From positions 71,040 through 135,039 of the forward strand of contig JAKAPS010000001.1 in assembly GCA_021806925.1 (NCBI GenBank): a stretch of 64,000 nucleotides of DNA. The letters run 5' to 3'. The notes beneath the pieces are model-generated. The model searched no databases and was not told the DNA's origin. It saw nothing but the letters and a program-made list of their open reading frames with translations. The stretch is from a bacterium. Lineage in GTDB: Bacteria; Patescibacteriota; Dojkabacteria; JAKAPS01. The translations under genes were made by a program, and so were the position numbers. Shown here piece after piece: positions 1-64,000 of the stretch (positions within the stretch are counted from its first letter, which is position 1; every line of letters begins with the position of its first letter).

Positions 1-695
1 AATTTTGATTATCAATTCCATATATACTAAATGTGTGATTGCCAGGATTCAGTCCAGTCATCTCAATTTTAAAATATCCTGTTCCATTTGGAGTACCAGT
101 ACCAAGAGTTGCACCATTTTCATCTACCGTTATGAAATCAGTTGGGTACGCATAACCTTCAAGTACGACTGTAGACAGGTATGGCTCAACTGATACGACA
201 GATTCTATTCCAGATTTTGTCTCACCTGGATTAACTAAACCGCTTGCAAACACATTTACACCTTGAGAATCACTTGATAGGACTAATGTTTCTGTATAAT
301 CAGCCTGATTGTATGGGTTAGTTGCCTCAAAACCGGTTATTGTAATACTTTGCCCTCCAACAATTGACAAGTTAGTTAATACAATATCGTTTTGTTGATT
401 CACACTTGATACCAATCCATTTGCTGGATTTCCATATACAAATGAACCACTCACTCCAATATTAGATATGTTTATATTTCCATAATACGGCATCTCTAAA
501 ATAACGTAATCACTTGGAGAAATGTTAACATCACTTGGCAATGTAAAAGTTAATTCATGTTGAACAGAAATATCACCAGGAGAAAGAGATGTAACAACAT
601 CATAAAGATTTTGCACGATTTCACTAGCATAAACTTTACTAAATACTAGACAAAAAGCTAGTACAAATATAAAGGATATTCTAAATATCTTCATC
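1..695 (-). CDS. Secreted/cell-surface protein, N-terminal part only (C-terminus lies beyond the window edge)
   Basis: Reverse-strand ATG at 693-695 begins MKIFRISFIFVLAFCLVFSKVYASE..., a typical signal peptide. I translated the frame by eye to position 1 with no stop (checked on 1-240). G/T/S/N-rich composition matches the neighbouring surface proteins. It is absent from the ORF track, presumably because no stop lies inside the window. The provided plus-strand ORF 5..193 is a shadow of this gene. Confidence 0.5.
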
Positions 696-723
696 ACCTC
701 ACTAAACAGTATAGCCTGAAGTT

Positions 724-1659
724 CTATCCTTGAGCAATTACTTTCAAAGCCTTTGAAAGTCTCTTTCTACCAAAGATAATAAGTAGGACGAAAAGCAAGA
801 CTATACAACCAACAACAATACTTGTTGTTATAAACCACATTGGGAAAATGTAGAAGGTTGTTGTGTCAGTAATATTATGATCATTCTTAGTTCCATATGT
901 CGCTATAAGCGTAGCCGTGTATTTACCTATCATACCAGTTGCTCCCCAGTTAGTAATCATTATTCTACTTGCTCCAGGAAGAACGTTCTCACCATTTAAG
1001 CTTATTTCATCTACCTTAGCACCAAATATATTTGTTAATAATATATATCCACTTGGTTTTTCATATACATCACCATTATCAGTAATTTTTAAACTTAGCG
1101 GTATTGGCCCGTTATATGAAAAATTGGGTGCACTAAAATTATCAACTTTAACATTTTCTGTAACATTTCCTGATACTGTTAAAAGTATTAAAGATACTTG
1201 ACCTGATGAAACATTTGCTACACCAGGAACTGCATTAACTGCCGTTTGAACTGTAATTGCACCATCATGAGTACCAGGTTCAGCATTATTAGGAACCACT
1301 ATATTATAGTTAACAGACTGAGATGAGTGCGCAGGAATAGTTAATGTAGTTGAAGAAAGATTTATCCAGCTTGCCAAAGAATATGTGCTATCAACAGAAC
1401 CTGGTGTTAATGCGACAAAACCTTGATCACCACTTGGTACAAAATTTTCTGTAGACAAATTGTACGTATTTGCAGTTGAGCTTTCATTTCTAATATCTAC
1501 CTTTTCTGTTAGTGTATCACCTGGATTAGCAAAGACATCAATACTTGGAGGAATTAATGTTGTTTCAGTAACACTTTGTGCACTGACTTTCAAATTCAGA
1601 CTAAAGACAAACAAGAAAAATGATAGCAGAAAAAGAATTGATAATATCTTAATTCTCAT
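724..1659 (-). CDS. Cell-surface protein with signal peptide and C-terminal TM anchor plus basic tail (DUF916-like architecture)
   Basis: 311 aa. N-terminal hydrophobic signal (ILSILFLLSFFLFVFS...VSAQS). Internal motif VVPNNAEPGTHDGAITV resembles the DUF916 family of Gram-positive cell-surface proteins. C-terminus has a TM helix followed by GRKRLSKALK. Confidence 0.6.
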   Translation of the reverse strand: MRIKILSILFLLSFFLFVFSLNLKVSAQSVTETTLIPPSIDVFANPGDTLTEKVDIRNESSTANTYNLSTENFVPSGDQGFVALTPGSVDSTYSLASWINLSSTTLTIPAHSSQSVNYNIVVPNNAEPGTHDGAITVQTAVNAVPGVANVSSGQVSLILLTVSGNVTENVKVDNFSAPNFSYNGPIPLSLKITDNGDVYEKPSGYILLTNIFGAKVDEISLNGENVLPGASRIMITNWGATGMIGKYTATLIATYGTKNDHNITDTTTFYIFPMWFITTSIVVGCIVLLFVLLIIFGRKRLSKALKVIAQG

Positions 1660-1901
1660 TTTTTCTATTGTAGTAACATATTTTTAAAAAGTCAATTACT
1701 TACACGCTTTAATACATAAGAGCGAACAAAATCAATATTATATGATGTATATTAGAGTTATAAAAAAAGGTAAAAAGTAATAACACATTGTTACAATTTT
1801 TAACTGAACCAACATATATATCAGAAGCTAATTAATATAAAGAACAGATTTTTCTTTAAATATCTTTTTTATTGTATAATTTACAAAAGAAATACAAGAA
1901 T

Positions 1902-2963
1902 ATGAAAAAGGGATTTTTAATTCTATTAATACAATTCATTTTTGTATTCTTTGTGTTGCAGTTATTTCAAGTAGTATATGCATCGACAATATCAGTATCA
2001 TCGCTTTCATTAAGTGATAATGTGTCTCTTGACTCTTCGGTAACATATTCACTCTCATTTTCAACTGTAACGTCTTCTACATTAACGTCAATCGAAACAG
2101 AATTTGCAACAACAAGTTCAGGAACTATACCTCCAACACATATGAATCTTTCAACTGTATCCCTTGGTGCAATATCAGGTATAACTGGATCAAATTGGAC
2201 ACTTAATTCTACTGATTATACTGCTGGAATTCTGTATGTACAAAATGGTTCAGGACAGAATATACCTGCAAGTACTGATATACAGATTACACTAAATAGT
2301 ATTACAAATCCTGAAGTTGGAGATTGCGGTGGAACATACTATGATACTTGCTATCTTCAGATAACTACTTTTGATGGTGTTACACCTATAGATTCAGGGT
2401 ATGTAAGCTTTGGATTAGAAAGTAATCCACAACTTACATTCAGTTTGTCTAGTATTGGTTCAGGGACAATAGAGAATGGAATAACGACTACAACATCAAC
2501 ATCCATTAGTACTCTGCCCCTTGGTTCAATAGCTCCATATCAATTTGTTGCAGGTAGTTATGAACTTAGTTTAACTACAAATGCCCCAAATGGGTATAGT
2601 ATATATTCATGGCTATCATCACCGCTGATTGGTACATATTATGGAAAGGATATATCGCCTTTTAGTGCAACGGGTGCAAGCTGGACAACACCTGTATCTT
2701 GGACTAGCCCAACTGGTTCTGTTGATGGAACAAATACATGTTGGATAGGTGCAAATACATCTGACACTTCTGTCACTGGTTGGTCAAGTGGTAGCAATCT
2801 ATGGGGTCCACTTGGTTCATCACCTCAACTTATTTCATATTCAAATACATCTGTACTAACTCAGAAGAATATCTTTTTTACAATTGGTCTTGAATGTAAC
2901 GCATTGCAGTCTCCAGATGTCTATTCATCACAACTTAATTTCTCTGTAGTTCCTAGTTATTGA
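1902..2963 (+). CDS. Secreted S/T-rich surface protein; paralog of 14833..15954
   Basis: The ORF-track start is 1872; the more plausible start is 1902 (MKKGFLILLIQFIFVFFVLQLFQVVYAS, a signal peptide). The C-terminal roughly 80 aa (SWTTPVSWTSPTGS...CWIGANTSDTSVTGWSSGSNLWGPL) is clearly homologous to the C-terminus of the 14833..15954 protein (SWATPVAWTAPTGS...FIGANTSDTRVSGWSSPTGKWAPV). Confidence 0.7.
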   Translation: MKKGFLILLIQFIFVFFVLQLFQVVYASTISVSSLSLSDNVSLDSSVTYSLSFSTVTSSTLTSIETEFATTSSGTIPPTHMNLSTVSLGAISGITGSNWTLNSTDYTAGILYVQNGSGQNIPASTDIQITLNSITNPEVGDCGGTYYDTCYLQITTFDGVTPIDSGYVSFGLESNPQLTFSLSSIGSGTIENGITTTTSTSISTLPLGSIAPYQFVAGSYELSLTTNAPNGYSIYSWLSSPLIGTYYGKDISPFSATGASWTTPVSWTSPTGSVDGTNTCWIGANTSDTSVTGWSSGSNLWGPLGSSPQLISYSNTSVLTQKNIFFTIGLECNALQSPDVYSSQLNFSVVPSY

Positions 2964-5292
2964 TGTTATTTCTATAGAATGTACTCGCATTGTTCCATTC
3001 ATTCATTGCTCTGTAGGTGTTTATAACGCCGTTGAAGGCCACTGAACTATTTAAGTTAAGTAGATACGCAGATTCATAATAGCCTAATGCAGTTTTGTAA
3101 TCTCCCATAGAGTAATTAGAATTCGCCATGCTTATATAGTCATTGTATGAATATACATGAACTATATAGTTAGAAGTATATTCATTAATATATTTTTCTG
3201 TTAATGAACCAGTTGAAAGGTAAATACTTTTTAGACGTATAGAATCATATTCATTTAGAAAATCATGTGAGTATTGTTTCAATCCTTCATCAGTCAACAC
3301 TTTTGCGAAGAAAATATCCTCTGTTTCAAAATCTGTATATAGGGATACTTTATTCATGTCAATAATATAAGGATTTACTCCTTTAAGCATAGCGTTGATG
3401 TTTGAGATATTTTTCAAACTACTTGCCAATTCAGTTTTATTAATCTGAGGATTTACAACAACTTTTAATGTATAACCATATGGCACTGTAAAATACGGGT
3501 TACCATACACTCCTATATTTTGTAAATCAGTCTGATCTGGAAAGTATAGGTATATGTTTCTTGTATCTATATTTTTTGCAATCATGTATTTTAATACAGA
3601 TGTATCATCTAGACTTTTTGATGTTAATAACCCAGGATATTTACTTGAATTGAAATAGTGTTCATATTCTGTGATTGATAATGGTATTAAAGTTATATCA
3701 GGTGCTACGTTCTCTACATAATGCTCATAGAACATGGGAAAACACGCAGTATCATTGAAACATATCATTATAGAGTTTTTTGGAAGTGAATTTAAAATAT
3801 ATTTAGAAGAATCACCTAAGAATGTAAAATTCCTATTGTATTCTTCACGTATATTAAAAATGAACAAAACTGGAACTGAAAGTATCAATACAGTTATGCT
3901 TATATATTTCATAGAATTTTTTAAACTGAGCATATTAAAAAAACTAAAGTATTTTGTTTTATTATTGTTTTTAATTACTCCAATTTGTTTTGGGTCATTG
4001 AATTTATTTAATATGTAAGAAATTGTGAAAAAAGACATAATACCAAAAAATATTTCTCCTTGTATATATAGCCTCATCTTTATAGCGATATCTGTATACA
4101 ATGATGCAGTTCCATTTTCAGTGGTGTAATTTACTGGAAAATATCCTCCAACAAGTACATCCGATACAAAAAAATTTGATATGACAAGAATCTCAAATCC
4201 TCTGTTATATATATATTTAAAGATTGAATTTTTCTTAGTATTTTTAAATACTGAATTGTTAATTTGCTCTTTAAAAAATAGGGCAATGATTAAACCTGCA
4301 AAACTAAACACAAAGAATATATTAAAATCCTGCAATAGATATATTAAAAAGTGGTATATCTCTATGAATGAATTCTGAATTGGAAATGTTCCGATATATG
4401 ATGATAGTACACCACTGGTGGTATTCCTTTTATAGTCATTTCTAAAGAAATCATTCACCAATGAATGAATAGAATTTATACTTCCCCAGCCAACAGGAGA
4501 GTTACTATTTGACAATATGAATAAGTACATATATATCAATGAAACTAATATAGAAACTAATAGGATGAATTCAATTAAATAAATAATAAATAGTTTTGTC
4601 CTCTTATTCTTTGGAATGTTTTTAATCCACCCTACGAGCAGGAAAAATAATATTGGTGGAAAAACAACAATACTCTCCTGCTGATTTGCAATCATTGCTG
4701 AAAAAATAACTGCAAAAATTAATATGTAAAAGGAAATACGAATATATTTTCTTCTGTTTTCATCTCTTTCAAATGTGTTAAATAATAGGACTGAAATGAA
4801 TATTAATAAGACAATTAGAAGATTATTCAATGCAAATACTTCAGCAACTGAAGAATATATTGCATAATACAGTGAGAAACCTAATCCAAAAATAGTTAGA
4901 AGTATAGATAAAATGACATTTTTAGAGTTTTGTACTCGTTGTCTGTAATATATGTACACAAGGAGAAAAATTAAACTTAATGTTATTGATGAAAACAGAG
5001 CTGATAATATATTAACCTTGTACGCCTCAGACCAAGGTATATTCTTTAGCAAAATTAACCATACCCTTCCTAGTAGCATATATAAAGGATACCCTGGTTG
5101 GTGAGGATTTCCGTTTGTATATATTGCTGTAAGCATCTCACCATTATCTCCATAGTTTGAAACAGTAACAGGTGCAATTAGTGAATAAAATAGAAAGAAG
5201 AATAAAAATATGCTTATTGAATATATATACATATTCAATTTTTCTATTCTTGTATATTCTCTATTTGTATTTTTTATCGTTTTATTACTCAT
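2953..5292 (-). CDS. Polytopic membrane protein of the DUF2723 / GT-C-like (PMT-like) glycosyltransferase family with C-terminal TPR-like region
   Basis: 779 aa with more than 10 predicted TM helices. N-terminal motif GNPHQPGYPLYMLLG matches the HPPGYP signature of DUF2723. C-terminal soluble part contains TPR-like sequence (DYKTALGYYESAYLLNLNSSVAFNGVINTYRAMNEW). Confidence 0.65.
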   Translation of the reverse strand: MSNKTIKNTNREYTRIEKLNMYIYSISIFLFFFLFYSLIAPVTVSNYGDNGEMLTAIYTNGNPHQPGYPLYMLLGRVWLILLKNIPWSEAYKVNILSALFSSITLSLIFLLVYIYYRQRVQNSKNVILSILLTIFGLGFSLYYAIYSSVAEVFALNNLLIVLLIFISVLLFNTFERDENRRKYIRISFYILIFAVIFSAMIANQQESIVVFPPILFFLLVGWIKNIPKNKRTKLFIIYLIEFILLVSILVSLIYMYLFILSNSNSPVGWGSINSIHSLVNDFFRNDYKRNTTSGVLSSYIGTFPIQNSFIEIYHFLIYLLQDFNIFFVFSFAGLIIALFFKEQINNSVFKNTKKNSIFKYIYNRGFEILVISNFFVSDVLVGGYFPVNYTTENGTASLYTDIAIKMRLYIQGEIFFGIMSFFTISYILNKFNDPKQIGVIKNNNKTKYFSFFNMLSLKNSMKYISITVLILSVPVLFIFNIREEYNRNFTFLGDSSKYILNSLPKNSIMICFNDTACFPMFYEHYVENVAPDITLIPLSITEYEHYFNSSKYPGLLTSKSLDDTSVLKYMIAKNIDTRNIYLYFPDQTDLQNIGVYGNPYFTVPYGYTLKVVVNPQINKTELASSLKNISNINAMLKGVNPYIIDMNKVSLYTDFETEDIFFAKVLTDEGLKQYSHDFLNEYDSIRLKSIYLSTGSLTEKYINEYTSNYIVHVYSYNDYISMANSNYSMGDYKTALGYYESAYLLNLNSSVAFNGVINTYRAMNEWNNASTFYRNNINN

Positions 5293-5349
5293 ATTTTCTA
5301 TACAGCTGGTCTTTTAACCTCAATTAAAAGATAATATATATAAATATAT

Positions 5350-6012
5350 ATGTCTAGAGTTCTTGAGATTAATGTAACAATAAAGAAGAAAAGGATAAAA
5401 AGAAATATATTTTTATTTGTATTTGTTATTTTGACTATTAGTCTTGTTGGTTTTGGAATATATAAAATAATTGAATTCAATAATGAGCAAAGTAAATTAT
5501 TGCAAAGTGACATATCATCAATACAATCAAAACTATATAAATCACCAGGAGTAGATAGCTCCTATATTGAAAATGAAGCTATAAACTCAACGCTTCCATA
5601 CTCTCAAACAACCTGGAAAGTTATAGTTAACAGAGTGTACTATTATCAGATGGAGTACCCTACAAATACAACTGGATTCCAAAAGAATATTGACGGATCA
5701 ACAATATGGTTACTAAGAAGAGATGGATATATATTTAAATTAAATATATTTCAATATAGTGGAACACCAGATCAGTATATAAATTCAATTGAAAATATAG
5801 GTAACTATGCTATATCTAAGACTACATTCAACGGTCAAAGTGCATTAATGTTGACTGATACAAACAATACAGATAAATTCAAAGGAAATGAAATTGTATT
5901 GAAATATAAAGGGAATATGTTTGTTATATGGTTTCTTCAAATTGACAAAAACACACATCCAAATGACTATTTAAGAGAACAAGTTATATTAAGCAATTTT
6001 GGTTTTATTTAG
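5350..6012 (+). CDS. Hypothetical protein with N-terminal membrane anchor
   Basis: 220 aa. Basic N-terminus then one TM helix (IFLFVFVILTISLVGFGIY), remainder predicted extracytoplasmic. No recognisable motif. Confidence 0.45.
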   Translation: MSRVLEINVTIKKKRIKRNIFLFVFVILTISLVGFGIYKIIEFNNEQSKLLQSDISSIQSKLYKSPGVDSSYIENEAINSTLPYSQTTWKVIVNRVYYYQMEYPTNTTGFQKNIDGSTIWLLRRDGYIFKLNIFQYSGTPDQYINSIENIGNYAISKTTFNGQSALMLTDTNNTDKFKGNEIVLKYKGNMFVIWFLQIDKNTHPNDYLREQVILSNFGFI

Positions 6013-7711
6013 GAAGGACATCATCTACGCTTCTTCCAGTTCTCAATCTAGCTGACAATAAATAGAGAATAGCTTTTATCCTTCTAATCATTATGCTGCC
6101 TAGTATCTTTTCATTAGGGTTGACGAAAAATTCCAATACACCTCCTCTTCTTCTTCCTTTCGACAAAGCTCTACATAGAGCGGATGGTGTAATACTTTCT
6201 ACTAAATTAGATGCCTCCCTCGATTGAGGAATAAATGAAAACTGTTCCCCATACATTATTTGAGTGCCCAATGCTAAGATTACATCAATTGGGACTCTTC
6301 TAAATAATTTCTTCATTAAAATACCTAATGCTGATGCCCTATCTTCTTTACTACTAGTAGAAATACGCTTTATTTCTTTATTGCTTAGTCTTCCACAGAA
6401 TAATTTTGAGCTTCTTCTACTGGTACTGTCATATTGGAATATATGGACATACACAGCATAACCAAAATCTGTCATAAGTATTAATGGAATACTATGTCTT
6501 AATGCATATTCATGCAAAAGAGTCATTGCTTCTAGATCATCGACACTGCAGAAAATTACATCTGGTTTTAATGCTTCTATTTCATAAATATTTTTAGCAT
6601 CTATGTTATAAGGATTTGTAATAATATTTGTCATTGGATAGATTCCAGCTATGTACTCTTTCGTTGCAATAACTTTTATTTCACCCACTTTACCTGTACC
6701 AACAGATAACCTAGGTAGATTTGCTTGCCCTACCATTCCACCATCAAATACAGCTAGTTCTGCAACCGGATAGCTTGATAATGCACTCAGAACTCTACTG
6801 CCCACGCTTCCTCCACCAACTACAGTAATTTTTTTCCCTCTAATTATATCACGTTGATAAGATCCTAAACTAATTCCGCGAGATTCAGATAGAAATTGTT
6901 TTACTACAATTTCAAGTTGTCTTTCAAGTTCACCTAGCGTAAGACTATATTCCTGACATCCTGGCTCTAATATACCCCGTTTCATAAGTGAAATTATACC
7001 ATCTATATTTTCTGAAACATATCCCATAACATTTTTTCTCCCTTTATCTCCATATTTATTCCTGTATGGATTGAATTTATCACCTAATTTTCTATTAGGA
7101 TAAACCTTTCTATATAATTCAGTCAAACCATTTCTCCCAATCCAATAAAACGGATATTTTTTTATGAGATTTTTTACTTCATCTAAATCATAATTTAAAT
7201 TACTACCAATAAGTTTTATTTCAAGACCAAGAGATTTAATTATTTCCACAAGCCTTGGTTGGAGTATTGCTGAAACATTAGAATCATTACTCTTTCCTCT
7301 TTCTTTCGATACTTGAACTACCTTAGTAAGTATATATAATAAATTTGCTAATTTAACAACCGGATCCTTAGCTTCTATTGCTAATCCTCCGATTTCTATA
7401 TAATCATAATCCACCCCACTTTTTTCGAAAATACTAGATCCTGGAGAAACACGTGCACATGCATTATTTGTTTTTATAATGATTTCACTATCATTGTAAT
7501 TCCTCACATGTTCTCCAGCACAAAAATCTCTTTGATATAAATTAACTGCAATTGATCCTGGGTCTGTTCTAGTACCTGTTCCAGTTATTTTTTCTAATTC
7601 ACGTTGAAGTTGCAATAGCGATGGATTAGTAGCAGGCGTATAAAAATTTTTGCCTTCTCCTTTTTCTGTAGATAAACTCATTCTACCCTCGCAGTTTATA
7701 CTATATATCAT
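6005..7711 (-). CDS. E1-like / ThiF-MoeB family adenylyltransferase domain protein with roughly 290-aa N-terminal and roughly 120-aa C-terminal extensions
   Basis: 568 aa. Central region KKITVVGGGSVGSRVLSALSSYPVAELAVFDGGMVGQANLPRL is the Rossmann GxGxxG nucleotide-binding motif of E1/ThiF enzymes. Downstream ...KPDVIFCSVDDLEAMTLLHEYALRHSIPLI is consistent with the ThiF fold. The flanking domains match nothing I recognise. Confidence 0.65.
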   Translation of the reverse strand: MIYSINCEGRMSLSTEKGEGKNFYTPATNPSLLQLQRELEKITGTGTRTDPGSIAVNLYQRDFCAGEHVRNYNDSEIIIKTNNACARVSPGSSIFEKSGVDYDYIEIGGLAIEAKDPVVKLANLLYILTKVVQVSKERGKSNDSNVSAILQPRLVEIIKSLGLEIKLIGSNLNYDLDEVKNLIKKYPFYWIGRNGLTELYRKVYPNRKLGDKFNPYRNKYGDKGRKNVMGYVSENIDGIISLMKRGILEPGCQEYSLTLGELERQLEIVVKQFLSESRGISLGSYQRDIIRGKKITVVGGGSVGSRVLSALSSYPVAELAVFDGGMVGQANLPRLSVGTGKVGEIKVIATKEYIAGIYPMTNIITNPYNIDAKNIYEIEALKPDVIFCSVDDLEAMTLLHEYALRHSIPLILMTDFGYAVYVHIFQYDSTSRRSSKLFCGRLSNKEIKRISTSSKEDRASALGILMKKLFRRVPIDVILALGTQIMYGEQFSFIPQSREASNLVESITPSALCRALSKGRRRGGVLEFFVNPNEKILGSIMIRRIKAILYLLSARLRTGRSVDDVLPK

Positions 7712-7819
7712 ACAAAGTCAATAGATAAAGGATATAACCGAGGATGGAGAAAAAATATCAGACTCTTAAGATTTTATAACCACTTAGATAATTGAAATGG
7801 ACATAACAATGCAGTATTA

Positions 7820-10030
7820 TTGTTTTTGTATATGTATTTTCAAATAGTTATTTTGCTACTAACTATGACATATAATTTCTATTTCCTGTATTCTACTAAA
7901 TTCAAAAAAACTGTAATACTTTTTTCGCTATGGGTTTTCTCTACTGAAATAATGTTTTTAATATCATCAATATCATTAAATATTTCTCAATCGACAGTTG
8001 CAATACTATATGAAATAAGATTAGTAATGTTTGTATCAATTATAATGTGTTTTTTATTTTTAATATTCGTTGATTCATTCCCCGATGGTAAAAAAATTTT
8101 ATCAATCAAATACACTATATTAATATCATTCTTTGCAATAGTTTTAGGAACCTTAACTTTGACGCCTTTAATGTTTTACTCCATAAAGATTATAAACGGA
8201 AATGTTATACCAGCATTTTTCCCAACACTTTATATTTTTCCATTATATTTTGTAATGACATTATTTAAGGGATTATACTTATTATATAAGAAGTATAAAT
8301 CATCGTATTTTAACAATAAGATTATTTTAAAAATATTCTTATATTCATTTTCGCTTCTGATTCTTTTTACGTTAATATCTAATTTCTTATTACCTATTTT
8401 CTTCAAATATTCAGACTTGATGCAGCTGGGAAATTTATCAGTATTATTTTTTTTTATTATTACAAGTTACACAGTAATTAGACATCGACTTTTTGATATA
8501 TATTTTGCAATCAGAAACTTCACAATATATTCTTTTGCATTTATTTCAATCTATATACTATTTATTCTTCTTTTCTATATACTAAGGGTAACAGTAATTG
8601 ATGAAAATTTATTAATCTATTCAGCAATAATTGATCTAGTATCATTAATATCTATACCATCCGTAATAAGATTGTCAACAATTATAATGGATAAGATATT
8701 CTTTAAAAGAGCAATATCACAGAAAATAGAAATAGAGAATTTAAATAGAAAAATAAATGAAATAAGGACATTAGATGAAATCTATAAATATATTCCACTT
8801 GAGATTTCTAGATTATTTGGATTCTACAAAATAGAAATCATCAATGATAGTGATTATAGGTTTTTAATTCTCAGTAAATTCTTCAATAATAACAATAATA
8901 ATAATAGAAACATATTATTTTTTACTGAAGATGATTATACAAAATATTCCAATATTACTAGCGAAAAAGATTTAACTGCAATATATCCATTCATAATAAA
9001 CAATGAAGTTAAAAGTTTATTATTAATTTACAATAAAATAACTAAAGAACCTATATACTCTAATGAAGTTTCTATTCTAGAAGATATTTTGAATAGAGTA
9101 TATATATTAATAGTAAATGCCTATTTATATGAAGATATAAAATCCTTTAATGAAAAATTGCAGGACAAAATTAGAAATGCAACATTGAAGTTAACTGCTA
9201 GAAATATAAAATTAAAACATACCCTAAAACATGAGAGGGAAGTCCTAAGACTTGAAAGAGATATGCTTGATATAATGGGACATGAATTAAGGTCCCCTGC
9301 TACAGTAATCAAATTAGCAACATACATGCTTGAAGGTGATATTGGTGCTAACCCATCAACTGGGAAAAATATATCCAGAATAAAAGATTCTGTAGAAAGG
9401 CAGTTAAAATTAATAAACCTATATATAGATATAGCAAAATTTGATAACAAGAGATTAAATCTGACACTATCCCAAATTCATTTAGATAGAATGCTTGAAA
9501 CTTCTGTTGAAGATCATATGGTTGAAGCAATGGAGAAATCTGAAATAAAATTAAGCTATGAAAAACCAGTTACATCAATTCCTATTCTAATTGCTGATTA
9601 CACTAGAATACGTGAAGTTATTGATAACCTAATAAGTAATGCAATCAAATATACATCAAATGGACTTGTAACAGTAGGATGTTCTATTGATGGATCTTAT
9701 GTTAAAGCATATGTAAGAGATACTGGTGAAGGAATCTCTGATGAAGATATAAAGAATGAATTGTTTCAAAAGTTCCATAGAATAGTAAATAAATCAGATA
9801 ATGAATCAGAAGAGAAAATAATTGTAAGACCAGGTGGATCTGGATTAGGTCTATACATATCAAAAGGAATTATAGAATTACACAATGGTAACATATGGGC
9901 TGAAAGTAAACTACATGTTGGGTCAACATTTTTCTTCTCACTTCCAATCCCTTCAAAAGATGAGATTCTAAAATATCCAGAAACCCCAGTTATACAAAAT
10001 AGGAATCCAAACCTATTTAAGAATATGTGA
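7820..10030 (+). CDS. Sensor histidine kinase (multi-TM sensor, HisKA + HATPase_c)
   Basis: 736 aa. N-terminal half has many TM helices. H-box DIMGHELRSPATVI. ATP-binding G-boxes RDTGEGISDED and GGSGLGLYISKGIIELHNGNIWAES. Poly-Asn low-complexity tract (NNNNNNNRN) in the linker. No response regulator adjacent. Confidence 0.8.
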   Translation: MFLYMYFQIVILLLTMTYNFYFLYSTKFKKTVILFSLWVFSTEIMFLISSISLNISQSTVAILYEIRLVMFVSIIMCFLFLIFVDSFPDGKKILSIKYTILISFFAIVLGTLTLTPLMFYSIKIINGNVIPAFFPTLYIFPLYFVMTLFKGLYLLYKKYKSSYFNNKIILKIFLYSFSLLILFTLISNFLLPIFFKYSDLMQLGNLSVLFFFIITSYTVIRHRLFDIYFAIRNFTIYSFAFISIYILFILLFYILRVTVIDENLLIYSAIIDLVSLISIPSVIRLSTIIMDKIFFKRAISQKIEIENLNRKINEIRTLDEIYKYIPLEISRLFGFYKIEIINDSDYRFLILSKFFNNNNNNNRNILFFTEDDYTKYSNITSEKDLTAIYPFIINNEVKSLLLIYNKITKEPIYSNEVSILEDILNRVYILIVNAYLYEDIKSFNEKLQDKIRNATLKLTARNIKLKHTLKHEREVLRLERDMLDIMGHELRSPATVIKLATYMLEGDIGANPSTGKNISRIKDSVERQLKLINLYIDIAKFDNKRLNLTLSQIHLDRMLETSVEDHMVEAMEKSEIKLSYEKPVTSIPILIADYTRIREVIDNLISNAIKYTSNGLVTVGCSIDGSYVKAYVRDTGEGISDEDIKNELFQKFHRIVNKSDNESEEKIIVRPGGSGLGLYISKGIIELHNGNIWAESKLHVGSTFFFSLPIPSKDEILKYPETPVIQNRNPNLFKNM

Positions 10031-10108
10031 TATATACTTTATTTTAAAAGAAAAATAATTCAATATTAATTTTTCAAGCTATAATATTTTTTGCATTAGT
10101 TATTTTTT

Positions 10109-10324
10109 TTGTGTACAATGTCATATATAAATATGGAAAATAATTCACAAAGCAAAGTATATGTAATAGCAGGAGCAACTGGTGTCATTGTTGCAGCACT
10201 ATTTTATTTAATCGTAAGACATGTATTCTCAGTACATTCAAGAACAATTGACATATTAGTAGGATTAATAGCAGGTGTTGTTGCAGGTGCTATCTACTAT
10301 TTTGTAGTTGGAAAGAAAAAATAA
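10109..10324 (+). CDS. Small two-TM membrane protein (hypothetical)
   Basis: 71 aa with two hydrophobic helices (VYVIAGATGVIVAALFYLIV; ILVGLIAGVVAGAIYYFVV) and a KKK tail. Start may be the internal Met at 10136. Weak support. Confidence 0.35.
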   Translation: MCTMSYINMENNSQSKVYVIAGATGVIVAALFYLIVRHVFSVHSRTIDILVGLIAGVVAGAIYYFVVGKKK

Positions 10325-10352
10325 AAGAAGCGAAATTACTAGCAATAAATAA

Positions 10353-11264
10353 TCAAACAGGATTTCTAGTGGTTTCCGCTGTCTTCCAGATGTGATGGTC
10401 TATCTTCCTTTTATAATCCCTTTTACCTAACCATCTGCTATACATTTCTGTTAGGATTGTAAATATAGTGAAGATAGAGTTTCTTATTGGATGTTTTCTA
10501 AATTCCTTACTAGGAAGAATCTTTTTGAATATTAAAGATATTATCCTTGTTACTCCAAGTGTAGAAACTCTGTAGCTATATTCTTTTTTAGCTGACATAT
10601 GACCTGCGTAAATTCTTCTTCTTTGAGATATGAACTCAGCAACAGTCTCTGGCCCTTTATTCTTAATAATTGCTTTAGGAACATATTTTGCAGTATACCC
10701 TTGCCCTTTTATTAATGCCTCTATATTAACTTCATCTACTGCACTTAAAATAGGGATACCCTCAAATTTTTTTCTAAAACAAATCACCTCACCCATTTTA
10801 GGATCTTTAAGAGATATTTCATGATGCAAAGTCCACATCATCCACACCATATAACCTGTCAACGACTCAGTCTTGTTTACTGGAACAGGGTGAGATCCAG
10901 TTATACCAATTTTCTTATCGAAAAATGGTGAAACTAGATGCTCTATAGTATTTTTTAAAGGAACTGTATCAGCACTTTCAAGAACAACAATATCTTCCTT
11001 CGCTTTTTCAACTAATAGATTGACTGCACTAGCTTTTCCTTTCCTATTTATCTGAGTAATTAATTTTATCCTACTGTCATATCTTGATTCTCTCAATACT
11101 ATTCTATCTGTGTTGTCAGTACTTCCTGAAGAAATTACAATAATTTCTGTAATAGAAACATTCTTCAATTTTTGTTTTTCAATAGCCCTCAAAAGCCTTA
11201 GAATATTACGTTCTTCATTATGAGCTGTTATTCCTACGGAACAATATATTTTTCCTTTTCTCAT
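10353..11264 (-). CDS. Family 2 glycosyltransferase (Dpm1/Ppm1-like polyprenyl-phosphate sugar synthase candidate)
   Basis: 303 aa. GT2 signatures IIVISSGSTDNTD and DIVVLESADTV (DxD-like). Overall GT-A layout. Divergently paired with the DUF2723 gene at 11300. Confidence 0.75.
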   Translation of the reverse strand: MRKGKIYCSVGITAHNEERNILRLLRAIEKQKLKNVSITEIIVISSGSTDNTDRIVLRESRYDSRIKLITQINRKGKASAVNLLVEKAKEDIVVLESADTVPLKNTIEHLVSPFFDKKIGITGSHPVPVNKTESLTGYMVWMMWTLHHEISLKDPKMGEVICFRKKFEGIPILSAVDEVNIEALIKGQGYTAKYVPKAIIKNKGPETVAEFISQRRRIYAGHMSAKKEYSYRVSTLGVTRIISLIFKKILPSKEFRKHPIRNSIFTIFTILTEMYSRWLGKRDYKRKIDHHIWKTAETTRNPV

Positions 11265-11299
11265 TTATGATAATATGTATTTGTTAAACTTATAATACG

Positions 11300-13597
11300 G
11301 TGAAAAATTATTTGAGTCAACAATCAATTAGGAACATTAGAATAACAAAAAGAAACGTTATTAGTTTTTTCATTTTCTTTTTCGTTCTTGTAATTTATTC
11401 TATTACATTACCACTCCATCATACTGGATTTGCAGACAGTGATGAACTAGCTTTAAGTGGGTACTATCTAGGAGTGGCACATGCACCAGGATATCCAATA
11501 TATATTCTTTTATTGTATATATTTGAACACTTTCTACCTCTAAACATAAGTGTATACTCTAAAGGTGGATTTCTAAATTCTGTCATTTCATCTATCACAC
11601 TTGTGTATTTTTTCAATCTATCACTTGAAATATTTTCTTTCTTAAAAATAAAAAGGGTGAGTGAAAAAGTAAAGAAAAAAAAGTACAGGTTTGTAGATTT
11701 TATTGAAGAAGATACACTTAATGAAGATGTAAAAATATTAATTTCACTTGGCACAACACTCTCATTAGCCTTTAGTCTTCTATTCTGGCTGTATTCAATA
11801 ATTCCTGAAGTGTTTTCTTTCAACAACATGCTAATAACCTTAACACTATTCTTTCTATTAAAAACAACACGATATATATTTTACAAGGATTCCGCAGACT
11901 CACAAAGAAAAAGACGTAATATCGTAGAAATAAATTTATGTTTAACATACATTTTCTTTGTATTAGCAATACTTAATTTACAAACATCTGTTGTCTTAGC
12001 ACCAGTTGTAATTCCATATACAATATATATTCTTATTAAGCTTGGATATTTTAAAGAGATTAGTAAAAAAATATATGTATATATATTTTTTATTCCAATT
12101 ATACTCTACTCTGTATATTCCTTCTTATTGTACATGTATTCAAAATATTCAGTAGCTCCATTATCTTGGTATTTGCAGCCTACAATAGGGAATATTTTTA
12201 AATACTTCATGCGAGAGAATTATATTCAAGCAAGTAGTAATAACGCATATATTCATGCGATTAATTTAGCTGAAATATTTCAACAAATACCACTTTATAT
12301 AAAATATGATTTCTATGGAATAGTAATGATTCCATTAATATTATCATTAATAGGCTTTATATTCCTCTTTTTCAGACATAAAAGGTATTTTTTTCTTATT
12401 GGAGGTTCGTTTCTATGTGCATCTGTATTCCTACCTCTATATATTGGATTTCCGCAGGATAAATCTTCACTGGCAATGTACTTTGGAACTATAGCAACCA
12501 GTCAAAGACAAGATATCTTTGGACTATTGTTCATATATCTATTAGCAGGAATTGGTGTATATTCAATATTTCTTCTATTAAAAAGAATACAAATACAATC
12601 AAAAATATATTCATTTAATATTTCTAAATTAATTCGATACATATTTTACGCAATTGTATTGGTATTTCCAATTCTACTTTTAATAGAAACATATCCTCAA
12701 ACAAATTTGAGAAATTTTAATAGTACCTATGACTTTGCGATAGCATCTATCAATGAAACAAAAGGAAACAGTGTGTTAATTTGCTTCTCTGATATATCAT
12801 GTTTTAGTGATCTGTATGCTGAATATATTGATACTAATGTAAGGAAGATAGAGATAATACCATATAACAACGTTATAACCAGTTCATACTATGAGAAGAA
12901 AGGCATCAAAACGGAGCTTTTTAATTATTCAGAAAATCCATATATATTAGAAGATATACTTTCCTACAACATATACATTAGAAAAAATGTATATGTACAG
13001 GATTTAACTAGCGACTATTTATCATACCTTGGGCTTGATGGTAATGCATATTACCTTATACCAAAAGGATACATCTATCTTGTAAGTGATACAATTCCAA
13101 AGTCAAACACAATACAATTTAATTACAATGTTTCAAAGAGGTACAACCAGTCATTCAACACAAATACAAAAAATTATTGGTTTAGGTCATATGAAGACTA
13201 TCTATCAAAACCAATAACTGAAACCAGTTACCTTTATTGGTTTGAAGGAAATAAGGAACTAGCAATAAGATATGAGAATGAAGCAAAGGCATACGATAAA
13301 TACATAACTCAAGGAGCATATATTTCATCGATAAACGAATACACTACTAAAACAAGTCCATTAACTGCAGGAGATACTACAAGAACAAGTAATGAAGATT
13401 ATCTCCTTGCACTAAGTGATGAAGGCAAATACAATAGTTATGTATTTCCATTAATAAAGTTCTCATTATTAAGAAACCCATATAATCTTCCCGCTAGAGT
13501 CCTTATTCAGAAAATCTATTCAACAAGTGGAACAAACTTCACCCAGGTATCTAAAGAGGAAGAGAATAACATCAAGCAATTACAGAAGGCCTTGTAA
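11300..13597 (+). CDS. Polytopic membrane protein, second DUF2723 / GT-C-like paralog
   Basis: 765 aa. N-terminal motif GVAHAPGYPIYILLLYIF is the same signature as in 2953..5292. Many TM helices, then a roughly 250-aa soluble C-terminal domain. Confidence 0.65.
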   Translation: MKNYLSQQSIRNIRITKRNVISFFIFFFVLVIYSITLPLHHTGFADSDELALSGYYLGVAHAPGYPIYILLLYIFEHFLPLNISVYSKGGFLNSVISSITLVYFFNLSLEIFSFLKIKRVSEKVKKKKYRFVDFIEEDTLNEDVKILISLGTTLSLAFSLLFWLYSIIPEVFSFNNMLITLTLFFLLKTTRYIFYKDSADSQRKRRNIVEINLCLTYIFFVLAILNLQTSVVLAPVVIPYTIYILIKLGYFKEISKKIYVYIFFIPIILYSVYSFLLYMYSKYSVAPLSWYLQPTIGNIFKYFMRENYIQASSNNAYIHAINLAEIFQQIPLYIKYDFYGIVMIPLILSLIGFIFLFFRHKRYFFLIGGSFLCASVFLPLYIGFPQDKSSLAMYFGTIATSQRQDIFGLLFIYLLAGIGVYSIFLLLKRIQIQSKIYSFNISKLIRYIFYAIVLVFPILLLIETYPQTNLRNFNSTYDFAIASINETKGNSVLICFSDISCFSDLYAEYIDTNVRKIEIIPYNNVITSSYYEKKGIKTELFNYSENPYILEDILSYNIYIRKNVYVQDLTSDYLSYLGLDGNAYYLIPKGYIYLVSDTIPKSNTIQFNYNVSKRYNQSFNTNTKNYWFRSYEDYLSKPITETSYLYWFEGNKELAIRYENEAKAYDKYITQGAYISSINEYTTKTSPLTAGDTTRTSNEDYLLALSDEGKYNSYVFPLIKFSLLRNPYNLPARVLIQKIYSTSGTNFTQVSKEEENNIKQLQKAL

Positions 13598-13608
13598 TAT
13601 TCATAGTA

Positions 13609-14754
13609 TTGTTATATAACATAGGGGTTATGGCAAAATACGTGGAAAGCATAATTGCTAAAAAAGCTTTGGATCATGTAATGAATGAACAAAAAGAATC
13701 CCAGTCGGATAGCGTTCATAGTAGATCTTTTGATGTGGTAAACTTGACAGAAGGAAAAAAACGTGGAAAAATTGTTCAAATACTTGAATCAATTTATTAT
13801 AAAATACTTGGTAGGCCTGAAGTTGATGATAAAGTACTGTACTACATAGTTTCAGAGCATATGGAGGAAAGCAGTGATAAAAATGTGCTTCCTAGAACAG
13901 TTATTATTACTGAGGATAATAATAGAATGAGAATTGAAATAAGGCCAAGAAGAATAGAGAGAGAAGCAAAAAAACTTATAACAAAGCTTGAACGAAATAA
14001 AATATCGGAGGAAGATAAAGAAATTGTTATTAACTATTTAAATAAAATAGTAAATGAACAAAAAAAACTTTTAAAGGAAAGGAATATAAACCCTGTGAGT
14101 TTTGTTTCTTCACTTTTCTCATATATAGAACATACTACTGAAGAAATTATTACTGAAGATGCATTTAAAGAGTTTAGTATATTTTATCCAGTAATTAAAC
14201 TAATAGGTGAGGTTAAGAAATACGTAAAAAGAAGAAGAGAAATAAAAGCTATAGAATCTAGTGTATCCACAAGTAATGATAATAATAGTGAAAAAATTAA
14301 TGCTAACAAAAAAGCAGAGACTAGCAATTCAAATAGTGCGGACAAATATAATAAAAATAGTTATATTATAGACCAATATAGAAAATCCTTAAAATCCAAG
14401 ATATTTAGGTTTAATCTTATTAGTTTTATTAATACAGCAATTCCTATTGTAGGTATTGCAATTTCGATTGCTAAATTTGCAACATTGACAACATTAATTC
14501 CTACATTATTTATTAGTTCATCACTTCCATTAATTCTTGGTACAGGTTTAATAATGCTAGCTGGAGTTACAATGACTGCATACAATAGCCACTTATATAG
14601 ATCAATTAAAATTGAAACAGAGAGATTAAAGAAAACAAGATTTTTTGAAAAATTAGGCATTCCGTTTGATTTTGAACAAGATGAATACAATGTATTTTTA
14701 ACTAGAATAGTTAGATCTATAATACATGCATTTAGTCACGAACCTAAGAACTAA
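13609..14754 (+). CDS. Hypothetical protein with charged coiled-coil-like N-terminal region and two C-terminal TM helices
   Basis: 381 aa with no recognisable motif. The start may be 13630 (MAKYVES...). Two C-terminal TM helices lie around residues 260-320. Confidence 0.45.
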   Translation: MLYNIGVMAKYVESIIAKKALDHVMNEQKESQSDSVHSRSFDVVNLTEGKKRGKIVQILESIYYKILGRPEVDDKVLYYIVSEHMEESSDKNVLPRTVIITEDNNRMRIEIRPRRIEREAKKLITKLERNKISEEDKEIVINYLNKIVNEQKKLLKERNINPVSFVSSLFSYIEHTTEEIITEDAFKEFSIFYPVIKLIGEVKKYVKRRREIKAIESSVSTSNDNNSEKINANKKAETSNSNSADKYNKNSYIIDQYRKSLKSKIFRFNLISFINTAIPIVGIAISIAKFATLTTLIPTLFISSSLPLILGTGLIMLAGVTMTAYNSHLYRSIKIETERLKKTRFFEKLGIPFDFEQDEYNVFLTRIVRSIIHAFSHEPKN

Positions 14755-14780
14755 CAATATATTAATTATTATATAAACAA

Positions 14781-14807
14781 AGATAGAGGTCATTAAGACC
14801 TCTATCT
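14781..14807. terminator. Bidirectional intrinsic terminator hairpin between convergent genes
   Basis: AGATAGAGGTC-attaa-GACCTCTATCT is a perfect 11-bp stem with a 5-nt loop. It sits between the stop of 13609..14754 (+) and the stop of 14833..15954 (-), with A/T-rich flanks on both sides. Confidence 0.6.
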
Positions 14808-14832
14808 TATTGTCCATACTACAAATTAATCT

Positions 14833-15954
14833 CTAGTATGTTGCAACAGCGTTGTACTGTAATGTACCAGTATAAGTGTCAGCTGGTTGGTACACATCAG
14901 TTTCAACCTGATATGTAATATTTACAGTAGTTCCATTATCTGGAGCAGTTGATTCATCCACTGTGTTATAAGTACTGTCTACTGGTGCCCATTTGCCTGT
15001 TGGCGAAGACCAACCAGAAACCCTAGTATCGCTTGTATTAGCACCAATGAATGATGCTGTTGTAGAACCGGGGGTTGTAAGGTTAGATCCTGTAGGTGCC
15101 GTCCACGCAACTGGTGTAGCCCAAGAAGCACTATTAGCTTCAAATGGTTGAAGAACCTTTCCGCTAGTTCCTGTCATGCCTGTTGTCATAGCCATACTGA
15201 CTGTATAACCGCTTAATGCGTTTGTAGTAACAGTAACAGATTGACCAGCCAAGGCTGATTGGTTAGCAGTGATATTTCCGAATGGAAGTGTGTTGTAAGT
15301 TGAAGTAGCAGTTAAAGTACCACCTGATGTGACAGTTCCTGATGCTAAACCAGCAAGAACCATTGTCAAAGCAGGGTCTACAGTAACAGATGCTGTGGTT
15401 GGAGAAACAAGTTCGTATGACGCAGAACCAGAGTCGACTAGTGTTGTTGTTCCTGTATAGGTAGCAACCCTAGCAAAACATGTACCAGTATTTGCATTAC
15501 TGTTTGCTTCTGTACAACCTGATGCACCACCAATCTGTGGGTTAGTAATTGTTTGGAATGCTACTGTAACAGCAGTACTTCCACCCACGACTTGAGGTGT
15601 AGCGTTTGTAATACTCAATTCACCACCTGATGTACTAGCTAATGACCAACCTGTACCTATACCAGTTGTTGTACTCAACGTTGCACTGGTTAGAACTAAT
15701 CCTGTTGGAACTGTAATACCTCCTGATGGAGTAGTAGCGTATTGAAAGTCAATTACATTAAGAGTAGCACTACTTCCTGTTGTAAATGAAAATGTATAGT
15801 TGGATTGTGTTGACGGCTCAGAATTTGACAAAGTAACACTCTTTGATGTTAATGTTCCTGAAGTCGCAAATGCAGGTGCAAGAGGCAGTAAAGCACCAGC
15901 TATCACTAAAGCAACCATTGAAAAAAATTTGGATAATTTCTTAATTATTGTCAT
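14833..15954 (-). CDS. Secreted S/T/G-rich surface protein; paralog of 1902..2963
   Basis: 373 aa. Signal peptide (FFSMVALVIAGALLPLAPAFATSG). Low-complexity T/S/G-rich body. The C-terminal module is homologous to 1902..2963 (SWATPVAWTAPTGS...GANTSDTRVSGWSS). Confidence 0.7.
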   Translation of the reverse strand: MTIIKKLSKFFSMVALVIAGALLPLAPAFATSGTLTSKSVTLSNSEPSTQSNYTFSFTTGSSATLNVIDFQYATTPSGGITVPTGLVLTSATLSTTTGIGTGWSLASTSGGELSITNATPQVVGGSTAVTVAFQTITNPQIGGASGCTEANSNANTGTCFARVATYTGTTTLVDSGSASYELVSPTTASVTVDPALTMVLAGLASGTVTSGGTLTATSTYNTLPFGNITANQSALAGQSVTVTTNALSGYTVSMAMTTGMTGTSGKVLQPFEANSASWATPVAWTAPTGSNLTTPGSTTASFIGANTSDTRVSGWSSPTGKWAPVDSTYNTVDESTAPDNGTTVNITYQVETDVYQPADTYTGTLQYNAVATY

Positions 15955-16081
15955 AAAAAAATTTGTTCACCTCCTTAAAATGTTCTACATATAGAATAGA
16001 AAGAAAAACATCTGCTTGTCAAGTATTGTTATTTTGCTGTATTCAAAAAGGGAATATCATTTGATATAATTTGAATGAAAA

Positions 16082-17761
16082 GTGAAAAAGATATTAATTG
16101 CAACAGCATGGCCATACGTTAATGGTAAGATACATCTAGGACATGTTACAGGTTGTTTACTTCCAGCTGATATTTTTGCCAGATACAATCGATTAATTGG
16201 TAATGATGTAAAATTTGTTTCAGGAAGTGATATGCATGGAACTCCAACAGCAGTTCTTGCACAAAAAGAAGGTAAGACGCCTATTGAAGTTGCAAATCAT
16301 TTTCACAAACTCGCCCAAGAGACAATAAGAATGTATAATATATCCTTCGATCTTTACACATCAACAGCAACTGATAACCATAAAGAATTAGTTTGGGAAA
16401 TATTTAATAGATTAAAAGAAACAGGGGGAATAATTGAGAAAGAAACTGAACAAACATATTGCGAAAAGGAAGAAAAATTTCTTCCAGATAGATATGTAGA
16501 AGGAGTATGTCCAAAATGCGGATTTACTGGTGCAAGAGGAGATCAATGTGATTCATGTGGAAGTTTACTTGATCCTACAGATTTAATTAACCCTAAATGT
16601 AAAACATGCGGTGAAACTCCAAAAAGAAAGCTTACTAAACACATGTTCTTAGATTTAGAGAAATTATCACCAGCATTATCAAAATATGTTGATTCAAAGA
16701 AGAACATATGGAAAACAAATGTATTTAATTCAACAGAAAGTTGGATAAGTCAAGGGCTAATTCCAAGAGCTATTACAAGAGACATGGATTATGGAATTCC
16801 AGTACCTCTTGAAGGCTACGAAAAGAAGGTAATATATGTCTGGATGGAAGCATTACTTGGTTACCTAAGTGCTCCTAAAGAATTAGGTGAAGAAGTGTAT
16901 AAGAAATATTGGTATGATAAAACAAGTGAAATTTACATTTTCATAGGGAAAGATAACATCCCTTTCCATACAGTTATACTTCCTGGCCTCCTTTTAGGAT
17001 TGAACGACGATAAAATTAACTTGCCTACAAATATTGTCTCAAATGAATTCCTAAATTTAAATAACGATAAGTTCTCAAAGAGCAGAAACAACTTTATTGA
17101 AGCTGATTACATTGTCAGTAAATATGGAACTGACATTGCAAGAGCATATTTAATATTAATTATGCCAGAATATAGCGATAGTAATTTCACATGGGAAAAT
17201 TTTGAAGAAAATATAAACGGTTCATTGATTGACAATCTAGGCAATATGGTAAATAGAACCCTTGTATTCCTAAAAAATATTTCTAAGAAGAATCCTAATA
17301 TAACTGAATCAACGTTTAATAATTTATCCATATCAAAGGATATTGAGAAGATGATTAATGAAACTTATTTTAATATATCAGAATATTTAGATGGATCAGC
17401 TGGTAATAACTTGAAAAAGGATGATGATGATTCAAAAACAAAAAAGATATCATTCTCTTTAGCATTCAAAGAAATATTTATATTATCAAAAGAAGCTAAC
17501 AAATACTTTGATACCAAGAAGCCATGGAAAGATGACGCACCAAATCAGACAATATATGACATGATTCAAATCATTTTCAATATAGCTATAATGTTATCAA
17601 TATTTCTACCTGAAACTAAAGATAGGATATTCAGCCTATTAGGTTGTGAAAGCAAAACAATTAATGGTTTTGAATTCCAGGAATTAAAAGAAATTCACAT
17701 ACCGGACAACATAGAAGTACTTTTCAAAAAAATAGATATTGATGAAAATATAGATATATAA
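16082..17761 (+). CDS. metG: Methionyl-tRNA synthetase
   Basis: GTG start. HIGH motif (GKIHLGHVTG). Zinc knuckles CPKCG...CDSCG...CKTCG. KMSKS-type motif KFSKS. Class I aaRS layout, 559 aa. Confidence 0.9.
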   Translation: MKKILIATAWPYVNGKIHLGHVTGCLLPADIFARYNRLIGNDVKFVSGSDMHGTPTAVLAQKEGKTPIEVANHFHKLAQETIRMYNISFDLYTSTATDNHKELVWEIFNRLKETGGIIEKETEQTYCEKEEKFLPDRYVEGVCPKCGFTGARGDQCDSCGSLLDPTDLINPKCKTCGETPKRKLTKHMFLDLEKLSPALSKYVDSKKNIWKTNVFNSTESWISQGLIPRAITRDMDYGIPVPLEGYEKKVIYVWMEALLGYLSAPKELGEEVYKKYWYDKTSEIYIFIGKDNIPFHTVILPGLLLGLNDDKINLPTNIVSNEFLNLNNDKFSKSRNNFIEADYIVSKYGTDIARAYLILIMPEYSDSNFTWENFEENINGSLIDNLGNMVNRTLVFLKNISKKNPNITESTFNNLSISKDIEKMINETYFNISEYLDGSAGNNLKKDDDDSKTKKISFSLAFKEIFILSKEANKYFDTKKPWKDDAPNQTIYDMIQIIFNIAIMLSIFLPETKDRIFSLLGCESKTINGFEFQELKEIHIPDNIEVLFKKIDIDENIDI

Positions 17762-17790
17762 ATATATATTATTAATTTATACTAAAATAT

Positions 17791-18564
17791 ATGCTAATTG
17801 ATACTCATGCTCATATTCAAGAATTTTCAGATGATGAAATAAGACATATACAGAAATCCATGTATGTTATTAATATTGCATGTTCTATAGAGGAAATAGA
17901 GCGAACAGTTGATATATCAGAAAAATTCAAAAATATAAAATACTCACTTGGACTTCATCCAGAGTTGATAACAAACACAATAAGTTATGAGGAAATTGAT
18001 AATATGATTTCAGAATTTAAAAAACTTGTTAATAAACATATGCCCATTGCAATAGGTGAAATAGGATATAACTTTGGAAAAACAGAAGATAACACCCTAG
18101 AAAAGCAAACATATCTTTTTGAAAAATTACTCAGTTTTTCAACTTCACTAAAATTACCAGCAATAATCCACTGTAGAGAAAATTGGAAAGAGTTGTTAGC
18201 AACATTTAGTAGGTTAAATAGTTCTTCTGGCGGTGTAATTCATAGTATAGATACTGACAAATTAAACTTAACTAAATTGCTTGATTTAGGATTTTATGTT
18301 TCATTGAACGGAATATCCACATTCAAGAGTGCAAATAGTATTCGCGGATTGATAAAATTTATCCCTCTTGATAGATTGTTAATAGAGACTGACTCACCTT
18401 TTCTTTCACCTGAACCAGTTAGAGGTAAACAAAATACTCCGCTAAATATAGACTATATTTATTCATTTCTCGCAAATGAATTTAATATAACAAAAGAAAA
18501 ATTAATAAATACTGTACTTATAAATTCAGAAAATCTATTCAAATTCCCTAAGAATACTTTTTAA
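17791..18564 (+). CDS. TatD-family metal-dependent hydrolase/DNase
   Basis: Begins MLIDTHAHI. Has GLHPE, EIGYNF, HCRE and IETDSPFL motifs typical of the TatD family. 257 aa. Confidence 0.85.
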   Translation: MLIDTHAHIQEFSDDEIRHIQKSMYVINIACSIEEIERTVDISEKFKNIKYSLGLHPELITNTISYEEIDNMISEFKKLVNKHMPIAIGEIGYNFGKTEDNTLEKQTYLFEKLLSFSTSLKLPAIIHCRENWKELLATFSRLNSSSGGVIHSIDTDKLNLTKLLDLGFYVSLNGISTFKSANSIRGLIKFIPLDRLLIETDSPFLSPEPVRGKQNTPLNIDYIYSFLANEFNITKEKLINTVLINSENLFKFPKNTF

Positions 18565-18988
18565 GAGCATCGTTATGAGTTGATATGTACATCTCTGGAA
18601 GCAATTGCGTTAATGATGATATTTTCTTATTATCATTGTCGCCAATAGAAATTATCGATATATCTTTTCCAGTTATTTGATAAAATGTTGATATGTATTG
18701 TAGACACACTCCGCATGGGAATGTAGGTCTATTAAATGCTACTACAACAGCTTTAAACTTATATTCTCCGTTACTAATTGCATTATTAATTGCACTTCTC
18801 TCAGCACAAGTTCCAAGACCTGAAATGAAAGTTTCAACACTACAACCAGAATATATTTTATCTGTATAAGTTACAACACTAGCACCCACTGGAAATCTAA
18901 GATTAAGCGTAAATGCATTGTTCTTTGCAATTCTTGCTTTCTTTATTGCTTCTGCTACAATATCATCACTCAAAAATATATCATCCAT
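18548..18988 (-). CDS. cdd: Cytidine deaminase
   Basis: Zinc-binding motifs CAERSAI and PCGVCLQ of the cytidine/deoxycytidylate deaminase family. 146 aa. Convergent 17-bp overlap with tatD. Confidence 0.8.
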   Translation of the reverse strand: MDDIFLSDDIVAEAIKKARIAKNNAFTLNLRFPVGASVVTYTDKIYSGCSVETFISGLGTCAERSAINNAISNGEYKFKAVVVAFNRPTFPCGVCLQYISTFYQITGKDISIISIGDNDNKKISSLTQLLPEMYISTHNDALKKYS

Positions 18989-19123
18989 AGTAATTTATTA
19001 ATTATATCAGTTGGAGAAAATACTTTACAACCTAGAACAATTTCTACATTAAAAAAATACTGATTCTATTGCATTCTTTTACAATATATAATTATACAGT
19101 ATAATTGCAAGTGTTAATGTGTT

Positions 19124-19996
19124 CTACCCATTCCTGGAAGCATATATATCCCATGATAGGAATCCATATTTCTTAAAGAATCCAGATGAAAATATCTTAT
19201 TTGTTATATCACGTTTCATTTTGAAATCAAGCATTTTTACGTATTTGTAAAAGATACTCAGTTCCTCATATGAAATAGGTGTATATGTTTCAGGTAAATA
19301 TCCATCACCTTCTCCAAAACTATGCAAATAATCATCTACAAGTTTCTTTTCACTATTATTTAAATGTTTAAAATCACTATGTATAGTTCCTGCTTCCAAT
19401 CCCATTATTGTATATATTTTTGAATATTTTCTATCAACTGTTTTAAGATACCTCTCCTGGGTTATAACTTCATGAGATAATATATTATCAGAATGAATTA
19501 CATTATCTGATTCATACATGTTTCTTTTAAATATTATTGTTTCATGAGGTGAATTCTGTCCTCTAGTTATATCTTGAGTATCAAAACCATAACCTACTAT
19601 TTCACAATATATTTCATCCTCCTCAAATAAAGCTAACATACTATGTGGCTGAGTATATCTATTATTTGAAATAAGGACTAATGCTATAACTGGAGGTACT
19701 AGTAATTTTTCTAATTCCTTAATTCTATCAAGTTCAATATTTAAGGATAATAATTTTGAATGGTCAGCTACATTTGTGCTATCAAATCTTACACTTACAA
19801 GTTTGAAGTTATTATCATTAGCCCATTTATTAATTTCATTTATGTTTTCTTCTCCAAAGTTATTAACTACAATACCTTGCAATACAGGAAGCCCAAGCTC
19901 TTCAAGTCTAACAATACTCATGAGTTTATTATATTCTGGATATGCTTTTTTTAACTTCTCAATCTCGTTTATATATATGTACTTCCTATTACTCAT
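19124..19996 (-). CDS. Hypothetical cytoplasmic protein
   Basis: 290-aa ORF with protein-like composition and no motif I can assign. Confidence 0.45.
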   Translation of the reverse strand: MSNRKYIYINEIEKLKKAYPEYNKLMSIVRLEELGLPVLQGIVVNNFGEENINEINKWANDNNFKLVSVRFDSTNVADHSKLLSLNIELDRIKELEKLLVPPVIALVLISNNRYTQPHSMLALFEEDEIYCEIVGYGFDTQDITRGQNSPHETIIFKRNMYESDNVIHSDNILSHEVITQERYLKTVDRKYSKIYTIMGLEAGTIHSDFKHLNNSEKKLVDDYLHSFGEGDGYLPETYTPISYEELSIFYKYVKMLDFKMKRDITNKIFSSGFFKKYGFLSWDIYASRNG

Positions 19997-20074
19997 ATCT
20001 ATATGTTAGAACAAAACATATATACTATCAATCCTATAGCAATTTACCTGTATTTTTATTTGCTTAGCTTATTT

Positions 20075-20116
20075 ATTCTTTTTGTTTTATTATTATTCTT
20101 TTTCTTTTATTATTAT
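20075..20116. repeat. Two tandem copies of a 21-bp T-rich unit
   Basis: ttctttttgttttattattat followed by ttctttttcttttattattat (1 mismatch), in the intergenic region upstream of 19996. Confidence 0.4.
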
Positions 20117-20159
20117 TTTTTTTCCTATCTTATTAGTTTATTTATTTTGTATTGCATAT

Positions 20160-20399
20160 CTATACAATAACACCGATAAAAGCAATAAGTTCCAATACTA
20201 CAAATAGGATTAAGCTGCTGTAGAAAAAGCTCCTAAATAAAGGACCATCAATATTATTTTTAATATCTAATATCTTTTTATTTCTAGAAAATATTCTTAG
20301 AAGTATATTAAATAAAATATATAATATATAGACAACAAACAAAGATAATACCCCAATCATTGAGGTAACTAATATAATCTGACTTATTGATTTCAGCAT
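20160..20399 (-). CDS. Small membrane protein (hypothetical)
   Basis: 79 aa, two hydrophobic helices. Weak support. Confidence 0.3.
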   Translation of the reverse strand: MLKSISQIILVTSMIGVLSLFVVYILYILFNILLRIFSRNKKILDIKNNIDGPLFRSFFYSSLILFVVLELIAFIGVIV

Positions 20400-20459
20400 A
20401 TCAATATATGTTGTAATTATAACAAAGTTTACCTTTTACTGTTTTTATACGTGTAGCAC

Positions 20460-20771
20460 CTACTTTTTATTCTTTATATTCTTTCTCTTTTCACCCCAAA
20501 ACCCCCGTATGGTATTGTATTTTTTTCTAATAGATTCGACAGCTTCAATTGTCCCCTCAATAGTTTTGCCTGCTTCTTTTGCACTAAATACAATAGAATC
20601 AACAAATTCCTGTTCCTTTATTAAGTTATCTGTAACTGTATTTATATTTTTTAAAACACTAATAAGTTCAGTTGCCAAACTTTTAAGGATAACAATAACT
20701 TCTATTAAAAAGAATATTATAACTGCAAAGATAAATATTTCTAATATTCTTATTACAATTTCGTATATCAT
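20460..20771 (-). CDS. Small N-terminally anchored coiled-coil protein (DUF948-like)
   Basis: 103 aa: TM helix (IFIFAVIIFFLIEVIVIL), then a helical soluble part and a basic tail. Architecture resembles DUF948 proteins. Confidence 0.4.
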   Translation of the reverse strand: MIYEIVIRILEIFIFAVIIFFLIEVIVILKSLATELISVLKNINTVTDNLIKEQEFVDSIVFSAKEAGKTIEGTIEAVESIRKKYNTIRGFWGEKRKNIKNKK

Positions 20772-20808
20772 GTGTTTACTAAATAATAGTTTATTTTATA
20801 TATATTGT

Positions 20809-21753
20809 CTATTCCTGAACAACACTGCCATTACTTGATAATGCAAATTTATTATAGCTTGCACTACCTTTCATCGTAAGGGACTCTATCTGTCCGTTAA
20901 TTGATACTGCAAGGTTATTTGGATTTGCCGATTCAATGATAAGAAAATCATTTGATGAAAAATCATTTATACTTCCACTGCTAAGTACTCCGTTCTGAAG
21001 TATTTTTCCATCTCCTATTACTTCAACCCATGTTGCAGATGATTTATCAACAATACGCAAATTTAAATTTCCATTAGTACTTGTTGTGATATTATCTAGG
21101 GTTTCATGTAGAGTTACTTCAGTGCTTCTATTGAAATAGTTTACTGTCTTAATGTTTATTGTATTACTTACATTTGTTAAATCAAACGTGTAGTTAAAGT
21201 TTCCATTAGTATCTATATTATATATTTTTGTATTATTAATATATAAATTGTCACCAGGTGTAATTGTACCTGATATAATCAATTCTGGAGAATTAAATAC
21301 CTGGTTGTTTTGAGGAGATGAGATTGAAAGTTTAGGATTTTGTATGTATCCTTTTAATTCTGTAAAGAGAAATATAAAGAAACCAATAAAAACAAATAGA
21401 GCGAACAGCCACCAAAGAATTGAAGGGTTAAAAAATATTACAAAATTTTTTAGTCCTTCACTTCTTTTTACACTTTTCTTCTTCTTTTCACCTACTTGAG
21501 TAGCATTATGGAAATTATCATCAAAATCCCTTCTGTATATTGCAAGAATGTTTTCTGGATTTAATTTTAAGAATTTTGCATAATTCTTTATAAATCCTTT
21601 TATTATAAGCGGAGATGAGAAGGCTGAGTAATCATTATCTTCTATAGCTTCTATATACTTACTCCTTATTTTCAGGTTGTCTGAAATATAATTTATGTCA
21701 TATTTCAATCCAATTCTTTTAGCTTTTAATATTTCACCTGCTGTTCTCATCAC
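20809..21753 (-). CDS. rodZ: RodZ-like cytoskeleton/morphogenesis protein (N-terminal XRE-type HTH, single TM, C-terminal extracytoplasmic domain)
   Basis: N-terminus GEILKAKRIGLKYDINYISDNLKIRSKYIEAIEDNDYSAF is the characteristic RodZ HTH region. A TM helix follows (WWLFALFVFIGFFIFLF). It lies immediately downstream of ftsK with a 20-bp overlap. Confidence 0.65.
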   Translation of the reverse strand: MMRTAGEILKAKRIGLKYDINYISDNLKIRSKYIEAIEDNDYSAFSSPLIIKGFIKNYAKFLKLNPENILAIYRRDFDDNFHNATQVGEKKKKSVKRSEGLKNFVIFFNPSILWWLFALFVFIGFFIFLFTELKGYIQNPKLSISSPQNNQVFNSPELIISGTITPGDNLYINNTKIYNIDTNGNFNYTFDLTNVSNTINIKTVNYFNRSTEVTLHETLDNITTSTNGNLNLRIVDKSSATWVEVIGDGKILQNGVLSSGSINDFSSNDFLIIESANPNNLAVSINGQIESLTMKGSASYNKFALSSNGSVVQE

Positions 21754-24034
21754 TATTATTATTCCCGTTATTCTTTAGTTCACTCAAAAAACTCTCCGGA
21801 TCAGATACAAGTACTTTTCTCATTTTATTTCTATCAACTTCACCAAGCACATTCTTTTCCTGCATTTCATTTATTAAGCGAGCTGCTCTGTTATACCCTA
21901 TCTTTAGGACAGTTTGCAACATTGACGCTGAAGCCTTTCCCTGCTGGCAAACTAATCTCACTGCTTCTGGAAAATATTCATCTTCCCATCCAGACATTCC
22001 TCCTCCATTATTAACTCCAGTCTTGCCCTCTCCTTCACCAGTCCCAAATTCAGTTATATCTGGAACATATTCAACATCATCATTACTTTCTTTAAGGAAG
22101 AGTGTTATTCTCTCAATCTCTTTATCATCAACAAATGGAGATTGAACTCTAATAACCCTAGCCATATCAGGTAATTTTAATAGCATATCTCCTTTCCCAA
22201 GTAATGTTTCTGCACCTGTTTGATCGAGAATTACTCTTGATTCAATTTGACTCGTAACTCCCATACCAATTCTTGCTGGAATGTTTGCCTTTATAAGTCC
22301 GGTAATTACATCTACAGAAGGTCTTTGAGTTGCAAGTAATAGATGTATTCCTACAGCTCTAGACATTTGAGCAAGCCTGACAATCAGACTTTCTACCTCT
22401 TTACCTTTAGTAAACATAAGATCTGCCATTTCATCTATTATCAAACCTATATATGGTAGTTTCAGATTTGTATCTATAGAATTATAGCTTTCAATATTTC
22501 TTGCACCTGATTGCTTTAGTGTTGTATACCTGTTTACCATTTCCTGAACCAACCACTTTATAGCACTAACTACTTGATCCATATCTGTTATTACAGGTGT
22601 TAATAGATGACCAATTCCGTTATATTGAGATAATTCAACTTGCTTTGGATCTACAAGTATTAGCCTTAATTCATTAGGAGTGTGTCTCATCAACATTGAT
22701 ACTAGAAATGCATTTATTGCTGAGCTTTTTCCTGAACCTGTTGCTCCTGCAATCAATAAGTGTGGCATTTTTCTTAGATCCTTCACAATTACTCCACCTG
22801 ATATATCTCTTCCAATTGCAAGATTTATACCAGCCTTTGCAATATCAGGCGTCTCTATTATTTCCCTTATTTTGACAAGTTTTGGATTTGTGTTAGGGAT
22901 CTCAATTCCAATTAATGAGGTCCCTGGAATAGGAACCTCTATACGTATTTCACCAGGTGCGGCTAATGCAAGAGCTATATCCTTACTTAAATTTGATATC
23001 TTTTGTGCCTTTGTCCCCATTGTTATTTGAAGAGCATATTGAGTTACAGTAGGACCAACCTTTACATCTGATACCTTTGACAATATACCAAAACTTTCAA
23101 GAGTTCTTTCAATTGTTTCGCTATTTTTTCTAACGTTCTCAGTATTCTGATTAAATATAACAGGTTCATCAAGCAATGTTATTGGCGGTAACTTCCAATC
23201 ATCAAATTCTGAATCACTTAAAAGTGACTGCTTTGGGGTTAGTTTTTCAAATGAAATATTTGTTTGCACATTATCCTTAACAGGTAATTTATTTGTTCCA
23301 GAAAGATCACCTACAAATTCTAGCTGAGGAGTTGTTGCTTCCTGTCCATTTTGGAAAATATCACCTATGCTAAAGTTCTTGGGATTATCTTCTGTACTAT
23401 CATTTTTATTTCCTTTTCCATTCTTTAAATTATCCTTATTAATCTTCTCATTAGGTTTTCTGTCAAATATATTCATTGTTAAATTTGAGATATATTTACA
23501 TGCTTTAGATATAATTAAAAATAAACTACTTAATACTTTCCAAATAAAGTTAATAAAAAGCTTAATATATTTAAAGACTTTTAGAATAGGGATTGAAAAA
23601 CCAATAATGCCAAAGAAAATTGTTATACAGAAAAGTAAAAATGAGTCTAAATATCTGTTCTGTATGTATTTTATTGATTCATTACCAATATATTCACCTA
23701 TTTTTCCGGAATTACCATATAAATTACCGTTCACATTATTTAAAGCTAAAAAGCTTAATAAAAATAGAGAAAGAAAAATTATAGAGCTTCCTTTATTAAA
23801 TCTGAATGAATTACCAAACAATCTTAGAGCAGTAATAAATAGAATCATCGATGCAAATAGTAACCCTATACCAAACAACTCTTTTATCTTAAAAAAATAT
23901 GTATTCTGAATAAAGACTGATGCAAGCAAGATTAAACTTAATATAATTGTTATTGAACCAAAAACAGTTGTAGTCTCCTCACTCTTAATTGTTAATTGTT
24001 TTTTCTTTTTCTTTGCCATTTTCTTTTTACACAC
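21734..24034 (-). CDS. ftsK: DNA translocase FtsK
   Basis: N-terminal TM helices. Motor domain with Walker A LIAGATGSGKSSAIN and Walker B LIIDEMADL, plus ATQRPSVDVITG. C-terminal gamma winged-helix domain (ASASMLQTVLKIGYNRAARLINEMQ). Confidence 0.9.
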   Translation of the reverse strand: MCKKKMAKKKKKQLTIKSEETTTVFGSITIILSLILLASVFIQNTYFFKIKELFGIGLLFASMILFITALRLFGNSFRFNKGSSIIFLSLFLLSFLALNNVNGNLYGNSGKIGEYIGNESIKYIQNRYLDSFLLFCITIFFGIIGFSIPILKVFKYIKLFINFIWKVLSSLFLIISKACKYISNLTMNIFDRKPNEKINKDNLKNGKGNKNDSTEDNPKNFSIGDIFQNGQEATTPQLEFVGDLSGTNKLPVKDNVQTNISFEKLTPKQSLLSDSEFDDWKLPPITLLDEPVIFNQNTENVRKNSETIERTLESFGILSKVSDVKVGPTVTQYALQITMGTKAQKISNLSKDIALALAAPGEIRIEVPIPGTSLIGIEIPNTNPKLVKIREIIETPDIAKAGINLAIGRDISGGVIVKDLRKMPHLLIAGATGSGKSSAINAFLVSMLMRHTPNELRLILVDPKQVELSQYNGIGHLLTPVITDMDQVVSAIKWLVQEMVNRYTTLKQSGARNIESYNSIDTNLKLPYIGLIIDEMADLMFTKGKEVESLIVRLAQMSRAVGIHLLLATQRPSVDVITGLIKANIPARIGMGVTSQIESRVILDQTGAETLLGKGDMLLKLPDMARVIRVQSPFVDDKEIERITLFLKESNDDVEYVPDITEFGTGEGEGKTGVNNGGGMSGWEDEYFPEAVRLVCQQGKASASMLQTVLKIGYNRAARLINEMQEKNVLGEVDRNKMRKVLVSDPESFLSELKNNGNNNSDENSR

Positions 24035-24081
24035 ACTTTTTTTGTATGTTATTTATACATATAACTACAAAAATCTAGATA

Positions 24082-25275
24082 TCACTCAATAATAACATTT
24101 ATCTGACTTCTTCTAAATGGAAGGAATCTAAATATGCTAAACCATACTGGTGATACCTTTATATATACGTATTCAACGCCAGGAATTGATTTAATATAAC
24201 TTGATGCACTTGAAACAGAGTGCTTTACTACATTATTTTTTAAATTATTAACATCAATATTTCTTACCTTTTTTCCAGTTAGAAAAATATCATAAGCAAT
24301 AGAGTTATCTTTAGAATTATATGTTATGTTTTTTATATTATACCCAATAGAGGATATCGTAAATCCATTACCACTTGATTTTTGTAGAAATGAAGTTGCA
24401 TATGCTGTTAAATCACTCGACTTTATATATTTTTCTGTACTTGTTGTTTGAAGTGATAAATTTAATACGCTTGAGCAATCTCCTGGATTATTATCAAAGG
24501 TTTTTTGTGAATCTGTATTAACAATACTACTTGGAAACGATATATCACTTGACTGCAATCCGGCTGATAAATCTGTTTGTGCCTTTTGATACAATTGGTT
24601 CTCAAGAGATTTCAAAAGGTTGTTCTGATCTGTTTGGGTTACACTCTGACATGTTTTTGCATTTCCGCCAGTAAATGAAGATTGATTAGTTATTGTATAT
24701 GATGGAGTTGTTCCATTTTGCCCTGTTGATGAAGCACTTAAAGGTGAAGAACCTACTGCATTAAATTGACTGTTTGCAGGTATGTTACCATTCGCCCCTA
24801 TAGATTCAGCCTGAAATGTTGCATTTGTAACAACCGCACTCGATACAGACGCTGGGATTGTAACGCTTGTCGTTATTGTAAAATTTAACTGGTTTGCACT
24901 ATCAGAAAATACTGATCCAGCTGGAATAGTTATTGAATTTGGGTAGTTTAATGTAGTTATTGATACTTGCCCAGTAGCAGGACTTCCTACAGTACTTGTA
25001 CCTGTTGTATTAAGTGATGAGGATGAATTCTCATTTACTGTATATGTATATACTGGAACAGGCATATTTGTATATTGACCATTTTGAAATGTGGCAACAG
25101 AATTATCTTCAAATGAAAGACTCTTAGAATCAGTTCTAACTTCAATTTGAGCTCTTGGGAAAATATATATTGATACAAAAAGCATTAAAATTAGCACAAT
25201 AATACCTATCCCATACCAAAACTTCAATACTAATTTATTATGTTTATTCCTTTTTAAAGGTGATATTGTATTCAT
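24082..25275 (-). CDS. Hypothetical membrane-anchored extracytoplasmic S/T-rich protein
   Basis: 397 aa with an N-terminal TM anchor (FWYGIGIIVLILMLFVSIYIF) and a T/S/N-rich body. Last gene of the DUF4012 operon before ftsK. Confidence 0.5.
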   Translation of the reverse strand: MNTISPLKRNKHNKLVLKFWYGIGIIVLILMLFVSIYIFPRAQIEVRTDSKSLSFEDNSVATFQNGQYTNMPVPVYTYTVNENSSSSLNTTGTSTVGSPATGQVSITTLNYPNSITIPAGSVFSDSANQLNFTITTSVTIPASVSSAVVTNATFQAESIGANGNIPANSQFNAVGSSPLSASSTGQNGTTPSYTITNQSSFTGGNAKTCQSVTQTDQNNLLKSLENQLYQKAQTDLSAGLQSSDISFPSSIVNTDSQKTFDNNPGDCSSVLNLSLQTTSTEKYIKSSDLTAYATSFLQKSSGNGFTISSIGYNIKNITYNSKDNSIAYDIFLTGKKVRNIDVNNLKNNVVKHSVSSASSYIKSIPGVEYVYIKVSPVWFSIFRFLPFRRSQINVIIE

Positions 25276-25331
25276 AAATGAACTATTAACTATATTACTT
25301 AGAAATATACTCCCAAGGATTTTACTAAAAC

Positions 25332-26162
25332 TTAGATTTTTTTTTTACTGTATACCTCTAGGTCTTCCCCAATTATACCACTTCCACTTCCTGAGAGACT
25401 AGAAATTGTATCTATTTTACGTTCTAGTTTTTTTTTATTATTAGTATCATTATTAGATTTGTATAACGTAAGTGCATCTAAACCAAGAAATAGCTCAAAG
25501 GATCCATAATTAACACTCTTGAGCCTGGTATCTGTATATTCAGAATTTTTCTCTATACTTTCATTTAGATCCTCTAATGAATTTTTTTCAACCTCGCTTT
25601 CAATATTTAATATTTCATTTTCTGAATCTACTTCATTTGGAATGTATTCTTCAGTGTGCTTTCTATCTTCTATTACATTCTCTACAGCTTTTTCAACTTC
25701 TACATGTTCTTCTTCACGTGATTCCCTTTCATCTATTCTATTTGCATCTTCATATATATTATGACTTTCTTTATTATCATTATTTTTATTTATATTATTG
25801 CTGTTTACTGTTCCTTCACGGATATTATCAACGTAAGAATACATTTCTTTTTCATCTACCTCTTCTGTATTATCTGATAAACTATCCCAAAGTGAATTAT
25901 CAATTTCTCCAACCTTATTTTTAACCAAGAAGCCAGCATTGGTTGCAAGAATCTTCCCGAACCTATCCATACATGCAATAATGACCAATTTTTCATGCCT
26001 TGCAAGAGATGTTTTTAACAACCTAATTGAAGAAAGGGAAGATATAACCTGTGCTTTTTCAGGAATTACTAGTATTACTCTTTCTGTTTTAGCATTTAAT
26101 ATCTTTTCAACAATAAATGGAATCTCATCATCTAAATCTAAAAATATTTTTGTATTAGGCAT
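25332..26162 (-). CDS. Hypothetical protein with conserved N-terminal domain and highly acidic low-complexity C-terminus
   Basis: 276 aa. N-terminal roughly 100 aa is globular-looking. The C-terminal half is E/D/N-rich. 8-bp overlap with the upstream actin-like ATPase gene. Confidence 0.45.
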   Translation of the reverse strand: MPNTKIFLDLDDEIPFIVEKILNAKTERVILVIPEKAQVISSLSSIRLLKTSLARHEKLVIIACMDRFGKILATNAGFLVKNKVGEIDNSLWDSLSDNTEEVDEKEMYSYVDNIREGTVNSNNINKNNDNKESHNIYEDANRIDERESREEEHVEVEKAVENVIEDRKHTEEYIPNEVDSENEILNIESEVEKNSLEDLNESIEKNSEYTDTRLKSVNYGSFELFLGLDALTLYKSNNDTNNKKKLERKIDTISSLSGSGSGIIGEDLEVYSKKKI

Positions 26163-27381
26163 CTTTACCTCCTTTTAATAGTTCAAATTTATCTATATCA
26201 AGTGACATTCTTGCAAGTGATAATGGTGTAATCATATCAATACCATTGCAAAGGTTCATATTATCAACAATACCATCAATATTTTCCTGGTTTAAGAAAA
26301 CAACTTTTGGACTTCTGTTGAATGGTAAATAATCTATAAACGGATATTGTATTAATATTTCTCTTATCTCTGGTAGTTGAGAACCGCCACCACACAAAAG
26401 AATATTGGCAGGAAATAACTCTACATCTTTAAACTCTTCAAGTGCTAATCTAATACCATGAGCCCATATAGAAATATCCTTTAAAATGCTTTTTTTAACT
26501 ATGTTAGAGTATCCTCTATCTAATACACCTTTTGAGTAATCAATTTTCATTTGCTCAGCTCTTTCATAATTCAAATTCATATCCATTGCAATTCTTTTTG
26601 TAAAAACTCTACCCCCAAAAGAGAACATATGAGTATCAATCAAACACCCACCTTTAACAACAGCTACATCTGTAGTACCTCCGCCGACATCAATAATTAT
26701 AGCTTCAAAGTCTTCATTCCTACCGCCAACGACTGATCTAGCTACTGTAAATGGTTGTGCTGCAATTAATAAAGGAGATAGGCCAACTTGTTTACATACG
26801 CTCTCAATTGCACCAACTTGAACAGACGGTGCATATGTAGAATATATATTGAGTTTCATCGATTTACCAGAGAAATCAGATGGATTATCAACACGAAATC
26901 CATCAATGAATGATTCAACTAAAGAACTGGATATTAATCTTATCTGAGGTTTCTCAAGAGCTGTATATTCCTGAAATGTTTTTATAGCTTCTTCTTCTGA
27001 TGGCTTTTTTATTTTTTCATAAACTTTTTTCAACTCATCAATAGAAATCTTCTCATCAGCTTTTTCTCTGTCATAATTTGCATTAACCAACACACCTTTC
27101 ACCATTTCACCAGCAAGACCAGTAACACAGTGAATAGGAATATCACCGTTATATTTGTTTGTAGCTATACTCAAAGATGACCTTACTGACTCAACTACGC
27201 TTCTGATATTTGTTATTTGTCCGCCCTTAACGCCATTTATTCTTTGTTTGACTTTTCCTACACCAATTACCTCAACTATACTATCAGTTTTTCTATACAA
27301 TATGGATTTTACAAACTCTGTACCAATATCCAGAGCAAAATATACATTCCTTTCCCTTTTTTTAGATTTAAAAAAAAACAT
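26155..27381 (-). CDS. Actin-like ATPase, FtsA-like (cell division protein FtsA candidate)
   Basis: 408 aa. Phosphate-1 motif YFALDIGTEFVK and phosphate-2/adenosine motif IIIDVGGGTTDVAVV are characteristic of the FtsA/PilM/MreB actin fold. Length and the GGSQLPEI motif favour FtsA. Confidence 0.65.
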   Translation of the reverse strand: MFFFKSKKRERNVYFALDIGTEFVKSILYRKTDSIVEVIGVGKVKQRINGVKGGQITNIRSVVESVRSSLSIATNKYNGDIPIHCVTGLAGEMVKGVLVNANYDREKADEKISIDELKKVYEKIKKPSEEEAIKTFQEYTALEKPQIRLISSSLVESFIDGFRVDNPSDFSGKSMKLNIYSTYAPSVQVGAIESVCKQVGLSPLLIAAQPFTVARSVVGGRNEDFEAIIIDVGGGTTDVAVVKGGCLIDTHMFSFGGRVFTKRIAMDMNLNYERAEQMKIDYSKGVLDRGYSNIVKKSILKDISIWAHGIRLALEEFKDVELFPANILLCGGGSQLPEIREILIQYPFIDYLPFNRSPKVVFLNQENIDGIVDNMNLCNGIDMITPLSLARMSLDIDKFELLKGGKDA

Positions 27382-27471
27382 AAAAAATAAACATTAGTTT
27401 AACAATAAGTATTATACATGTAAAATAAAAAAAATGGTAAACTCATCAAAAGATATAAATATTTCATACGT

Positions 27472-28527
27472 TTATACTGTATCTATAAATTCTTTTAAAT
27501 TATCATTGTTAATAATTATTGGTAAATTTGCTCCTTCAAGTATCTTTCTATCTATTTTTCTTCCTATCCCTAAAAACTCTCTTTCAAGATCTCTTATACC
27601 TGCCTCATAACCAAGAGGAGAAACAATATTTGGATAAACATCATCTTCAATTTTAAAATCATTTTCAGAAATACCAGCATAGTCAATCATTTTCTTAAGA
27701 AGATATTCTTTACATATAATTATCTTTTCTTCATCAGAATATCCTGTTAATTTTATTACATCTACCCTATCAACAAGTGCAGAAGGCAACCCACCTATGT
27801 TATTAGCAGTAAGAATAAAAAATATATTTGACAGGTCAATTGGATAATCTATAAATCTATCTGTGAAAGAATAATTTTGCTCGGGATCAAGTATTTCTAT
27901 TAATGCTGAAAAGACACTGGATTTTGATTCTAAATCATTTCCAGTTTTATCAACTTCATCTAATAGTATAACTGGATTAAGAGAATGTGACTTTATTAAT
28001 GATTTTACAATTTTTCCAGGTTCTGCATCGGAATTTGCCTTACTTCTTCCAATTAACTCAAGTGAATTTGCCATCCCACCCATTGGTATCCTTATAAATT
28101 TAAGAGACAAACTTTCTGCTATTGATTTTGATATAGAAGTTTTACCGATTCCAGGCAACCCCTGAAGCAATATAACTGAGGGTGTAGCTCTAAGAGACCT
28201 GTTTTTCTTAATTTGCAGAAGAGCAATATAGTCCAGGATCTTGTTTTTAATTTCTGACATGCCATAATGGTTTTTTGAAAGTATAGATTTAACACTTTCA
28301 AAATCTGTATTCTCTTCGCTATAGCTTGAAAAAGGAAGTGATACACAAGTATATATATATTTGTATGTAGTTTCGTATTCCTTACTAAAACCGCCATATT
28401 TTATTATTCTATCTAAACTCTTTACCCTATCCAATAAGCGCTGTCTTAAATCATCTGGAACTTTTGATTCATTTATTATTTTCCTTAAGTATTCAATTTC
28501 ATTTAAAGTATCATTATCATTATTCAT
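27472..28527 (-). CDS. Lon-like AAA+ ATPase module without protease domain
   Basis: 351 aa. HYGMSEIKNKILDYIALLQIKK, then Walker A ILLQGLPGIGKTSISKSIAESL, then RIPMGGMANSLELIGRSKANSDAEPGKIVKSL and Walker B PVILLDEVDKTG, then ...YEAGIRDLEREF. Together these align closely to the Lon ATPase plus alpha-helical domain. The ORF ends before any S16 protease (Ser-Lys dyad) region. There is no Lon N-domain. Confidence 0.75.
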   Translation of the reverse strand: MNNDNDTLNEIEYLRKIINESKVPDDLRQRLLDRVKSLDRIIKYGGFSKEYETTYKYIYTCVSLPFSSYSEENTDFESVKSILSKNHYGMSEIKNKILDYIALLQIKKNRSLRATPSVILLQGLPGIGKTSISKSIAESLSLKFIRIPMGGMANSLELIGRSKANSDAEPGKIVKSLIKSHSLNPVILLDEVDKTGNDLESKSSVFSALIEILDPEQNYSFTDRFIDYPIDLSNIFFILTANNIGGLPSALVDRVDVIKLTGYSDEEKIIICKEYLLKKMIDYAGISENDFKIEDDVYPNIVSPLGYEAGIRDLEREFLGIGRKIDRKILEGANLPIIINNDNLKEFIDTV

Positions 28528-28532
28528 AAATT

Positions 28533-30395
28533 TTAAAAATTTAGTTCAGTATCTTGATATATATTTTGGCTTTGAGTCTTTCCATTAAAATCTACTGTTG
28601 TGTTTATATTAGGAATTCCTCCCTGCTTATATATATATAGCTTGTAATTACTTGTGTTTACTGTACTTGGAAGATAGTAACTTATTGTTAATGTTAAATG
28701 AGTTGCAGGTGCAGAAACATAATATTTAACAGGTACTGTAATATGTGTATCAAATACAGTATAACCTAGCTCGTTATACACTCTTTCAGTTTGACCAGCA
28801 AAATATTTATCATCCCCTGAGAATGATACAAGTTTAGATCCTAGTGGAACATAAAGCCTTATCCATTTTTTAGAAGAAATATTAAGCCACCCATCATATA
28901 CTTGTGGATTTGTAAAAGTTATAGCTACTGTTTCAAGCCAACCCTTTGATGTATGCGTAATATTGTCGTTGATACTTCTTTGTATATAGAAATCGGATTT
29001 GTTTCCAAGTACATTTGTATCAATAAATCCTAAGAAATCTGTTCCATTCGTAATGGTAGGAAAAACTCCTCCTAGGTTATATTCTACAAGCAGATTTTCA
29101 ACACTTGGATTATCTGCATACATTGAAACATTTCTCTCCTGAACACCCTTTAATCCAAGTTGAATTAATGAAATTAATTGATTACCCCTAGCTGCAAATA
29201 CTTTTGATTTTATCTCTTCAATTAGATAATTTATAAATTTTTTTCTGTTTGTAGAATTATTTATATTATCAACTTTCTCAGAATAATATTCTATTAAATA
29301 TGCTGCGTTGTTTGCATTTACCGTCACGTTATATTGTGGAACATAGACAGGTCCAGTGGCATTCAATAGAGATGTTACAAATTGAGTATTTAAATATACT
29401 ACACCATTAATTGGTGGAACCTCCCCACTTGGAATCGATCTGTACATCTCCTCTGCAACCTTTGCACTAGTTGGTACATCCGGACTGTAATTTGAATCTC
29501 TTAAGTACCAGTTAGAAACTTCTACATATTGCTTCAATTGCACTGGTGCATTTAAGTATGGCTGCTCTAATTTGTCAAGGCTATATATATCATTTGTAGA
29601 TATTTTACCTAACGCACCATTTGTAAATGTAAGATAACCATATGAAGTTATAAAGCCGCCAGTCGGTCTTAATTCTTTATCATTTTCAAGAAGTAACAAA
29701 TAGTTTTGTGTATTTCCAGACGCTCCCATTGCAGTTTGTATAACAGGAACAATTGAATTTAATTTAGGAATAAGTGTCACAAAATTACCATATATATTTT
29801 TATATGTATTAAAATCCGTTTTTATATTTATCCCTTTATATGTAATATTTGGCAGATATGCCTGATTAACATCATTTAATTCATTCTCAGCATTTGACAA
29901 ACTAGTCTGATTGTTTGTTATAGCTGTAGTAATTAGCGGCAATCCAGCAACAATAGCTTGAACCTTTGCAGGACCTAGAACAGGATTTGGTCCATATCCA
30001 AGAGCACTTGATAGAGGTTCTGCAGATGCAGCAATTTTTCCTGTAGCATTATCTATATTTATTGCCGCTGATACAATATCAGTAGCATTAAAATAGTATC
30101 CGTTTACATACGGGATGAAACTTAGAACTTTAAAATATTTAATATCTTCACTGGTTGTATTCAGATCTACTCCAAGCATATTTACTCCCTGAATAATTCC
30201 TGTGAGGGATTTTGCAGACTGTGCAGTTTTAATTTTCTCGACATCAACTTTCAATAATTTTATATTTTTCTCTAATCTCATTGCTCCATAAGCAATATAC
30301 GCACTGAAAGAAAGAAGAATAAATAAAAGAACTATAAGTGTTATTAAAAGCTTCCTATATTTAAACAAAAACAATCTGAATCTAAATCTATTCAT
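28533..30395 (-). CDS. DUF4012 domain membrane-anchored protein
   Basis: 620 aa. N-terminal TM anchor. Motif QNYLLLLENDKELRPTGGFITSYGYLTFTNG matches the DUF4012 core. Confidence 0.7.
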   Translation of the reverse strand: MNRFRFRLFLFKYRKLLITLIVLLFILLSFSAYIAYGAMRLEKNIKLLKVDVEKIKTAQSAKSLTGIIQGVNMLGVDLNTTSEDIKYFKVLSFIPYVNGYYFNATDIVSAAINIDNATGKIAASAEPLSSALGYGPNPVLGPAKVQAIVAGLPLITTAITNNQTSLSNAENELNDVNQAYLPNITYKGINIKTDFNTYKNIYGNFVTLIPKLNSIVPVIQTAMGASGNTQNYLLLLENDKELRPTGGFITSYGYLTFTNGALGKISTNDIYSLDKLEQPYLNAPVQLKQYVEVSNWYLRDSNYSPDVPTSAKVAEEMYRSIPSGEVPPINGVVYLNTQFVTSLLNATGPVYVPQYNVTVNANNAAYLIEYYSEKVDNINNSTNRKKFINYLIEEIKSKVFAARGNQLISLIQLGLKGVQERNVSMYADNPSVENLLVEYNLGGVFPTITNGTDFLGFIDTNVLGNKSDFYIQRSINDNITHTSKGWLETVAITFTNPQVYDGWLNISSKKWIRLYVPLGSKLVSFSGDDKYFAGQTERVYNELGYTVFDTHITVPVKYYVSAPATHLTLTISYYLPSTVNTSNYKLYIYKQGGIPNINTTVDFNGKTQSQNIYQDTELNF

Positions 30396-30525
30396 AACAA
30401 AACTGTGATACTCACATTATATTTGTATTTCATTAATTCTTCAAATTATAGCAAAACAAAAAACTGTAATTTGATAATATATTCACTTTACCATATCACG
30501 TAGCACCATCTATCAAGATCACTAG

Positions 30526-30942
30526 TTATATACTCCTTAAGTATTGCAAGAAATTAGCGGGTTTAGTAATAATAATATCAAATTCATTTTTAATTTTCTC
30601 TATTTTATAGTCTTTCATATTATACGTTACCAAGAAATCAGAATTTATTTCTTTCGCTGAACATACAATATGTGCATCATCTATATCAAATACGTAACTC
30701 ATAAAATTTAATTTTATATATTCTAATGAATACTTATTCTCATATACTACTACATTTTTAATAATTTTAGAGAAGTCGTTTTCTGACAAGCCTTTTCGCT
30801 TAATGACTATCCTCAATTCATTAACTGAATGGTTTGAAATATATAAGTCAAAATTAAATCTTTTATTTAACAAATAAAAGGCAGCTCCTGAGGATGAAAT
30901 CAGTGATGAAATAATAACATCTGAATCAATAAAAACTTTCAT
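30526..30942 (-). CDS. PIN-domain ribonuclease toxin (VapC-like)
   Basis: 138 aa with acidic PIN residues in FIDSDVII, DIDDAHIV and FLVTYNMKDY. Confidence 0.7.
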   Translation of the reverse strand: MKVFIDSDVIISSLISSSGAAFYLLNKRFNFDLYISNHSVNELRIVIKRKGLSENDFSKIIKNVVVYENKYSLEYIKLNFMSYVFDIDDAHIVCSAKEINSDFLVTYNMKDYKIEKIKNEFDIIITKPANFLQYLRSI

Positions 30943-30944
30943 TT

Positions 30945-31208
30945 TTACATTTCTAATCTAACTTCTTTCAGCATCTTTTCCACAATAGCAATATTTCTTA
31001 AATCCTCTTTTTCCGCCATTAATAGATCATCATCTAATCCATTAAATAAAAACGATACAGAGCTTTTTGGAACTCTATATACTTTTCCATATTTCTTAGC
31101 TATTATTTCACCGCTCTTTATAAGTTCATATACAGTTTTCCTACTTAACTGAAGTGCTCTCGCTATTTGTTCTGGCGTATATGCCTTATCAATATCCATA
31201 TTATACAA
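30945..31208 (-). CDS. HTH (excisionase/MerR-like) DNA-binding antitoxin partner of the PIN toxin
   Basis: 87 aa. Motif LQLSRKTVYELIKSGEIIAKKYGKVYRV is an excisionase-type helix-turn-helix. Lies 2 bp upstream of the PIN gene on the same strand. Confidence 0.6.
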   Translation of the reverse strand: MYNMDIDKAYTPEQIARALQLSRKTVYELIKSGEIIAKKYGKVYRVPKSSVSFLFNGLDDDLLMAEKEDLRNIAIVEKMLKEVRLEM

Positions 31209-31385
31209 TACTGCCTAGATTATATCTAAATATACTATATTCGTCAACATTCCAGATTATACCGCAGAAGTATCTTAGGGTAGTATATAGTACTAGTTGC
31301 TAATGAAACCACATTCAAACTCTAGGAAAATACTAAGCATTTTTAAATATTCTTAAGAAGTACGTATTAACTAGTGTTTATTATT

Positions 31386-32798
31386 TTATTTTCTCTTTAA
31401 AACATACCAGCCGTCTTCACTAAAAATCATTTTATATCCATCTTTCTGTTCACTATTAAGGTATTTTTGTATTTGAGAAAATGAAGTATATGGCCACAGA
31501 CCTACATTGCTACTTGCTAAAATATATTCAATACCAGATGGATAAACCATATCAGGCTTCAATATATATATATTATTTCTTTCTGATAAATGCGGGACTA
31601 TTGGGTTCTGTGCAATTACACTAGCATTTTGTGGGATTAATCTCAATGCCTGATAACCTGTACTTAGATTTTTTGTTAAATAATAATTCTGAATAGAGAA
31701 AATCTGATTAAATGGAAAAACAACTATGGAGCCTACATTAATTAGAAGTATAATAAGCACAATGTATTTTTTAAATTTAAGTATCTTCTTTTTTTCTAGG
31801 AATGCTATTGCATCTATTGTAGAAATTACTAGAATCGGTGTTACTGTTGCACTATAGTGACCATGAAATCCCCAATAAGCACTTTCAGTTGAAAGAAATC
31901 TTTCTAGTAATAATGGTATAGCAAGAATAAATGTAGTAGATAAAAATGGTAAGAAAATAAACGGAAGAAATGTAAAGAATTCAGTTATGAATTTCTTCAG
32001 TGGAGAAAACAATACTTTAAAAAAATGAATAGGTTTTAATAATATATTGATTGAAGCACTAAATATGTTATTTCCAAATTCAGTATAATGCCAATATCTG
32101 AAACCTCTAGTCCCTGCAAAGAAAGGAATGACCCACTTAGTTATAACTATAAAAGATGAAAATCCAAGTAGGAATATAGCTATAGATTGCCTATATCTTT
32201 TGAATGTTGCTAGATAAAATGCAAAGAAGCAAAGAAGAATTGTCATATCTTCTTTTACAAAAATTAATAATACAAGAAGTGGAATGTATATTTTAGGTTT
32301 ATTCTCCCTTATATAGTAAATTGAAAATGCAATTAATGGAACAGCAAATGCTATTTCATGAAAATCAAAACCAATTGTTTCCTGAATTCCCCAAAATATT
32401 CCATAAATAATAGCAAACGCAACTGCATAAAATGTACCTCCTAATTCTTTTTTAGCAATTAAATATATTGGTATAATGGTTATAGCTAGAAGAAATGCTT
32501 GAGCTACAAGTAAATTAACTGGTGTATGAAATATCCAATACATCGGAGCTAATAAAATCAGTATTGGATGAAAATGATCACCAAGAATATTACTTAATCC
32601 TCTTACAGTACTTACAGGAGTTTGAAATAGGGAATAATGCCATATAGCCTGATCAAATATTCCCAAATCATCTCCGTATGTTCGAAAGTGAGTATGTTCT
32701 ATGATACTTACAAGCGAAAACAGAAAAAAGAAAAATGTTACTAAATAGAATTTAGGGTCTCTAAATATCTTTTTCATTTTTATAAGTATAACATACAA
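31386..32798 (-). CDS. Polytopic membrane protein (DUF2079-like, possible GT-C-type glycosyltransferase)
   Basis: 470 aa, more than 10 TM helices. Conserved-looking N-terminal motif HFRTYGDDLGIFDQAIW. Start may be the internal Met (MKKIFRD...). Confidence 0.5.
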   Translation of the reverse strand: MYVILIKMKKIFRDPKFYLVTFFFFLFSLVSIIEHTHFRTYGDDLGIFDQAIWHYSLFQTPVSTVRGLSNILGDHFHPILILLAPMYWIFHTPVNLLVAQAFLLAITIIPIYLIAKKELGGTFYAVAFAIIYGIFWGIQETIGFDFHEIAFAVPLIAFSIYYIRENKPKIYIPLLVLLIFVKEDMTILLCFFAFYLATFKRYRQSIAIFLLGFSSFIVITKWVIPFFAGTRGFRYWHYTEFGNNIFSASINILLKPIHFFKVLFSPLKKFITEFFTFLPFIFLPFLSTTFILAIPLLLERFLSTESAYWGFHGHYSATVTPILVISTIDAIAFLEKKKILKFKKYIVLIILLINVGSIVVFPFNQIFSIQNYYLTKNLSTGYQALRLIPQNASVIAQNPIVPHLSERNNIYILKPDMVYPSGIEYILASSNVGLWPYTSFSQIQKYLNSEQKDGYKMIFSEDGWYVLKRK

Positions 32799-32994
32799 AA
32801 AAGATATATCTTATTAGTGTATTTAGGTTAATATATATTCTTGTGATTCTACTATTTAATCTACTTTTATCTATTCTTTAATTTTTCCTTTTGTTTATGT
32901 TTATGTGTAGTTGTTTTTGATGTGTATGAGAAACAAGTCCTCAATACACATCAAGCACATATAAAATGTAATTAAATAACAATTTGCTACTAGT

Positions 32995-35088
32995 TTATTC
33001 TATTGATTTTTTAGCAGCTTTCTTTATAGAGAAATTAAGCCTATGGTCATTATCAATCGACATTAGTATAACTTCAACAGATTGCCCTTCTTTCAAGGCA
33101 TCTTTCACTGATTTTATAAAGCCGTCTTTTATTTCGCTCACATGAACTAGTCCGCTTATACTAGGTGAAACTCTTACAAACGCACCAAAATCCATTATTT
33201 TTTCGACTTTTGCCTTATATGTTTTACCTACCTCTGGTTCCATAATAATGTTTTCAATCATTTTTGAAGCCTTTTCTCCAGCTTCATCATCAATTGAACT
33301 TATTGAAACCACTCCATTATCAGATATATCAACTTCTGCACCAGTCAGCTCTATAATCTTTTTTATTGTTTTTCCCTGAGAGCCGATAACATCACCAATC
33401 TTTGTAATTGGAACTTTTACAGTACGAATTTTTGGAGCATATTGAGAAAGACTTTGTTTTGGTTTACTAATAACTTCCTTCATTCTTTCAAGTATAAAAA
33501 GGTAACCTTCTCTTGCTTGATTAATTGCTTCGTCAAGAATTTCAACTGTAATGCCTTCCATCTTGTTATCCATCTGAATTGCAGTTATACCTTTTTCAGT
33601 TCCAGTAACTTTAAAATCCATTTCTCCAAAATGGTCTTCTGCTCCTTGAATATCAGATAGAACAACATATTCTCCGTTTTTATTCATAACAAGACCCATT
33701 GCTATACCGCTTACCATAGCTTTTATTGGAACACCTGCATCCATAAGCGACAAAGTTGATCCACATGTTGAAGCCATAGATGTTGAACCATTAGATGAAA
33801 GTATTTCAGATACTACTCTTATAGTATATGGAAATTCTTCTTCTGAAGGGATGACTGGTTCAAGAGCCCTCTGAGCTAATGCACCATGTCCTATTTCTCT
33901 CCTTCCTGGGAAATATAGATTTCTTGATACCTCTCCGACTGACCATCCTGGATGGTTATAGTGGTGCATGTACCTAGAAGTTTTTTCTCCATCCTTGCTT
34001 TGCATTAATTGTTCAAACTTACTTGAACCAAGAGTTACAACACTAAGTGCTTGAGTTTCACCTCTCTTGAATATTGCACTTCCATGTGTTCTTGGAAGTA
34101 TTGATACTTCAACAGTTATTGGTCTTATTTCATTTAATTTTCTTCCATCTATTCTTTCTTTTCTTTTTACAACTTCTTCAGTAAATATGTATTTCTCAAC
34201 TTCAATAAATGCATTTCTAAATTCTTCACCATCACAATCAACAAATATTCCTAATAGTTCATCTTTAAGTTCTTTTTCTTTTCTATTAAACTCTTTCTTG
34301 GATTTTGAAAATAAGCAATCAGAAACTCTGTCATAAAACTTTGATTTTATTTCTTCAACTAATTGAGTATTTATCAGTTTTGGAGAATACATAATAGTCT
34401 CTGGATTAACCTCCTTTTTTAATTCTTCTTGAAAATCAAGGAAATTCTTACTCTCTTGCTTTGCTAATTTGATTGCCTCAATGACCTTTGATTGTTGAAT
34501 TTCTGTTGCACCAGCTTCAAGCATGACAATAGCACTTTTAGTTGTAGCAACAACTAAATCCATTTCACTTGTTTCAATTTCATCAGTACTTGGATTAACA
34601 ATAAATTTATCATCTTTAAAACCAATCCTTATACCTGCAACTGGTCCTGAAAACGGAAGACCTGATAAACAAAGTGCAGTTGACACTGCATTTATTCCTA
34701 ACAAAGCTGGATCATTAACACCGTCATATGACAATACGGTAACAACAACTTCAACCTGATTAACAAAGTCTTCGTTAAACAATGGCCTTATGCTTCTATC
34801 AATTAATCTAGCTCTTAAAATCTCATCAGTTGATGGCCTTGTTTCTCTTTTTATGAAACGGGATGATGATATTTGACCACTTGCGTAAAGTTTTTCAAAA
34901 TATTCAACCTGAAGAGGGAAAAAATCAATTCCTTCCCTTCTATCTGCAGTTACAACTGTTGCTAAACAGACAGTTTCTCCTGCAGTTGCATAACAACTTG
35001 CAAGAGTCTGAAGTGCAACATGTCCTGTTTCAAATTCATATTTAACATTGTTATATGTAAAACTCTTCTTATATACACTACTATTCAT
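32995..35088 (-). CDS. pnp: Polynucleotide phosphorylase
   Basis: 697 aa. Two RNase PH-like domains, then KH (GKTIKKIIELTGAEVDI) and S1 (GKTYKAKVEKIMDFGAFVRV) domains. Immediately downstream of rpsO. Confidence 0.9.
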   Translation of the reverse strand: MNSSVYKKSFTYNNVKYEFETGHVALQTLASCYATAGETVCLATVVTADRREGIDFFPLQVEYFEKLYASGQISSSRFIKRETRPSTDEILRARLIDRSIRPLFNEDFVNQVEVVVTVLSYDGVNDPALLGINAVSTALCLSGLPFSGPVAGIRIGFKDDKFIVNPSTDEIETSEMDLVVATTKSAIVMLEAGATEIQQSKVIEAIKLAKQESKNFLDFQEELKKEVNPETIMYSPKLINTQLVEEIKSKFYDRVSDCLFSKSKKEFNRKEKELKDELLGIFVDCDGEEFRNAFIEVEKYIFTEEVVKRKERIDGRKLNEIRPITVEVSILPRTHGSAIFKRGETQALSVVTLGSSKFEQLMQSKDGEKTSRYMHHYNHPGWSVGEVSRNLYFPGRREIGHGALAQRALEPVIPSEEEFPYTIRVVSEILSSNGSTSMASTCGSTLSLMDAGVPIKAMVSGIAMGLVMNKNGEYVVLSDIQGAEDHFGEMDFKVTGTEKGITAIQMDNKMEGITVEILDEAINQAREGYLFILERMKEVISKPKQSLSQYAPKIRTVKVPITKIGDVIGSQGKTIKKIIELTGAEVDISDNGVVSISSIDDEAGEKASKMIENIIMEPEVGKTYKAKVEKIMDFGAFVRVSPSISGLVHVSEIKDGFIKSVKDALKEGQSVEVILMSIDNDHRLNFSIKKAAKKSIE

Positions 35089-35123
35089 TATGTTTCTATT
35101 CTTTCTATTTTTTGTTTTTATTT

Positions 35124-35597
35124 TTACTTCTTCAAACCAATCCTTTGAATTAATACTTCATATCTATTTAAATCAGTTCTCTTTAAGTATTCAAGTAATC
35201 TCCTTCTTTTTCCAACACTTTGAATAATTCCTCTTCTTGATGAAGAATCTTTCTTGTGTGTCTGCAAATGTGCCGTAAGATTAACTATTTGATGAGTAAG
35301 CAAAGCTACTTGTACTTCAGGTGAACCCGTATCGGTACTTGTAAGAGCAAATGCTTTTATTATCTCATTCTTTGTTGTTGATTTCGAAAAAGTAAACACT
35401 CCATTTGAGTCTGATTTAGTTTTTTCTTTAGAAGCGGCATCGCTTTTATCAGCACTCTTCTTCTTTGAAACCTTTACTTTTGGTTCATTCTCAAGTGTTT
35501 TTTTGGAAATCTTTTTTTTTGCAACAACTTTTGATGTTGATGCTGCTGTTTTTGCAACAGTCTTTTCTGTGTCTTTTTCTGTTTTTTCTTTTTTCAT
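35124..35597 (-). CDS. rpsO: 30S ribosomal protein S15, possibly with a Lys-rich N-terminal extension
   Basis: C-terminal 90 aa (TKNEIIKAFALTSTDTGSPEVQVALLTHQIVNLTAHLQTHKKDSSSRRGIIQSVGKRRRLLEYLK...) is canonical S15. The ORF-track ATG adds roughly 65 K/E/T-rich residues. An in-frame GTG (VFTFSKSTTK...) would give a standard 92-aa S15. Confidence 0.8.
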   Translation of the reverse strand: MKKEKTEKDTEKTVAKTAASTSKVVAKKKISKKTLENEPKVKVSKKKSADKSDAASKEKTKSDSNGVFTFSKSTTKNEIIKAFALTSTDTGSPEVQVALLTHQIVNLTAHLQTHKKDSSSRRGIIQSVGKRRRLLEYLKRTDLNRYEVLIQRIGLKK

Positions 35598-35900
35598 TTT
35601 TTTCTTTTTTTTAAATACCGCACTTAATGAATTTTCATTTCATTTATGCGCCCTTTTATGGGTCTTATTAAAGCTTAAATATATATACTCAAACCATTTT
35701 CCTCTAATCGCAAATAGCATATTAATAAAAATACTACTTAATATATTTACTATTTTGTCTCCTAACTTTTTCCTATTTTTATCTTAATTACTAGCGCAAG
35801 CTTGCAAAAAGTAATTTTCTGTTAGTAAAAGAAGCTAAACAGATATTAACAAGTGGAAAAAAACTTGTCAAATTTCTTTGAAACTACTTGCCACGGTTGG

Positions 35901-37211
35901 CTACTTTCCAGCGACCGGTGAAAATATTGGATTATCAATGTTATCACTATCGCTAGCTTTCTCCTCTGCTACTTTATTACTTTCATTCACATTTGGCAAA
36001 ACAGAGCTGCTATTATCTAAACCAAAGCCCCCATCCTCATAAGAGAAAGGATCTTCCTCATCATTAAATAACAAATCCCCTTTATTTGAAAATATATCTT
36101 CTGGAGACTTATCCTCACTGTTTACACCAAGAACATCTTTATCACTTTCAAGTTCTAATTCTAAAAGTTTTGTAAGCTCACTGACAACATCTGTTGACTT
36201 ATATTCAATCCTTGTATACCCTTCATGAATTTCAAACTCCTTATCCTTTAATATGTCTTTTAAATCAATATCAGTAAAGATATATACCTCACTATTTTCT
36301 CCATATTTGAAAATATTTATTCCAAGTTTAGTATCAGCTTTTTTACAACAATAATCAGATTGATAAACAATTGCATCAAATCCTCTTTCAATTATTTCGC
36401 TTCCCTTTGCTGTAACATCAGATAAATACACACTTGCGTTATTTAATACTTTTGATTTACCGTATCTTACTGAGTTAATTAAATCAGAATAAAGAAGAAC
36501 CTTCTTCAGATCACTTATATAGAATGTTGAATCAAAAGCTCCACCATTTTTGGTTAAGAAGTAAAGTGATTCATAATATTCTTTTAAATTGGTTTGTTTT
36601 GTAAGTATAAGACGTTGAATTTGTGAAGTTAATGAATCTAATTCCTCTTTTTTAAACTTATACCCAAGCTCGATTCCCAACCTAATTATTGCATGTAGAA
36701 TTCCTGATGGATCTTCAATCTTGTATTTTGATTCTTCAAAAATTGTTTTACCAATTGAAAATTTATCAACTAAGATATTACTAAATATATCTTCTGCAGA
36801 GTCTATCTCTATAATAAGATCAAATATATCACCACTCTTTTCAATCTTCAAACTACTTGTATCTGGTTCAACATCATTAGGTAATTGAATATTAACCTGT
36901 GATCCTTCCTCACTGTATTCAATTTTCTCAATTTTACTTGTGTTTAGTTTTAGAAAAGATAATGTGTAATAAACATTTCCTATCTCCTTCTTTATTGATT
37001 TAATATCAACACCTAGAATGCGTAATCCTGATTCCCAGGATGGATCCAATTTTTCAGCATATATTGATGTATTCTCTATTGAATATATATCTTTAAGCAT
37101 ATTTGCAATAATAACCGCAGAGACTAATTCGATATAGTCAGGGGTTTTACCAGCTGAAATAAGGATATTCTTAACTCCTTTAAACAGATCTTTCAAAGTA
37201 TCTGAGCTCAT
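35901..37211 (-). CDS. Hypothetical acidic protein
   Basis: 436 aa, D/E-rich C-terminus, no assignable motif. It occupies the position where rbfA/truB normally sit between infB and rpsO. Confidence 0.45.
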   Translation of the reverse strand: MSSDTLKDLFKGVKNILISAGKTPDYIELVSAVIIANMLKDIYSIENTSIYAEKLDPSWESGLRILGVDIKSIKKEIGNVYYTLSFLKLNTSKIEKIEYSEEGSQVNIQLPNDVEPDTSSLKIEKSGDIFDLIIEIDSAEDIFSNILVDKFSIGKTIFEESKYKIEDPSGILHAIIRLGIELGYKFKKEELDSLTSQIQRLILTKQTNLKEYYESLYFLTKNGGAFDSTFYISDLKKVLLYSDLINSVRYGKSKVLNNASVYLSDVTAKGSEIIERGFDAIVYQSDYCCKKADTKLGINIFKYGENSEVYIFTDIDLKDILKDKEFEIHEGYTRIEYKSTDVVSELTKLLELELESDKDVLGVNSEDKSPEDIFSNKGDLLFNDEEDPFSYEDGGFGLDNSSSVLPNVNESNKVAEEKASDSDNIDNPIFSPVAGK

Positions 37212-37417
37212 ATTTTCTTATAGGATAATAACACTAAATATGAACTTTATCAATAGGAAATAAATAGCTTTTCACGTTAGTTAATAAAAAAAAATACCTG
37301 GAATATATATACCATATCTGTGGATAATCAAATATATTTTATATATAAAATTACATACAATATCATATAAATCGGTACTTCACGTATTAGCTCTGTTTTA
37401 ATTTTGTAATTAATACT

Positions 37418-37588
37418 TCAACTTTCTCCTTTTTCCTCTGCAAATTTTCTTCTTCTTGCCTCACCAATTTTCTTTTTTGTTTCTTCAGGAAGTCTTTTCC
37501 CTGTATGTGCTATTCTAGCTGCTTCACTTCTATTATATTCTTTCTTGTGAGGAATATTATCTTGTCTCTGTTCTTCAAAATCATCCAT
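37418..37588 (-). CDS. Small ORF with NUMOD3-like motif (possible homing-endonuclease remnant)
   Basis: 56 aa, not in the ORF track (below 60 aa): MDDFEEQRQDNIPHKKEYNRSEAARIAHTGKRLPEETKKKIGEARRRKFAEEKGES. The HTGKR-PEETKKKIGEA segment resembles the NUMOD3 DNA-binding motif of GIY-YIG/HNH homing endonucleases. Speculative. Confidence 0.3.
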   Translation of the reverse strand: MDDFEEQRQDNIPHKKEYNRSEAARIAHTGKRLPEETKKKIGEARRRKFAEEKGES

Positions 37589-37795
37589 CAATGCATTATA
37601 TAGTGTTATTTCTTGTATTGCAAATTTATGTAGTCGCGTAGTAGAGTTTTGAGTATAAAAGTGCCAGGTTTATCTAAAATTTTGGTATTTGTTCGTTTTA
37701 ATAATTAAAAGGTGATTAAGGCATTAGTTTTATATTATTTTGACATAAGATTACACTTAGTATACAATAATGTATACCAACTATAATCTATATAT

Positions 37796-38377
37796 ATGAA
37801 ATCAACTGATATATACTTAAAATTAAAAAATACTGGGAAGAATATATTTAAGCTGCAGGATATAAAAACATTGACTGGAGTAGAAAAATACGAGTATCTA
37901 AAAATATATATAAATAGAATGATAAAAAAAGGCCTTATTAAAACAATAAAAAAAGGTCTTTATTACCTTGCTGATTCACCACCATCTGATTTTGAAATAG
38001 CAAACAATCTATATATTCCTTCATACATTTCATTGGAAACAGCATTAGTCTATTATGGTATTATTAACCAAGTTCCATATACGATCACATCAGTAACTCT
38101 AAAAAAGGCAAATATGTACAAATTTAATGCGAAAGAATATAGCTATAGCCATCTTAGCCAATCTCTATTTTATCCTGATTTACAAAAGAACAATATATTA
38201 ATAGCTTCAAGGGAAAAGACTATTATTGATACTATCTATCTAGCATCTTTTAGAGGATATGATATAAACTTTGACGAATGGGATTTATCAGACATTGATA
38301 TGGTAAAATTAAAGACTATAGCTAGTACTATAGAAATAAAGGCATTTAGTAATTTATTTTATTCGTTATTCAAATGA
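37796..38377 (+). CDS. abiEi: AbiEi-like antitoxin/transcriptional regulator (type IV TA)
   Basis: 193 aa. 4-bp ATGA overlap with the downstream nucleotidyltransferase toxin. N-terminal wHTH-like region and size fit AbiEi. Assignment mainly by context. Confidence 0.6.
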   Translation: MKSTDIYLKLKNTGKNIFKLQDIKTLTGVEKYEYLKIYINRMIKKGLIKTIKKGLYYLADSPPSDFEIANNLYIPSYISLETALVYYGIINQVPYTITSVTLKKANMYKFNAKEYSYSHLSQSLFYPDLQKNNILIASREKTIIDTIYLASFRGYDINFDEWDLSDIDMVKLKTIASTIEIKAFSNLFYSLFK

Positions 38378-39138
38378 TAAACTCAACTGATCTAAGTAAA
38401 TATGCAAATGAATGGAAAATCGATACTTACTCTATTATTAGGGAATATATACAATTGGTGATTTTGGGAGCTATATATCAGATAAACAACAGTGAACAAA
38501 TATACTTTAAAGGAGGGACTGCATTAAGATTAATATATAAATCGATTAGATTTAGTGAAGACTTGGATTTTAACTCAAAACTTCCAAGAGAAGAAATCAT
38601 TACTATTCTAAAGAAGTCAATTGATTTAATAAAGAATATTTTACCGGGAATATATTTAGATAATATTGAAAACAAATATGACAATATACATACACGTGTT
38701 ATGTATAAATCTACTGGGTTACAACAGCCACTAAACATTGCTGTTGATGTAAATACCAAAGATGGATCATTAGATGAATACATTTCACTACTTTCATCTC
38801 CAATGCCATTACCTTATTATTCTTTTATTAAAACACTTACTATAGATGAGATATTGGCAGAAAAAATAAGTGCGTTAATGAACAGATCAAAAGGTAGAGA
38901 TGTTTTTGATGTCTGGTTCTTACTGAATAGACAAGTAAAAATAGATATGAATCTTCTTGAAAAAAAGATGGCACTTTATAATAAAAGAATAACAATAGAA
39001 GATATAATTAGTAAAGTACAAGAGTATGACGAAAAAAAATTAAAAAATGATCTAAATAAATATTTACCGGAAAATCAGCGTAATATTGTTCCCTTACTTA
39101 AGGAATTATTAACTAATATGTTATTACCATTGAAATAA
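38374..39138 (+). CDS. abiEii: AbiEii-like nucleotidyltransferase toxin (DUF1814 family)
   Basis: 254 aa. Motif FKGGTALRLIY...RFSEDLDFNS is the GG(T/S)-x-L...S-x-D-x-D-F nucleotidyltransferase signature of AbiEii. Confidence 0.8.
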   Translation: MINSTDLSKYANEWKIDTYSIIREYIQLVILGAIYQINNSEQIYFKGGTALRLIYKSIRFSEDLDFNSKLPREEIITILKKSIDLIKNILPGIYLDNIENKYDNIHTRVMYKSTGLQQPLNIAVDVNTKDGSLDEYISLLSSPMPLPYYSFIKTLTIDEILAEKISALMNRSKGRDVFDVWFLLNRQVKIDMNLLEKKMALYNKRITIEDIISKVQEYDEKKLKNDLNKYLPENQRNIVPLLKELLTNMLLPLK

Positions 39139-39187
39139 GGCGTGTATTTTTTAATTCAGTCATTCATGTAAGATTCTGTGTAGCTAT

Positions 39188-40678
39188 CTATTTCTTTATA
39201 CAATCAATAGTATCACCTGTTTGAGATTCATAGTTAGGTGATAATGTCAATCCACATTCACTTCCCTTTAATGATTCTTTTATCTCCTCTTTCAAGTGTT
39301 TTATTGATATTATTCTGCCTTCGTAGCACACTGATCCTCTTCTTGTAATACGTGCAATCAATCCTTTTTGAAGCTTACCTTCCATAACTCTACATCCTGC
39401 TACAAACATACCATTTGATAGTGTAAATACTTGCAAAACTTTAGATGAACCTATTTTTGTTTCTTGAATTTCACCAGTACTCATAGCCTGTGCAGCTGAT
39501 ATTAGATCATCAATCAACTCATAGATTACCTTATATATCATTACAACAATCTTTTTTGATTTTGCATATTTATCAATTCTATCTTCAATCGAAACATTAA
39601 ACCCAACAATAATTGCTCCAGATGCTTCTGCACTTGTAACATCTGATTCATTAATATCACCATTCCTTGAGTAGAATATATCTATAGGAAGATCCTGTTT
39701 TACACTTTTTATATATTCAATTATTGCCTCATTTGAACCATTTGAATCCGTCTTTAGAATAACAAGTAAATTCCTTCCAGCCTTCTTTTCTTTTTCAGTG
39801 TTTAATGCATCAAATATATTAAATCTATCATTAGAGAACGACTTGTCATCTTTCTTTACTATATTTTCATCCTTATTTCCTGTATTTTTCACAATCGTAT
39901 TGGAAAAGTAAATTGTTTCACCGCAACTTTTTGATTCATTCATTCCTGATAGAATAACTGGCATTGAAACAGTAGCCCTAGTGATTCTTTTACCTCTATC
40001 ATCAATTATTGAACGTACCTTTAGCGTTGTATTAATCAAATAGTCACCTGTTTTTATTTCACCAGACTTAACAATAACAAGATATTGATGTCCCTCCTTC
40101 TTATTTAAGAAACTTTCCAATACAATTGCACTATTAACGTCGCTTTTTTCTTCATGTGTAGTTTCATCCTCACTCATATCCCAATACAAAAGTATTGTAT
40201 CAATTAAATTCTCTATATTTGTACCATTTTTTGCAGATATTTCACAAAATGGAACATTGCCTCCGAATCCTTCAAGCAGTATTCCATTTGCGACTAATTC
40301 TCTTTTTACTTTATCTGAATTTGCATTTGGCAAATCAATCTTGTTTATAGCAACGATAGTTGGAATATTTTGTGATAATATTAAATTAATTACTTCCTTT
40401 GTCTGCGGCTTTACTCCATCATCAACAGCAACAACTAAAACAACTATGTCAGCAACCTTTGAACCCCTCTCACGTATTTTAAAAAATGCTTCATGACCTG
40501 GTGTATCTATAAATGTTATAGATCTATCCTCTTTGGCTGTATACATGAATGATCTAACAGATTGCGTTATTCCTCCGGATTCTTTCTCAGCTATTCTTGA
40601 ATTCATTAAATAATCAAGCAAGGTAGTTTTACCGTGATCAACATGCCCCATAATGGCTACAACAGGAGTTCTTTTCAT
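39188..40678 (-). CDS. infB: Translation initiation factor IF-2 (short form starting at the G domain)
   Basis: 496 aa. G1 AIMGHVDHGKTTLLD, G3 DTPGH, G4 NKID, and IF-2 C-terminal domains. No long N-terminal region. Confidence 0.9.
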   Translation of the reverse strand: MKRTPVVAIMGHVDHGKTTLLDYLMNSRIAEKESGGITQSVRSFMYTAKEDRSITFIDTPGHEAFFKIRERGSKVADIVVLVVAVDDGVKPQTKEVINLILSQNIPTIVAINKIDLPNANSDKVKRELVANGILLEGFGGNVPFCEISAKNGTNIENLIDTILLYWDMSEDETTHEEKSDVNSAIVLESFLNKKEGHQYLVIVKSGEIKTGDYLINTTLKVRSIIDDRGKRITRATVSMPVILSGMNESKSCGETIYFSNTIVKNTGNKDENIVKKDDKSFSNDRFNIFDALNTEKEKKAGRNLLVILKTDSNGSNEAIIEYIKSVKQDLPIDIFYSRNGDINESDVTSAEASGAIIVGFNVSIEDRIDKYAKSKKIVVMIYKVIYELIDDLISAAQAMSTGEIQETKIGSSKVLQVFTLSNGMFVAGCRVMEGKLQKGLIARITRRGSVCYEGRIISIKHLKEEIKESLKGSECGLTLSPNYESQTGDTIDCIKK

Positions 40679-40686
40679 ATTTAATA

Positions 40687-40908
40687 TTATAACTCTTTTT
40701 TCCTACTTCGTTTAGCTATTCCCTTTATTCTATTTTCCAACCAAACAGTATCTAATAGCTTAAGACAGTTATTGCATATGTAGTAACCTCTTCCAGAAAG
40801 TAATTGATTCTTATCAAAAACGATTTCACCAGAAGTACATACAAACCTATTTAACTCATTCTTTTTTAATTTTAAAGAACATTTTAAACAAGTTCTTTGA
40901 AAATTCAT
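40687..40908 (-). CDS. ylxR: YlxR/RnpM-family (DUF448) protein
   Basis: 73 aa. RTC-x2-C ... GRGYYIC-x2-C pattern. Conserved position between nusA and infB. Confidence 0.7.
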   Translation of the reverse strand: MNFQRTCLKCSLKLKKNELNRFVCTSGEIVFDKNQLLSGRGYYICNNCLKLLDTVWLENRIKGIAKRSRKKEL

Positions 40909-40912
40909 ATAT

Positions 40913-42019
40913 TTAAAGAATAGATTTTATCACCTCTATAGCTGAAGAACCTATTCCCTTAACTTTAATTTCACCTGATACGATCTTCTCGAGACCTTCT
41001 CTGTCAGCAATATTTGCTTCCTCTAATTTTTTCCTTATACTCACAGAAAGATTACTGAATATATCTCCTTTGTTAGCTTTTTCTTCATCCTCCTGGCTTC
41101 GTATATCAATATCCCAACCAGTCAGTTTTGCTGCTAATCTTACATTTTGTCCATCTTTCCCAATAGCCAGTGATAATTGCTCATTAGGAACATAACAAAG
41201 AGCTCTGTAGCTAACATCAAATGTAGTTATAGAATAAGGTTTAGCAGGAGATAATGCATTTTTGATGTATATTGCCTGATCATCATTCCATTCAATCATA
41301 TCAATTTTTTCAGTTCCTATTTCATTCATTATTGAATCAATTCTTACACCTCTTTGACCAACACATGCACCAATTGCATCAAGTCCTTCTTTTTTTGATC
41401 TTACAGAAACCTTTGACCTTAATCCAGCCTCTCTCGCAATAGAAACAATTTCAACTTCACCAGATGCTATTTCAGGGACCTCTTGTTTAAACAATGCTTT
41501 AATAAATTCAATACTACCTCTAGATACGATCATTCTATTTTTTTCTCTATCAGATTCAAGTAAAAATACTTTAATCCTCATACCTGACCTATATCTCTCT
41601 GTAGGTATAGTTTCTGTGTATGGCATGAAAGCAATAGCTTTACCTACCTCAACAAAAACATCTGATCCCTGCATTCTCTGTACTACACCTGTCTGAAGTG
41701 TTCCAAGATCCTTGTTAAAATCTTCAAACATCATATCGTTTTCAGCATCTCTAATCTTTTGTTGTATAACCTGCTTTGCACTCTGAGCAGCTATTCTCCC
41801 TAGATCAACATCTGTTTTCTTTCCGTTTATATACAATGTTGGGATACCAATTTCTCTATCTATAACAACCTTTATACTACTCTCATCAATATTTGGTGAA
41901 AGTTTCATATACGCTGTTTTTATTGATTCTTCAAGAGCTGAAAGCACTACTTCAACTTGTATACCATGCTCAAATGCTATTTGATTAACCGCTAATATAA
42001 ATTCTGATTGCTGTGCCAT
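40913..42019 (-). CDS. nusA: Transcription termination/antitermination factor NusA
   Basis: 368 aa. N-terminal NusA domain, S1 domain, two KH domains (GxxG motifs GKDGQNVRLAAKLTGWDIDI). Confidence 0.9.
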   Translation of the reverse strand: MAQQSEFILAVNQIAFEHGIQVEVVLSALEESIKTAYMKLSPNIDESSIKVVIDREIGIPTLYINGKKTDVDLGRIAAQSAKQVIQQKIRDAENDMMFEDFNKDLGTLQTGVVQRMQGSDVFVEVGKAIAFMPYTETIPTERYRSGMRIKVFLLESDREKNRMIVSRGSIEFIKALFKQEVPEIASGEVEIVSIAREAGLRSKVSVRSKKEGLDAIGACVGQRGVRIDSIMNEIGTEKIDMIEWNDDQAIYIKNALSPAKPYSITTFDVSYRALCYVPNEQLSLAIGKDGQNVRLAAKLTGWDIDIRSQEDEEKANKGDIFSNLSVSIRKKLEEANIADREGLEKIVSGEIKVKGIGSSAIEVIKSIL

Positions 42020-42104
42020 AGTTTTATCAAACTGATTTTATCAGTAAATAAAGAAAATCTCAACCTTTATATATATAACCTGTACAAAGGAACACATATA
42101 CACG

Positions 42105-43169
42105 TTAAAGCATTTCCCAAATTCTTTTTTCTTCTCGTGATAATCTTGTTGGAATTACTATTCTAACGACTACAATTTCGTCCCCCCTCATACCTTCTTG
42201 AGTTATAACCCCTTTACCTCTTATCCTTATTTTATCACCATTCTGTATCCCAGATTTTATTGATATAGTTTCATTTCCCCATGGAGTTGGTACTGATATA
42301 TCCTTACCCAAAACTGCAATTTGCGGTAATATATCCAGGTTATACACTAAATCATACCCTTCCCTAATATATGTATTAGACTTACTTATTGATATGATTA
42401 CATATAGGTCACCGCTAACTCCACCAGCTCCGCCTGATTCACCAAAACCTTTATACCTTATTTTACTTTCATCTTTAATACCCTTTGGAATTGTAACAAT
42501 TAAACTTCTATTTCCTCTAACTCTACCTTCACCCCTACAGTATAAACACTGATTCTTAATAACTTTTCCTCTTCCTTTACAATCTGGACACACTGATTGT
42601 GTCTGCATTGCACCAAGAATAGTTCTTCTTGTTGTAATAATTACTCCAGATCCTGAGCATCTGCTACACACATTTTCCTTACCATCACTACTTCCACTTC
42701 CTTTACAATGTTCACAATCAATCACTGTACTAAATGATACATTTTTCTCAGTACCATATATTGATTCTTCAAATGTTATTCTTAAATCATATGATAAATC
42801 CCTTCCAACAGGTTGCCTGTATGTATTTCCCCCTCTTTTATTACCATTAAAACCGCCAGAAAACATATCAAATATATCCTCCATATTTCCAAATCCGAAA
42901 TCTGAAAAATCACCTTGATAAGTCCCTCTACCCTGCCCAGCTCCGGAAGAAGAAGAAAAATCTGTTGTTCCAAATGTATCATATTGTTTACGCTTCTGAG
43001 GATCTGAAAGGGTACTATATGCCTCATTTATTTCTTTGAATTTTTCTGTTGCGTCACTTGATGAATTCTTGTCAGGATGATACTTTCCAGCTAATTTTCT
43101 AAATGCCCTTTTTATCTCCATATCACTTGCATTTTTTTCTACTCCAAGAATTTTATAATAGTCTTTCAT
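42105..43169 (-). CDS. dnaJ: Chaperone DnaJ
   Basis: J domain with HPD (KDYYKILGV...YHPDKN). G/F-rich linker. Four CxxCxGxG zinc-finger repeats. C-terminal substrate-binding domains. Confidence 0.9.
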
Positions 43170-43526
43170 ATTTCTAGCAATTACGTTTTTAACCTGCTAA
43201 GAATTATATCCTAAACAGTTAACTTCTTCAATATACAATTTATATGATTGTACAAAAGTAGTGATAAAAATTAAGGATATAAATAGATTTTTAAGTAAAT
43301 AGTATCCTTATACTTATATACTGTCAAGTATTATACTTTGAAGTATATAAAATAGAGAAGTAGTAGATACTGCGTGGGTCTGGTAAATAGAAATTTCTAC
43401 TAAATGCTTAAATTCTTACAAGGATTCAGAGTCTAGCGCTAAACTCCTACAATCATATCTATTTTATAACATAAAAATATAGCCTTTATATTCCAGTAAG
43501 TACTAAATTGTGTATAATAAACATGA

Positions 43527-44261
43527 ATGGAACGTCTATTCTATTACAAAAGTGTAAAACATTTTAGAGAGTATAAAGGAAAAGGTTTGCTTGATAGATT
43601 AAACACAAAAAAGAAAATTGGAATTCTTTTGCTATTCATATCGATTTGTATTATTGGATATATAGTGTCTAGTATTTTTTTGCTTACTAATGGAAATACA
43701 GATATACTTCCGGTCCCTAATTCTGTCATATATCAATATATTAATTCTATAAATAAGAATAATGATAATAATTTAGGAATAGAAAAGTACCTTAGCACAA
43801 ATAAATCTTACAAATCAAATATATCTTCATATACATTAAATTTTCCATCTCTCAATGTATCAGGAATAAAGGTTACAACAAATGTTCCCTTAATTCCAAG
43901 TGTATATGAAAATAAACTTGAATCATCAACTGTTCAATATCAAGGTACAGCTCAGATTGGAACAACAGGTAATACTTTTGTTTATGGTCACTCTTCTCCA
44001 GTATGGTTTCATTCTCTATTTCCATCATCGTATGAAGGTATATTTACAAGTCTTTTCTCATTAAAAGTCGGTGACCCTATAACAGCTAACGTAAACAATC
44101 AAACTTTTTCATATATAATAGAATCAATATACACTATTAAACAAACAGATTTCAGTCAGATAAATTCAATTCCGTCTGAAAGTACATTAACATTGATGAC
44201 TTGCTCTCCTCCTGGTGTAGATAATATGAGACTTATTGTGCGAGCAGTAAAAGTAGATTAG
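43527..44261 (+). CDS. Sortase-family transpeptidase
   Basis: 244 aa. N-terminal TM anchor. Catalytic triad context FVYGHSSP (His), TLTLMTCSPPG (TLxTC Cys) and MRLIVRAV (Arg), matching the sortase fold. Confidence 0.75.
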   Translation: MERLFYYKSVKHFREYKGKGLLDRLNTKKKIGILLLFISICIIGYIVSSIFLLTNGNTDILPVPNSVIYQYINSINKNNDNNLGIEKYLSTNKSYKSNISSYTLNFPSLNVSGIKVTTNVPLIPSVYENKLESSTVQYQGTAQIGTTGNTFVYGHSSPVWFHSLFPSSYEGIFTSLFSLKVGDPITANVNNQTFSYIIESIYTIKQTDFSQINSIPSESTLTLMTCSPPGVDNMRLIVRAVKVD

Positions 44262-44275
44262 AATATACATAACAT

Positions 44276-45538
44276 ATGACAAAATTAAAATTAATAATAT
44301 CAGGAGTGATAACAGGAATAATCATTGCAGTTATTATTGCTATTGCTCTTGTTATATATATTAATAACTCTAAAGCTTCTAGTCAGCACATATCCTTAAA
44401 CATTTATGGATACACATATACTCAAGCAGAATTGCAACCATTAATTACACAGTTTGAAAATAGTTACCCAAATGTAACAGTTAACTACACTCAAATAACT
44501 GGAACTGATCCAATAAATTATCAACTAAATAAATTAGCTAATAATAATTCAATAGACATATATGAATCTTCTAACACTAACGAAGACTATTTTTTAAAAT
44601 ATTCATCTGTTAATCCATATTTTTCTACAAGTGCGTTCAAACAAAATTTTTTCCCTTTAGTATATAGAGGAATGACAGTTCTAAATAATGGAGTTCTTGG
44701 AATCCCAATAAGTATGAACCCAATTGTAATCGTGTATAAGACAAATGTTCTAAACAGTACAGGAGTACAGATTTCATCAATTACTAGTTCATTTAATTCA
44801 TTTAATAACATGATGAATTTTCTAACAAATAAGTATGGTGCTTCAGCAATTGATATAACATCATCAAACTATAACCCTATAGCTGGAGATGTATTGCAGT
44901 TGTTCATAATGGAGGAGGGAACGCCAATGAATGTTACATCCTCTCCATTTGAAGCAAATATATCTACAGATGCAGGTAATAACGCAGTTAATTATTATTC
45001 TTCATTTCTAACTTCAGGTATTTTTGATGACCTGTATACTTCAAGTGTAAAATTGAACTATATTGATGCTTTATTAAAAAACAAAGTTCTATTTGATTTT
45101 ATGTACTATAATGATTACATTAAATTACAAGCACAGTACCCAAATGATAATTTTGATTTTTCAATATATCCTGCAATAAATACACCTGTAGATATAGCTT
45201 CATATAACTATTTCGGTGTTAATAAAAACTCACAGGAGTCATCAATGGCATGGAAATTCGTTGATTTTCTTGGAAGTAGCTCATCTGTTAATATACTCAA
45301 TTCTGAATTAAATAATGTATTAATACCAGTAAATAAAAACGCGAATGTTCCAAATAACAATTCTGATATAAAAACATTACAAAATATATCTTCAGACTGG
45401 AATATTCCAGGTAGTAGTTACACACTTAATAAATTTAATTCAATCGTAGATAACTTACCACAATCAAATGAATTAAGTAATGTACAAAACAACCTAAATT
45501 CTAAGATGTTAACAACGTTACAAGGACAATATCCTTAA
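44276..45538 (+). CDS. Membrane-anchored extracytoplasmic protein (hypothetical; faint solute-binding-protein-like features)
   Basis: 420 aa. N-terminal TM (LIISGVITGIIIAVIIAIALVIYI). N/S/T-rich. 14 bp downstream of the sortase gene. Confidence 0.45.
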   Translation: MTKLKLIISGVITGIIIAVIIAIALVIYINNSKASSQHISLNIYGYTYTQAELQPLITQFENSYPNVTVNYTQITGTDPINYQLNKLANNNSIDIYESSNTNEDYFLKYSSVNPYFSTSAFKQNFFPLVYRGMTVLNNGVLGIPISMNPIVIVYKTNVLNSTGVQISSITSSFNSFNNMMNFLTNKYGASAIDITSSNYNPIAGDVLQLFIMEEGTPMNVTSSPFEANISTDAGNNAVNYYSSFLTSGIFDDLYTSSVKLNYIDALLKNKVLFDFMYYNDYIKLQAQYPNDNFDFSIYPAINTPVDIASYNYFGVNKNSQESSMAWKFVDFLGSSSSVNILNSELNNVLIPVNKNANVPNNNSDIKTLQNISSDWNIPGSSYTLNKFNSIVDNLPQSNELSNVQNNLNSKMLTTLQGQYP

Positions 45539-46386
45539 ACTTTAGGCTTTCTTTTTAAAATCTTAAAAAGCAAAAATATTGACGCTATTGCTGTTAATAA
45601 TAATATAAGTGCAATCAATTCATTATTAAAAGATAAAAAACCAACTGAACCATATCCATTTGAGAAATTAATCTTTGAATTGTAAGTACCATATTTCATA
45701 ATGAATACATGATTGCCAATAGGAAGACTTTGATCATTATAGAAGAACTTTATTCCTTCTGGAGTTTGTGATAGGTTTATGTAGCTGTTTATATTTTTTC
45801 CATCTAAAAGAAATTCAAATTCTCCTATATTCACATTGTTCTGATATATGAAATCACCCTGAAAGATAATACTGTTTCCCTGAATTCTAACATTGTTTTT
45901 TGGTGATATATTTTGAAATCCATCTGATATAACACTAAAATCACTTCCTATTGAAGCAGTAGACGTTGGAGTTAGTGTCGGAGTTGGAGTCGAGGTTTCT
46001 TTAACTATACCTGTGGTTGTGGTTGGAGTAACTGATATACTTGCTCCTGGACTGACATTACTTGAAGACACAGTAATACCAAAATTTTGTGTTTCAATTA
46101 CATTACCTCCATTTTCAAGAGCTATACTTACAGTATTACTGTTTCCAGAGTTGGTTGGTATTCCAGATAAAACATTATTCTTATTTAATTTCAACCAACT
46201 TGGCGAAGATAAAACGACTAAAGTTGCATTACCCCCGTAGTATGTAACATCATATGTATATTGAATCCCTACCGTTGCATAGAATACAGGAGAAGAAGTG
46301 AAGTACGATGAATCAGCGTATACATTCCCTTCTTGAAGAAAAAACATTAGCACAAGGAATGAAATTATATGCAATAAATTTTTCAC
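45535..46386 (-). CDS. Surface protein with He_PIG-type Ig-like domain, T/P-rich linker and C-terminal TM plus basic tail
   Basis: 283 aa. Signal peptide. SSPSWLKLNKNNVLSGIPTNSGNSNTVSIALENGG resembles the putative Ig (He_PIG) domain. TPTPTLTPTSTAS linker. C-terminal TM helix then KRKPKV, which is sortase-substrate-like architecture without LPXTG. Confidence 0.55.
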   Translation of the reverse strand: MKNLLHIISFLVLMFFLQEGNVYADSSYFTSSPVFYATVGIQYTYDVTYYGGNATLVVLSSPSWLKLNKNNVLSGIPTNSGNSNTVSIALENGGNVIETQNFGITVSSSNVSPGASISVTPTTTTGIVKETSTPTPTLTPTSTASIGSDFSVISDGFQNISPKNNVRIQGNSIIFQGDFIYQNNVNIGEFEFLLDGKNINSYINLSQTPEGIKFFYNDQSLPIGNHVFIMKYGTYNSKINFSNGYGSVGFLSFNNELIALILLLTAIASIFLLFKILKRKPKV

Positions 46387-46520
46387 CTTTATTATAGGTA
46401 TATATCATGAGGAAGGTTGGATTGTCAATTACATAACTTGACAGATATATTTTATGTAGTAATATGTTTTTACTATTATAAATAAAGGCTATAAAGAAAA
46501 TAAACAATATACAATAACAT

Positions 46521-48635
46521 CTAAAATATTGACCCAATAAAACTAAAAACTCCTTTGAAGAAAGAACCAATTGATGAAGTAAATAAATTAGAACTTGAAT
46601 TTGATTGTGTCGTTTGTTTTGAAGTTACACTTACATTGCTATTGTTTATTTTATTTAACTGTGTACTTTCCTGTTGAACTTGAGTAGTATGAATATTGTT
46701 TGCTGGCTTTGTATTTTTAGGCATTATATAAAAATTAATGGCAGGTATACTAGATGTAGGAAATGTAATATCATATTCAGACTTTGTATTAGGAACATAC
46801 GTCATTCCATTAGGTAGAACCATAATAAAAGATTGATCTCCAGGGTCAATACCATTTATGGTAAAAGATCCATCACTCCCAGTTACGGCACTTCTAGCAT
46901 AATTTACAACAGATACTCCACTTACACCTACCCACGATGATCCAGATTGCTCAAAAACATGCCCTGAAGCATTGAATACTCTAGTTGGAATAAGTTGAAA
47001 ATCTGGTATTGCAGGACTTGGGTTAGAATCTCCGACGGTAACAGTATATGATGTGTGTGCACCTGGTGCAAATTTATATCCAGGTGGAACCTTGATTGTT
47101 AAAGTGTATGTACCTGCAGGGATTTTATGAAACACATATCCTCCACTATCTACAACAGTTGTTTGTCCGTCACTTACTACAACGCCACCTAAGTCGCCAA
47201 GAATATTCTTACTAGTATTTATATTAGTAACATCAACTACTCTTCCTGAGATAGTATAAGAATTACTACATGTAAGCAATGGAAGAACACTTGGTTGCAG
47301 TGGTTTCTGATTGTAATTAAGCATATCGCCTAAATCATTTGCCTGTGCATCAAATGAGGTTAATGAAGGCAGACCGAATGTAGATTCAATAAATTTTAAA
47401 ACTGAAGGCTGACTATAAAATGTATTATCAACTATACCTGACCTAGAATAAGGAGAAATCATAAGTGTTGGAACCCTAGGGCCATATTCAATCTGGCTGT
47501 TTGGCCCTTTTGGAGGGTATACATGATCATAAAAACCTCCAAAGTCATCCCAGGTTAAAACAATAGCTGAGCTATTCCACAAGCTACTATTTTTCATGAC
47601 CGCATTAATTTGGTTAACTGTATAATTTTCTCCCTGACATTCACCGTATGGCGGATGTTCACTAACATTCATTGGTTGTACTACCCAACTAACTGCTGGT
47701 AAATTTCCAGACTGTACGTCACTAATGAATTGATTATACCCAACAACATGCTGTTGCCAGTCTACACCATTTCTTATTTGATTAATTGCATCATATGTCG
47801 ACCATTGATAACCTGCCATATCTTGTGGTGGAGCATAATATTTCCATGATATTTTCTGCTCATCAAGTAAATCTGCCACAGTTTTATAATTAAAACAAGG
47901 AAAGATATGATTTTTTATTCCATTTTGCTGTATTTGCAACACCCATGTTTGTGGAGTCGAATCGCACCCCCAACGGAATCTTCCTCCTCCTGTATTTACT
48001 GGATTATCAGAAACATTGTCATCCTCTCCTCCAATTGTAAACAAGTGTGCAGGAAAACTTGGTCCAAGTATTGTAGAGAAGTAGTTATCAGCAAGAGTAA
48101 ATTCTTTTGCATATTGCCAATAATCAGGAATATCAGATTGATAATATTGACTATCTGCTACATCTACACCGTTTTGCACTGCTCCAGCAAGCAAGGAAAA
48201 TTTATCTTCCTTTCCACCATCTTCTGCTAAAACAGCCCCATCATGAGAATGATCAATATCATTAATAAGGGAATCTGGCGTATGATTAAGTTTAACTACA
48301 TTTCCCTGTGCATTTTTATATGTTGTTGCACCATTTCCTCCAGGGAACGTTCCGAATAAATTATCATATGAATGATTTTCTTTAATGATATATATTATGT
48401 GTTTTATTGGAGAAGTATTACACCATCCTCCAACTGGTTGAGGAGGATAACATCGTGGGACTCCAGTTAAGCATGAAGGCGGTGGAGTACAAGGAGAAGT
48501 AGAAGTAGATATACCTAGAATTCTGTGTATATTGGTTGTCCTAACAAATATAGTAAGAAGAAAAAGAAAAAAAATACTAATAATAACATGCGGTCTTTTA
48601 AAGAAATTTTTGGATATAAATTTTAAACGCCACAT
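46521..48635 (-). CDS. Secreted phosphoesterase-family protein (phospholipase C / acid phosphatase family) with C-terminal CarboxypepD_reg-like beta-sandwich domains
   Basis: 704 aa. Signal/TM at the N-terminus. IIYIIKENHSYDNLFGTFPG matches the phosphoesterase (PF04185-type) N-terminal signature. C-terminal YTISGRVVD...GYVFHKIPAGTYTLT repeats look like carboxypeptidase-regulatory-like domains. Confidence 0.7.
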   Translation of the reverse strand: MWRLKFISKNFFKRPHVIISIFFLFLLTIFVRTTNIHRILGISTSTSPCTPPPSCLTGVPRCYPPQPVGGWCNTSPIKHIIYIIKENHSYDNLFGTFPGGNGATTYKNAQGNVVKLNHTPDSLINDIDHSHDGAVLAEDGGKEDKFSLLAGAVQNGVDVADSQYYQSDIPDYWQYAKEFTLADNYFSTILGPSFPAHLFTIGGEDDNVSDNPVNTGGGRFRWGCDSTPQTWVLQIQQNGIKNHIFPCFNYKTVADLLDEQKISWKYYAPPQDMAGYQWSTYDAINQIRNGVDWQQHVVGYNQFISDVQSGNLPAVSWVVQPMNVSEHPPYGECQGENYTVNQINAVMKNSSLWNSSAIVLTWDDFGGFYDHVYPPKGPNSQIEYGPRVPTLMISPYSRSGIVDNTFYSQPSVLKFIESTFGLPSLTSFDAQANDLGDMLNYNQKPLQPSVLPLLTCSNSYTISGRVVDVTNINTSKNILGDLGGVVVSDGQTTVVDSGGYVFHKIPAGTYTLTIKVPPGYKFAPGAHTSYTVTVGDSNPSPAIPDFQLIPTRVFNASGHVFEQSGSSWVGVSGVSVVNYARSAVTGSDGSFTINGIDPGDQSFIMVLPNGMTYVPNTKSEYDITFPTSSIPAINFYIMPKNTKPANNIHTTQVQQESTQLNKINNSNVSVTSKQTTQSNSSSNLFTSSIGSFFKGVFSFIGSIF

Positions 48636-48832
48636 AATTTCTAATAAAAAAGTACCATATAATCAAAATTAGTAAAACATAAATGAAACATTTATGTCAA
48701 ATCATATGTAAAAGAATTAAAAAAATCAACAAAATATATACTGATATAATTTTTAATCCTTATACACCTGGTATATTTGAATATATTCAAACTTTGTAGC
48801 AACATAATTAATTCTGTTAATATAGTATTGAT

Positions 48833-50494
48833 ATGCTTAACGATTTTTTACTGAAAAAGGAGGTTATTACAAAGGAGCAACTTGAAGAGGTATTGTCTGT
48901 ATCAAATCAACAGCATAGCGATCCAATTGATGTGTTGATAGGGAAACAATATGTTGAACCTGTAAAGCTATTTTCATTAATTGCTGAATATTTTGGTGTT
49001 GAGTATGTCGATTTAAAGAATATTGAAATTCCAAGTGATGTAATAAAATTAATACCAAAAAGAATTGCGATAGAAAGGAAGATCATTCCATACAAGAAAG
49101 ATCCTTTTAAATTAAAGGTTGCAATGGTAAATCCTGCTGATATTCAATCAATTGAGTTCATTAAGAGGATGACTGGATATAACATTGATGCAAACTATAT
49201 ACCCGAGTCAGATTTCAGAGAATTACTAAAATACTACAGTTTGGATATAAAAGAAGAATTTAACAACCTATTAAAGAAGAATATTCAAGAAAGCAAAGCA
49301 TCTGGAAATAAGGACAGTGTTCCTGTTATCAAAATAACAGATATGATATTAAATGAGGCAATAAATGAAGAAGCGAGTGATATACATATGGAATCACTTG
49401 AATACGAAAGTATTGTAAGATTTAGAATTGATGGAATATTACATGATATTGAAATAATACCAAAAGATATTTTCAATTCAATTGTAGCAAGAATAAAGAT
49501 ACTAGCAAATTTAAAAATTGATGAACATAGATTACCTCAAGATGGAAGATTTAAGTTAACAATAAATGATAGAGGCGTATCTTTTAGAACAAGTATTATA
49601 CCTACCTTTTATGGTGAAAAGATTGTATTAAGGGTACTTGAAGAATCTGATAAAAAGTATTCACTTGAAGATTTGGGTTTTGCAAAAAGAGATTTAGATA
49701 AAGTACTTGAGAATATTAAGAAGCCACATGGAATGATATTAGTGACCGGTCCTACAGGAAGTGGAAAATCAACAACTTTAAATACAGTAATTAGTATATT
49801 AAATACTCCAGATGTAAACATAAATACAGTAGAAGATCCTATTGAATATGCAATGGCTAGAGTAAACCAAACTCAGGTTAATCCTTCTATTGGATTAACC
49901 TTCGCATCAACTCTAAGATCACTGTTAAGGCAGGATCCAAACGTAATACTAGTAGGTGAGATAAGAGATAAGGAAACAGCTGATATAGCAATTAATGCTG
50001 CAATGACAGGACACCTTCTTCTTTCAACACTCCATACAAATGACTCTGTCGGAGCTATACCAAGACTCATTGATATGCAAATCGAACCGTTCCTAATATC
50101 ATCAACATTGAATTTAATTATTGCCCAAAGACTAGTTAGAGTACTATGCCAAAGCTGTAAATTAAAAACATCTTTGTCTCAAAAGCAGATTGATGTATTA
50201 AAAGACACATTCAAAAACAATGTTAATTCTATGGAATTAATTGATAAAAACGAATTCTTTAAACCAGTTGGTTGTGATAAATGCAGAAATGGATATAGAG
50301 GTAGAATTGGAATATATGAAATAATTGAGGTTACTAATGAGATAAAAGAGTTAATAAATGAAAAAGCACCAGTAACCAGCTATATTGAAGTAGCAAAGAG
50401 AAACAATTTTAGAACAATGCAAGAAGATGGATTAGAGAAGGCATCTCTAGGAATAACATCTATTGAAGAAATATTGAGAGTAACAATGGAATAA
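48833..50494 (+). CDS. pilB: Type IV pilus assembly ATPase PilB (GspE family)
   Basis: N-terminal GSPII_E_N domain. Walker A GPTGSGKSTT. Asp box and Walker B (LRQDPNVILVGEIRD). His box (HLLLSTLHTN). Tetracysteine CQSC...CDKC. Confidence 0.9.
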   Translation: MLNDFLLKKEVITKEQLEEVLSVSNQQHSDPIDVLIGKQYVEPVKLFSLIAEYFGVEYVDLKNIEIPSDVIKLIPKRIAIERKIIPYKKDPFKLKVAMVNPADIQSIEFIKRMTGYNIDANYIPESDFRELLKYYSLDIKEEFNNLLKKNIQESKASGNKDSVPVIKITDMILNEAINEEASDIHMESLEYESIVRFRIDGILHDIEIIPKDIFNSIVARIKILANLKIDEHRLPQDGRFKLTINDRGVSFRTSIIPTFYGEKIVLRVLEESDKKYSLEDLGFAKRDLDKVLENIKKPHGMILVTGPTGSGKSTTLNTVISILNTPDVNINTVEDPIEYAMARVNQTQVNPSIGLTFASTLRSLLRQDPNVILVGEIRDKETADIAINAAMTGHLLLSTLHTNDSVGAIPRLIDMQIEPFLISSTLNLIIAQRLVRVLCQSCKLKTSLSQKQIDVLKDTFKNNVNSMELIDKNEFFKPVGCDKCRNGYRGRIGIYEIIEVTNEIKELINEKAPVTSYIEVAKRNNFRTMQEDGLEKASLGITSIEEILRVTME

Positions 50495-50495
50495 A

Positions 50496-51722
50496 ATGGC
50501 AGATTTTAAATATACATTTACAAAAGAGAATTCATATACTATTGAATCAAATGTTGTTAAAGCGACATCGAAAGAAGAAGCAATTGGACTAATTCCACCA
50601 GGGCTAAATGTAGTAGACATAACTGAGATAAAGACAAAGAAAAACGTTTCTTTATTTTCATCTAAAAATATTAAATTAGTCGACAAGGTTCTGTTCTTTG
50701 ACCATATGTCTCAGATGATTAAAGCGGGGCTTAGTATAAATGAAACACTTGAAGCTTTAATTGATGATAACGAGAATGAATATTTTAAATCAGTTATTAA
50801 AGACATAAAGTATGAGATTGAAGCTGGAGGGACATTTTCAAAAGCAATGAGTAAATACCCAAAAGTATTCTCAACACTTGAAGTGAAAATGATTGAAGTT
50901 GGAGAAATTACTGGAACACTTGAAGAGACTGCATATCAAATATCTATTCAGTCAAAAAAAGATTTTGAGCTAAGGAGTAAAATAAAAGGTGCATTGATAT
51001 ATCCAGAAATATTGTCAAGTATCATGGTACTTGCTGGTGTTGGATTAATTGTATTTGTTGTTCCTCAATTAAAAACATTTTTCATGCAGGCAAATATGCA
51101 GCTACCAATAACAACTCAAATATTAATTGATATAAGCACAATAATAACTGGATATTGGTATTTATTTGTTTTGGCAATCGCCTTAATTATATTTTTCTTT
51201 CCAAGACTTAAAAAAAACAAAGAGTTTGCAAATGGTCTTGACTGGGTCATACTAAGGACACCTATAATAGGAGAAATAACAAAAAAACTATCCCTTGCCA
51301 TATTTACAAGAACATTAGGTTCATTGCTAAAGTCAGGAGTTTCAGTAAATAAATCTATTGAGCTTACAGCCACAAGTATACCTAATTCTATTTATAGGTC
51401 TGCAGTTCTTGGTTTTACTCATGATATAGAAGAAGGAGTTCCATTGTATAAACTAATGGAAAAAAGAACTGATATATTCACGAATCTTTCAATAAGGATG
51501 GCTTTTGTAGGTGATAAAACTGGAAATCTTCCAGATATGCTTATAAATATCGCTGATTTTTATCAAAACCAAGTGAATGATACATTGTCAAATATATCTA
51601 CAATTATTGAACCTGTAATGCTGTTCATTATGGGAGGAGCCACACTTTTTATTGCATTAAGTGTTATTTTACCAATATATCAATTAACAAGTGGAATATC
51701 TGGAATGCAACCTGCTAAATAG
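50496..51722 (+). CDS. pilC: Type IV pilus inner-membrane platform protein PilC (GspF family)
   Basis: 408 aa. Two T2SSF repeats, three TM segments. Starts 2 bp after pilB. Confidence 0.85.
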   Translation: MADFKYTFTKENSYTIESNVVKATSKEEAIGLIPPGLNVVDITEIKTKKNVSLFSSKNIKLVDKVLFFDHMSQMIKAGLSINETLEALIDDNENEYFKSVIKDIKYEIEAGGTFSKAMSKYPKVFSTLEVKMIEVGEITGTLEETAYQISIQSKKDFELRSKIKGALIYPEILSSIMVLAGVGLIVFVVPQLKTFFMQANMQLPITTQILIDISTIITGYWYLFVLAIALIIFFFPRLKKNKEFANGLDWVILRTPIIGEITKKLSLAIFTRTLGSLLKSGVSVNKSIELTATSIPNSIYRSAVLGFTHDIEEGVPLYKLMEKRTDIFTNLSIRMAFVGDKTGNLPDMLINIADFYQNQVNDTLSNISTIIEPVMLFIMGGATLFIALSVILPIYQLTSGISGMQPAK

Positions 51723-52185
51723 GGAAAGATGTAAGATAAAAAGAAGAGGGTTCACCTTAATTGAGATACTTATTGTTATTGCAATAAGTGTTATTATTCT
51801 ATCAATAAGTATTCCGTCTATGGGTGAGCTTCTCTTCGTTTTTCAGCTTAATTCCTCACTTAATCAAACAGTATTTGAATTAGTAAAAGCAAGAGACCTT
51901 GCAATACAGAATTATAACGGAAACGAATATATTTCTGTATATATAGATAATAATTCGATTGAATTAATAAATGGAAATTCAATAAATGGAACATCAATAG
52001 AGAATATACCTTTAAGTTACGGAGTATCTATAACAGCAACCCCTAACTTTTTCTATTTTAGTGACATAACAGGCAATTGCTCAGCTCAATCAAATATTAA
52101 ACTTACAGCAGTAAATAAGGCTACTGACTTAATTTCTCTAAACACATTAGGAGCTATAAATGTAACATATAACTATGCACAATAA
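51691..52185 (+). CDS. Prepilin-type (type IV pilin-like) protein
   Basis: Class III signal: ...KRRGFTLIEILIVIAISVIILSI, that is G|FTLIE with Glu+5. 32-bp overlap with the pilC end. Leader is unusually long (24 aa) if the ATG at 51691 is used. Confidence 0.7.
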   Translation: MEYLECNLLNRERCKIKRRGFTLIEILIVIAISVIILSISIPSMGELLFVFQLNSSLNQTVFELVKARDLAIQNYNGNEYISVYIDNNSIELINGNSINGTSIENIPLSYGVSITATPNFFYFSDITGNCSAQSNIKLTAVNKATDLISLNTLGAINVTYNYAQ

Positions 52186-52687
52186 TAACTATAGCAACAA
52201 TGTGTACTATAAGAAAAATGGATTTTCACTAGTTGAGGTTTTAATATCAATTGTAATCATCTCAATAGCTTTTAGTTCTACTCTGTTCTTTGCACAAAAT
52301 GCGTTCTATGCAACAAATTCTTCTGGAAACTTCACACTCGCTCTGGAAATAATTAATTCACAAGCTGAAGCAATAAGACAGCTAAGAAGTCAATCATGGG
52401 ATAATTTAATCCCTGGAAGTTATTATGCAATATATAACAGCGTTTCAAATCCTCCAAATCAAATTCAAGGATGGGAATTAATTGCAGGAACTGGCGTTAT
52501 TGGAAATATGTCAATCGAAGATACTATATCTGTTCCATACAGAGCAGATAGTAATACACTCACGACTACAGGAACAACAGCTGATACAAACATGCGTATA
52601 ATACAAATTACCGCCTCCTGGACACAAAATGGAGTTAATTATTCAAAGACAGAATATGAATATCTATCAGACTGGAAACCATTTTAA
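52175..52687 (+). CDS. Prepilin-type protein (minor pilin candidate)
   Basis: KKNGFSLVEVLISIVIISIAF is a prepilin cleavage/methylation motif. 170 aa. Confidence 0.65.
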   Translation: MHNNNYSNNVYYKKNGFSLVEVLISIVIISIAFSSTLFFAQNAFYATNSSGNFTLALEIINSQAEAIRQLRSQSWDNLIPGSYYAIYNSVSNPPNQIQGWELIAGTGVIGNMSIEDTISVPYRADSNTLTTTGTTADTNMRIIQITASWTQNGVNYSKTEYEYLSDWKPF

Positions 52688-53162
52688 TCGAGGTTTCACT
52701 CTTATCGAAACTATAATCTATATTTCCATATTTATATTTATTTTAACAATTTCAATGTCATTTCTTTTAATAGAAACATTTGATAATACACAATTAAATG
52801 AGACAACAGTTCAGCAAATGACAGGCAGAGATTTATCATATACTATTGGAGAAATAGTAATGAGTGCGGAAAATATTTCTGAGCCTACATATGCAAATCC
52901 TACTTCATCATCTCTCCAATTAACTGATGCAAATTCAAATAACATAGATATCTATTTACAAAATAACACTGTATATGAAAAGATCAATTCAAATTCACCT
53001 ATAGATATTACTGGTAATATTTCAAAGGTCAACACATTAAATTTCATAATTGAATCACAGTCTGGTCAAACGCCAAGTATTGAAGTGTATATAGATATAA
53101 GTGCCCCAAATGGGTTATTTCCACAAAATTTTGATAATGTTTTCTCAAATAGGAAAGTTTAA
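52629..53162 (+). CDS. Prepilin-type protein (minor pilin candidate)
   Basis: NRGFTLIETIIYISIFIFILTI. Probable start at the internal Met (about 52656). Confidence 0.65.
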   Translation: MELIIQRQNMNIYQTGNHFNRGFTLIETIIYISIFIFILTISMSFLLIETFDNTQLNETTVQQMTGRDLSYTIGEIVMSAENISEPTYANPTSSSLQLTDANSNNIDIYLQNNTVYEKINSNSPIDITGNISKVNTLNFIIESQSGQTPSIEVYIDISAPNGLFPQNFDNVFSNRKV

Positions 53163-54477
53163 TAGAAACAAGAATATAGGGCAGATAATGGTTCTATCTA
53201 CTATTGTATTTTCAGCAATTCTAATAATTGTATCACTATCAATTGGTGAACTTTCTACTCAAAGCTATATTTCAACTGATAATTCAATATATTCAACACA
53301 AGCTCAATTTATTGCAGAAAGTGCAGTTGAAAATGCAATACTTGAATATGAACAGAATTCTTCATACAATGGAGGAACTTTCACAACTCCTTATGGATCT
53401 GCAACTGTAAATGTTAGTTACAATCAAACAAGCGATGAATTAACTGTAAATACAAGCTCAACAATAAAAGGTTATACAAAAAAATATTCTGTTGTAGTAT
53501 CGATTAATAACAATCCTCAAATAACAAACTATGCACTTTATTCAAACTCTTCACTGTATACAAATGACGCAAGTGTAGTAGGAAATTCATATGTAAATGA
53601 TAACTTTTATACATATTCTTCAACATTTTCTGGAAATATGCTCGCAATAGGAGCAGGAAATGGACTTGGTAATTATGCATATGATACCCAATTCAAAACT
53701 GTTTTAAATGTTAGCAATTCGGGGAATATATATGTATATAACAATACAAGAATAAAGAATTATACTTCTATCGAGAATACTACCTACTACAAGAACAATC
53801 TGTATAGTGATTCCACATCAAATTATGGAACAACAATACAAACTTCTTCACTTGGAAATCAATTAACATCTCCATCATTCAATTTTTCTCAAGCTGGAAC
53901 TCTAGCAAGCCAGAATGGAACATATTTTAATGATCTAAATGACTTTAATAATTATTTAAACTCTGTTGCTACAACTGTTAATGGTGAAACTGTATATAAG
54001 CTTCCAAGTGGAATATATTATGTTGATTGTAGCCTCTCATTTTTTGGATTCTGTATTAATACATTTAGTTTTTTAGACACTAATGGAGAAATATCTGGAA
54101 CAAATGTAAGCATTGTTTTAAATTTCCCAGTACTTTTTTATGGAAGCATAAACATTTCTTCTCCATATGAAAATAACAATGAATACTACCCTTCTCTTGC
54201 AATTAACGGATGGTCTATATTCCTAGGAACAAACAATCCCAATCAAAGCAACTATTTAATATTGAATGGATTACTATACATAAATGGAACAATTGATCTA
54301 TATGGCGTTTCAAACAGCAACACTGCAGATGTAAATGGAGCTATATGGAGTACAGACAATTTAAATTTATATAGTTATACTAACGTTGTATATAATTCAA
54401 CATATATGACTAATCTAGCTGGATTTAATTTCCCTGTTAATCAAAATTCTATTGTCAGTTGGACTGAATCTCCATGA
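53101..54477 (+). CDS. PilX-like large minor pilin / pilus-associated protein
   Basis: 458 aa. N-terminal GQIMVLSTIVFSAILIIVSLSIGEL resembles the PilX N-terminal hydrophobic helix. N/S/T/Y-rich body. Probable start about 53137. Confidence 0.5.
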   Translation: MPQMGYFHKILIMFSQIGKFNRNKNIGQIMVLSTIVFSAILIIVSLSIGELSTQSYISTDNSIYSTQAQFIAESAVENAILEYEQNSSYNGGTFTTPYGSATVNVSYNQTSDELTVNTSSTIKGYTKKYSVVVSINNNPQITNYALYSNSSLYTNDASVVGNSYVNDNFYTYSSTFSGNMLAIGAGNGLGNYAYDTQFKTVLNVSNSGNIYVYNNTRIKNYTSIENTTYYKNNLYSDSTSNYGTTIQTSSLGNQLTSPSFNFSQAGTLASQNGTYFNDLNDFNNYLNSVATTVNGETVYKLPSGIYYVDCSLSFFGFCINTFSFLDTNGEISGTNVSIVLNFPVLFYGSINISSPYENNNEYYPSLAINGWSIFLGTNNPNQSNYLILNGLLYINGTIDLYGVSNSNTADVNGAIWSTDNLNLYSYTNVVYNSTYMTNLAGFNFPVNQNSIVSWTESP

Positions 54478-55037
54478 AAAAAAATTAGCACTTAAGACCA
54501 AATGTATACTAATACATTACAATAGTTCTACTAGCTGTATAACATTAGTGTATGAAAAGAGTTTTGTTTACAAAATCAGTTGAACATATTGATGATTAGG
54601 ATACTATTGTTGTGACTGGAATGCGTCAAGTATGGAAAACCAACCCTCCTAAAACAGGTTTTTGATCATATAGCAAGTAGTAATAAACTATTTTTAGATC
54701 TTGAAAACCCTCTATCTATAAGAAAACATACCATCACTTCATATAAAATATAGCATATAAATTTTACTCTATATACTCTTATTTAGTGACAACACATTTT
54801 TTTGCAATTTTCGTTCTTTGTTCATATATATCAATACAAGCAAGATATTTTATATAAAAATTTCGCGAAAGATCCGATATAGAAACTTGCTTTTACAGTA
54901 CCAAAACGAGTCTATAAAAAATCAAACTGAATTTGTTTGTTTTGTTGTACGAACAAATAGCTTTTTTTTATAATTTCATTTGTATGCAAGTTCCACCTCT
55001 ATTTGTTAGAGTGTCATATCCCCTAATGTTATACAGT

Positions 55038-58037
55038 TCAACATAAATGAATATTTTCTCTGGATTCGCTGTTAACTAAAAGTTCATTGTTAGCTAAACC
55101 AAAGTCATAAGATGTTTCATCAATATTACACCCACCCCATTCAACAACTGTAAATCCTTTTCTACTTATTCTTTTTATTTTCTGTTCTTCGATTTCAACT
55201 TTACCCTGAGTTTTTTTAAACACTATAAAAACCCTTATTAGTACATCAGGTATCGGATTAATATTCAATTTTGCCAATTTTTCATATTTCATCCCCTGAA
55301 ATGCCACAAGAGACCATTCATTTTTTTTAATTATTGGTCCCCAATATGTGATGAAGTCCTGCGATTCTGAAGAGTTTAAACCAAATTCTTTAGTCCTCCT
55401 TTCCAGGAAATCATATACATCTTTAGAGTGTACAGAAAAGCCACATGATAAATCCCAATTTACTGGGTTATTAAATCCATCCCAAAATATATATTTGTAT
55501 TCTTTTCCTTTATTTGTTAGCGTTCCATTTTTTGCTACATGAATATTCCACTCATTTTTATTATTAATTAATGGATACGTATCTCCTATTTTCCCTTTAA
55601 AATCAAGCCCTATATTAACATTTAGTCCTTGTTTTTTATCTGTATAAAAATAAATCACAGGTTTACGTGTTACACTAAAATTAGGATCTTTGAAATTTTC
55701 TATATCATAAATAATTGGTATTTGACTACTTTCACATTGAACAAGAACTGCCTGTTTACGACTTGGATATTCTACTCTATATATATTATATTTTTGAGTT
55801 TTACCATTCTTATCTTGTTCTACTACACTAATCTTAAATGTTGGCATAAAGTTAGTACTCTCTATTTTTTCTTTTTTTTCATTTAATCTGCGAACTTGAC
55901 TTATCGTCAGACCAAATTCTGAAATTTCTATATTATTAAATTTCCCATCAGTTGATATTTTAATATCGCTTTGACCATCTGTTCCGGTTATACTAAGACT
56001 TCTACTCACCTCCTCATAAATTGTCTGATAATCCAATGGACTTCTTCCGAGGTCTAGACTACATAATTCTAGTGGGACATTAGGAAGTACTAAAGTATTT
56101 TCTGTAGTTGACCTAAAGTTAACAAGATTTTGTGTTAAAAATCTCCTTATTGCTATTACTGCATTTAATTTAAGGTTATATGGTAATTTAATGTCATTTG
56201 CTTGTGTAGATGGGTTATCATTTAATGATTTTATATACTTCCTAACATCATCAAAACAAATAGTTTCTAAGATACCTCTATATTTAGAGTTTAAAAGTCT
56301 ATAAGCAAGATCTTCTATGGCAGATTCTTGACTATTATTATCACCATATATTTCATTATCTTTACTAACTTCAGCACTCGTTTTAGTTAATACTTCACCT
56401 AAAAATGGCATCCCGCTATTAGTTTTTAATAATTCTATAATTGATTTTTTCAAATCATTAGGAAGCTCACTAGGTGACCCTATATTACTACCTCCACAAT
56501 ATGCACCTATACTATATTGAGTATTACCAATATCATGTGATATGATTACATCTAAATAATCCTTTATTGCTCCTAATAACACACTGTCATTAATTGTTGA
56601 TAATCTCATTGACGGATAACCGTTTATATATATACTTATATCTTCAGTGTTTAATTCATTTCTCCCTAATGGAAACTCAATAGAGAACATTCTTGATTCA
56701 CCAAAATAAGGACTACTATTAATTTGGGGTCCATTAAAATTCACCTTCAACATTATTTCATCTGGATCATTAATAATCAGAACCACACTTTCTATGTTTA
56801 GATTATTACCTTTTCCACTTTCTGTTTTTAATACGCTATAAGGAACTATTAGCATATTTCTTATTTCTTCCTGTTTATTACTATTTGTTTGAATGTTATT
56901 ATTTTCTTGAGTTTGTAAGTTCGTGGGATTATTAGAAATATTTTTAAACAAATTTAAGAATGGGAAAGATGGATATTTTGCTTCTAATATACTTTGTAAA
57001 GACTTTATTTTGTCTAATAAATTGCTATCATTTTGGTACGGAATTATTCCATCAGATGATTTAATTTTTAGTTCAGTACAATTGCCTCCTATGTGCAAAT
57101 TTCCTGTACTTCCAACTCCATTAAATATATCTAATAGTAAACCCTTTATATTATTAGATATTGAATTATTATATCTAAAGTTAAACAAGTCAATAATATT
57201 AGTTTCAATAATGCCGACTCTCCCAATATCCATTCTAAAATACACATTATTTATATTTAAACCTGAATTATTATTAAGTGGAAGTATTATAGTAATCGGG
57301 TTTGGAATTGAATATGAACCTCTTCTTAAAACATGTACATTGAATTCAATTGTTTCCTTAGTATTATCTAACGTAATACCTTCAACAACAAACTCCTTAT
57401 TTTTTGTGCTTTGCGTAGTAGTATCTTTCAATAATTTATCAAAAAATTCCTGTGCTTTTTTTTTCTGTTCTTCAAGTTTCATTTCCTCTTCTAATCTATG
57501 TTGTTCATCTATTTTTTTTTGTTCATTAAGACATTTTATTCTTTGTTCTTCTTGTTCTTTTATTCGTCTTATTATATACCTGTTTGATTTATTAAAGTAT
57601 TCTGTTTGTATAGAAATTTTTGATTGATCACTTTCTGACAATCTTGAAGTATATTTTAATGATGATACAAAGCCTACTAGTTCTTCACTATTATGACTAT
57701 TAAAATTGTTAGTTAAAAATGTTAAATCATCAGATATTACAATACCATTTTCTTTTATGTATTCAATTATATTCTTAATATTAGTAAGGTGTTTAATTTC
57801 ATCTTCTCCCTTAGAATATTCTCTTTTGTATTTACCATTATTATATGGGTTTTGATCTTTAGCCACCAATATAATCTGACTGTATATAGGATTTTTATTT
57901 AATACAATTAAAACAGCACTTGCATCGAATTCATCAATTAAATCATTAGGAATTAATAGATAATAAGAAGCAGTAGGTGTAGCACCAAGACTTTGTTCAC
58001 AAGCAATTCTTGTTAATACTATTCCTTCTACTTCCAC
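55038..58037 (-). CDS. Large uncharacterised cytoplasmic protein (999 aa)
   Basis: Long ORF with protein-like composition and no TM segments. Coiled-coil segment around residues 150-210 (QEEQRIKCLNEQKKIDEQHRLEEEMKLEEQKKKAQEF). No P-loop, nuclease, protease or other motif that I can recognise. Confidence 0.6.
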   Translation of the reverse strand: MEVEGIVLTRIACEQSLGATPTASYYLLIPNDLIDEFDASAVLIVLNKNPIYSQIILVAKDQNPYNNGKYKREYSKGEDEIKHLTNIKNIIEYIKENGIVISDDLTFLTNNFNSHNSEELVGFVSSLKYTSRLSESDQSKISIQTEYFNKSNRYIIRRIKEQEEQRIKCLNEQKKIDEQHRLEEEMKLEEQKKKAQEFFDKLLKDTTTQSTKNKEFVVEGITLDNTKETIEFNVHVLRRGSYSIPNPITIILPLNNNSGLNINNVYFRMDIGRVGIIETNIIDLFNFRYNNSISNNIKGLLLDIFNGVGSTGNLHIGGNCTELKIKSSDGIIPYQNDSNLLDKIKSLQSILEAKYPSFPFLNLFKNISNNPTNLQTQENNNIQTNSNKQEEIRNMLIVPYSVLKTESGKGNNLNIESVVLIINDPDEIMLKVNFNGPQINSSPYFGESRMFSIEFPLGRNELNTEDISIYINGYPSMRLSTINDSVLLGAIKDYLDVIISHDIGNTQYSIGAYCGGSNIGSPSELPNDLKKSIIELLKTNSGMPFLGEVLTKTSAEVSKDNEIYGDNNSQESAIEDLAYRLLNSKYRGILETICFDDVRKYIKSLNDNPSTQANDIKLPYNLKLNAVIAIRRFLTQNLVNFRSTTENTLVLPNVPLELCSLDLGRSPLDYQTIYEEVSRSLSITGTDGQSDIKISTDGKFNNIEISEFGLTISQVRRLNEKKEKIESTNFMPTFKISVVEQDKNGKTQKYNIYRVEYPSRKQAVLVQCESSQIPIIYDIENFKDPNFSVTRKPVIYFYTDKKQGLNVNIGLDFKGKIGDTYPLINNKNEWNIHVAKNGTLTNKGKEYKYIFWDGFNNPVNWDLSCGFSVHSKDVYDFLERRTKEFGLNSSESQDFITYWGPIIKKNEWSLVAFQGMKYEKLAKLNINPIPDVLIRVFIVFKKTQGKVEIEEQKIKRISRKGFTVVEWGGCNIDETSYDFGLANNELLVNSESRENIHLC

Positions 58038-58076
58038 ACCTTTTTCTTTAATAAGTTCACCACACTCAATTCCACG

Positions 58077-58355
58077 TTATATAACATTCGCAATATCACT
58101 TTTTTCTTCCTTAAAAGACATATTAATTTCATATGTATTATCTTTACGAGAAATCATAGTTTCTTTTAACTCTTCTATTTTTTTAATTTTTTCTTCTAAT
58201 TCTGTGTTATATTTTTTCTCAACATTTTCATTTGTAGGTTGAATTTTATCTGCCTCAGGGTTAGAATGACTAGTTATCATTCTAACTACTTTAGTAAAAG
58301 CATCATGAATTTTATATAAAAGCCAACCTTTACCTGCCTGTTCTTTTCTTGTCAT
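58077..58355 (-). CDS. Small charged protein, co-oriented immediately upstream of the 999-aa gene
   Basis: 92 aa. Its stop lies 39 bp before the start of the 999-aa ORF. K/E-rich helical C-terminus. Confidence 0.4.
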   Translation of the reverse strand: MTRKEQAGKGWLLYKIHDAFTKVVRMITSHSNPEADKIQPTNENVEKKYNTELEEKIKKIEELKETMISRKDNTYEINMSFKEEKSDIANVI

Positions 58356-58457
58356 ACCATTTTATCTTACCACTTTTTATAGTAAATTCATATAGTATTG
58401 CTATTGAAATACCATTATATATGCGATATAATATATCCTATAAGCATAGGTAAAGAC

Positions 58458-59108
58458 ATGGAACAATTTAAATATCCACTTATTACTATAAGGGAAACTC
58501 AAAGGATATTAAATATTGCATCAACCATTGGCATAGTGTTATTATTAACCCCGCTTGCTTCTCCTGTTAGTCTACTGGTACCTGTTTCTGGTTGTTTAAT
58601 TTCTGCCGGATTAATAGGTACATCCATATTACTAAATAAAAAAGCTAAGGAACAAGATAAAAAAATAAATGAATATTTACTTAATTCCATAGACAAAGGT
58701 GTACTTTCATTATTAGATTATATGAATTTAGCAACCAATGTATTTAATGATTTAGAAGCCTACAAAAAATTAAGACTAAACAGCACAGAAGAAATTAACA
58801 AATTCAAAACTGATATTGGAAAAATCATTTCGAATATTGACTTTAATAATAATAAAATAAAAAATAAAAATGCTAAATATAATGATAAATATTATTTTTT
58901 ATTGACAGATATAATTAACCAATTGATATCCTACAAAACTAAAAAAGAATATGCTAATAAATTTGATTCTATTTACAATACAGAAAAGAGAAAAAGATTT
59001 ATGGATAAATATCTTCAAAAGGGATATAGTGTTGGATATATTGAACTTATATATATAGTAGATGAAATAATAGAAAATTATACGGTTAGTAATATAATAA
59101 ACATTTAA
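58458..59108 (+). CDS. Hypothetical two-TM membrane protein
   Basis: ORF-track start is 58398; the likelier start is MEQFKYPL at 58458. Two adjacent hydrophobic helices (IASTIGIVLLLTPLASPVSLLVPVSGCLISAGLIGTSILL), then a K/N-rich tail. Confidence 0.4.
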   Translation: MEQFKYPLITIRETQRILNIASTIGIVLLLTPLASPVSLLVPVSGCLISAGLIGTSILLNKKAKEQDKKINEYLLNSIDKGVLSLLDYMNLATNVFNDLEAYKKLRLNSTEEINKFKTDIGKIISNIDFNNNKIKNKNAKYNDKYYFLLTDIINQLISYKTKKEYANKFDSIYNTEKRKRFMDKYLQKGYSVGYIELIYIVDEIIENYTVSNIINI

Positions 59109-59631
59109 AAAGATCTTAGCCCAATTAATATAATTAGTTTAAAAAAATTATCTTTTTTTATAATAAAATCTTAAAATTATATAAAATTTTTACTGTCTGT
59201 TCGTCTGTAAATAATTTTAATAAATATATTCTAAGAATAAATTTGACTGACATTTAACAATCTACTTGTATATACTCAATAATTAAACTGTATATAATCT
59301 TGAAAAGAATTACGTGTTTTTACAATAAAATATCATCGCGTGATTTTACACTTTTTATAGAAAGATATTCTTTTGATTGGAAAATTAGCATTGAATATTT
59401 CATATATATACAGTAGTGACTAAACTTCATCGTACATTTTGCATTCTGTAATATAGTTGTTGCAGAAGCATAAGACATAGATTCCCAATTTTGTGCTGTC
59501 AAAAAGTCTGCAATGTTTAGATTGTAAGGTATAAAGTAAAGATTTTTAATAATCACTTTCAATACATTTACACACCGTTTGTGTTATTAAATATTCCGTT
59601 AAATGTAAGATAATATATTGACTTTCTCATA

Positions 59632-60500
59632 TTATTCAGTTCCGGGATTCTTTGCTACTCTACCAATACCAATTGCAGATAAATGCTCATTTATCTTTAC
59701 TTTATAAAGAGCCTCTTGACTAAAATTAAAAGTAGGATCATCAATTGCTCTTGCACCTATCTTTAACTCAGTATCAATTTTTAGAAAACGAAGATTTGAT
59801 AATAATCTCTCAATTTCAGGCTGAATTTTTAATGCAACACCACGGCTCAAATCCCCAAAGTGTTGAGCAACTTCTTCAATAGTTTTGTATTTCTGTATTA
59901 AATCCTTTGCTGTTTTAGGACCGATACCTTGTATTCCAAAAATATTATCAGTAGGATCTCCTTTAATTGCCAGATAGTCTCTGTAATGAGGAGGTTCAAA
60001 TCCCCATTTTTTTATAAAATCTTTTTTTTTGTAATAAATACAGCCTCAACTCTAATATCACGTACTAGAGTAATGCGTGTGAGCAAAGTCAAAGTCGTTC
60101 GATGAAACAAATGCTCTACCATATCTTCTTGCAATTTCACTTGCCAATGAACCAATCACATCATCGGCCTCATAATTTGGAGGCTCTATCCATTCAATAT
60201 TACATCGCTCAAGAATGGCTTTAATCATTGGAAGTTGTACATACATGCCTGTATCGTGTAATTCACGAGTCGCTTTGTACTCATGCCGTTCATCAATCTT
60301 GTTTTGAATTCCCGTCTCAGAATCAAATATGATTATGATTTTTCTGGATCTACGGCTTCCGTTATTCGTCTAAGTATTGCAAAAAAGCCATAAACAGCAT
60401 TAACTTTGACACCTTTGAAATTAGCAGCTTCAGGCACACTAAAATATGAACGAAATAAGTAATTACTACCATCTACAATTAAAGTATTTCTCATAGTCAT
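59632..60500 (-). pseudogene. 5'-3' exonuclease (Pol I N-terminal/FEN-like), disrupted by at least two frameshifts
   Basis: By manual translation, three different reverse frames each carry consecutive parts of one FEN-like protein. Frame 1 has MTMRNTLIVDGSNYLFRSYF...NAVYGFFAILRRITEAVDPEKS*. Frame 2 has ...FDSETGIQNKIDERHEYKATREL...EPPNYEADDVIGSLASEIARRYGRAFVSS.... Frame 3 has ...DYLAIKGDPTDNIFGIQGIGPKTAKDLIQKYKTIEEV.... The frame changes fall at A/T homopolymer runs (about 60345-60352 and the T9 run at about 60027-60035). The ORF-track fragments 59632..59850 and 60058..60246 are pieces of this gene. Confidence 0.65.
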
Positions 60501-60848
60501 TATGCATAAAATAAGTATACAATAACTAGAGACACTTTGGGATTATTCGACTTTTGTTTTTCTATTCGCAACCAGCATGCCAATGTTCCATACATAAAAA
60601 AAATGAGTTATTAATTCTAATATCCATTATTTAAGTCATTTGTCCAATATTAATTTTCTCACACACAAAAAGCTATGAAATAAAAATATGGATAAATAGT
60701 AATAATGAAGAAAAATTGAACTGAAGACATGTCTAGTTCACAAGTCTTCCCTAGACAATGGAATTATAAATTACTATTTTAATTCCTTTTACTGATTTAT
60801 TTAATTTGTGAGTAACTAATTTCTTGTTATAAAAAATTCCACTTCATA

Positions 60849-61418
60849 CTAATTTATATATTTCTTCTTAAATTTATTAACAAATCTATACATATTAGGA
60901 TCCATCTTTTGTATAGGTGTGCTTAATATATTTTCAATTGTAAGCCAATGAATGTTATAGAATTCCTCATGACTAAAATTCAAAGTTAATTCTGAATTAT
61001 ATTCTAGTGTGTACCATATACTTACATCCGTATGACCAGCCGTTAATCCAACTGTATCTGAAAAAGTTAAAAACATTGGGTTATTATCACCATTGAGAAA
61101 CTTTGCCTCTATGCCAAGTTCCTCCCCACATTCCCTACAAGCTGTGTCTTTAGGGTCTTCATTTACTTCAACATGCCCGCCAGTTGGTAATAGTAATTGT
61201 GCTTTTTTATGATCAACTAAAAGCATTTTCTTTTTTATCTTATCGTAAAGAACAAAATATGAGACCAAGTGTTTTTTGGGAATATCTGGCTTTTGTATAC
61301 GGTAAATCTCAACACCACTATCAACCCAATTCAAGGTGTTATTTATATCATCATATTCAATAGAATCATATGGATTTATTTTTTTGATTTGCTGTTTTAA
61401 GTATTCTTTACTATTCAT
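60849..61418 (-). CDS. Nudix hydrolase
   Basis: Nudix box GGHVEVNEDPKDTACRECGEELGIEA (G-x5-E-x7-REUXEEXGU pattern). 189 aa. Confidence 0.8.
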   Translation of the reverse strand: MNSKEYLKQQIKKINPYDSIEYDDINNTLNWVDSGVEIYRIQKPDIPKKHLVSYFVLYDKIKKKMLLVDHKKAQLLLPTGGHVEVNEDPKDTACRECGEELGIEAKFLNGDNNPMFLTFSDTVGLTAGHTDVSIWYTLEYNSELTLNFSHEEFYNIHWLTIENILSTPIQKMDPNMYRFVNKFKKKYIN

Positions 61419-61456
61419 TTATATATAAGTCTTAAAATGTAAACATAAAAAAACTG

Positions 61457-61531
61457 TGGAGCTGACAGGACTCGAACCTGCGACCTAATGTATGCCATAC
61501 ATTCGCTCTAACCAAACTGAGCTACAGCCCC
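61457..61531 (-). tRNA. tRNA-Ala (anticodon GGC)
   Basis: Reverse complement GGGGCTGTAGCTCAGTTTGGTTAGAGCGAATGTATGGCATACATTAGGTCGCAGGTTCGAGTCCTGTCAGCTCCA folds as a cloverleaf. 7-bp acceptor stem with the G3:U70 Ala identity pair. D-arm GCTC/GAGC. Anticodon stem AATGT/ACATT with loop AT-GGC-AT. T-arm with TTCGAGT loop. CCA not encoded. Confidence 0.85.
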
Positions 61532-61556
61532 TAAAGATACGTGTATATGTTTACAA

Positions 61557-61592
61557 CTGATTTTATATTAATACATTTATTTTTACAATACT
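61557..61592. repeat. 36-bp direct repeat copy 1 (promoter-like element upstream of tRNA-Ala)
   Basis: ctgattttatattaatacatttatttttacaatact. On the minus strand it reads agtaTTGTAAaaataaatgtattaataTAAAATcag, that is TTGTAA-N17-TAAAAT, a good sigma70-like promoter pointing into tRNA-Ala about 25 nt downstream. Confidence 0.7.
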
Positions 61593-61616
61593 ATCAATGA
61601 TATATATTTTCTTTGT

Positions 61617-62000
61617 TTATTCTACTTTAAAGTTGTCAGTTAAATGATTAAAAAGATTAAGAGTTTCAGGTAATTTTTCATATATATCTATTGCAAGAGA
61701 TTCATTATATGTGTGAGATGTTAAGTTTCGCATATCAATAATATCCAGCCATTTTGTATCGTACTGTATAACACCTCTTTTATATGCTTGTCTAAATATT
61801 TCCTTAGGAGATGAATATATTGAAACACCTTCGTATTCTTCAAGATAGGCCTTTAATAATTTCCATGATAAATCAACTGTAATTTCGAATCTTTGTATTG
61901 CACTGTCTCTAACAATATCTGTTTCAGGAATTGATAAAACATCACTGAGACGCATTTTAGCCATATTAAATTTTTCAAGTAGTATCTTTGTTTTATCCAT
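61617..62000 (-). CDS. hepT: HEPN-domain toxin (HepT / HI0074 nucleotidyltransferase-substrate-binding family)
   Basis: 127 aa. R-x4-H motif in RNLTSHTY near the C-terminus. 8-bp overlap with the upstream MNT gene. Confidence 0.75.
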   Translation of the reverse strand: MDKTKILLEKFNMAKMRLSDVLSIPETDIVRDSAIQRFEITVDLSWKLLKAYLEEYEGVSIYSSPKEIFRQAYKRGVIQYDTKWLDIIDMRNLTSHTYNESLAIDIYEKLPETLNLFNHLTDNFKVE

Positions 62001-62340
62001 TAATATATTCTATATTTTTCATAGCTACATTTTTAAAAGCTGTTGATACCGTAGCAAAATCAACGATATCTATAATATACATGGTATGAATTTCTTCAAT
62101 ATCATCTTTTATCTTCCTCATTATCTCGGGCTTTACAATGTTATTTCCATTTATACCAACATCAATATCTGAATATTCTGTTCCTCTTCCATTAACACGA
62201 GAACCAAAGAAAAAGATATTGTATTCATTCTTATTCAAATATTTATATACAATTTCTGAGATCTCTTTTTTTAGTTTTTCAACAGAATAATGCTCAAGCC
62301 TCACACCTGTTATTATATCATTTACTAATTGAAAGTTCAT
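61993..62340 (-). CDS. mntA: Minimal nucleotidyltransferase (MNT) antitoxin
   Basis: 115 aa. GSRVNGRGTEYSDIDVGI is the GS-x9-13-DxD nucleotidyltransferase motif. Confidence 0.8.
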   Translation of the reverse strand: MNFQLVNDIITGVRLEHYSVEKLKKEISEIVYKYLNKNEYNIFFFGSRVNGRGTEYSDIDVGINGNNIVKPEIMRKIKDDIEEIHTMYIIDIVDFATVSTAFKNVAMKNIEYING

Positions 62341-62410
62341 AATGCGTGTGTTCCCGCTATATCACATTTGCACTATATGAAATACATTGAGATATATATA
62401 AATGGTACAT

Positions 62411-62446
62411 CTGATTTTAGATTAATACATTTATTTTTACAATACT
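62411..62446. repeat. 36-bp direct repeat copy 2 (same promoter-like element upstream of mntA-hepT)
   Basis: ctgattttagattaatacatttatttttacaatact: 35 of 36 positions match copy 1. Same TTGTAA-N17-TAAAAT on the minus strand, about 70 nt upstream of the MNT gene start at 62340. Confidence 0.7.
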
Positions 62447-62468
62447 GCTGATTTGTATTAACATTATA

Positions 62469-63974
62469 TTGATGCCTGTTGATAATGTATACATATTGGA
62501 TTTTAACTATACATTTATAAGTTTGGGTAAATTGTCTTTGAAAAAAAATGGTACAATTGATATACAATTTATTGATTATGAAAAGATTCCTGTAAGTACA
62601 TTAACAGGAGGTGTAGTAAGAAATAGCTCTTTAGTAGAAAAAACAATACAAAAAATATTGTTAAGACACAAAACAAAAAAAAGAATATTTGTTCTTGCAG
62701 TAATACCAGATGAAAAGATATACATACAATCTCTTGATTTACCAACAATGCCTAATGAAAAGATTGAATCCTCTATTCTTTTCAAATTACAGACCCTTAT
62801 TCCTGTTCCTTTAAAAGATGTTTACTGGAATTATTACATAACAAAGAGAAATAAGAATTTCATTTCTACAATAATTTTTGCGGGAAACAAGGAAAGCATT
62901 GACTCATTTTTCATACCACTTAAAAACATTGATGTATTTCCAATTGGCTTTATAAATACATCAAGTTCCATTAGCTCATTAATTAAGGATGAAAATGCCA
63001 TAATATTTAATATTGAGGATACTCAAAGTGTAATCTCAATAAAACAGGATGGAATAATAAAATTCTCAACAAATCAACATGTAGGAATAAATGGTATAAT
63101 AAAAATACTAGATGAATCATTCAATATTGATGATAGGAAGAGTTTTGAAATAATAAAGGAGATAGGATTAGATAATGTAGATGAACAAACAAAAGGGAAA
63201 ATAAAAGATATTTTTATAGGTCTTGAAGATGATATAAGAAAGGCTTCTACAAGCACAAATATAAAAAATGTATTTGTAACAGGTCCTGGATTAATATTAA
63301 AGAAATTACTTACAGATCTTAACATTCCCGATGTAACTATTAATGAACTAAAAGTAGATAATATAAATTCTGATTTACTAAATAAATTCACAGCAATAAT
63401 AGGTTGTGCTAAATATATAAGGAAATTGCCACTTCCCGTTGTACTTCAGAAAGAGGCAAAACAAAATATATATTTTCAAGTATTTAAGGACTCTGCGGAA
63501 CAATTTCTAAAATATATTTCGTTTAACTTAATAATAGTTTCATCAATTCTTGCAATAATAATTTATTACGGAAATATCCAGAACTCATTAATTCAAGCAA
63601 GAGTAAATACACTTAATTCTGAAATTAACTTAAACAGTTCAAAATATACTCCAGAAATATCAAAATTAAATACTGCTTTAAACGGTATATCCTATGCACA
63701 AAATCAATACGTCGATTGGACTGGATTCTTAAGTCAAATGCCTTCACTTGTACCAACTGGTGTTACACTTAATACCCTATCAGTAATACCTCAAAACAGC
63801 ATTTTAACAGTTCAAATAAGCGGACTTGCAACAACAAGAGCTGATTTACTAACTTATCTAGATAAATTAGAAAATAATTCATTATATCTCTCAAACGTAT
63901 CGCTACCAATTGAATCAATACAGAATTCAAATAATATTCAATTTTCAATAAATGCAGATATTACAAAATTATGA
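62469..63974 (+). CDS. Type IV pilus assembly protein PilM fused to a PilN-like TM/coiled-coil module
   Basis: 501 aa. N-terminal roughly 330 aa is actin-like (ILDFNYTFISLG...; NVFVTGPGLILKKL). Then a TM helix (LIIVSSILAIIIYYG) and a PilN-like periplasmic segment. Confidence 0.65.
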   Translation: MMPVDNVYILDFNYTFISLGKLSLKKNGTIDIQFIDYEKIPVSTLTGGVVRNSSLVEKTIQKILLRHKTKKRIFVLAVIPDEKIYIQSLDLPTMPNEKIESSILFKLQTLIPVPLKDVYWNYYITKRNKNFISTIIFAGNKESIDSFFIPLKNIDVFPIGFINTSSSISSLIKDENAIIFNIEDTQSVISIKQDGIIKFSTNQHVGINGIIKILDESFNIDDRKSFEIIKEIGLDNVDEQTKGKIKDIFIGLEDDIRKASTSTNIKNVFVTGPGLILKKLLTDLNIPDVTINELKVDNINSDLLNKFTAIIGCAKYIRKLPLPVVLQKEAKQNIYFQVFKDSAEQFLKYISFNLIIVSSILAIIIYYGNIQNSLIQARVNTLNSEINLNSSKYTPEISKLNTALNGISYAQNQYVDWTGFLSQMPSLVPTGVTLNTLSVIPQNSILTVQISGLATTRADLLTYLDKLENNSLYLSNVSLPIESIQNSNNIQFSINADITKL

Positions 63975-64000
63975 AAAAGATATTCAAACAATTTAATATA

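Follow-up and report, generated by a model that had tools for sequence, protein, structure and literature searches.

The E1/ThiF-like protein encoded in the window (the whole 64-kb stretch of DNA that was analysed) is best explained as a fused small-molecule synthase, in which a cyclase of the TrzS/OxzB/TyzB type would be joined to a substrate-supplying or substrate-binding N-terminal domain and coupled to a 7TM histidine kinase, a reading to which we assign a probability of about 0.5. The evidence comes from the fold and ATP site of its E1 domain, from the clade to which this domain belongs, and from a histidine kinase gene that accompanies E1 genes of this kind across related genomes.

The gene and its translational start

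As the earlier note had claimed, a reading frame of 568 codons runs without interruption along the minus strand (Table 1). An identical protein was recovered on at least four contigs, and an assembly artefact was therefore rejected. Translation likely starts at ATG 7681 (M11), giving a protein of 558 aa: this codon is preceded, at a distance of 4 nt, by a GAGGG Shine-Dalgarno sequence, and the database gene call for the protein likewise comprises 558 aa. On the E1 gene side a promoter-like TTGACT-17-TAAACT element at 7721-7693 is weak and not above chance; as weak evidence, it would let transcription begin past ATG 7711. Promoter-like hexamers in the intergenic region as a whole also matched no better than chance. 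The 568-aa reading frame contains cysteines at positions 7, 64, 85, 252, 388, 439 and 513.

Table 1. Features of the E1-kinase locus, with positions in the window
Feature	Position	Strand	Remarks
Whole ORF	6005..7711	-	568 codons plus stop, uninterrupted
Probable CDS	6005-7681	-	558 aa, start M11
C-terminal half of E1 domain (residues 441-568)	6008..6391	-	FxGR, PQ, long final helix
First E1 helix and E1/ThiF Rossmann adenylation subdomain	6392..6895	-	All ATP-site residues conserved
Orphan N-terminal domain (residues 11-272, 568-aa numbering)	6896..7681	-	No detectable homologue
GNAT-core-like stretch (residues ~105-188, 'YIEIGGLAI...VSAILQPRLVEIIKSLG')	7148..7399	-	Weak alignment with X and V
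Glutaredoxin/NrdH-like stretch (residues ~55-124)	7340..7549	-	Borderline
Intergenic region between the divergent E1 and histidine kinase genes	7682..7831	.	AT-rich; promoter-like hexamers on both strands
Multi-TM sensor histidine kinase	7820..10030	+	7-TM-type sensor, middle domain, HisKA, HATPase_c; gene call from 7832, 732 aa
Small two-TM ORF (68-71 aa) directly past the kinase	10109..10324	+	Not Ubl-like

The E1 domain forms the C-terminal half of the protein and retains the ATP site

Membership in the E1/ThiF superfamily, previously proposed from the sequence, was confirmed: the motifs VVGGGSVGS and ANLPRL are found, and Pfam ThiF (PF00899) matched residues 287-426 with an E-value of 8.6e-16 and 58.2 bits, above its gathering score of 28.1. 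None of the ATP/Mg-site residues G299, S302, D323, N331, R334, K346 and D391 (from the GxGxxG loop, the ribose Asp, the NLxR Arg, the Lys and the motif Asp) is missing, and the alignment shows no variation at any of them; the adenylating domain is predicted to be catalytically intact and ThiF-like. The FxGR motif, LFCGRLS at residues 437-443, straddles the boundary between the Rossmann subdomain and the C-terminal half, which carries an invariant PQ (Q496) and closes the domain with a long helix. When the protein was modelled by AF2 with an E1-only MSA, residues 250-558 formed a single E1 domain at pLDDT ~86-97. The E1 motif had been located correctly, but its confinement to the central ~150 aa did not hold, and neither did the separate C-terminal domain of ~120 aa: this part and the final portion of the E1 in the closest clade are collinear, and AF2 modelled it with the rest as one fold (pLDDT 86-97). 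Since the C-terminal region belongs to the E1 fold, the E1 domain extends over ~295 aa (residues ~273-568).

Best Foldseek matches of the E1 domain were the small-substrate or peptide E1-likes AclA, PaaA, ThiF and MccB, and also SUMO E1. A peptide-modifying, RiPP-type enzyme comparable to MccB, PaaA or AclA would use the N-domain to clamp a short precursor peptide, the C-terminus or a side-chain carboxylate of which would first be adenylated and then cyclised or ligated. The top structural matches, including AclA (9egb, E 2.4e-12, target TM 0.78), PaaA and MccB, speak for such an enzyme, and the N-domain, being without assigned family, leaves room for a peptide clamp like the N-terminal peptide-binding domain of MccB-type enzymes (PMC12596934). 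However, generic E1 structures (SUMO E1, ThiF, MoeB) scored nearly equally in Foldseek, the sequence is closer to the TrzS/OxzB clade than to MccB or PaaA, neither a small ORF resembling a precursor nor a transporter or immunity gene is adjacent, and the conserved partners in relatives are a kinase and an acyl-forming enzyme, not a peptide. We therefore regard a RiPP-type function as improbable.

The nearest relatives are ThiF-like cyclases of the Rv1355c family

In a homologue search of the query among 1.84e9 protein representatives, the best matches were dominated by the N-terminal half of the Rv1355c family, with 32 of the 40 top hits matching NCBIfam PRK07877; individual top relatives reached 150-276 bits against this model at model positions ~5-350. 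Local profiles built from Rv1355c-type relatives matched residues 275-509 of the query with 146 and 155 bits, and hhalign aligned the query with the E1 of the relatives at 99.7% probability up to the C-terminus. Moreover, the post-Rossmann motifs PL(I/L)xxTDxG...YD...FxGRxS and PQ are common to the query and this clade and are not found in canonical ThiF/MoeB. Against the full Rv1355c equivalog model PRK07877 the query scored 21 bits (cut-off 476), less than its 47-48 bits on generic ThiF models, and an NJ tree placed it outside the core clade in a basal position. Judged by sequence, the E1 domain has its nearest relatives in the ThiF-like half of the Rv1355c/TrzS-OxzB family, not in Cap2, Ubl-activating enzymes or MoeB/ThiF, and the query is a basal, long-branch and highly divergent relative of the ThiF-like cyclases.

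TrzS (Rv1355c), TyzB and OxzB are experimentally established ATP-dependent cyclases that convert N-acyl-amino acids, made by an acyltransferase of LuxI/FeeM fold, to oxazolones (PMC12856293, PMC10404671, PMC12596934, bioRxiv 10.1101/2020.06.11.147165); the D217A variant of TrzS is a mutant of the motif Asp (PMC12856293).

Further assignments within the superfamily were rejected. No NCBIfam model for MoeB, ThiF or MoeZ came near its cut-off (e.g. 48 vs 159 and 47 vs 275), and neither CxxC, nor rhodanese, nor a GG-ending ORF was present. TcdA reached 18 bits with a cut-off of 304, and an Atg7-like architecture of NTD plus E1 had nothing in its favour beyond domain lengths. Nothing that the earlier note had named as a refutation turned up: no MoeB/MoeZ accessory domain, tRNA-modification enzyme or Moco/thiamin operon was found. 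Relatives are annotated as 'molybdopterin/thiamine biosynthesis adenylyltransferase', which is likely a mis-annotation and is corrected here.

Ubiquitin-like conjugation is contradicted by domain content and neighbourhood

An analogy to CBASS Cap2 (E2-E1 fusion) or to other bacterial ubiquitin-like conjugation and defence enzymes had been drawn in the earlier note. The layout and length of the protein, ~290 N-terminal aa followed by E1, are Cap2-like, and both PADLOC E1-E2 profiles and Cap2 structures match it. These matches, which span ~130 residues and reach at most 46 bits, are nevertheless confined to the Rossmann core (residues ~288-420): 28/28 PADLOC E1-E2 profiles align to residues ~261-421 only, and none to residues 1-260. 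The N-terminus, for which an E2-like fold with catalytic Cys had been considered, gave no E2/UBC signal with PADLOC profiles or Pfam, and C439, the sole Cys in the crossover region, occupies a non-conserved column. As previously noted, no Ubl, E2, JAB or CD-NTase gene is adjacent; none occurs among the scanned neighbours, and an operon of CD-NTase, Cap3 (JAB) and effector genes was not found there either. In the 64-kb window no ORF of 40-200 aa ends in GG or has GG within six residues of its end. The nearest clade works on small molecules. The Cap2-like reading is thus already largely refuted and has very little probability left. The suggestion of a self-contained fusion of unknown specificity fared better and is plausible for an E1/ThiF-type enzyme with a large, unassignable N-terminal module.

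The E1 gene is linked to a multi-TM histidine kinase in related loci

Genes for a 220-aa TM protein, the histidine kinase and TMEM260-like/GT2 glycosyltransferases neighbour the E1 gene. The small membrane protein and the kinase had thus been correctly recognised as neighbours, but the kinase is no incidental orphan, as the pairing is conserved in relatives. Nor is the E1 itself an orphan, its closest relatives being members of the TrzS/OxzB clade that consistently stand beside a histidine kinase like this one. Of the related CPR/Bacteroidota loci, all 28 distinct ones that had sufficient flank place the E1 gene no more than two genes from a histidine kinase gene. The kinases of these modules are multi-TM (7TM) in every case in which their sensor half could be scored, and a receiver protein is usually also present. 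Aligned end-to-end with the module kinases, the kinase of the window gives E-values of 1e-38 to 1e-56. Taken by itself, its sensor half reached 47 bits, with 200/200 shuffles negative, and over the TM region the kinase shares 41% identity with that of sister locus L010. E1-kinase linkage is thus conserved across the loci sampled. Through guilt by association, it hints at a coupling of the kinase to the E1 enzyme and at a hitherto undescribed module for small-molecule signalling in ultra-small (CPR) bacteria.

In the window the E1 and kinase genes are divergent, not co-directional.

Acyl-forming enzymes accompany the E1 in relatives

In Saccharibacteria a GNAT-fold protein of ~280 aa, termed X, precedes the E1 or is fused to it, the fusions comprising 637-713 aa. 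X was modelled by AF2 at pLDDT 91.6, and its GNAT matches in BFVD (a viral library) reached probability 1.00 with target TM 0.62-0.68. When an X-E1 fusion was compared with the PDB by Foldseek, E1 matches dominated and hid the X domain; the X-family profile gave nothing meaningful against PDB sequences, and word-indexed searches with the query, X or the X-family profile returned essentially self or very close relatives. A GNAT-E1 fusion also occurs in Kitasatospora, and in other CPR lineages a PaaK-like ligase, Y, stands beside the E1. The hypothetical protein beside a Rhodococcus Rv1355c gene was tried as a TrzA reference and proved unusable. Comparison of the Rhodococcus and Kitasatospora neighbours with X by hhalign was non-significant.

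Within the 64-kb window, profile searches yielded no homologue of X, Y or W and no response regulator (RR). A local profile of the flavin-dependent oxidase (FDO, nitroreductase superfamily) likewise had no match in the window, and the neighbours were without nitroreductase Pfam hit. This implies that the canonical oxazolone pathway is incomplete here.

The N-terminal domain is an orphan in the position of the GNAT-fold protein X

The large unassignable N-terminal region described before was recovered with both of its Cys contexts, FCAGEH and NNACARV, and its ~260 aa found no homologue among the 1.84e9 protein representatives. Scans of this domain, X, V (the partner protein of the sister loci described below) and W against Pfam, NCBIfam and PHROGs returned no significant family. 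The domain occupies the slot that the GNAT-fold protein X takes in the X-E1 fusions of relatives. Homology to X was not detectable by HMMER, Pfam GNAT did not match, and hhalign comparisons of W with the query, of X with W and of the N-extension of the clade with the query were all non-significant. Residues ~105-188 align weakly, in constant register, with the beta4-alpha3-beta5-alpha4-beta6 GNAT core of X and V; the hhalign probability of ~1% (P ~0.05) is non-significant by standard statistics, while 1/2000 and 29/2000 shuffles reached the real score (empirical P about 0.001-0.015). We consider the ~260-aa domain a candidate for a new fold or for an extremely diverged acyltransferase.

Five PDB sequences matched the N-domain, all of them Grx/NrdH proteins from two subfamilies, with E-values of 0.07-1.4 and covering beta1-alpha1-beta2-alpha2 only. 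By analogy to the rhodanese fusions of MoeZ/Uba4, the protein might be a sulfur- or redox-linked adenylyltransferase, in which a degenerate Grx-like module with the single C85 would receive the acyl-adenylate in thioester form or pass on sulfur or reducing equivalents. The five proteins are the only PDB sequence matches to the domain, C85 of NNACARV falls on the leading Cys of the Grx CxxC, and reversed and shuffled controls gave 0-1 unrelated matches at E ~1. However, the matches are borderline in E-value and extend over the first half of the fold only, and the second Cys is absent, CxxC being reduced to C-A-R-V. Furthermore, Pfam Glutaredoxin did not match, relatives show no such domain, and neither Zn-binding CxxC pairs as in MoeB/ThiF, nor rhodanese, nor a ThiS/MoaD-like GG protein was found in the window. 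A sulfur- or redox-linked function is accordingly rather improbable. The glutaredoxin-like and GNAT-like similarities compete for overlapping residues.

Finally, the protein might be a decaying or neofunctionalised remnant, with the E1 kept and the N-region a fast-evolving, possibly unstructured and non-catalytic relic of a former partner gene. It is a singleton without homologue, AF2 with the E1-only MSA left residues 1-250 at pLDDT <50, the accessory RR and FDO genes are absent from the 64-kb window, and CPR genomes are reductive. Against this reading, a stop-free stretch of 260 codons at 30% GC would be very unlikely without selection, the E1 active site is fully intact, the N-domain is not of low complexity and has predicted helices and strands, and the identical protein was recovered on several independent contigs. 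Decay, too, appears to be a poor explanation.

A proposed fused synthase and its possible role

In the preferred reading, a cyclase with its own substrate-handling domain, the C-terminal ~295 aa would use ATP to adenylate the carboxylate of an N-acyl-amino acid, whereupon attack by the amide oxygen would close an oxazolone ring, by analogy with the characterised cyclases. We infer that the most probable task of the orphan N-terminal ~260 aa is to bind the substrate or to provide it; a degenerate GNAT-type N-acyltransferase is favoured, comparable to the X domain fused to E1 in Saccharibacteria. As no flavin oxidase was found, the enzyme would yield a labile, saturated compound of azlactone type, or else some other acyl-amino acid in activated or cyclised form. 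The divergent 7TM histidine kinase may sense this lipid-like product, or it may govern its synthesis.

CPR bacteria live as obligate episymbionts and have very small genomes, which would make the conservation of a small-molecule signalling cassette among them remarkable. Outside Actinobacteria and Proteobacteria the same clade of ThiF-like cyclases is repeatedly tied to a multi-TM sensor kinase and receivers, in Saccharibacteria, other CPR and Bacteroidota. The discovery papers call the role of bacterial N-acyl-oxazolones unknown and only speculate on signalling (bioRxiv 10.1101/2020.06.11.147165; PMC12856293); through the repeated kinase linkage of the clade this open question becomes a testable producer-receptor hypothesis. 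It is conceivable, though on present evidence unlikely, that CPR/Patescibacteria and some Bacteroidota possess an unrecognised autoinducer-like system, in which an acyl-forming enzyme (X, Y or the orphan N-domain) and a ThiF-like cyclase would produce a labile N-acyl-amino-acid heterocycle of oxazolone/azlactone type that is sensed directly by the adjacent 7TM kinase. If so, the window protein would be the most compact version, with synthase and cyclase in one polypeptide and a novel N-terminal fold; oxazolone lipids would gain a long-sought role in signalling, and ultra-small bacteria a means of cell-cell or host-symbiont chemical communication.

Comparison with known systems

CBASS Cap2 and eukaryotic-type E1s share the E1 Rossmann core and a comparable overall length with the query, which differs from them in having neither E2 domain, nor catalytic-Cys domain, nor Ubl or CD-NTase partner. 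MccB, PaaA and AclA are likewise E1-like adenylating enzymes of bacteria that stand alone and carry additional modules at the N-terminus, in their case for substrate binding; they provide the best structural matches to the E1 domain of the query, but sequence-level clade affinity is missing, and the query has no precursor peptide or RiPP context.

The X-E1 fusions and X / E1 / 7TM-HK / RR modules of Saccharibacteria (e.g. P0021, P0003, L014-L024) resemble the query in having an N-terminal module of ~270-290 aa in front of an E1 that belongs to the same broad clade, with a multi-TM kinase of the same architecture as immediate neighbour. HMMER, however, detected no homology between the N-domain of the query and X, and the N-extension between X and E1 is missing; its kinase is divergent, whereas theirs lies downstream, and no receiver protein is near. 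The sister E1s P0006 (GCA_027425375.1; L039-41) and P0009 (L010), from low-GC genomes, have the GxGSVG loop, D(F/I/L)GxxV...(Y/F)(D/Q)Y, FxG(R/K) and PQ in common with the query, and that of L010 also its long C-terminal helix tail. In these sister loci the E1, of only ~22-25% identity to that of the query, stands beside a multi-TM kinase and the ~270-aa partner V; in contrast to the fused N-domain of the query, V has a gene of its own, and the linkage extends to a DUF87/TrwB-type ATPase and an HTH_3 regulator.

TrzS, OxzB and TyzB share with the query a Rossmann fold followed by a C-terminal half with TDxG / YD / FxGR / PQ, and intact adenylation residues, among them the motif Asp belonging to the class that TrzS D217A alters. 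The query, in contrast, is without a flavin-dependent oxidase (nitroreductase), whether fused or adjacent, lacks the ~115-aa N-extension of the clade (hhalign non-significant) and stays at 21 vs 476 bits on the family model, while it retains the canonical GxGxxG spacing, adds the orphan 260-aa N-domain and has a histidine kinase as partner instead of c-di-GMP genes.

The query gene and the extent of its E1 domain

The E1/ThiF motif that the earlier note had recognised in the query open reading frame (ORF) is borne out by the Pfam ThiF model, which matches residues 287-426 (E 8.6e-16, 58 bits against a cut-off of 28), and the sequence motifs cited there were located in the protein. The window has a GC content of 30% and resembles a chromosome of the CPR/Patescibacteria type in its genes, which include MetRS, FtsK, TatD and TMEM260-like glycosyltransferases. 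Since an identical copy of the query protein was recovered from four or more contigs of NCBI, ENA and Logan assemblies, it is no single-assembly artefact. The likely start codon is the second ATG (7681, M11), which a GAGGG Shine-Dalgarno sequence precedes at a distance of 4 nt; the public gene call has 558 aa. Initiation from a promoter-like TTGACT-17-TAAACT at 7721-7693 would fall past the first ATG, a weak argument for M11 because promoter-like matches in this AT-rich region are not above chance. Residues are numbered in the 568-aa frame unless 558-aa numbering is stated.

A word-indexed homologue search with the query returned only the query itself, and exhaustive phmmer comparison with 1.84 billion representatives gave 663 matches at E≤1e-3 and 6 at E≤1e-10. 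Every alignment was confined to residues ~230-530, so that the N-terminal ~260 aa have no detectable homologue among these representatives; the large N-terminal region previously left unassigned is accordingly an orphan domain. The C-terminal region, which had been set apart as a further domain, belongs to the E1 fold according to database alignments, profiles, hhalign and AF2. Many database matches reach residue ~520, with unaligned query and target remainders of near-equal length, relatives' profiles align the query through residues 455-509, and the hhalign alignment (probability 99.7%) continues as far as residue 557 in 558-aa numbering. In an AF2 model of the query with 75 E1 relatives, residues 250-558 form one domain (pLDDT ~86-97) and residues 1-250 fall below pLDDT 50 (both in 558-aa numbering). 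That the N-domain is a relic we consider improbable.

The query has an intact ThiF-type adenylation domain with affinity to the TrzS/OxzB clade of ThiF-like oxazolone cyclases. Its ATP-site residues G299, S302, D323, N331, R334, K346 and D391 are all present, as is the clade-invariant Q496; C439 ('LFCGR') was rejected as a candidate catalytic Cys, lying in a variable alignment column. Of the 40 best database relatives, 32 match the NCBIfam model PRK07877 'Rv1355c family protein', and individual relatives align to the N-terminal half of that model (~5-350 of its 722 positions) with 150-276 bits. Profiles built locally from 45 short and from 15 long relatives gave the query 146 and 155 bits; with the NCBIfam ThiF, MoeB, MoeZ, TcdA and SAMP-E1 models it remained far below every cut-off. 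The post-Rossmann motifs PL(I/L)xxTDxG, YD, FxGRxS and PQ are common to the query and the clade and missing from canonical ThiF/MoeB in the alignment. Canonical G-x-G-S-V-G spacing is kept in the query and in its sister E1s P0006 and P0009 (locus L010), and the query shares a long C-terminal helix with the L010 E1. In a neighbour-joining tree the query lies just outside the core clade, of which it appears to be a long-branch, basal member.

Sequence matches in the PDB (SAE2, Cap2 and Uba4, E~1e-3) covered the core only. The analogy to Cap2 drawn in the earlier note did not hold up, as the PADLOC E1-E2 (Cap2) profiles also match just the Rossmann core, and a role of the query in Cap2/Ubl conjugation is very improbable. 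Foldseek matches in the PDB were of a generic E1-like kind, headed by AclA (9egb), PaaA, SUMO E1, ThiF and MccB; a RiPP-type peptide-modifying enzyme is an unlikely reading of the query.

Genomic coupling of clade E1 genes to histidine kinases and acyl-forming partners

Contexts of the nearest relatives were sampled in metagenomes and 22 GTDB genomes and annotated with local profiles for the partner protein X, E1, the kinase sensor half, the kinase core and the receiver. A histidine kinase lies at most two genes from E1 in all 28 distinct non-actinobacterial loci with enough flank; it is a conserved partner of E1 in a maintained neighbourhood, and is of the 7TM type in each case where scoring of its sensor half was feasible. 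The order divergent response regulator, X (~270-310 aa), E1 and multi-TM histidine kinase was found in 11/11 of the loci L014-L024, nine of them titled Saccharibacteria or Saccharimonadales, and in the metagenome loci L003, L004, L006, L008 and L012; FolD often lies upstream of the Saccharibacteria cassette. Small ORFs on the opposite strand follow the kinase in L004 and L012.

Acyl-forming partners adjoin E1 or are fused to it. Ten database proteins (637-713 aa) are X-E1 fusions, as are the proteins encoded in L003, L008, L012, L016, L017 and L020. In X's place, four Patescibacteria loci (L002, L025, L026, L028) and one of Roizmanbacteria (L030) carry Y (~500 aa), a PaaK/F390-synthetase-like adenylate-forming ligase (TIGR02155, E 5e-13 to 3e-18), whose presence implies that the acyl-amide substrate is reached by an alternative route. 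A separate flavin-dependent oxidase (FDO) is encoded in L002 and L027, the latter scoring 183 bits against the C-half of PRK07877. The E1 gene of Microgenomates L035 is visible in its 3' part alone, directly followed by the kinase; the contigs of L030 and Flavobacteriales L034 stop at E1, leaving downstream genes out of view. An alpha/beta hydrolase gene separates E1 and kinase in L028. One Saccharibacteria genome has two tandem X genes ahead of E1 (L015:4183-5975), which suggests that the acyltransferase partner was duplicated and has diverged.

The Bacteroidota loci (L029, L031-L033) encode either a shorter E1 or, as in L029, a genuine Rv1355c-family protein of full length (627 bits); next come W (230-260 aa, GNAT-like by eye), a kinase core and a receiver; the E1-kinase link therefore reaches beyond CPR. 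The sister loci L039-41 have the order E1, V (279 aa), kinase (750 aa), and in L010 the kinase and V (267 aa) are divergent from E1. In these sister loci, the genes next to E1, V and kinase include those of a DUF8128/DUF87/TrwB-type ATPase (748 aa) and of an HTH_3 regulator, in two arrangements. Homologues on actinobacterial plasmids are without a kinase and adjoin a GGDEF protein or a LuxR-type regulator. On the short contig L042, a multi-TM protein of 230 aa (L042:460-1152) is encoded ahead of the top-scoring E1 match P0002 (268 aa); it is similar to the 7TM sensor part of module kinases but has no kinase domain.

The kinase beside the query gene

The window kinase matches the module kinases in a single HSP over nearly its whole length (E 1e-38 to 1e-56). 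Its sensor half alone scored 47 bits against a three-sequence profile, with 200/200 shuffles negative, and the '...RHRLFDI' motif where the TM bundle ends is common to both. Identity of the window kinase to the L010 kinase is 41% across 105 residues of the TM region, and to the L039 kinase 32% across 351 aa. By sequence, the window kinase fits the E1-kinase pattern of the related loci. Local profiles revealed no homologue of receiver, X, Y, W or FDO in the whole 64-kb window. The 220-aa protein convergent with the query gene had no family match, with only holin-like (0.19) and CARF_TM-like (0.002) whispers. The Ser/Thr-rich proteins could be glycoprotein substrates of the flanking glycosyltransferases. 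The Baseplate_J-like protein lies between FtsK and cell-division-type genes (FtsA/PilM-like, AAA ATPase), an odd site for a phage-baseplate-like protein.

Features of the window around the query gene
Feature	Position	Strand	Remark
Query ORF	6005..7711	-	Uninterrupted, 568 codons
Window kinase	7820-10030	+	Divergent from query gene
Single-TM protein, 220 aa	5350-6012	+	Convergent with E1 gene, 3' ends overlap by 8 nt
Small two-TM ORF, 68-71 aa	10109-10324	+	Directly downstream of window kinase
Two large TMEM260-like (PMT-type) membrane glycosyltransferases and GT2	2953-5292, 10353-11264, 11300-13597	-, -, +	Flanking the E1/kinase pair
Several Ser/Thr-rich secreted or anchored proteins	724-1659, 1872-2963, 14833-15954		Near the E1/kinase pair
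397-aa protein	24082-25275	-	Weak Baseplate_J-like match, E 6.6e-06

Identity of X and of the query N-domain

An AF2 model of the X-E1 fusion P0021 (34-sequence MSA) had a mean pLDDT of 91.6, with a modelled X topology (residues ~20-277) of β1-α1-β2-β3-(αα)-β4-α3-β5-α4-hairpin-β-α. E1 matches saturated its Foldseek list against the PDB. Against a viral library, the matches after the E1-likes were GNAT acetyltransferases (~150-aa proteins, probability 1.00, target TM 0.62-0.68), and X is therefore a GNAT-fold protein in the OxzA/TrzA/TyzA position. On the Kitasatospora plasmid NZ_CP108248.1 (L038, 420884-423768), a 616-aa protein annotated only as 'ThiF family adenylyltransferase' fuses a GNAT-like part (sub-threshold Acetyltransf_7/5/1), the N-extension and a clade E1; a ketoacyl-ACP synthase III (KAS III) gene follows and a LuxR-type regulator is nearby. 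This locus is an actinobacterial variant of an acyl-amino-acid/oxazolone-type cluster. The clade N-extension (~115 aa before the Rossmann fold; P0021 ~295-420) has a high-confidence predicted topology, beta-alpha-beta-alpha(alpha)-beta-beta-alpha, that is thioredoxin-like, and carries a conserved 'GxWxxFPW...LVR' motif.

The query N-domain occupies the position of X in the fusions; the ~115-aa N-extension between X and the Rossmann fold of the core clade is missing from the query. HMMER found no X signal in the N-domain. Its hhalign comparison with the GNAT partners gave a collinear alignment at P~0.05 only, the strongest segment always pairing the GNAT β4-α3-β5-α4-β6 core with residues 95-178 (558-aa numbering). 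The real score was reached by 29/2000 shuffles for the X profile and 1/2000 for X+V, residue shuffling being a lenient null. The only PDB sequence matches to the N-domain were five glutaredoxin (Grx)/NrdH proteins (best E 0.07; residues 45-114, 558-aa numbering), the Cys of NNACARV being aligned with the leading Cys of their CxxC. Searches with reversed and shuffled control sequences produced 0, 1 and 1 unrelated matches at E~1. Neither similarity is significant, and both overlap on 'YIEIGGLAI', so that they are not both right for that segment. Given the contextual support from fusion precedents, a GNAT-type N-domain is tentatively preferred, at somewhat less than even odds, over a Grx-type one, which seems unlikely; Grx-linked sulfur or redox chemistry of the query is less probable still.

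Proposed function and relation to known oxazolone enzymes

We propose that the N-domain would make or bind a small acyl-amino-acid-like substrate, whose carboxylate the E1 domain would adenylate before cyclisation or transfer. In a pathway lacking an FDO, a saturated and hydrolytically labile azlactone or related compound would be expected as the product, and the kinase would sense this lipid-like product or else regulate its synthesis. To kinase-coupled adenylation of a small acyl-amino acid in general we assign a probability of about 0.5; oxazolone chemistry specifically is possible but more doubtful.

No description of an E1-kinase module across CPR and Bacteroidota, or of the Saccharibacteria cassette, was found in the searchable literature, and neither 'histidine kinase' nor 'two-component' appears in two papers examined for these words. 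A signalling role of oxazolone products is speculation in both discovery papers (bioRxiv 10.1101/2020.06.11.147165; PMC12856293), and the module is a concrete route toward their function; the query gene, itself a singleton that is hard to interpret, has led to a coherent, testable system-level observation. TrzS (Rv1355c) converts N-acyl-Trp, supplied by the acyltransferase TrzA (Rv1356c), to N-acyl-tryptazolone, and D217A in its ThiF adenylation motif abolishes cyclisation (PMC12856293). Equivalent chemistry on Tyr or Phe is carried out by OxzA/OxzB and by the acyltransferase TyzA, the ThiF cyclase TyzB and the FDO TyzC, TyzA and OxzA having a LuxI/FeeM-like fold (PMC10404671; bioRxiv 10.1101/2020.06.11.147165; review PMC12596934). 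Beside these enzymes, the query E1 domain represents a novel and strongly divergent form of an established enzyme type.

Follow-up and report, generated by a model that had tools for sequence, protein, structure and literature searches.

PilM binds PilN and MreB binds RodZ, two cases in which a bitopic protein ties an actin-fold protein to the envelope, while FtsA, the tether of the Z-ring, has a C-terminal amphipathic membrane-targeting helix of its own. According to a survey, ftsZ in the CPR generally has FtsA and other dcw genes on its flanks (PMC9871819), and in TM7x the only annotated ftsA (TM7x_02800) lies far from ftsZ (TM7x_00785), the two genes being oppositely regulated (bioRxiv 10.1101/2022.03.25.485537). 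Here we describe a row of minus-strand genes, located in a 64-kb stretch of DNA (the window), in which an FtsA-like ATPase gene is followed by the gene of a membrane partner (Table 1). No paper describing this pair was found in the literature. The sequence-only reading of the row had proposed a conserved operon of seven genes separated by tiny gaps or overlaps. All seven ORFs lie where they had been placed and the junctions are as tight as claimed, with a 5-nt gap between the DUF4012 and Lon-like genes (28527/28533), an 8-nt overlap between the FtsA-like stop and the partner start (26155-26162) and a 20-nt overlap between ftsK and rodZ (21734-21753). The domain calls (DUF4012, protease-less Lon, FtsA-like, FtsK and RodZ) were likewise borne out by Pfam and TIGR matches. 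The row holds six genes and not seven, however, since the two "unknowns", an acidic protein and an anchored S/T-rich protein, are the halves of a single frameshifted gene. The idea of a conserved operon also stood only in part: the FtsA-like/partner pair is kept widely, but the row as a whole is not. The real unit of the row is the pair formed by the FtsA-like gene and its membrane partner, which are adjacent across several bacterial phyla.

Table 1. Position of the gene row and of the pilus loci in the window.
Feature	Position	Strand	Remarks
DUF4012 membrane protein	28533..30395	-	PF13196, 94 bits (threshold 28)
Lon-type AAA+ ATPase, without LON-N and protease domains	27472..28527	-	TIGR00763 positions 248-567/795
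FtsA-like actin-fold ATPase, 408 aa	26155..27381	-	PF14450, 53 bits; core gene 1
Partner gene 5′ part, 276 aa as called	25332..26162	-	alpha/beta domain aa 1-97 and acidic linker
A10 homopolymer, frameshift site in partner gene	25337..25346	-	
Partner gene 3′ part, 397 aa as called	24082..25275	-	basic juxtamembrane segment, TM helix, S/T-rich ectodomain
ftsK (DNA translocase)	21734..24034	-	FtsK_alpha, FtsK_SpoIIIE (motor), FtsK_gamma domains
rodZ	20809..21753	-	HTH_25 at 63 bits and RodZ_C at 25.8 bits
PilM-PilN fusion	62469-63974		inside window
pilB-pilC-pilin operon	48833-53162		inside window, 21 kb from pair

Gene order was compared in 55 loci carrying an FtsA-like orthologue, defined for full-length genes by a score of at least 370 bits with the family HMM (canonical FtsA reached at most 119 bits). 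In about 45 of the 55 loci, the partner gene was the next one downstream, in the same orientation; in the others, it was found less than 3 kb away (4 loci), a contig edge intervened (4 loci) or the partner was missing (2 loci). The median gap between the two genes was ∼9 nt and several pairs overlapped by 4 nt. The lineages carrying the pair comprised Saccharibacteria, Peribacteria, Moranbacteria, Dojkabacteria, Berkelbacteria, Chloroflexota, Dormibacterota and Natroniella, and its usual location was between alaS and ruvX (AlaRS precedes it in 26 loci, RuvX follows it in 25). Pairwise distances of the FtsA-like protein and the partner were correlated (r = 0.86); when AlaRS was controlled the partial correlation was 0.60, a value reached in 0 of 2,000 permutations, and that between the FtsA-like protein and AlaRS with the partner controlled was 0.25. 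These values are to be read with the reservation that adjacent genes share a history, which can inflate a mirror-tree correlation. A search with the partner profile yielded 8,233 representatives at E ≤1e-30, and the top 150 matches were all single proteins of 536-721 aa. The conservation of the pair supports the earlier suggestion that an uncharacterised, conserved, envelope-spanning module exists around the FtsA-like gene.

The FtsA-like protein is predicted to combine an actin fold with intact ATP-binding motifs, namely DxGT, DxGGGTTD and CGGGS (phosphate-1, phosphate-2 and adenosine), which were invariant in 25 homologues, and it appears to carry a 1C-type insert of the FtsA style replacing subdomain 1B. 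When compared with solved structures, the family profile matched FtsA (7q6f and 7q6d; E 6e-24, residues 10-286) ahead of PilM (1e-14). Identity to canonical FtsA was ∼25%, and the scores were well under the cutoffs of both the FtsA equivalog TIGR01174 (98.9 bits, cutoff 175.85) and PRK09472 (52, cutoff 409). All FtsA-like loci lacked an ftsZ within 10 kb, and the 64-kb window contains none at all; among canonical FtsA loci, 43 of the 45 from the first scan and one additional locus (L102) have ftsZ within 10 kb. The protein ends just past the core (…ARMSLDIDKFELLKGGKDA), at the same point as most homologues, and a C-terminal amphipathic membrane-targeting helix is absent (maximum hydrophobic moment 0.36, low hydrophobicity). 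Of the two loci without a partner, one (L097) encodes an FtsA-like protein that terminates in an amphipathic-looking extension, ...ENKLRAKIAKLLQN. The sub-cutoff TIGR01174 score, the lack of a nearby ftsZ and the missing helix set this protein apart from canonical FtsA, a distinction that the sequence-only reading had already considered. PADLOC gave no match for either member of the pair, and PHROG gave only a generic actin-fold match for the ATPase.

Read across the frameshift, the partner begins with a cytoplasmic alpha/beta domain, continues with an acidic, disordered linker and a basic juxtamembrane segment that precedes a TM helix, and ends in a multi-domain S/T-rich ectodomain. The N-terminal alpha/beta domain contains an acidic D-x-D-D-E cluster, and the 5′ part found no match in Pfam or NCBIfam. 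In the structure prediction that had been suggested for the acidic protein, the AF2 model showed a folded region at aa 1-97 (beta-alpha x4, pLDDT >90) preceding a segment with pLDDT ∼50 (aa 100-210); comparison with the PDB gave no significant match, the best one being receiver/STAS-like (E 0.065). The model of the 3′ part (pLDDT 88.5) comprises a TM helix (12-37), a beta-rich region (41-211), a long helix (214-239) and an alpha/beta region (245-396). PF04865 (Baseplate_J) matched this part at aa 97-172 with 26.0 bits (gathering threshold 21.1), spanning only positions 20-87 of the 255 in the profile, and scored 22-36 bits in partner homologues. In Foldseek, the resemblance to phage/tailocin baseplate wedge proteins and to the GlxA barrel was limited to a barrel of ∼110-130 residues in the ectodomain (E 4e-6 to 1e-3, TM-score ∼0.2, best local rmsd 2.7-3.7 Å). 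Gly, Pro and Asp make up most of the conserved residues of the ectodomain, so that no catalytic site hints at an activity. PHROG contained no match for the partner, no phage genes were found near the pair in the window, and PilN (PF05137) and PilO domains were absent from both halves and from eight of the partner homologues examined.

The acidic and the anchored S/T-rich ORFs belong to one gene, which a 1-nt frameshift interrupts in the A10 run; the run reads ...AGT AAA AAA AAA ATC TAA on the minus strand. The frame of the downstream ORF stays open back into the run and insertion of one A generates a 693-aa ORF, both halves being otherwise stop-free over 693 codons. The repaired ORF aligned with the homologues P0122 and P0132 in one HSP (1-693 vs 1-678, E 8e-95). 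Taken separately, the 5′ part aligned over aa 1-263 with the intact 680-aa P0122 (34% identity, E 5e-38) and the 3′ part did so over 99% of its length (32% identity). The run is the only homopolymer of at least 10 nt in the window and is also present in an independent Logan assembly; no stimulatory RNA structure was detected 3′ of it (z 0.67). Broken partner ORFs were also found in other assemblies (L001, L017, L033 and L036). The partner start is preceded by AAGGAGG; of the 45 genes checked for a Shine-Dalgarno site, only this and one other showed a clear one. Runs of at least nine A are known transcriptional or ribosomal slippage sites, able to restore the reading frame. Full-length partner could here arise only via slippage at the A-run, and otherwise a soluble 276-aa fragment would be made, possibly together with a separately initiated membrane fragment. 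Since the partner is frameshifted, the module may be inactive in this genome.

We propose, with a probability of about 0.5, that the pair is a two-gene module in which an FtsA/PilM-class ATPase is tethered by a bitopic partner and serves envelope growth, shape or division. Gene 1 would encode the cytoplasmic actin-fold ATPase and gene 2, translationally coupled to it, the bitopic membrane partner. By analogy with PilM binding PilN and MreB binding RodZ, the cytoplasmic part of the partner would bind the ATPase and bring it to the membrane, and ATP-dependent self-association inside would organise the wall-facing ectodomain outside; an action in envelope growth, shape or division would follow from this tethering and organisation. 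In this lineage, the pair would have moved next to ftsK-rodZ. The adjacency to these two genes, seen in only 3-4 relatives, and the proximity of ruvX-mltG elsewhere point to an envelope or division role by weak guilt by association.

A wider alternative is that DUF4012, Lon-like, FtsA-like, partner, FtsK and RodZ belong to one conserved operon and form a single envelope/division machine. The genes are indeed co-directional with small gaps or overlaps, and no terminator-like site was found between them on the minus strand. Moreover, the FtsA-like/partner/ftsK/rodZ block is present with gaps ≤2 nt in the two closest relatives found, L084 and a contig of JGI 3300050821 (53-56% identity; ftsK/rodZ overlaps of 20 and 17 nt, respectively), and five loci of the Dojkabacteria lineage (L001, L084, L086, L088 and the JGI contig) carry the Lon-like gene on the upstream side of the FtsA-like gene, at a distance of 0.7-5.5 kb. 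Synteny nevertheless largely refutes this reading, which we consider very improbable. In a third relative, L085 (45% identity), rodZ is one gene upstream of the FtsA-like gene and ftsK is 6.4 kb away; the remaining loci have no ftsK within 10 kb of the pair, and loci from other phyla have neither ftsK nor rodZ within that distance. The proposed link to ftsK-rodZ holds in the two nearest relatives, while other phyla show alaS/ruvX flanks instead. Gene order across relatives, which retained the pair, left out the two remaining members of the supposed unit: DUF4012 occurred within 10 kb in 0 of the 55 loci, and the Lon-like gene is only loosely syntenic, confined to one class-level, Dojkabacteria-like lineage and found in no other phylum, with UDG and other genes, some of them on the opposite strand, separating it from the pair in relatives. 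In the window itself, the 90-nt gap between the Lon-like and FtsA-like genes holds a 10/12 match to a sigma-70-like promoter. DUF4012 and the Lon-like ATPase are neighbours and not components of the module. No solved structure related to the DUF4012 protein was found. The Lon-like protein, which scored 302 bits with TIGR00763 (cutoff 608) and matched the B. subtilis LonA structure 3m6a at E 3e-67, stops where the protease domain would begin, and its pore loop reads RSKANSDAEPG in place of RRTYVGAMPG, a replacement kept in four protease-less relatives of 359-433 aa.

The remaining alternatives concern the pair itself. The module could be decaying in this genome, the partner being a pseudogene and the "unknowns" functionless, or the A10 run could be an assembly error in an intact gene. 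The 1-nt break at the longest homopolymer of the window, the lack of a stimulatory RNA structure downstream and the broken partner ORFs in other assemblies fit such a view, although both halves remain free of stops and 32-34% identical to intact homologues, the partner gene keeps a strong Shine-Dalgarno site and still overlaps the FtsA-like gene by 8 nt, the run recurs in an independent assembly and A-runs of this length belong to the known slippage sites; we hold decay or error to be doubtful, yet worth keeping in mind. It is unlikely that the FtsA-like protein is the working FtsA of the lineage, a Z-ring tether encoded away from ftsZ whose lost amphipathic helix is replaced by the partner. 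Against this stand the score far under the FtsA equivalog cutoff, the absence of ftsZ near any FtsA-like locus, the general arrangement of CPR ftsZ and the opposite regulation of the TM7x genes mentioned above, together with the existence of both types in Chloroflexota, where the pair occurs in Limnocylindrales and Chloroflexia and a canonical ftsA-ftsZ in a Dehalococcoidales MAG (L067). In its favour, solved FtsA structures are closer relatives than PilM, the family is named "cell division protein FtsA" by sources, the protein has no membrane helix of its own and ftsK-rodZ adjoin the pair here and in the nearest relatives; also, since the sole annotated ftsA of TM7x lies far from ftsZ, the family could be the working FtsA in some Patescibacteria. 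Some sources name homologues PilM, PF11104 (PilM_2) matches the FtsA-like protein at 35 bits and an actin-like ATPase gene followed by that of a bitopic protein mimics pilM-pilN, as if the ATPase were a pilus or competence component and the partner a PilN/PilO substitute. The PilM_2 match is confined to aa 222-344, TIGR01175 gave 34.5 bits against a cutoff of 133, and neither PilM model passes its threshold across the full length; the window already contains a PilM-PilN fusion, which was not matched by the family HMM, and a pilB-pilC-pilin operon. With no PilN domain in the partner and no pilus genes flanking the pair in the related loci examined, a PilM-type component is disfavoured and highly implausible.

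Returning to the tethered two-gene module, it is possible, as a tentative extension, that the pair represents an ancient third "actin-like ATPase plus bitopic tether" beside the FtsA-divisome and PilM-PilN. If so, vertical inheritance would have passed it down, between alaS and ruvX, within the Patescibacteria-Chloroflexota-Dormibacterota part of Terrabacteria as well as within some Firmicutes, and it would constitute a trans-membrane cytoskeletal scaffold placing the wall/division machinery in monoderm-like, often ultra-small cells. AT-rich reduced genomes, the present one included, may then need poly(A)-tract slippage for expression of the pair.

Among known systems, LonA (TIGR00763) resembles only the neighbouring gene, whose AAA+ module and lid are ∼45% similar to those of B. 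subtilis LonA, with intact Walker A and B motifs, and which differs by the lack of LON-N, the S16 protease and the pore-loop Tyr, losses common to five members of the lineage. The ectodomain of the partner shares a beta-barrel, in sequence and in fold, with baseplate wedge proteins (Baseplate_J, gp6/gp47/Mup47; PF04865) and with the GlxA barrel (PF21110); a single domain matches, however, and the partner is a cellular, membrane-anchored protein without tail or baseplate neighbours. With FtsA, the FtsA-like protein has in common the predicted actin/HSP70-type fold, the insert, the alignment to FtsA structures and the invariant ATP motifs, whereas it is never encoded beside ftsZ or dcw genes, lacks an amphipathic helix at the C-terminus and is followed by a partner gene that is near-obligate. 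The order of an ATPase gene directly upstream of a bitopic protein gene recalls PilM-PilN(-PilO), our working analogy for how the cytoplasmic part of the partner might tether the ATPase, although, in place of a PilN/PilO domain, the partner combines a folded N-terminal alpha/beta domain with a long acidic linker and a ∼350-aa ectodomain, and the pair lies outside pilus loci in a genome with a separate PilM-PilN fusion. As regards MreB-RodZ, there is no homology, the HTH of RodZ contrasts with the alpha/beta domain of the partner and the ATPase is of the FtsA class and not of the MreB class; yet rodZ is a neighbour of the pair in this lineage and, by analogy, both systems would tie an actin-fold protein to the envelope via a bitopic protein with a folded cytoplasmic domain.

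The sequence-only reading had proposed a conserved operon of seven minus-strand genes, in which a DUF4012 protein, a Lon-like AAA+ ATPase and an FtsA-like ATPase were joined through two unknown genes to ftsK and rodZ. The seven ORFs were found with the boundaries and junctions it had described, and its domain assignments were borne out by Pfam and NCBIfam. The window is AT-rich (G+C ∼30%), its gene repertoire is that of a typical member of the Patescibacteria (CPR), and the best homologues were found in Dojkabacteria/WS6, Berkelbacteria and MAGs. Elsewhere in the window, a sortase, a phosphoesterase and a 999-aa ORF may represent cell-surface equipment typical of episymbiotic CPR.

Features of the row and of other genes in the window
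Feature	Position (strand)	Remarks
DUF4012 protein	(-)	Pfam/NCBIfam
Lon-type AAA+ module	27472-28527 (-)	TIGR00763 positions 248-567 of 795; without protease
FtsA-like actin-fold protein	26155-27381 (-)	408 aa; TIGR01174 98.9 bits (cutoff 175.85)
Acidic ORF (partner, first part)	25332-26162 (-)	no family match in Pfam/NCBIfam
A10 run	25337-25346	site of the partner frame change
Anchored S/T-rich ORF (partner, second part)	24082-25275 (-)	short Baseplate_J match
FtsK	(-)	Pfam/NCBIfam
RodZ	(-)	Pfam/NCBIfam
Gene with Shine-Dalgarno sequence	14833-15954	
Toxin-antitoxin pair	30526-31208	HTH_17/PIN; directly upstream of DUF4012
Toxin-antitoxin pair	37796-39138	AbiEi/AbiEii
Sortase	43527-44261	
Phosphoesterase	46521-48635	704 aa; surface-protein-like beta-sandwich repeats
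Type IV pilus operon	48833-53162	PilB, PilC, three N-methyl pilins
Unannotated ORF	53101-54477	458 aa; follows the pilus operon
ORF without family match	55038-58037	999 aa
PilM-PilN fusion gene	62469-63974	TTG start; reaches nearly to the window end

The two unknowns, which had been read as separate genes, are one gene whose frame changes at a run of ten adenines (A10); it encodes a membrane protein, hereafter the partner. P0122, an intact 680-aa homologue from a relative, aligned through its residues 1-263 to the acidic ORF (E 5e-38) and, with its remainder, to the S/T-rich ORF. Read on the minus strand, the acidic ORF closes with ...AGT AAA AAA AAA ATC TAA, and the frame of the downstream ORF is open back into the run. 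Addition of a single A (A11) generates a 693-codon ORF that aligns end to end, as a single HSP, with P0122 and with P0132, another intact homologue (E 8e-95). The A10 run is the only homopolymer of at least 10 nt in the 64-kb window, and it is identical in an independent assembly from Logan. The partner gene overlaps the stop codon of the FtsA-like ATPase gene, and its start at 26162 is one of only two, among 45 genes checked, that are preceded by a clear Shine-Dalgarno sequence (AAGGAGG); elsewhere in this genome, translation seems to start without such pairing. Because most genes here have none, the absence of a Shine-Dalgarno sequence before the S/T-rich ORF is uninformative.

A10 may represent a true frameshift, a frameshift that slippage during transcription or translation compensates, or an error of the assembly. 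Programmed -1 frameshifting was rejected, since no RNA structure was found downstream of A10 (z 0.67). Slippage-dependent expression has been described for poly(A) tracts of AT-rich reduced genomes and, by analogy, expression of the partner could be of this type. A metagenome scan for same-genus relatives, in which A10 or A11 and the adjacency of DUF4012 could be compared, returned none above 42% identity. Several other assemblies likewise have the partner split between two or more ORFs (loci L001, 11260-13232, L017, L033 and L036); in L001, which is WS6 OLB20-like, the break lies inside the transmembrane region and both frames are open. Some of these broken ORFs look like long-read homopolymer errors.

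Conservation of the row was examined in loci obtained from a profile search of GTDB with the FtsA-like protein, each species being represented by one genome, from a scan of metagenome contigs and from seven look-ups of contigs that carry FtsA-like homologues. A family HMM separated full-length FtsA-like members (at least 370 bits) from canonical FtsA (at most 119). The three sources together yielded 55 loci with an FtsA-like orthologue, distributed among Saccharibacteria, Peribacteria, Moranbacteria, Dojkabacteria and Berkelbacteria on the patescibacterial side and, beyond it, Chloroflexota (Limnocylindrales, Chloroflexia), Dormibacterota and a cultured member of the Halanaerobiales, Natroniella sp. 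ANB-PHB2. In about 45 of the 55, the partner lies directly downstream on the same strand as a single gene of 500-720 aa (median gap ∼9 nt, with several 4-nt overlaps); in four more it is located within 3 kb, four contigs end before a partner could be reached, and in two loci it is absent. The metagenome loci L097 (1271-2494) and L098 carry the orthologue without the partner; in L097 the C-terminus of the FtsA-like protein is an amphipathic-looking helix (…ENKLRAKIAKLLQN) and the next gene encodes an unrelated secreted protein of 605 aa. Word-indexed searches with the partner gave only 6 and 15 matches because of its low-complexity composition, and an exhaustive profile search was needed to reveal the family, with 8,233 representatives at E ≤1e-30, the top 150 of which are all full-length single proteins. 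Pairwise distances of the two proteins gave a partial mirror-tree r of 0.60 given AlaRS, a value reached in none of 2,000 permutations, while the converse partial correlation (FtsA-like versus AlaRS, given the partner) was 0.25. The coupling of the two genes is tight and ancient, and their proteins co-evolve beyond shared phylogeny.

Outside the lineage of the window, AlaRS is encoded upstream of the pair in 26 loci, RuvX downstream in 25 and MnmA further upstream in 17. The pair was seen flanked by alaS and ruvX, mnmA lying farther upstream, in Saccharibacteria, Chloroflexota, Dormibacterota and Natroniella (L004-L036; for example L019, 7983-13042, and L030, from Natroniella), and in the Berkelbacteria locus L002 the pair is followed by ruvX and then mltG. 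Firmicutes and Actinobacteria typically have an alaS-ruvX-mltG neighbourhood as well, and the alaS-ruvX surroundings of the pair are an old housekeeping neighbourhood.

Synteny did not uphold the conserved seven-gene operon, which is mostly a lineage-specific juxtaposition. DUF4012, whose function is unknown and which is enriched in CPR and among Gram-positive bacteria (PMC6744442), occurs in none of the 55 loci. The Lon-like ATPase is present in five, all of the Dojkabacteria lineage, where it lies 0.7-5.5 kb upstream and UDG or other genes intervene. A direct succession of partner, ftsK and rodZ is confined to the two closest relatives (53-56% identity), with gaps of at most 2 nt; in a third (45% identity) rodZ is located one gene upstream. 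The stretch of the window from PNPase to the Lon-like gene looks like a lineage-specific insertion, because the corresponding segment of the relatives contains neither the PIN pair, nor DUF2079, nor DUF4012. Besides its protease, the Lon-like protein lacks the N domains, and its pore-loop-1 (RSKANSDAEPG versus RRTYVGAMPG in LonA) has lost the aromatic residue; since this change is kept in four relatives, the protein may have lost substrate threading while remaining an ATPase.

We then considered the anatomy of the two proteins. In the FtsA-like ATPase the phosphate-binding and adenosine motifs are invariant, and its profile matched the solved structures of FtsA (E 6e-24, through the 1C-type insert) better than PilM (1e-14). 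The protein stops as soon as the core is complete; it has neither an amphipathic helix for membrane targeting nor any other membrane anchor. The N-terminal 97 residues of the partner were confidently modelled (pLDDT >90) as a four-stranded α/β domain, in which β1 is followed by a conserved acidic D-x-D-D-E cluster and β3 by an acidic residue; comparison with the PDB gave no significant structural match, the nearest being receiver/STAS-like (best E 0.065). This domain is followed by a disordered acidic linker, a basic juxtamembrane segment and a single transmembrane helix; the positive charges on its N-terminal side place the C-terminus outward. The ectodomain model (pLDDT 88.5) comprises a β-rich region, a long helix and α/β modules, and resembles known structures only in a barrel of ∼110-130 residues (phage/tailocin baseplate wedge proteins; GlxA barrel). 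In the ectodomain, conservation falls mainly on Gly, Pro and Asp, which points to a structural rather than a catalytic role.

Source databases call the FtsA-like protein FtsA, and it may, though less probably, be the true FtsA of the lineage; the annotated ftsA of TM7x is distant from ftsZ (bioRxiv 10.1101/2022.03.25.485537). Against this reading, its TIGR01174 score falls under the cutoff of this FtsA equivalog model, ftsZ is adjacent in none of the loci, and Chloroflexota possess both types, with a canonical ftsA-ftsZ pair in locus L067; a survey also found CPR ftsZ to be generally flanked by FtsA (PMC9871819). The window contains a PilM-PilN fusion and a pilus operon of its own, and on these grounds identity with the PilM of type IV pili was rejected. 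The pair had no PADLOC match and the Lon-like protein only generic AAA+ matches, so a defence system was discarded, as was a prophage remnant (no PHROG match for the partner and only a weak, generic actin-fold match for the ATPase).

No published description of the pair was found in the literature, and neither the pairing nor its breadth or alaS-ruvX context appears to have been described before. The family is present in databases under misleading names ("FtsA", "PilM" or "MreB-like" for the ATPase; "baseplate J" or "hypothetical" for the partner) and, because annotation pipelines mislabel it, genome surveys may be counting it as divisome FtsA. To recognise it as a two-gene module in its own right, and a very widespread one (the partner alone has over 8,000 representative clusters at E ≤1e-30), would correct such inventories and add a trait common to Patescibacteria, Chloroflexota and Dormibacterota. 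A considerable part of bacterial diversity belongs to the Patescibacteria, whose cell division and morphogenesis are poorly understood. As a concrete target, the pair is open to experiment in carriers already in culture, for example Natroniella sp. ANB-PHB2, Chloroflexota and the genetically tractable Saccharibacteria.

Taking both proteins together, we propose that the cytoplasmic region of the partner would tether the FtsA-like ATPase to the membrane, and that nucleotide-dependent self-association of the ATPase inside the cell might organise the wall-facing ectodomain outside. The amphipathic-looking C-terminal extension in L097, where the partner is missing, is one anecdote that fits the tether. 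Of the steps in this proposal, the weakest is a role in the envelope or in division, suggested by neighbours only (ftsK-rodZ here; ruvX and mltG in one locus). The arrangement would be analogous to PilM/PilN and MreB/RodZ, in which PilN tethers PilM and RodZ tethers MreB, and the pair would resemble a known kind of system, in which an actin-like ATPase is held by a bitopic tether.

Follow-up and report, generated by a model that had tools for sequence, protein, structure and literature searches.

A probable lineage-specific accessory mosaic at an intergenic junction of the type IV pilus gene cluster in an ultra-small Patescibacteria bacterium

Variable hotspots, or islets between core genes, are sites where a conserved gene pair flanks different and unrelated cargo depending on the lineage, and the pilin accessory-gene region of Pseudomonas aeruginosa, located between pilA and tRNA-Thr, is an example. 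Genomic islands have been catalogued in Patescibacteria (PMC12455944). For HEPN/MNT toxin-antitoxin pairs, the RX4HXY and GSX10DXD motifs have been defined, and the PF08780/PF01909 pairing is counted within Class I (PMC7641770). Here we describe an 8-kb run of unrelated genes that sits within the type IV pilus (T4P) gene cluster of an ultra-small Patescibacteria/CPR bacterium, in a window (the whole stretch of DNA analysed) of 64,000 nucleotides. Overall, we regard it as a modestly interesting variable junction and not as a novel system.

On the left, the T4P flank comprises PilB (48833-50494), PilC (50496-51722), three prepilins (51691-53162) and, closing this block, a PilX-like gene of 458 aa on the plus strand (53101-54477) that aligns end to end with genes of 441-478 aa at the equivalent position in all relatives. 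On the right, an intact pilM/N fusion on the plus strand (62469-63974) begins with TTG at 62469 or with ATG, the start that was called, at 62472; after it, outside the window, come genes of 180 and 91 aa, rsmA, jag, yidC, rnpA and rpmH, an arrangement shared with relatives. Our gene calls agree with the first-pass annotation on these boundaries, and every feature that it listed was found, with offsets of no more than a few bases from the positions it gave. Neither flanking gene is truncated, so the insertion lies cleanly between genes. Coding density is 66% within the insert vs 90% outside and, as TGA is a real stop codon in this host, genetic code 25 does not explain the non-coding and pseudogene calls.

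The comparison with other genomes supports the proposal that accessory DNA splits an otherwise conserved T4P cluster. In at least three related Patescibacteria genomes (L005/L006, L007/L008 and L009/L010) the pilus genes are contiguous and only 28-42 nt separate PilX-like from pilMN. The same junction is filled by a flippase gene in L002 and L049, holds two giant LamG/DUF2341 genes in L011 and is rearranged in L003. Up to 10 kb from the T4P locus, no relative carried any of the insert genes, and no tRNA was found at the PilX-like/pilMN junction of the relatives, which indicates that the tRNA-Ala belongs to the insert and was not a pre-existing target. The nearest relatives are distant (PilC identity of at most 57%) and no 'empty site' strain was found. 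Relative to these genomes, the 8-kb segment is truly an insertion specific to its lineage.

We consider it fairly probable that the segment is a lineage-specific accessory mosaic, gathered at a single intergenic T4P junction, and not an intact mobile element. Its content is mosaic and would amount to at least three unrelated modules. The first of them would be an ORFan block, made up of a stand-alone 999-aa protein, a 92-aa ORF and a two-TM ORF, plus the neighbouring non-coding segment framed by inverted repeats. The latter lies in a 560-bp stretch (54478-55037) lacking any ORF of at least 60 aa, which yielded no Rfam match and, for its translated fragments, no Pfam match. It had been described as AT-rich and non-coding; the second term holds, but the first was overstated, as its GC content (0.27-0.29) is only slightly under the window mean of 0.30, the true AT trough (GC 0.18) being at about 58750-59250. 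Within this stretch, a 502-bp segment (54535-55036) has inverted repeats at its two ends (54535-54553 and 55018-55036); their 14-nt perfect core was matched in one of 500 shuffles and is single-copy within the window. The minus-strand fold gave a z of -2.7.

The 999-aa protein (55038-58037, minus strand, a gene call) carries neither a signal peptide nor a TM segment. The search for homologues suggested in the first-pass annotation uncovered a small family and a widespread C-terminal domain, with no match in Pfam, NCBIfam, PHROG, PADLOC or PDB sequences. By exhaustive HMMER, relatives P0122-P0130 matched from about residue 620 or, in the case of P0122, over the full length; these are long proteins, and one of them, P0123, bears a name that assigns it to a Patescibacteria MAG. 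The C-terminal domain (55113-55676, minus strand; about residues 788-975, some 185 aa) displays the motifs RKPVIYLYP, YxYLFWDG, DFIxYWxP and VVEWGG and is very widespread, although it has no family model and no solved homologue. The neighbourhoods of the 999-aa gene relatives are unrelated to each other. Several of them include toxin-antitoxin, Fic or recombinase genes. A K/E-rich ORFan of 92 aa (58077-58355, minus strand), to which no family could be assigned, lies upstream of the 999-aa gene. The two had been taken as a gene pair and both are indeed called as genes, but the pairing is not conserved: the 999-aa relatives lack the 92-aa gene (tblastn against their 47 loci), have no conserved adjacent partner, and no other insert gene co-occurs with them in those loci (462 kb). 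The two-TM ORFan (58398-59108, plus strand, 216-236 aa; an independent gene call starts at 58458 and gives 216 aa) shows the expected hydrophobic stretch at about residues 36-80, with no family match, no viral relative and no relative detected in the 47 loci.

The second module would be a housekeeping-like block with a decaying 5'-3' exonuclease, a Nudix hydrolase and tRNA-Ala(GGC). The exonuclease (PolI N-terminal/FEN-like; about 59632-60500, minus strand) is a pseudogene with three frame disruptions, two of which fall in A-runs and all of which recur in a second assembly; once rebuilt, its 289 aa match NF004397/TIGR00593/PRK14976 (E 7e-58 to 3e-44). The 189-aa Nudix hydrolase (60849-61418, minus strand; PF00293, E 3e-12) retains an intact Nudix box (GX5EX7REXXEEXG, read from the translation), and the tRNA-Ala(GGC) (61456-61531, minus strand), detected by ARAGORN and Rfam (RF00005, 65.3 bits), is the sole tRNA within the window. 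That these are housekeeping-type genes could suggest that nothing horizontal took place, and that translocation or inversion brought a native segment, with the tRNA-Ala, Nudix, exonuclease and lineage-specific ORFs, into the pilus cluster. In favour of this, codon usage and GC3 of the insert genes lie inside the host distribution. A GC and tetranucleotide check revealed a marginal shift (GC 0.279 in the insert vs 0.302; tetranucleotide distance at the top of the window's range, not past it). Also, the L003 genome shows the junction acting as a rearrangement breakpoint, and in other genomes the 999-aa gene has ordinary chromosomal relatives, one of them beside dnaG-rpoD. However, the decay of a native, essential-type exonuclease would be unexpected unless it were redundant, genome collection scans for orthologue positions in relatives gave no match, and a separate event would be needed for the toxin-antitoxin cassette, which is flanked by a duplication of its own. 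We therefore hold a purely internal rearrangement to be unlikely. Under the mosaic reading that we prefer, each module might have come by horizontal transfer or by translocation within the genome; with a composition only marginally different, foreign origin is demonstrated for no module.

The third module of such a mosaic would be a 0.8-kb MNT-HEPN cassette. The HEPN toxin (61617-62000, minus strand; HI0074/NTase_sub_bind family, PF08780, E 7e-30) scored 96.6 bits against TIGR01987, over the cut-off of 55.8, and carries RX4HXY as RNLTSHTY. The MNT antitoxin, a nucleotidyltransferase (61993-62340, minus strand; PF18765 and PF01909), carries GSX10DXD (GSRVNGRGTEYSDID) and reached 36.7 bits with MntA_antitoxin, under the cut-off. 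Thus, HEPN passes the HI0074 subfamily model, and both proteins stay under the NCBIfam HepT/MntA equivalog cut-offs. The two genes overlap by 8 nt. Judging from these motifs and domains, the two proteins most likely act as a Class I HepT/MntA-type module (HI0074/HI0073; type VII), in which MNT would AMPylate the tyrosine of the HEPN RX4HXY motif and so restrain the RNase.

A direct repeat brackets exactly this cassette, as had been noted, although its length is not 36 bp but 41 nt with 39/41 identical positions. Copy 1 (61552-61592) precedes the 5' end of tRNA-Ala by 21 nt, and copy 2 (62406-62446) precedes the MNT start by 66 nt and pilMN by 23 nt; these are two copies in the window vs none expected by chance. 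Each contains TTGTAA-17-TAAAAT aimed at the tRNA-Ala (copy 1) or at MNT (copy 2), and copy 1 displays promoter-like hexamers on the plus strand as well as on the minus strand, even though such matches were not enriched over shuffles (70 found vs 62 expected). Judged only by position, the repeat looks like a putative duplicated promoter region between tRNA-Ala and pilMN. The cassette may have landed in this short region and duplicated at least 41 nt of it, so that one repeat copy would remain with the toxin-antitoxin operon and pilMN and the other with tRNA-Ala. Loss of the cassette would then free the toxin, which could stabilise an otherwise decaying region, and pilMN and the genes that follow, severed from the pilB-to-PilX-like transcription unit, would need a promoter of their own.

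The first-pass annotation had proposed an integrated element anchored at tRNA-Ala, that is, a single mobile element or genomic island that entered at this gene and is now partly decayed, with the toxin-antitoxin pair as addiction module plus cargo. The absence of the segment in relatives, the low coding density, the joint presence of a tRNA, a toxin-antitoxin pair, a pseudogene and a direct repeat, and the classical geometry in which the bulk of the insert lies 3' of the tRNA are all in keeping with such an event. Yet the segment, its flanks and the adjoining 4 kb outside the window, where it had been advised to look for an integrase, are devoid of integrase, recombinase and transposase genes. 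Neither is there a partial tRNA copy elsewhere in the window, nor a significant repeat, att-like or other, joining the two ends of the segment. The only real direct repeat is limited to the toxin-antitoxin cassette, the tRNA belongs to the insert, codon usage is host-like, and no phage, plasmid or viral-contig relatives of the insert were found. A single integrated element is thus quite unlikely, and the anchoring at tRNA-Ala finds no support.

A decayed prophage remnant would account for the decay and low coding density, as a tRNA, a Nudix hydrolase, a 5'-3' exonuclease, large ORFans and a toxin-antitoxin pair are common phage cargo; moreover, Nudix matches PHROG nudix families (E 7e-12) and a phage search with the exonuclease gave 169 matches at about 30% identity. 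Nevertheless, these represent generic, domain-level similarity, structural, terminase, integrase and repressor genes are missing, IMG/VR scans with the Nudix, exonuclease, HEPN, two-TM protein and 999-aa family gave no relatives, and the tRNA was the sole match of the insert DNA to phages, all of which makes this origin very improbable.

The chances are slimmer still of a novel defence or conflict system centred on the 999-aa protein and the adjoining 92-aa product, whether or not the two-TM protein takes part. It is true that these uncharacterised genes adjoin the HEPN/MNT pair in a variable region and that, as mentioned, relatives of the 999-aa gene can be found close to toxin-antitoxin, Fic or recombinase genes. 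Against this, there is no conserved neighbourhood, and PADLOC detected no defence system in the segment apart from one toxin-antitoxin pair, so that the label of defence island is not sustained. Furthermore, the C-terminal domain occurs mostly in proteins with an N-terminal hydrophobic (signal or anchor-like) segment, some of them fused to cell-wall-binding or glycoside-hydrolase domains, a poor fit to a cytoplasmic defence effector. We see no sign, therefore, of an intact mobile element or of a new defence system. Finally, a chimeric join, conceivable in a low-complexity, AT-rich region of a metagenome-assembled contig, can be dismissed as extremely improbable, since the sequence was recovered in four contigs with the 999-aa gene (NCBI, ENA and Logan assemblies), the independent Logan assembly reproduces insert and frameshifts base for base (100% identity over 18,963 bp, both junctions included), and both junctions are in intergenic DNA between intact genes.

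Set against known systems, the 502-bp segment resembles MITE-like non-autonomous elements in being short, non-coding and AT-rich with terminal inverted repeats around a 14-nt perfect core, but it differs in having no visible target-site duplication, a single copy in 64 kb and no related sequence in any fetched locus. The cassette shares with Class I HepT/MntA modules the MNT gene upstream of and overlapping HEPN, the domain pairing, both motifs and the small size of its proteins (115 and 127 aa), and departs from them in its scores under the equivalog cut-offs and in the 41-nt duplication resembling the tRNA/pilMN promoter region; to our knowledge, no flanking promoter-region duplication has been described for HepT/MntA modules. 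In comparison with variable hotspots, the insert lacks an integrase, an att site and a strong compositional signal, its tRNA is internal and not a pre-existing target, and its cargo is antisense to the operon and splits it, whereas the flippase and LamG giants of the relatives are co-oriented with the operon. The likeness lies in the combination of a tRNA and a toxin-antitoxin module, in the site in or beside a T4P locus, in the intact flanking genes and in a conserved gene pair, PilX-like and pilMN, between which several relatives carry nothing and others unrelated cargo or a rearrangement.

The segment at 54478-62460 is a mosaic insert, placed at a junction of the type IV pilus cluster that is recurrently variable in Patescibacteria. 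The gene content previously assigned to it was borne out by the ORF map, the tRNA scan and the family scans, in a window of about 0.30 GC whose proteins find their closest homologues in Patescibacteria/CPR MAGs. The genes for PilB, PilC and three prepilins are followed by a PilX-like gene ending at 54477. The stretch 54478-55037 carries no detectable gene, and beyond it lie the genes of a 999-aa (55038-58037) and a 92-aa protein, both on the minus strand, then a two-TM ORF, a 5'-3' exonuclease split into three ORF pieces, an intact Nudix gene, tRNA-Ala(GGC), and MNT and HEPN genes that overlap; the pilM/N fusion begins at 62469. An independent Logan assembly reproduces this arrangement exactly, down to the frameshifts. 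Genetic code 25 (UGA read as Gly) was ruled out, as TGA terminates 12 of the 47 long ORFs at positions that agree with homologues; TGA is therefore a real stop codon, and the non-coding and pseudogene calls are not genetic-code artefacts. Translated fragments of the non-coding stretches had no match in Pfam, and an Rfam scan in E-value mode returned the tRNA only. The deepest AT trough of the region (58750-59250, GC 0.18) sits between the 3' end of the two-TM gene and the region downstream of the exonuclease pseudogene, and no gene or RNA was found in it.

To judge the junction between the PilX-like gene and pilMN, we used the genomic surroundings of the closest PilC homologues (41-57% identity). 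The two genes are contiguous, with a gap of 28-42 nt, in the related loci L005/L006, L007/L008 and L009/L010, where two small genes and then rsmA, yidC, rnpA and rpmH come after pilMN; this gene order also runs on past the right edge of the window. The closest clade (L002 and L049) carries one Polysacc_synt flippase gene at this junction, L011 carries two giant DUF2341/LamG genes and the window the 8-kb mosaic, while in L003 the pilus cluster is broken past the PilX-like gene. None of the island genes, nor the island DNA, was found within 10 kb of the pilus locus of any relative, and both genes flanking the island are full length. The first-pass annotation was thus right that the pilus locus is split here. 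Since the island is absent near the pilus loci of the relatives and the junction cargo varies, the junction is recurrently variable and the 8-kb segment is a cleanly intergenic, lineage-specific insertion.

The cargo of the relatives is co-oriented with the operon (L011, 14087-21242; L002, 13982-15397; L049, 4917-6050, in locus coordinates) and may serve surface or pilus-associated functions. The giant proteins of L011 measure 1396 and more than 1423 aa, and the flippases of L002 and L049 are 64% identical to each other; remnants of this flippase gene were sought in the window and none was found. The pilus cluster of the relatives has a second interrupted junction, between pilB and pilC, where L005-L011 carry two to five extra genes (at about 6.5-10 kb in locus coordinates) with a recurring reverse-strand set of an AAA_14/DUF4143 ATPase, an NDH2-like oxidoreductase and, in most cases, a GGDEF protein; pilB and pilC are adjacent in the window and in L002 and L003. 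Another variable spot is the left edge of the cluster: at 45535-48635, between a solute-binding-protein gene and pilB, the window carries on the minus strand a 283-aa ORFan and a 704-aa PF04185 phosphoesterase that also has a CarboxypepD_reg-like domain, and the closest relatives (L002 and L003) have a He_PIG-domain protein in place of this pair.

The clearest signs in the segment are those of decay. Coding density is 0.66 within it against 0.90 elsewhere in the window, and the exonuclease shows three frame disruptions. Rescue of this gene by programmed or transcriptional slippage was ruled out, as two of the breaks lie within A-runs and the third lies outside them, and as the out-of-frame segment holds three stop codons.

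We then weighed the reading of the segment as an integrated element anchored at the tRNA gene, as the first-pass annotation had it. Composition deviates no more than marginally, in GC (0.279 against 0.302) and in tetranucleotides (distance 0.0139, the maximum among non-overlapping windows being 0.0131), and the per-gene codon-usage divergence of the island genes lies within the host range for their length class. In Pfam, NCBIfam and PHROG searches no integrase, recombinase or transposase was found among the ORFs of the island or its flanks, and the gene adjoining tRNA-Ala is the Nudix gene. A blastn-short search with the tRNA and 40-nt flanks found no portion of the tRNA gene repeated elsewhere; the sole match within the gene was a 17-nt self-complementary one to its own stem, and the others, of at most 13 nt, map to the AT-rich flanks. 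The att-like repeats expected at the ends were sought as well, and the left and right ends share no significant repeat (best 12-15 nt, at E >= 0.03), the only real direct repeat bracketing just the 0.8-kb toxin-antitoxin cassette. Because the relatives have no tRNA at the junction, tRNA-Ala is cargo and not the target. Searches of phages and plasmids with the island DNA gave generic tRNA matches only, five island proteins or families had no relatives among the IMG/VR viral contigs scanned, and nothing in these three collections went past generic domain or tRNA similarity. On this evidence the island is not a tRNA-anchored mobile element.

Nor is it a defence island, as had also been proposed. 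PADLOC gave no significant match to a defence model among the island proteins; the scores were weak (E about 1e-2 to 5e-6) and reflected generic NTase or Nudix similarity, and the 999-aa protein and HEPN had no PADLOC match, even a weak one. The further suggestion of a novel system, with the 999-aa and 92-aa genes as a pair, fails on the gene contexts. Those of the 999-aa relatives P0122, P0123, P0125 and P0271 are all different, the contexts seen among relatives being unrelated to one another (Fic with ParE/Phd; dnaG-rpoD; glyA (SHMT) with a serine recombinase; a PIN toxin-antitoxin pair), none of the other island genes of the window lies beside a relative in the 47 loci fetched (462 kb), and tblastn with the 92-aa and two-TM proteins had no match in them. 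The 999-aa gene therefore stands alone and its 92-aa neighbour is no conserved partner; no new multi-gene system is anchored at the island.

The 999-aa protein itself had no match in Pfam, NCBIfam, PHROGs, PADLOC or the PDB sequences, and a word-index search retrieved the query alone, whether it was run with the single sequence or with a family alignment of 10 sequences. Its resulting label of orphan was overturned by exhaustive HMMER, which found thousands of relatives; orphan calls from indexed searches are hence unreliable for low-complexity proteins of AT-rich genomes. A very widespread domain spans residues ~788-975; the 5,716 representative clusters obtained at E <= 1e-3 refer to this C-terminal ~185-aa module (more than 5,700 clusters when grouped at 50% identity). 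A handful of long proteins (P0122-P0130), one of them named from a Patescibacteria MAG, resemble the 999-aa protein over far more of its architecture. For the C-terminal domain no Pfam or NCBIfam model was found in any of the 33 members tested, nor any sequence relative in the PDB. Its predicted fold is confident (pLDDT 90.9) and had no match in a Foldseek search of the PDB (best E 0.34); among viral structures it matched just one, that of an uncharacterised Terrestrivirus protein. An N-terminal hydrophobic segment is present in 101 of the 147 complete top matches of this domain (a lipobox-like motif in 24 of the 101), and the fusion partners include a BlaR1-type M56 peptidase, GH9 with dockerin, choline-binding repeats and ankyrin repeats, which suggests that most proteins with the domain probably carry it outside the cytoplasm. 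No signal peptide is present in the long family to which the window protein belongs. Modelled at full length with AF2, the 999-aa protein gave no usable structure (pLDDT 52.7), and a BLASTP self-comparison detected no internal repeats in it. The C-terminal module could be a novel fold, for binding or for catalysis, that works at the cell surface, and the 999-aa protein could be exported non-classically for the interaction of episymbiont and host.

The first-pass annotation had placed a 36-bp direct repeat around the HEPN/MNT pair; the bracketing held and the length did not, as the repeat measures 41 nt (61552-61592 and 62406-62446, 39/41 identity). These are its only two occurrences, where chance predicts 0 copies. 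The first ends 21 nt upstream of tRNA-Ala and the second is 66 nt upstream of MNT; each copy has TTGTAA-17-TAAAAT on its minus strand and a promoter-like pair on its plus strand, that of copy 2 pointing into pilMN; promoter-like matches are not enriched over shuffles in DNA this rich in AT. Were the cassette and one copy of the repeat taken out, what remained between tRNA-Ala and pilMN would be a compact promoter region reading divergently into both. From these positions, the simplest reading is that the cassette inserted between tRNA-Ala and pilMN and duplicated the promoter region, and homology to promoter regions could be the means by which this small cassette inserts.

These results point to a mosaic, now in decay, to which several events probably contributed. 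Its contents are ORFans, a Nudix gene, a tRNA and a single functional-looking HEPN/MNT module, and each module may stem from horizontal transfer or from translocation within the genome. The nearest available relatives of the window are distant, and scans of genome collections with PilMN peptides and a tRNA-Ala pattern gave no match, hence no orthologues of the island genes were placed in relatives. In ultra-small episymbiotic bacteria, type IV pili play a central part in taking up DNA and attaching to the host. That one junction of the pilus gene cluster repeatedly takes up genes as unrelated as a flippase, giant LamG proteins and an 8-kb mosaic, and that the pilB-pilC junction is interrupted in relatives too, indicates that these "streamlined" genomes still hold permissive sites for gene gain and decay, and the comparison of the junction gives a concrete set of cargo genes that possibly alter how the pilus or the cell surface works. 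Among the by-products, the one best suited to reuse is the widespread C-terminal domain, with its confident predicted fold, no family model and no solved homologue. We consider it unlikely that one joint reading holds in full, by which the junction would be a clade-wide cargo site of Patescibacteria, the 999-aa cargo would define a giant signal-peptide-less family whose widespread, probably extracytoplasmic C-terminal module is perhaps a new cell-surface fold, and the toxin-antitoxin cassette would insert by promoter homology.

As a whole, the mosaic insert is of an already known kind, a variable region or genomic islet. Within its 560-bp non-coding stretch, a 502-bp segment (54535-55036) is bounded by inverted repeats with a perfect core of 14 nt (CTGTATAACATTAG), a length reached in 1 of 500 shuffles, the right arm stopping one base before the stop codon of the 999-aa gene. 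The segment is single-copy in the window and in the fetched loci, and no target-site duplication was seen. It is at most a candidate MITE-like relic. The HEPN/MNT pair can be placed more closely. Class I HepT/MntA (type VII) modules were defined by Yao et al. as neighbouring MNT (PF01909 clan) and HEPN (PF01934 or PF08780) genes with the motifs RX4HXY and GSX10DXD, and in them MntA poly-AMPylates a tyrosine beside the RNase motif (PMC7641770). In the window the two neighbouring genes overlap by 8 nt and match PF08780 (HEPN, E 7e-30) and PF18765 and PF01909 (MNT, E 4e-10 and 1e-7), and their translations carry RNLTSHTY, which fits RX4HXY, and GSRVNGRGTEYSDID, which fits GSX10DXD. The pair is therefore like Class I modules in its Pfam pairing and in both motifs, whereas the scores for the NCBIfam equivalogs NF047751 HepT_toxin (22.8 bits) and NF047752 MntA_antitoxin (36.7 bits) lie below the cut-off of 60 set for each, and HEPN passes TIGR01987, the HI0074 subfamily (96.6 bits, cut-off 55.8). 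Since the equivalog cut-offs were missed, we file the pair as a Class I module of the HI0073/HI0074 type, which, judged by its domains and motifs, most likely works as Class I HepT/MntA modules do.

Follow-up and report, generated by a model that had tools for sequence, protein, structure and literature searches.

A toxin-antitoxin gene pair bracketed by a 41-nt direct repeat beside a tRNA-Ala gene: a likely insertion with long target duplication

It is reasonably likely that the MNT-HEPN toxin-antitoxin (TA) locus examined here originated as an insertion with long target duplication, in which a segment carrying two genes would have entered the spacer between a tRNA gene and a pilus assembly gene and left a copy of the central 41 bp of that spacer on either side of itself. 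In what follows, the window is the whole stretch of 64,000 nucleotides that was analysed, and all positions are those of the window. The features on which the argument is built are these:

61456..61531, minus strand: tRNA-Ala(GGC), identified by ARAGORN (Rfam RF00005, 65.3 bits); 20 nt separate its 5′ end from R1
61552..61592, no strand assigned: direct repeat copy 1 (R1), 41 nt, between the HEPN stop codon and tRNA-Ala
61560..61588, minus strand: putative promoter TTGTAA-N17-TAAAAT in R1, facing tRNA-Ala; 9/12 match, with 28 nt between the end of the -10 and the 5′ end of the mature tRNA
61593..62405, minus strand: inferred inserted segment, 813 bp (65-nt leader, MNT, HEPN, 24-nt tail), with its edges taken from the repeat edges
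61617..62000, minus strand: HEPN, toxin-type, HI0074 family, 127 aa; RNLTSHTY (RX4HXY); PF08780, 6.9e-30
61993..62340, minus strand: MNT (minimal nucleotidyltransferase), antitoxin-type, 115 aa; GS-X10-DID; PF18765 (Polbeta), 3.7e-10, and PF01909
62406..62446, no strand assigned: direct repeat copy 2 (R2), 41 nt, between the starts of MNT and pilMN
62414..62442, minus strand: putative promoter TTGTAA-N17-TAAAAT in R2, facing MNT; 9/12 match, -10 ending 73 nt before the ATG
62436..62464, plus strand: putative promoter TTTACA-N17-TAACAT, facing pilMN; 9/12 match
62469..63974, plus strand: PilM-PilN fusion gene (pilMN, type IV pilus assembly), flanking the presumed target site on its right

The repeat and the gene pair between its copies

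The two copies of the repeat are identical at 39 of 41 positions and are spaced 854 nt apart. The original prediction had reported a 36-bp repeat (61557-61592 and 62411-62446, 35/36 identical), which is confirmed and sits inside this slightly longer unit. When up to three mismatches are allowed, the 36-mer occurs at these two sites only in the window, and none of 100 dinucleotide-preserving shuffles contained a match. A search of 72.3 kb, comprising the window and a further 8.3 kb of the same contig, returned the R1/R2 pair with an E-value of 7.7e-14 (blastn-short), followed by two partial matches of 18/19, both within coding regions; within that span, then, both the 36-mer and the 41-mer are present twice. 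Gapped alignment lengthens the similarity to approximately 57 nt on the tRNA- and MNT-proximal side, with only about 12 of 17 positions identical in the extension, so that the adjacent sequence is roughly 70% identical as compared with 95% in the 41-nt core. Beyond the contig, the 24-nt core of the repeat had a single match in a genome contig collection, in an unrelated Bacillota MAG at a place with neither a tRNA nor a TA pair, which we attribute to chance, and it had no match in a viral contig collection. The earlier statement that the repeat precisely brackets the pair is true as an approximation: R1 begins 24 nt past the HEPN stop codon (61617), and R2, on the upstream side of MNT, ends 65 nt from its ATG (62340).

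Between the repeats lie the MNT and HEPN genes only, with no remnants of other genes, and a Pfam search for integrase, recombinase and transposase domains within 10 kb on either side of the cassette found none. The two genes are co-oriented and overlap by 8 nt, with MNT upstream, an order that is shared by 79 of 84 related loci. The 115-aa MNT translation contains the motif GS-RVNGRGTEYS-DID and exceeds the cut-offs of both PF18765 and PF01909. In the HEPN protein the motif reads R91-N-L-T-S-H96-T-Y98, with no variation at R91, H96 or Y98 across 34 homologs; RX4HXY combines an RNase site with an AMP-accepting tyrosine (PMC7641770). As judged from sequence, both catalytic motifs are present and the pair is a member of the HI0073/HI0074 branch of the HEPN/MNT superfamily. 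We place it there and not in the DUF86/HepT branch because HEPN passes the threshold of PF08780 and that of TIGR01987, the HI0074 family model (96.6 bits, cut-off 55.8), and the NCBIfam equivalog cut-offs of 60 bits are missed both by HEPN against HepT_toxin (22.8 bits) and by MNT against MntA_antitoxin (36.7 bits). The designation mntA-hepT given in the original prediction is thus appropriate at the level of the superfamily but not below it, where the HEPN protein belongs to TIGR01987/PF08780 and both proteins fall under the HepT/MntA cut-offs. The likeness to the type VII system HepT/MntA nonetheless extends to gene order, overlapping genes, an RX4HXY toxin and a GS-X10-DXD antitoxin; the difference is that the present pair, with its putative toxicity and AMPylation, scores below the cut-offs of those two equivalog models.

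The composition of the insert is that of its host (27.6% GC compared with 29.5 ± 3.4%, with similar GC3), which makes composition uninformative as a test of foreign origin. Among the HEPN relatives identified, sequence identity does not exceed 58%. With a host-like composition and relatives this distant, there is no independent sign that the pair was acquired recently.

Putative promoters and the reconstructed empty site

On the minus strand each copy of the repeat contains the hexamers TTGTAA-N17-TAAAAT, and their orientation is as originally described, with the element in R1 facing tRNA-Ala and the element in R2 facing MNT. To call them near-consensus promoters was an overstatement, in that only 9 of 12 positions match and hexamer matches of this quality are found at the density expected by chance (25 observed in 3 kb, compared with 23.2 ± 5.2 expected from shuffles). 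Because such matches reach chance density in DNA of 30% GC, a promoter function of the repeat is plausible and we put it no higher. The element facing pilMN has its -35 inside R2, where it overlaps the minus-strand -35, and its -10 in unique sequence just 7 nt upstream of the ATG (62472).

It is informative to consider what the locus would look like with the cassette removed. Deletion of 61593-62446 in silico leaves an 83-bp intergenic region between the divergent tRNA-Ala and pilMN genes, in which one copy of the repeat (R) is flanked by 20 nt on the tRNA side and by 22–25 nt on the pilMN side. So short a spacer offers too little other room for the promoters of the two genes, both of which must therefore overlap R. 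This reconstruction suggests a course of events. Before the insertion, tRNA-Ala(GGC) and pilMN would have been divergent neighbours approximately 83 bp apart, with R, the central 41 bp of their spacer, containing the tRNA core promoter from the -35 to about +1 and, on the other strand, the -35 of the pilMN promoter. An 813-bp segment with MNT and HEPN only would then have entered the spacer with duplication of R, such that copy 1 would keep the promoter of tRNA-Ala, copy 2 would keep that of pilMN, and the TA operon would acquire a duplicate of the tRNA promoter, placed 65 nt ahead of its start codon. Since HEPN is not followed by a terminator, transcription of the TA operon probably continues into tRNA-Ala. 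The two repeats might also allow the cassette to loop out again together with one copy. As for the route of duplication, Campbell-type integration of a circle that includes a short piece of host DNA and repair of widely staggered breaks would each give the structure seen.

An orthologous locus lacking the TA pair was sought and not found: exact matches to NUDIX and to PilMN, the proteins encoded on either side of the cassette, are on record in the same four contigs, and each of these has the pair as well. The NUDIX flanking protein has no relative above 57% identity, a scan of metagenomes with PilMN returned no relative, and homolog and metagenome searches with the flanking proteins turned up no close relative of this organism. 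Because a relative without the TA pair did not emerge from these searches, duplication is what we infer from the filled site and not something demonstrated.

Bracketing repeats at related loci and the rival explanations

Related cassettes provide a broader view. In 65 non-redundant metagenome MNT-HEPN loci, the 200 nt upstream of MNT were compared with the 200 nt downstream of HEPN, and a direct repeat with a score of at least 36 brackets the cassette in 13 (20%). The corresponding figures in the controls are one of 65 when the same flanks are inverted, one of 600 when flanks are paired across different loci, and three of 140 for other genes or gene pairs of similar span, two of these three being TA pairs themselves. 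The bracketing repeats in the 13 loci are 26–115 nt long and unrelated in sequence from locus to locus, and in at least six of the loci they are copies of host gene ends: the C-terminus of clpP (L073), the C-terminus of an upstream ORF (L055), the C-terminus of a convergent gene (L018), the N-terminus of prgI (L023, where three copies separate a HicAB pair and the MNT-HEPN pair) and a lipoprotein signal peptide (L079 and L019). No terminal sequence is common to the cassette in the window and the related cassettes. L046 and L073, the only pair of related loci that differ in arrangement, might be taken for reciprocal filled and empty sites, but their cassettes have diverged (71% nucleotide identity) about as much as their flanks (78–80%). 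It is more economical to suppose that a single ancestral structure, clpP-TA-clpP, underwent reciprocal decay in the two lineages.

These observations bear on the two origins that the original prediction had left side by side. Insertion of the TA pair with duplication of the tRNA promoter region is favored by a repeat that is specific to the locus and present in two copies, by the host-sequence repeats at related cassettes, and by the fact that R offers the sole room for promoters. That the cassette brought its own copy of the repeat is less likely, because at related loci the repeats correspond to the ends of host genes and not to a conserved cassette terminus.

Among the remaining explanations, the one that survives best, though we consider it unlikely, is site-specific recombination, with the repeats as attL and attR. 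Either a larger element would have decayed to its addictive TA pair, or a recombinase acting in trans would have moved a small cassette, as in a CIME. Integrase-mediated integration typically leaves direct repeats of this size beside a tRNA gene, integrating elements carry a copy that restores the host gene end and would thus mimic host-derived repeats, and a decaying element would be expected to lose its TA pair last. However, the likeness to tRNA-linked integrative elements and CIMEs goes no further than direct repeats around an insert beside a tRNA gene. Here the repeat is placed on the 5′ side of tRNA-Ala, 20–61 nt upstream of its 5′ end and hence on the promoter side, and not across the 3′ end. 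The ±10 kb that lack any integrase or recombinase domain count against this explanation as well, as does an insert of 0.8 kb made up almost exactly of two genes with no trace of others. Furthermore, repeats of so many unrelated sequences and of such varied length in the 13 loci would call for many different recombinases.

Slightly less probable still is that the 41-mer is a regulatory module, a promoter or operator co-regulating the TA pair and tRNA-Ala, that was copied for its own sake or was brought by the cassette. Each copy does face a minus-strand gene at a plausible promoter distance, the two mismatches between R1 and R2 lie outside the four promoter-like hexamers, and the higher identity of the core relative to the adjacent sequence is compatible with selection on both copies. 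Nonetheless, two mismatches would miss the 12 hexamer positions by chance about half the time, and we know of no mechanism that copies 41 bp alone to a site 854 bp away. In four of the related loci (L007, L018, L023 and L053) the downstream copy faces the 3′ end of a convergent gene; a promoter would be useless in that position, so that the repeat there is a by-product. The lack of any terminal sequence shared between the related cassettes and this one is a further point against a module that they carry with them.

The TA pair might instead be ancestral at this site, with the repeat added later by local duplication or gene conversion unrelated to TA mobility. This we regard as improbable. It agrees with an insert that is not compositionally foreign and with the finding of no closely related cassette elsewhere in the collections searched, but it leaves unexplained why the edges of the repeat coincide with the ends of the cassette, and why bracketing is seen in 20% of related cassettes as compared with some 1–2% of other genes.

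There is little to recommend the view that the repeat represents two paralogous plus-strand mini-ORFs, MFTTDFILIHLFLQYYQ at 61548-61601 and ...MKYIEIYINGTSDFRLIHLFLQYC ending at 62451. This reading frame does stay open across R1 and R2, and there is a genuine precedent in L004 and L007, where the bracketing repeat is a pair of conserved ORFs of 22–23 codons on the opposite strand, which are small membrane-peptide genes. At the present locus, however, both differences between the copies are non-synonymous (T to S and I to R) and the repeat does not include the start codons, which are not conserved, on which grounds this explanation was judged unlikely; in addition, the peptides are too short to span a membrane, and short ORFs rich in F, I and L arise by chance at 30% GC.

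Finally, an integron-type gene cassette with the repeats as attC sites would fit with TA pairs being common integron cargo and with related loci (L023 and L033) in which several small cassettes follow one another with copies of one repeat between them, but the absence of a hairpin effectively refutes it at this locus: the 41-mer has no hairpin potential (DNA folding -0.2 kcal/mol; z +0.57 relative to shuffles) and neither do the full spacers that contain the repeat copies (z +1.83 and -0.91), 41 nt is shorter than known attC sites, GTTRRRY/RYYYAAC cores are lacking, and there is no integron integrase nearby. The resemblance to integron cassettes thus consists of small cassettes, promoter-less or TA-bearing, bracketed by similar sequences and in places forming arrays; the repeats here differ in being host gene ends.

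Long target duplication and small TA cassettes

Chromosomal TA pairs are regarded as highly mobile; to our knowledge, the entry of a lone two-gene module into a chromosome without a transposase or integrase is poorly documented. Insertion with long target duplication, which we favor for the MNT-HEPN locus, has been described for restriction-modification gene complexes (Nobusato et al. 2000, Gene 259:99; Furuta, Abe & Kobayashi 2010, PMC2853133). In those cases the repeats are longer than 30 bp (46–47 bp in Haemophilus influenzae and Thermus thermophilus, and reaching more than 400 bp), have no further copies in the genome, frequently extend across gene starts or stops, and occur without any other mobile element (PMC2853133). 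The locus in the window is similar in several ways. It is a small “addiction” unit with no transposase or integrase, complete as a gene unit and free of other mobile-element genes, and it is bracketed by direct repeats of host sequence that exceed 30 bp. Their length of 41 bp (39/41 identical) is close to the values from H. influenzae and T. thermophilus, and gene starts, stops or regulatory regions are often spanned in both settings. Where uniqueness of the repeat is concerned, the two copies are the only ones in the 72.3 kb of the genome that were covered.

There are also differences. The cargo here is an RNase-type TA pair and not a DNA-cleaving system. Furthermore, the published definition of long target duplication includes an empty site (Furuta et al. 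2010, PMC2853133), and here the four recorded contigs with the flanking genes are all filled. For restriction-modification genes, DNA breakage by the element itself has been suggested as the driver of insertion (discussion in PMC2853133); given that the toxin of the present pair is of the RNase type and does not cleave DNA, self-inflicted breakage of this kind cannot apply here. A literature search returned no report of flanking direct repeats, or of this mode of insertion, for HEPN/MNT or other TA systems, and insertion with target duplication, known for restriction-modification genes, has apparently not yet been described for TA pairs.

It is tempting to extend this reading beyond a single locus, and we do so tentatively, as a possibility that we would not yet bet on: in small-genome, mostly groundwater (CPR-like) bacteria, small TA cassettes, by which we mean HI0074-type MNT-HEPN pairs but also HicAB, MNT-HepT and AbiE pairs, may be recombinase-free mobile units that use long target duplication. 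If so, repeated insertion at one site would generate integron-like TA arrays with copies of the target in between. The mechanism could not depend on cleavage of DNA by the element, since the toxins are RNases, and would instead have to lie in a general pathway of the host, one which addictive gene pairs exploit or survive. The locus in the window offers a concrete footprint that lends itself to testing, namely a target duplication some tens of base pairs long in which the neighbouring genes and their promoters are spared, and a comparable footprint is present at about a fifth of the 65 related loci. Confirmation with true empty sites would extend long target duplication from restriction-modification genes to RNase-type TA pairs, and would argue against explanations in which the element must cut DNA. 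For the pair described here, the same reading would place the TA operon under the control of a duplicated tRNA promoter, probably with tRNA-Ala on the same transcript; one might speculate that its expression would thereby be tied to control of the growth-rate type.

The cassette and its direct repeat

Two overlapping minus-strand genes, encoding a minimal nucleotidyltransferase (MNT, antitoxin-type) and a HEPN protein (toxin-type), lie between the two copies of a direct repeat (41 nt, 39/41 identical, spacing 854 nt), the inner part of which is the 36-mer repeat of the original prediction, now borne out. Copy 1 is 24 nt from the HEPN stop codon on one side and 20 nt from the tRNA-Ala 5′ end on the other; copy 2 lies upstream of MNT, 65 nt from its start codon, and is 22–25 nt from where a PilM-PilN fusion gene (pilMN) begins.

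Features of the locus (positions in the window)
61456–61531, minus strand: tRNA-Ala(GGC)
61552–61592: direct repeat, copy 1
61617–62000, minus strand: HEPN protein, 127 aa, overlapping the MNT gene
61993–62340, minus strand: MNT, 115 aa
62406–62446: direct repeat, copy 2
62469–63974, plus strand: PilM-PilN fusion, 500 aa

With up to three mismatches allowed, the 36-mer occurs at these two sites only in the 64-kb window, and 100 dinucleotide-preserving shuffles yielded no match. When a further 8.3 kb of this contig, taken from a public assembly, was added to the window (the 12,008-nt overlap is identical throughout), the repeat pair had E = 7.7e-14 in a search of the resulting 72.3 kb. The next best similarities there are two 18/19 matches to the repeat core TATTAATACATTTATTTTT within coding regions (54054–54072 of the window, and 64550–64568 of the extended sequence, 570 nt past the window end). 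Ten mononucleotide shuffles contained none of these; they are partial matches, not copies, and probably arise because AT-rich DNA codes for many I, F, L and N residues. The repeat would seem to be the footprint of an insertion and, over the ~72 kb of the genome searched, not a dispersed promoter repeat, a reading we hold with some reserve.

For HEPN the matches are PF08780 (E = 6.9e-30) and TIGR01987 (HI0074 family; 96.6 bits vs a cut-off of 55.8), and for MNT they are PF18765 and PF01909. Their motifs, RNLTSHTY in HEPN and GS-X10-DID in MNT, correspond to RX4HXY and GSX10DXD, the signatures by which PMC7641770 defines the type VII HepT/MntA system, and HEPN residues R91, H96 and Y98 are invariant across 34 homologs. 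Because both proteins nonetheless score under the HepT and MntA equivalog cut-offs of NCBIfam, sequence places the pair in the HEPN/MNT superfamily's HI0073/HI0074 branch, and it is not a strict HepT/MntA ortholog. In the collections searched no HEPN relative exceeds 58% identity, and a near-identical cassette was not found. The host looks like a small-genome, CPR-like bacterium (~30% GC, with type IV pilus genes, DUF4012 and TMEM260-like proteins), and rnpA, yidC, dnaA and dnaN lie a few kb from the toxin-antitoxin (TA) locus.

Bracketing repeats in related loci

The structure of this locus is of a kind that Nobusato et al. (2000) and Furuta et al. (2010; PMC2853133) described for restriction-modification gene complexes under the name 'insertion with long target duplication'. 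In those cases the direct repeats exceed 30 bp (46–47 bp in Haemophilus and Thermus, up to >400 bp in Helicobacter), are unique in the genome, often lie across translation starts or stops, and are not associated with mobile-element genes; the authors' suggested mechanism is DNA breakage by the restriction enzyme (PMC2853133). In a limited literature search, we found long target duplication cited for restriction-modification systems only, with no report for toxin-antitoxin systems.

Two CPR-like relatives, the first seen to carry a direct repeat in both spacers around the MNT-HEPN pair, prompted a survey of 80 further loci, those most similar to this HEPN in an alignment-based metagenome scan (mostly groundwater and sediment metagenomes, with genes from simple ORF-based calls). 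When the 200 nt upstream of MNT were locally aligned with the 200 nt downstream of HEPN, a score of ≥36 was reached in direct orientation by 13/65 non-redundant loci (the window scores 73), against 1/65 for the same flanks in inverted orientation, 1/600 for flanks paired across different loci, and 3/140 for other genes, single or paired, with a similar span, from the same loci and 72 kb of this genome. Two of these last three positives are themselves TA pairs, namely an MNT and HepT-like pair and a HicA pair. The repeats of the 13 loci are 26–115 nt long and unrelated in sequence between loci; their spacing, with two weaker aligned cases included, is 747–1030 nt. Where readable, they are copies of host gene ends.

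Bracketing repeats in related loci (L numbers are handles of loci carrying MNT-HEPN pairs)
L055: last ~32 codons of an upstream ORF
L018: C-terminus of a convergent gene
L023: N-terminus of a prgI-like gene, ~20 codons, three copies (982–1044, 1589–1654, 2444–2487)
L079 and L019: lipoprotein signal-peptide region
L073: last ~51 nt of clpP
L033: 1651–1765, 2525–2619, 3680–3708; 8-nt periodic motif GRRTTAAC
L087: 79–187, 1045–1141; GTNAAGT / GACTYAAC, partly inverted arrangement

In L023, the three stretches from the start of the prgI-like gene separate a HicB/HicA pair and the MNT-HEPN pair, giving an integron-like TA array that consists of repeated host gene starts; L025, a related locus, is without the HicAB unit. 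L073 and L046 come from related organisms and are ordered, respectively, as intact clpP, cassette and clpP 3′ fragment, and as 38-nt clpP 3′ remnant, cassette and intact clpP. We dropped the idea that they are a reciprocal filled/empty pair, as the divergence between their cassettes is about that between their flanks. Given that similar divergence, it is more economical to posit a single clpP-TA-clpP ancestor, in which at least 0.6 kb was duplicated, and the loss of a different clpP copy in each lineage. Under either reading, the bracketing repeats are duplicated host sequence, not carried by the cassette, so that the repeat lengths seen today are lower bounds. The repeats of L033 and L087 (95–115 nt), with their runs of an 8-nt periodic motif, were not recognised as host gene ends; those of L033 set the MNT-HEPN pair apart from a DUF6922-AbiEii pair.

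Proposed mode of insertion and the reconstructed target site

On balance we favor entry of the TA cassette by insertion with long target duplication. We go no further than this because no TA-less relative was found (no assembly had the flanking genes without the cassette), the search for more copies covered ~72 kb of the genome, the insert is not distinct from the host in composition, and the survey covered the 80 most HEPN-similar loci. That related loci are bracketed by duplicated host sequence makes insertion with duplication of the tRNA promoter region the better of the two alternatives originally offered. The same observation speaks against a selected or cassette-borne regulatory duplication, which is improbable; only a little more credible, and still unlikely, is that the repeats are remnants of site-specific recombination, since the repeat lies upstream of the tRNA and not across its 3′ end and there are no integrase, transposase or other recombinase domains within 10 kb on either side, which argues against an ordinary attL/attR pair. 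To an unrelated local duplication we give a slight chance, and to mini-ORFs a very slim one. Integron attC sites are ruled out by the absence of secondary-structure potential in the 41-mer (−0.2 kcal/mol, z +0.57) and the complete spacers (z +1.83 and −0.91).

With 61593–62446 deleted, tRNA-Ala and pilMN become divergent neighbors with 83 bp between them; in this spacer the repeat is only 20 nt from the tRNA and only 22–25 nt from the pilMN start codon, so that any promoter of either must overlap the 41-mer. A promoter role for the repeat is plausible from its sequence, although the claim of a near-consensus promoter was too strong: both copies carry TTGTAA-N17-TAAAAT on the minus strand, but it agrees at just 9/12 consensus positions, and matches of this quality are equally common in shuffled sequence (25 found vs 23.2 expected, 3 kb). 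On the minus strand the promoter-like sequence would correspond to the −35 to about +1 region of a tRNA promoter. On the plus strand, TTTACA (62436–62441) overlaps the minus-strand −35, and 17 nt on, in unique sequence, is TAACAT, a −10-like hexamer that ends 7 nt before the pilMN ATG and makes a leaderless pilMN transcript possible. No Shine-Dalgarno-like sequence precedes pilMN, MNT or the neighboring NUDIX gene. On this reading, duplication would have left both host promoters intact and given the TA operon its own upstream copy of the tRNA promoter, and, as no terminator-like site was found downstream of HEPN, TA transcripts would be likely to read through into tRNA-Ala.

As a TA system, the pair is an unremarkable representative of a superfamily that is very common. 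What adds interest is that this locus and about a fifth of its relatives suggest a common route into chromosomes for small TA cassettes and restriction-modification units.

Neighboring genes

In a public protein collection, the 500-aa PilMN is grouped with unrelated 45-aa fragments, one of which is the cluster representative, and hence a PilMN homolog search came back empty. The NUDIX hydrolase gene adjoining tRNA-Ala (60849–61418, minus) has homologs of at most 57% identity, with best matches spread over distant lineages (among them Alphaproteobacteria, Francisellaceae and an archaeon); this mixture suggests horizontal acquisition, and the surroundings of tRNA-Ala may hence be variable on both sides. 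Just past it, in a low-coding-density stretch (~59.1–60.8 kb), two short ORFs of 55 and 62 aa (60058–60500, minus; also 11841–12283 of locus L001) both match PF02739, an N-terminal 5′–3′ exonuclease domain, and look like what is left of a polA-type exonuclease gene after fragmentation and pseudogenisation.

Next to the HI0074-type MNT-HEPN pair, several CPR-like loci have a DUF6922-AbiEii pair (type IV TA), which is immediately upstream in L004 (1711–2561) and L007 (1753–2599) and downstream in L033 (2707–3632), and this grouping may be a recurrent small defence/TA neighborhood; NUDIX and nucleoside deoxyribosyltransferase genes are also near in L004 and L007. In these two loci, small opposite-strand ORFs of 22–23 codons flank MNT-HEPN on both sides (L007 2600–2690 and 3420–3493; L004 2560–2690 and 3400–3500), encoding hydrophobic peptides with a GWWK(R/K)(R/K) end, such as MKTIALIIFLIVGWWKRRKGRSR and MFFVYKILWIYLFVGWWKKKTKT. 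Between L004 and L007 most changes in the downstream ORF are synonymous; conserved in this way, it is probably a real gene for a small membrane peptide, which may be toxin-like.
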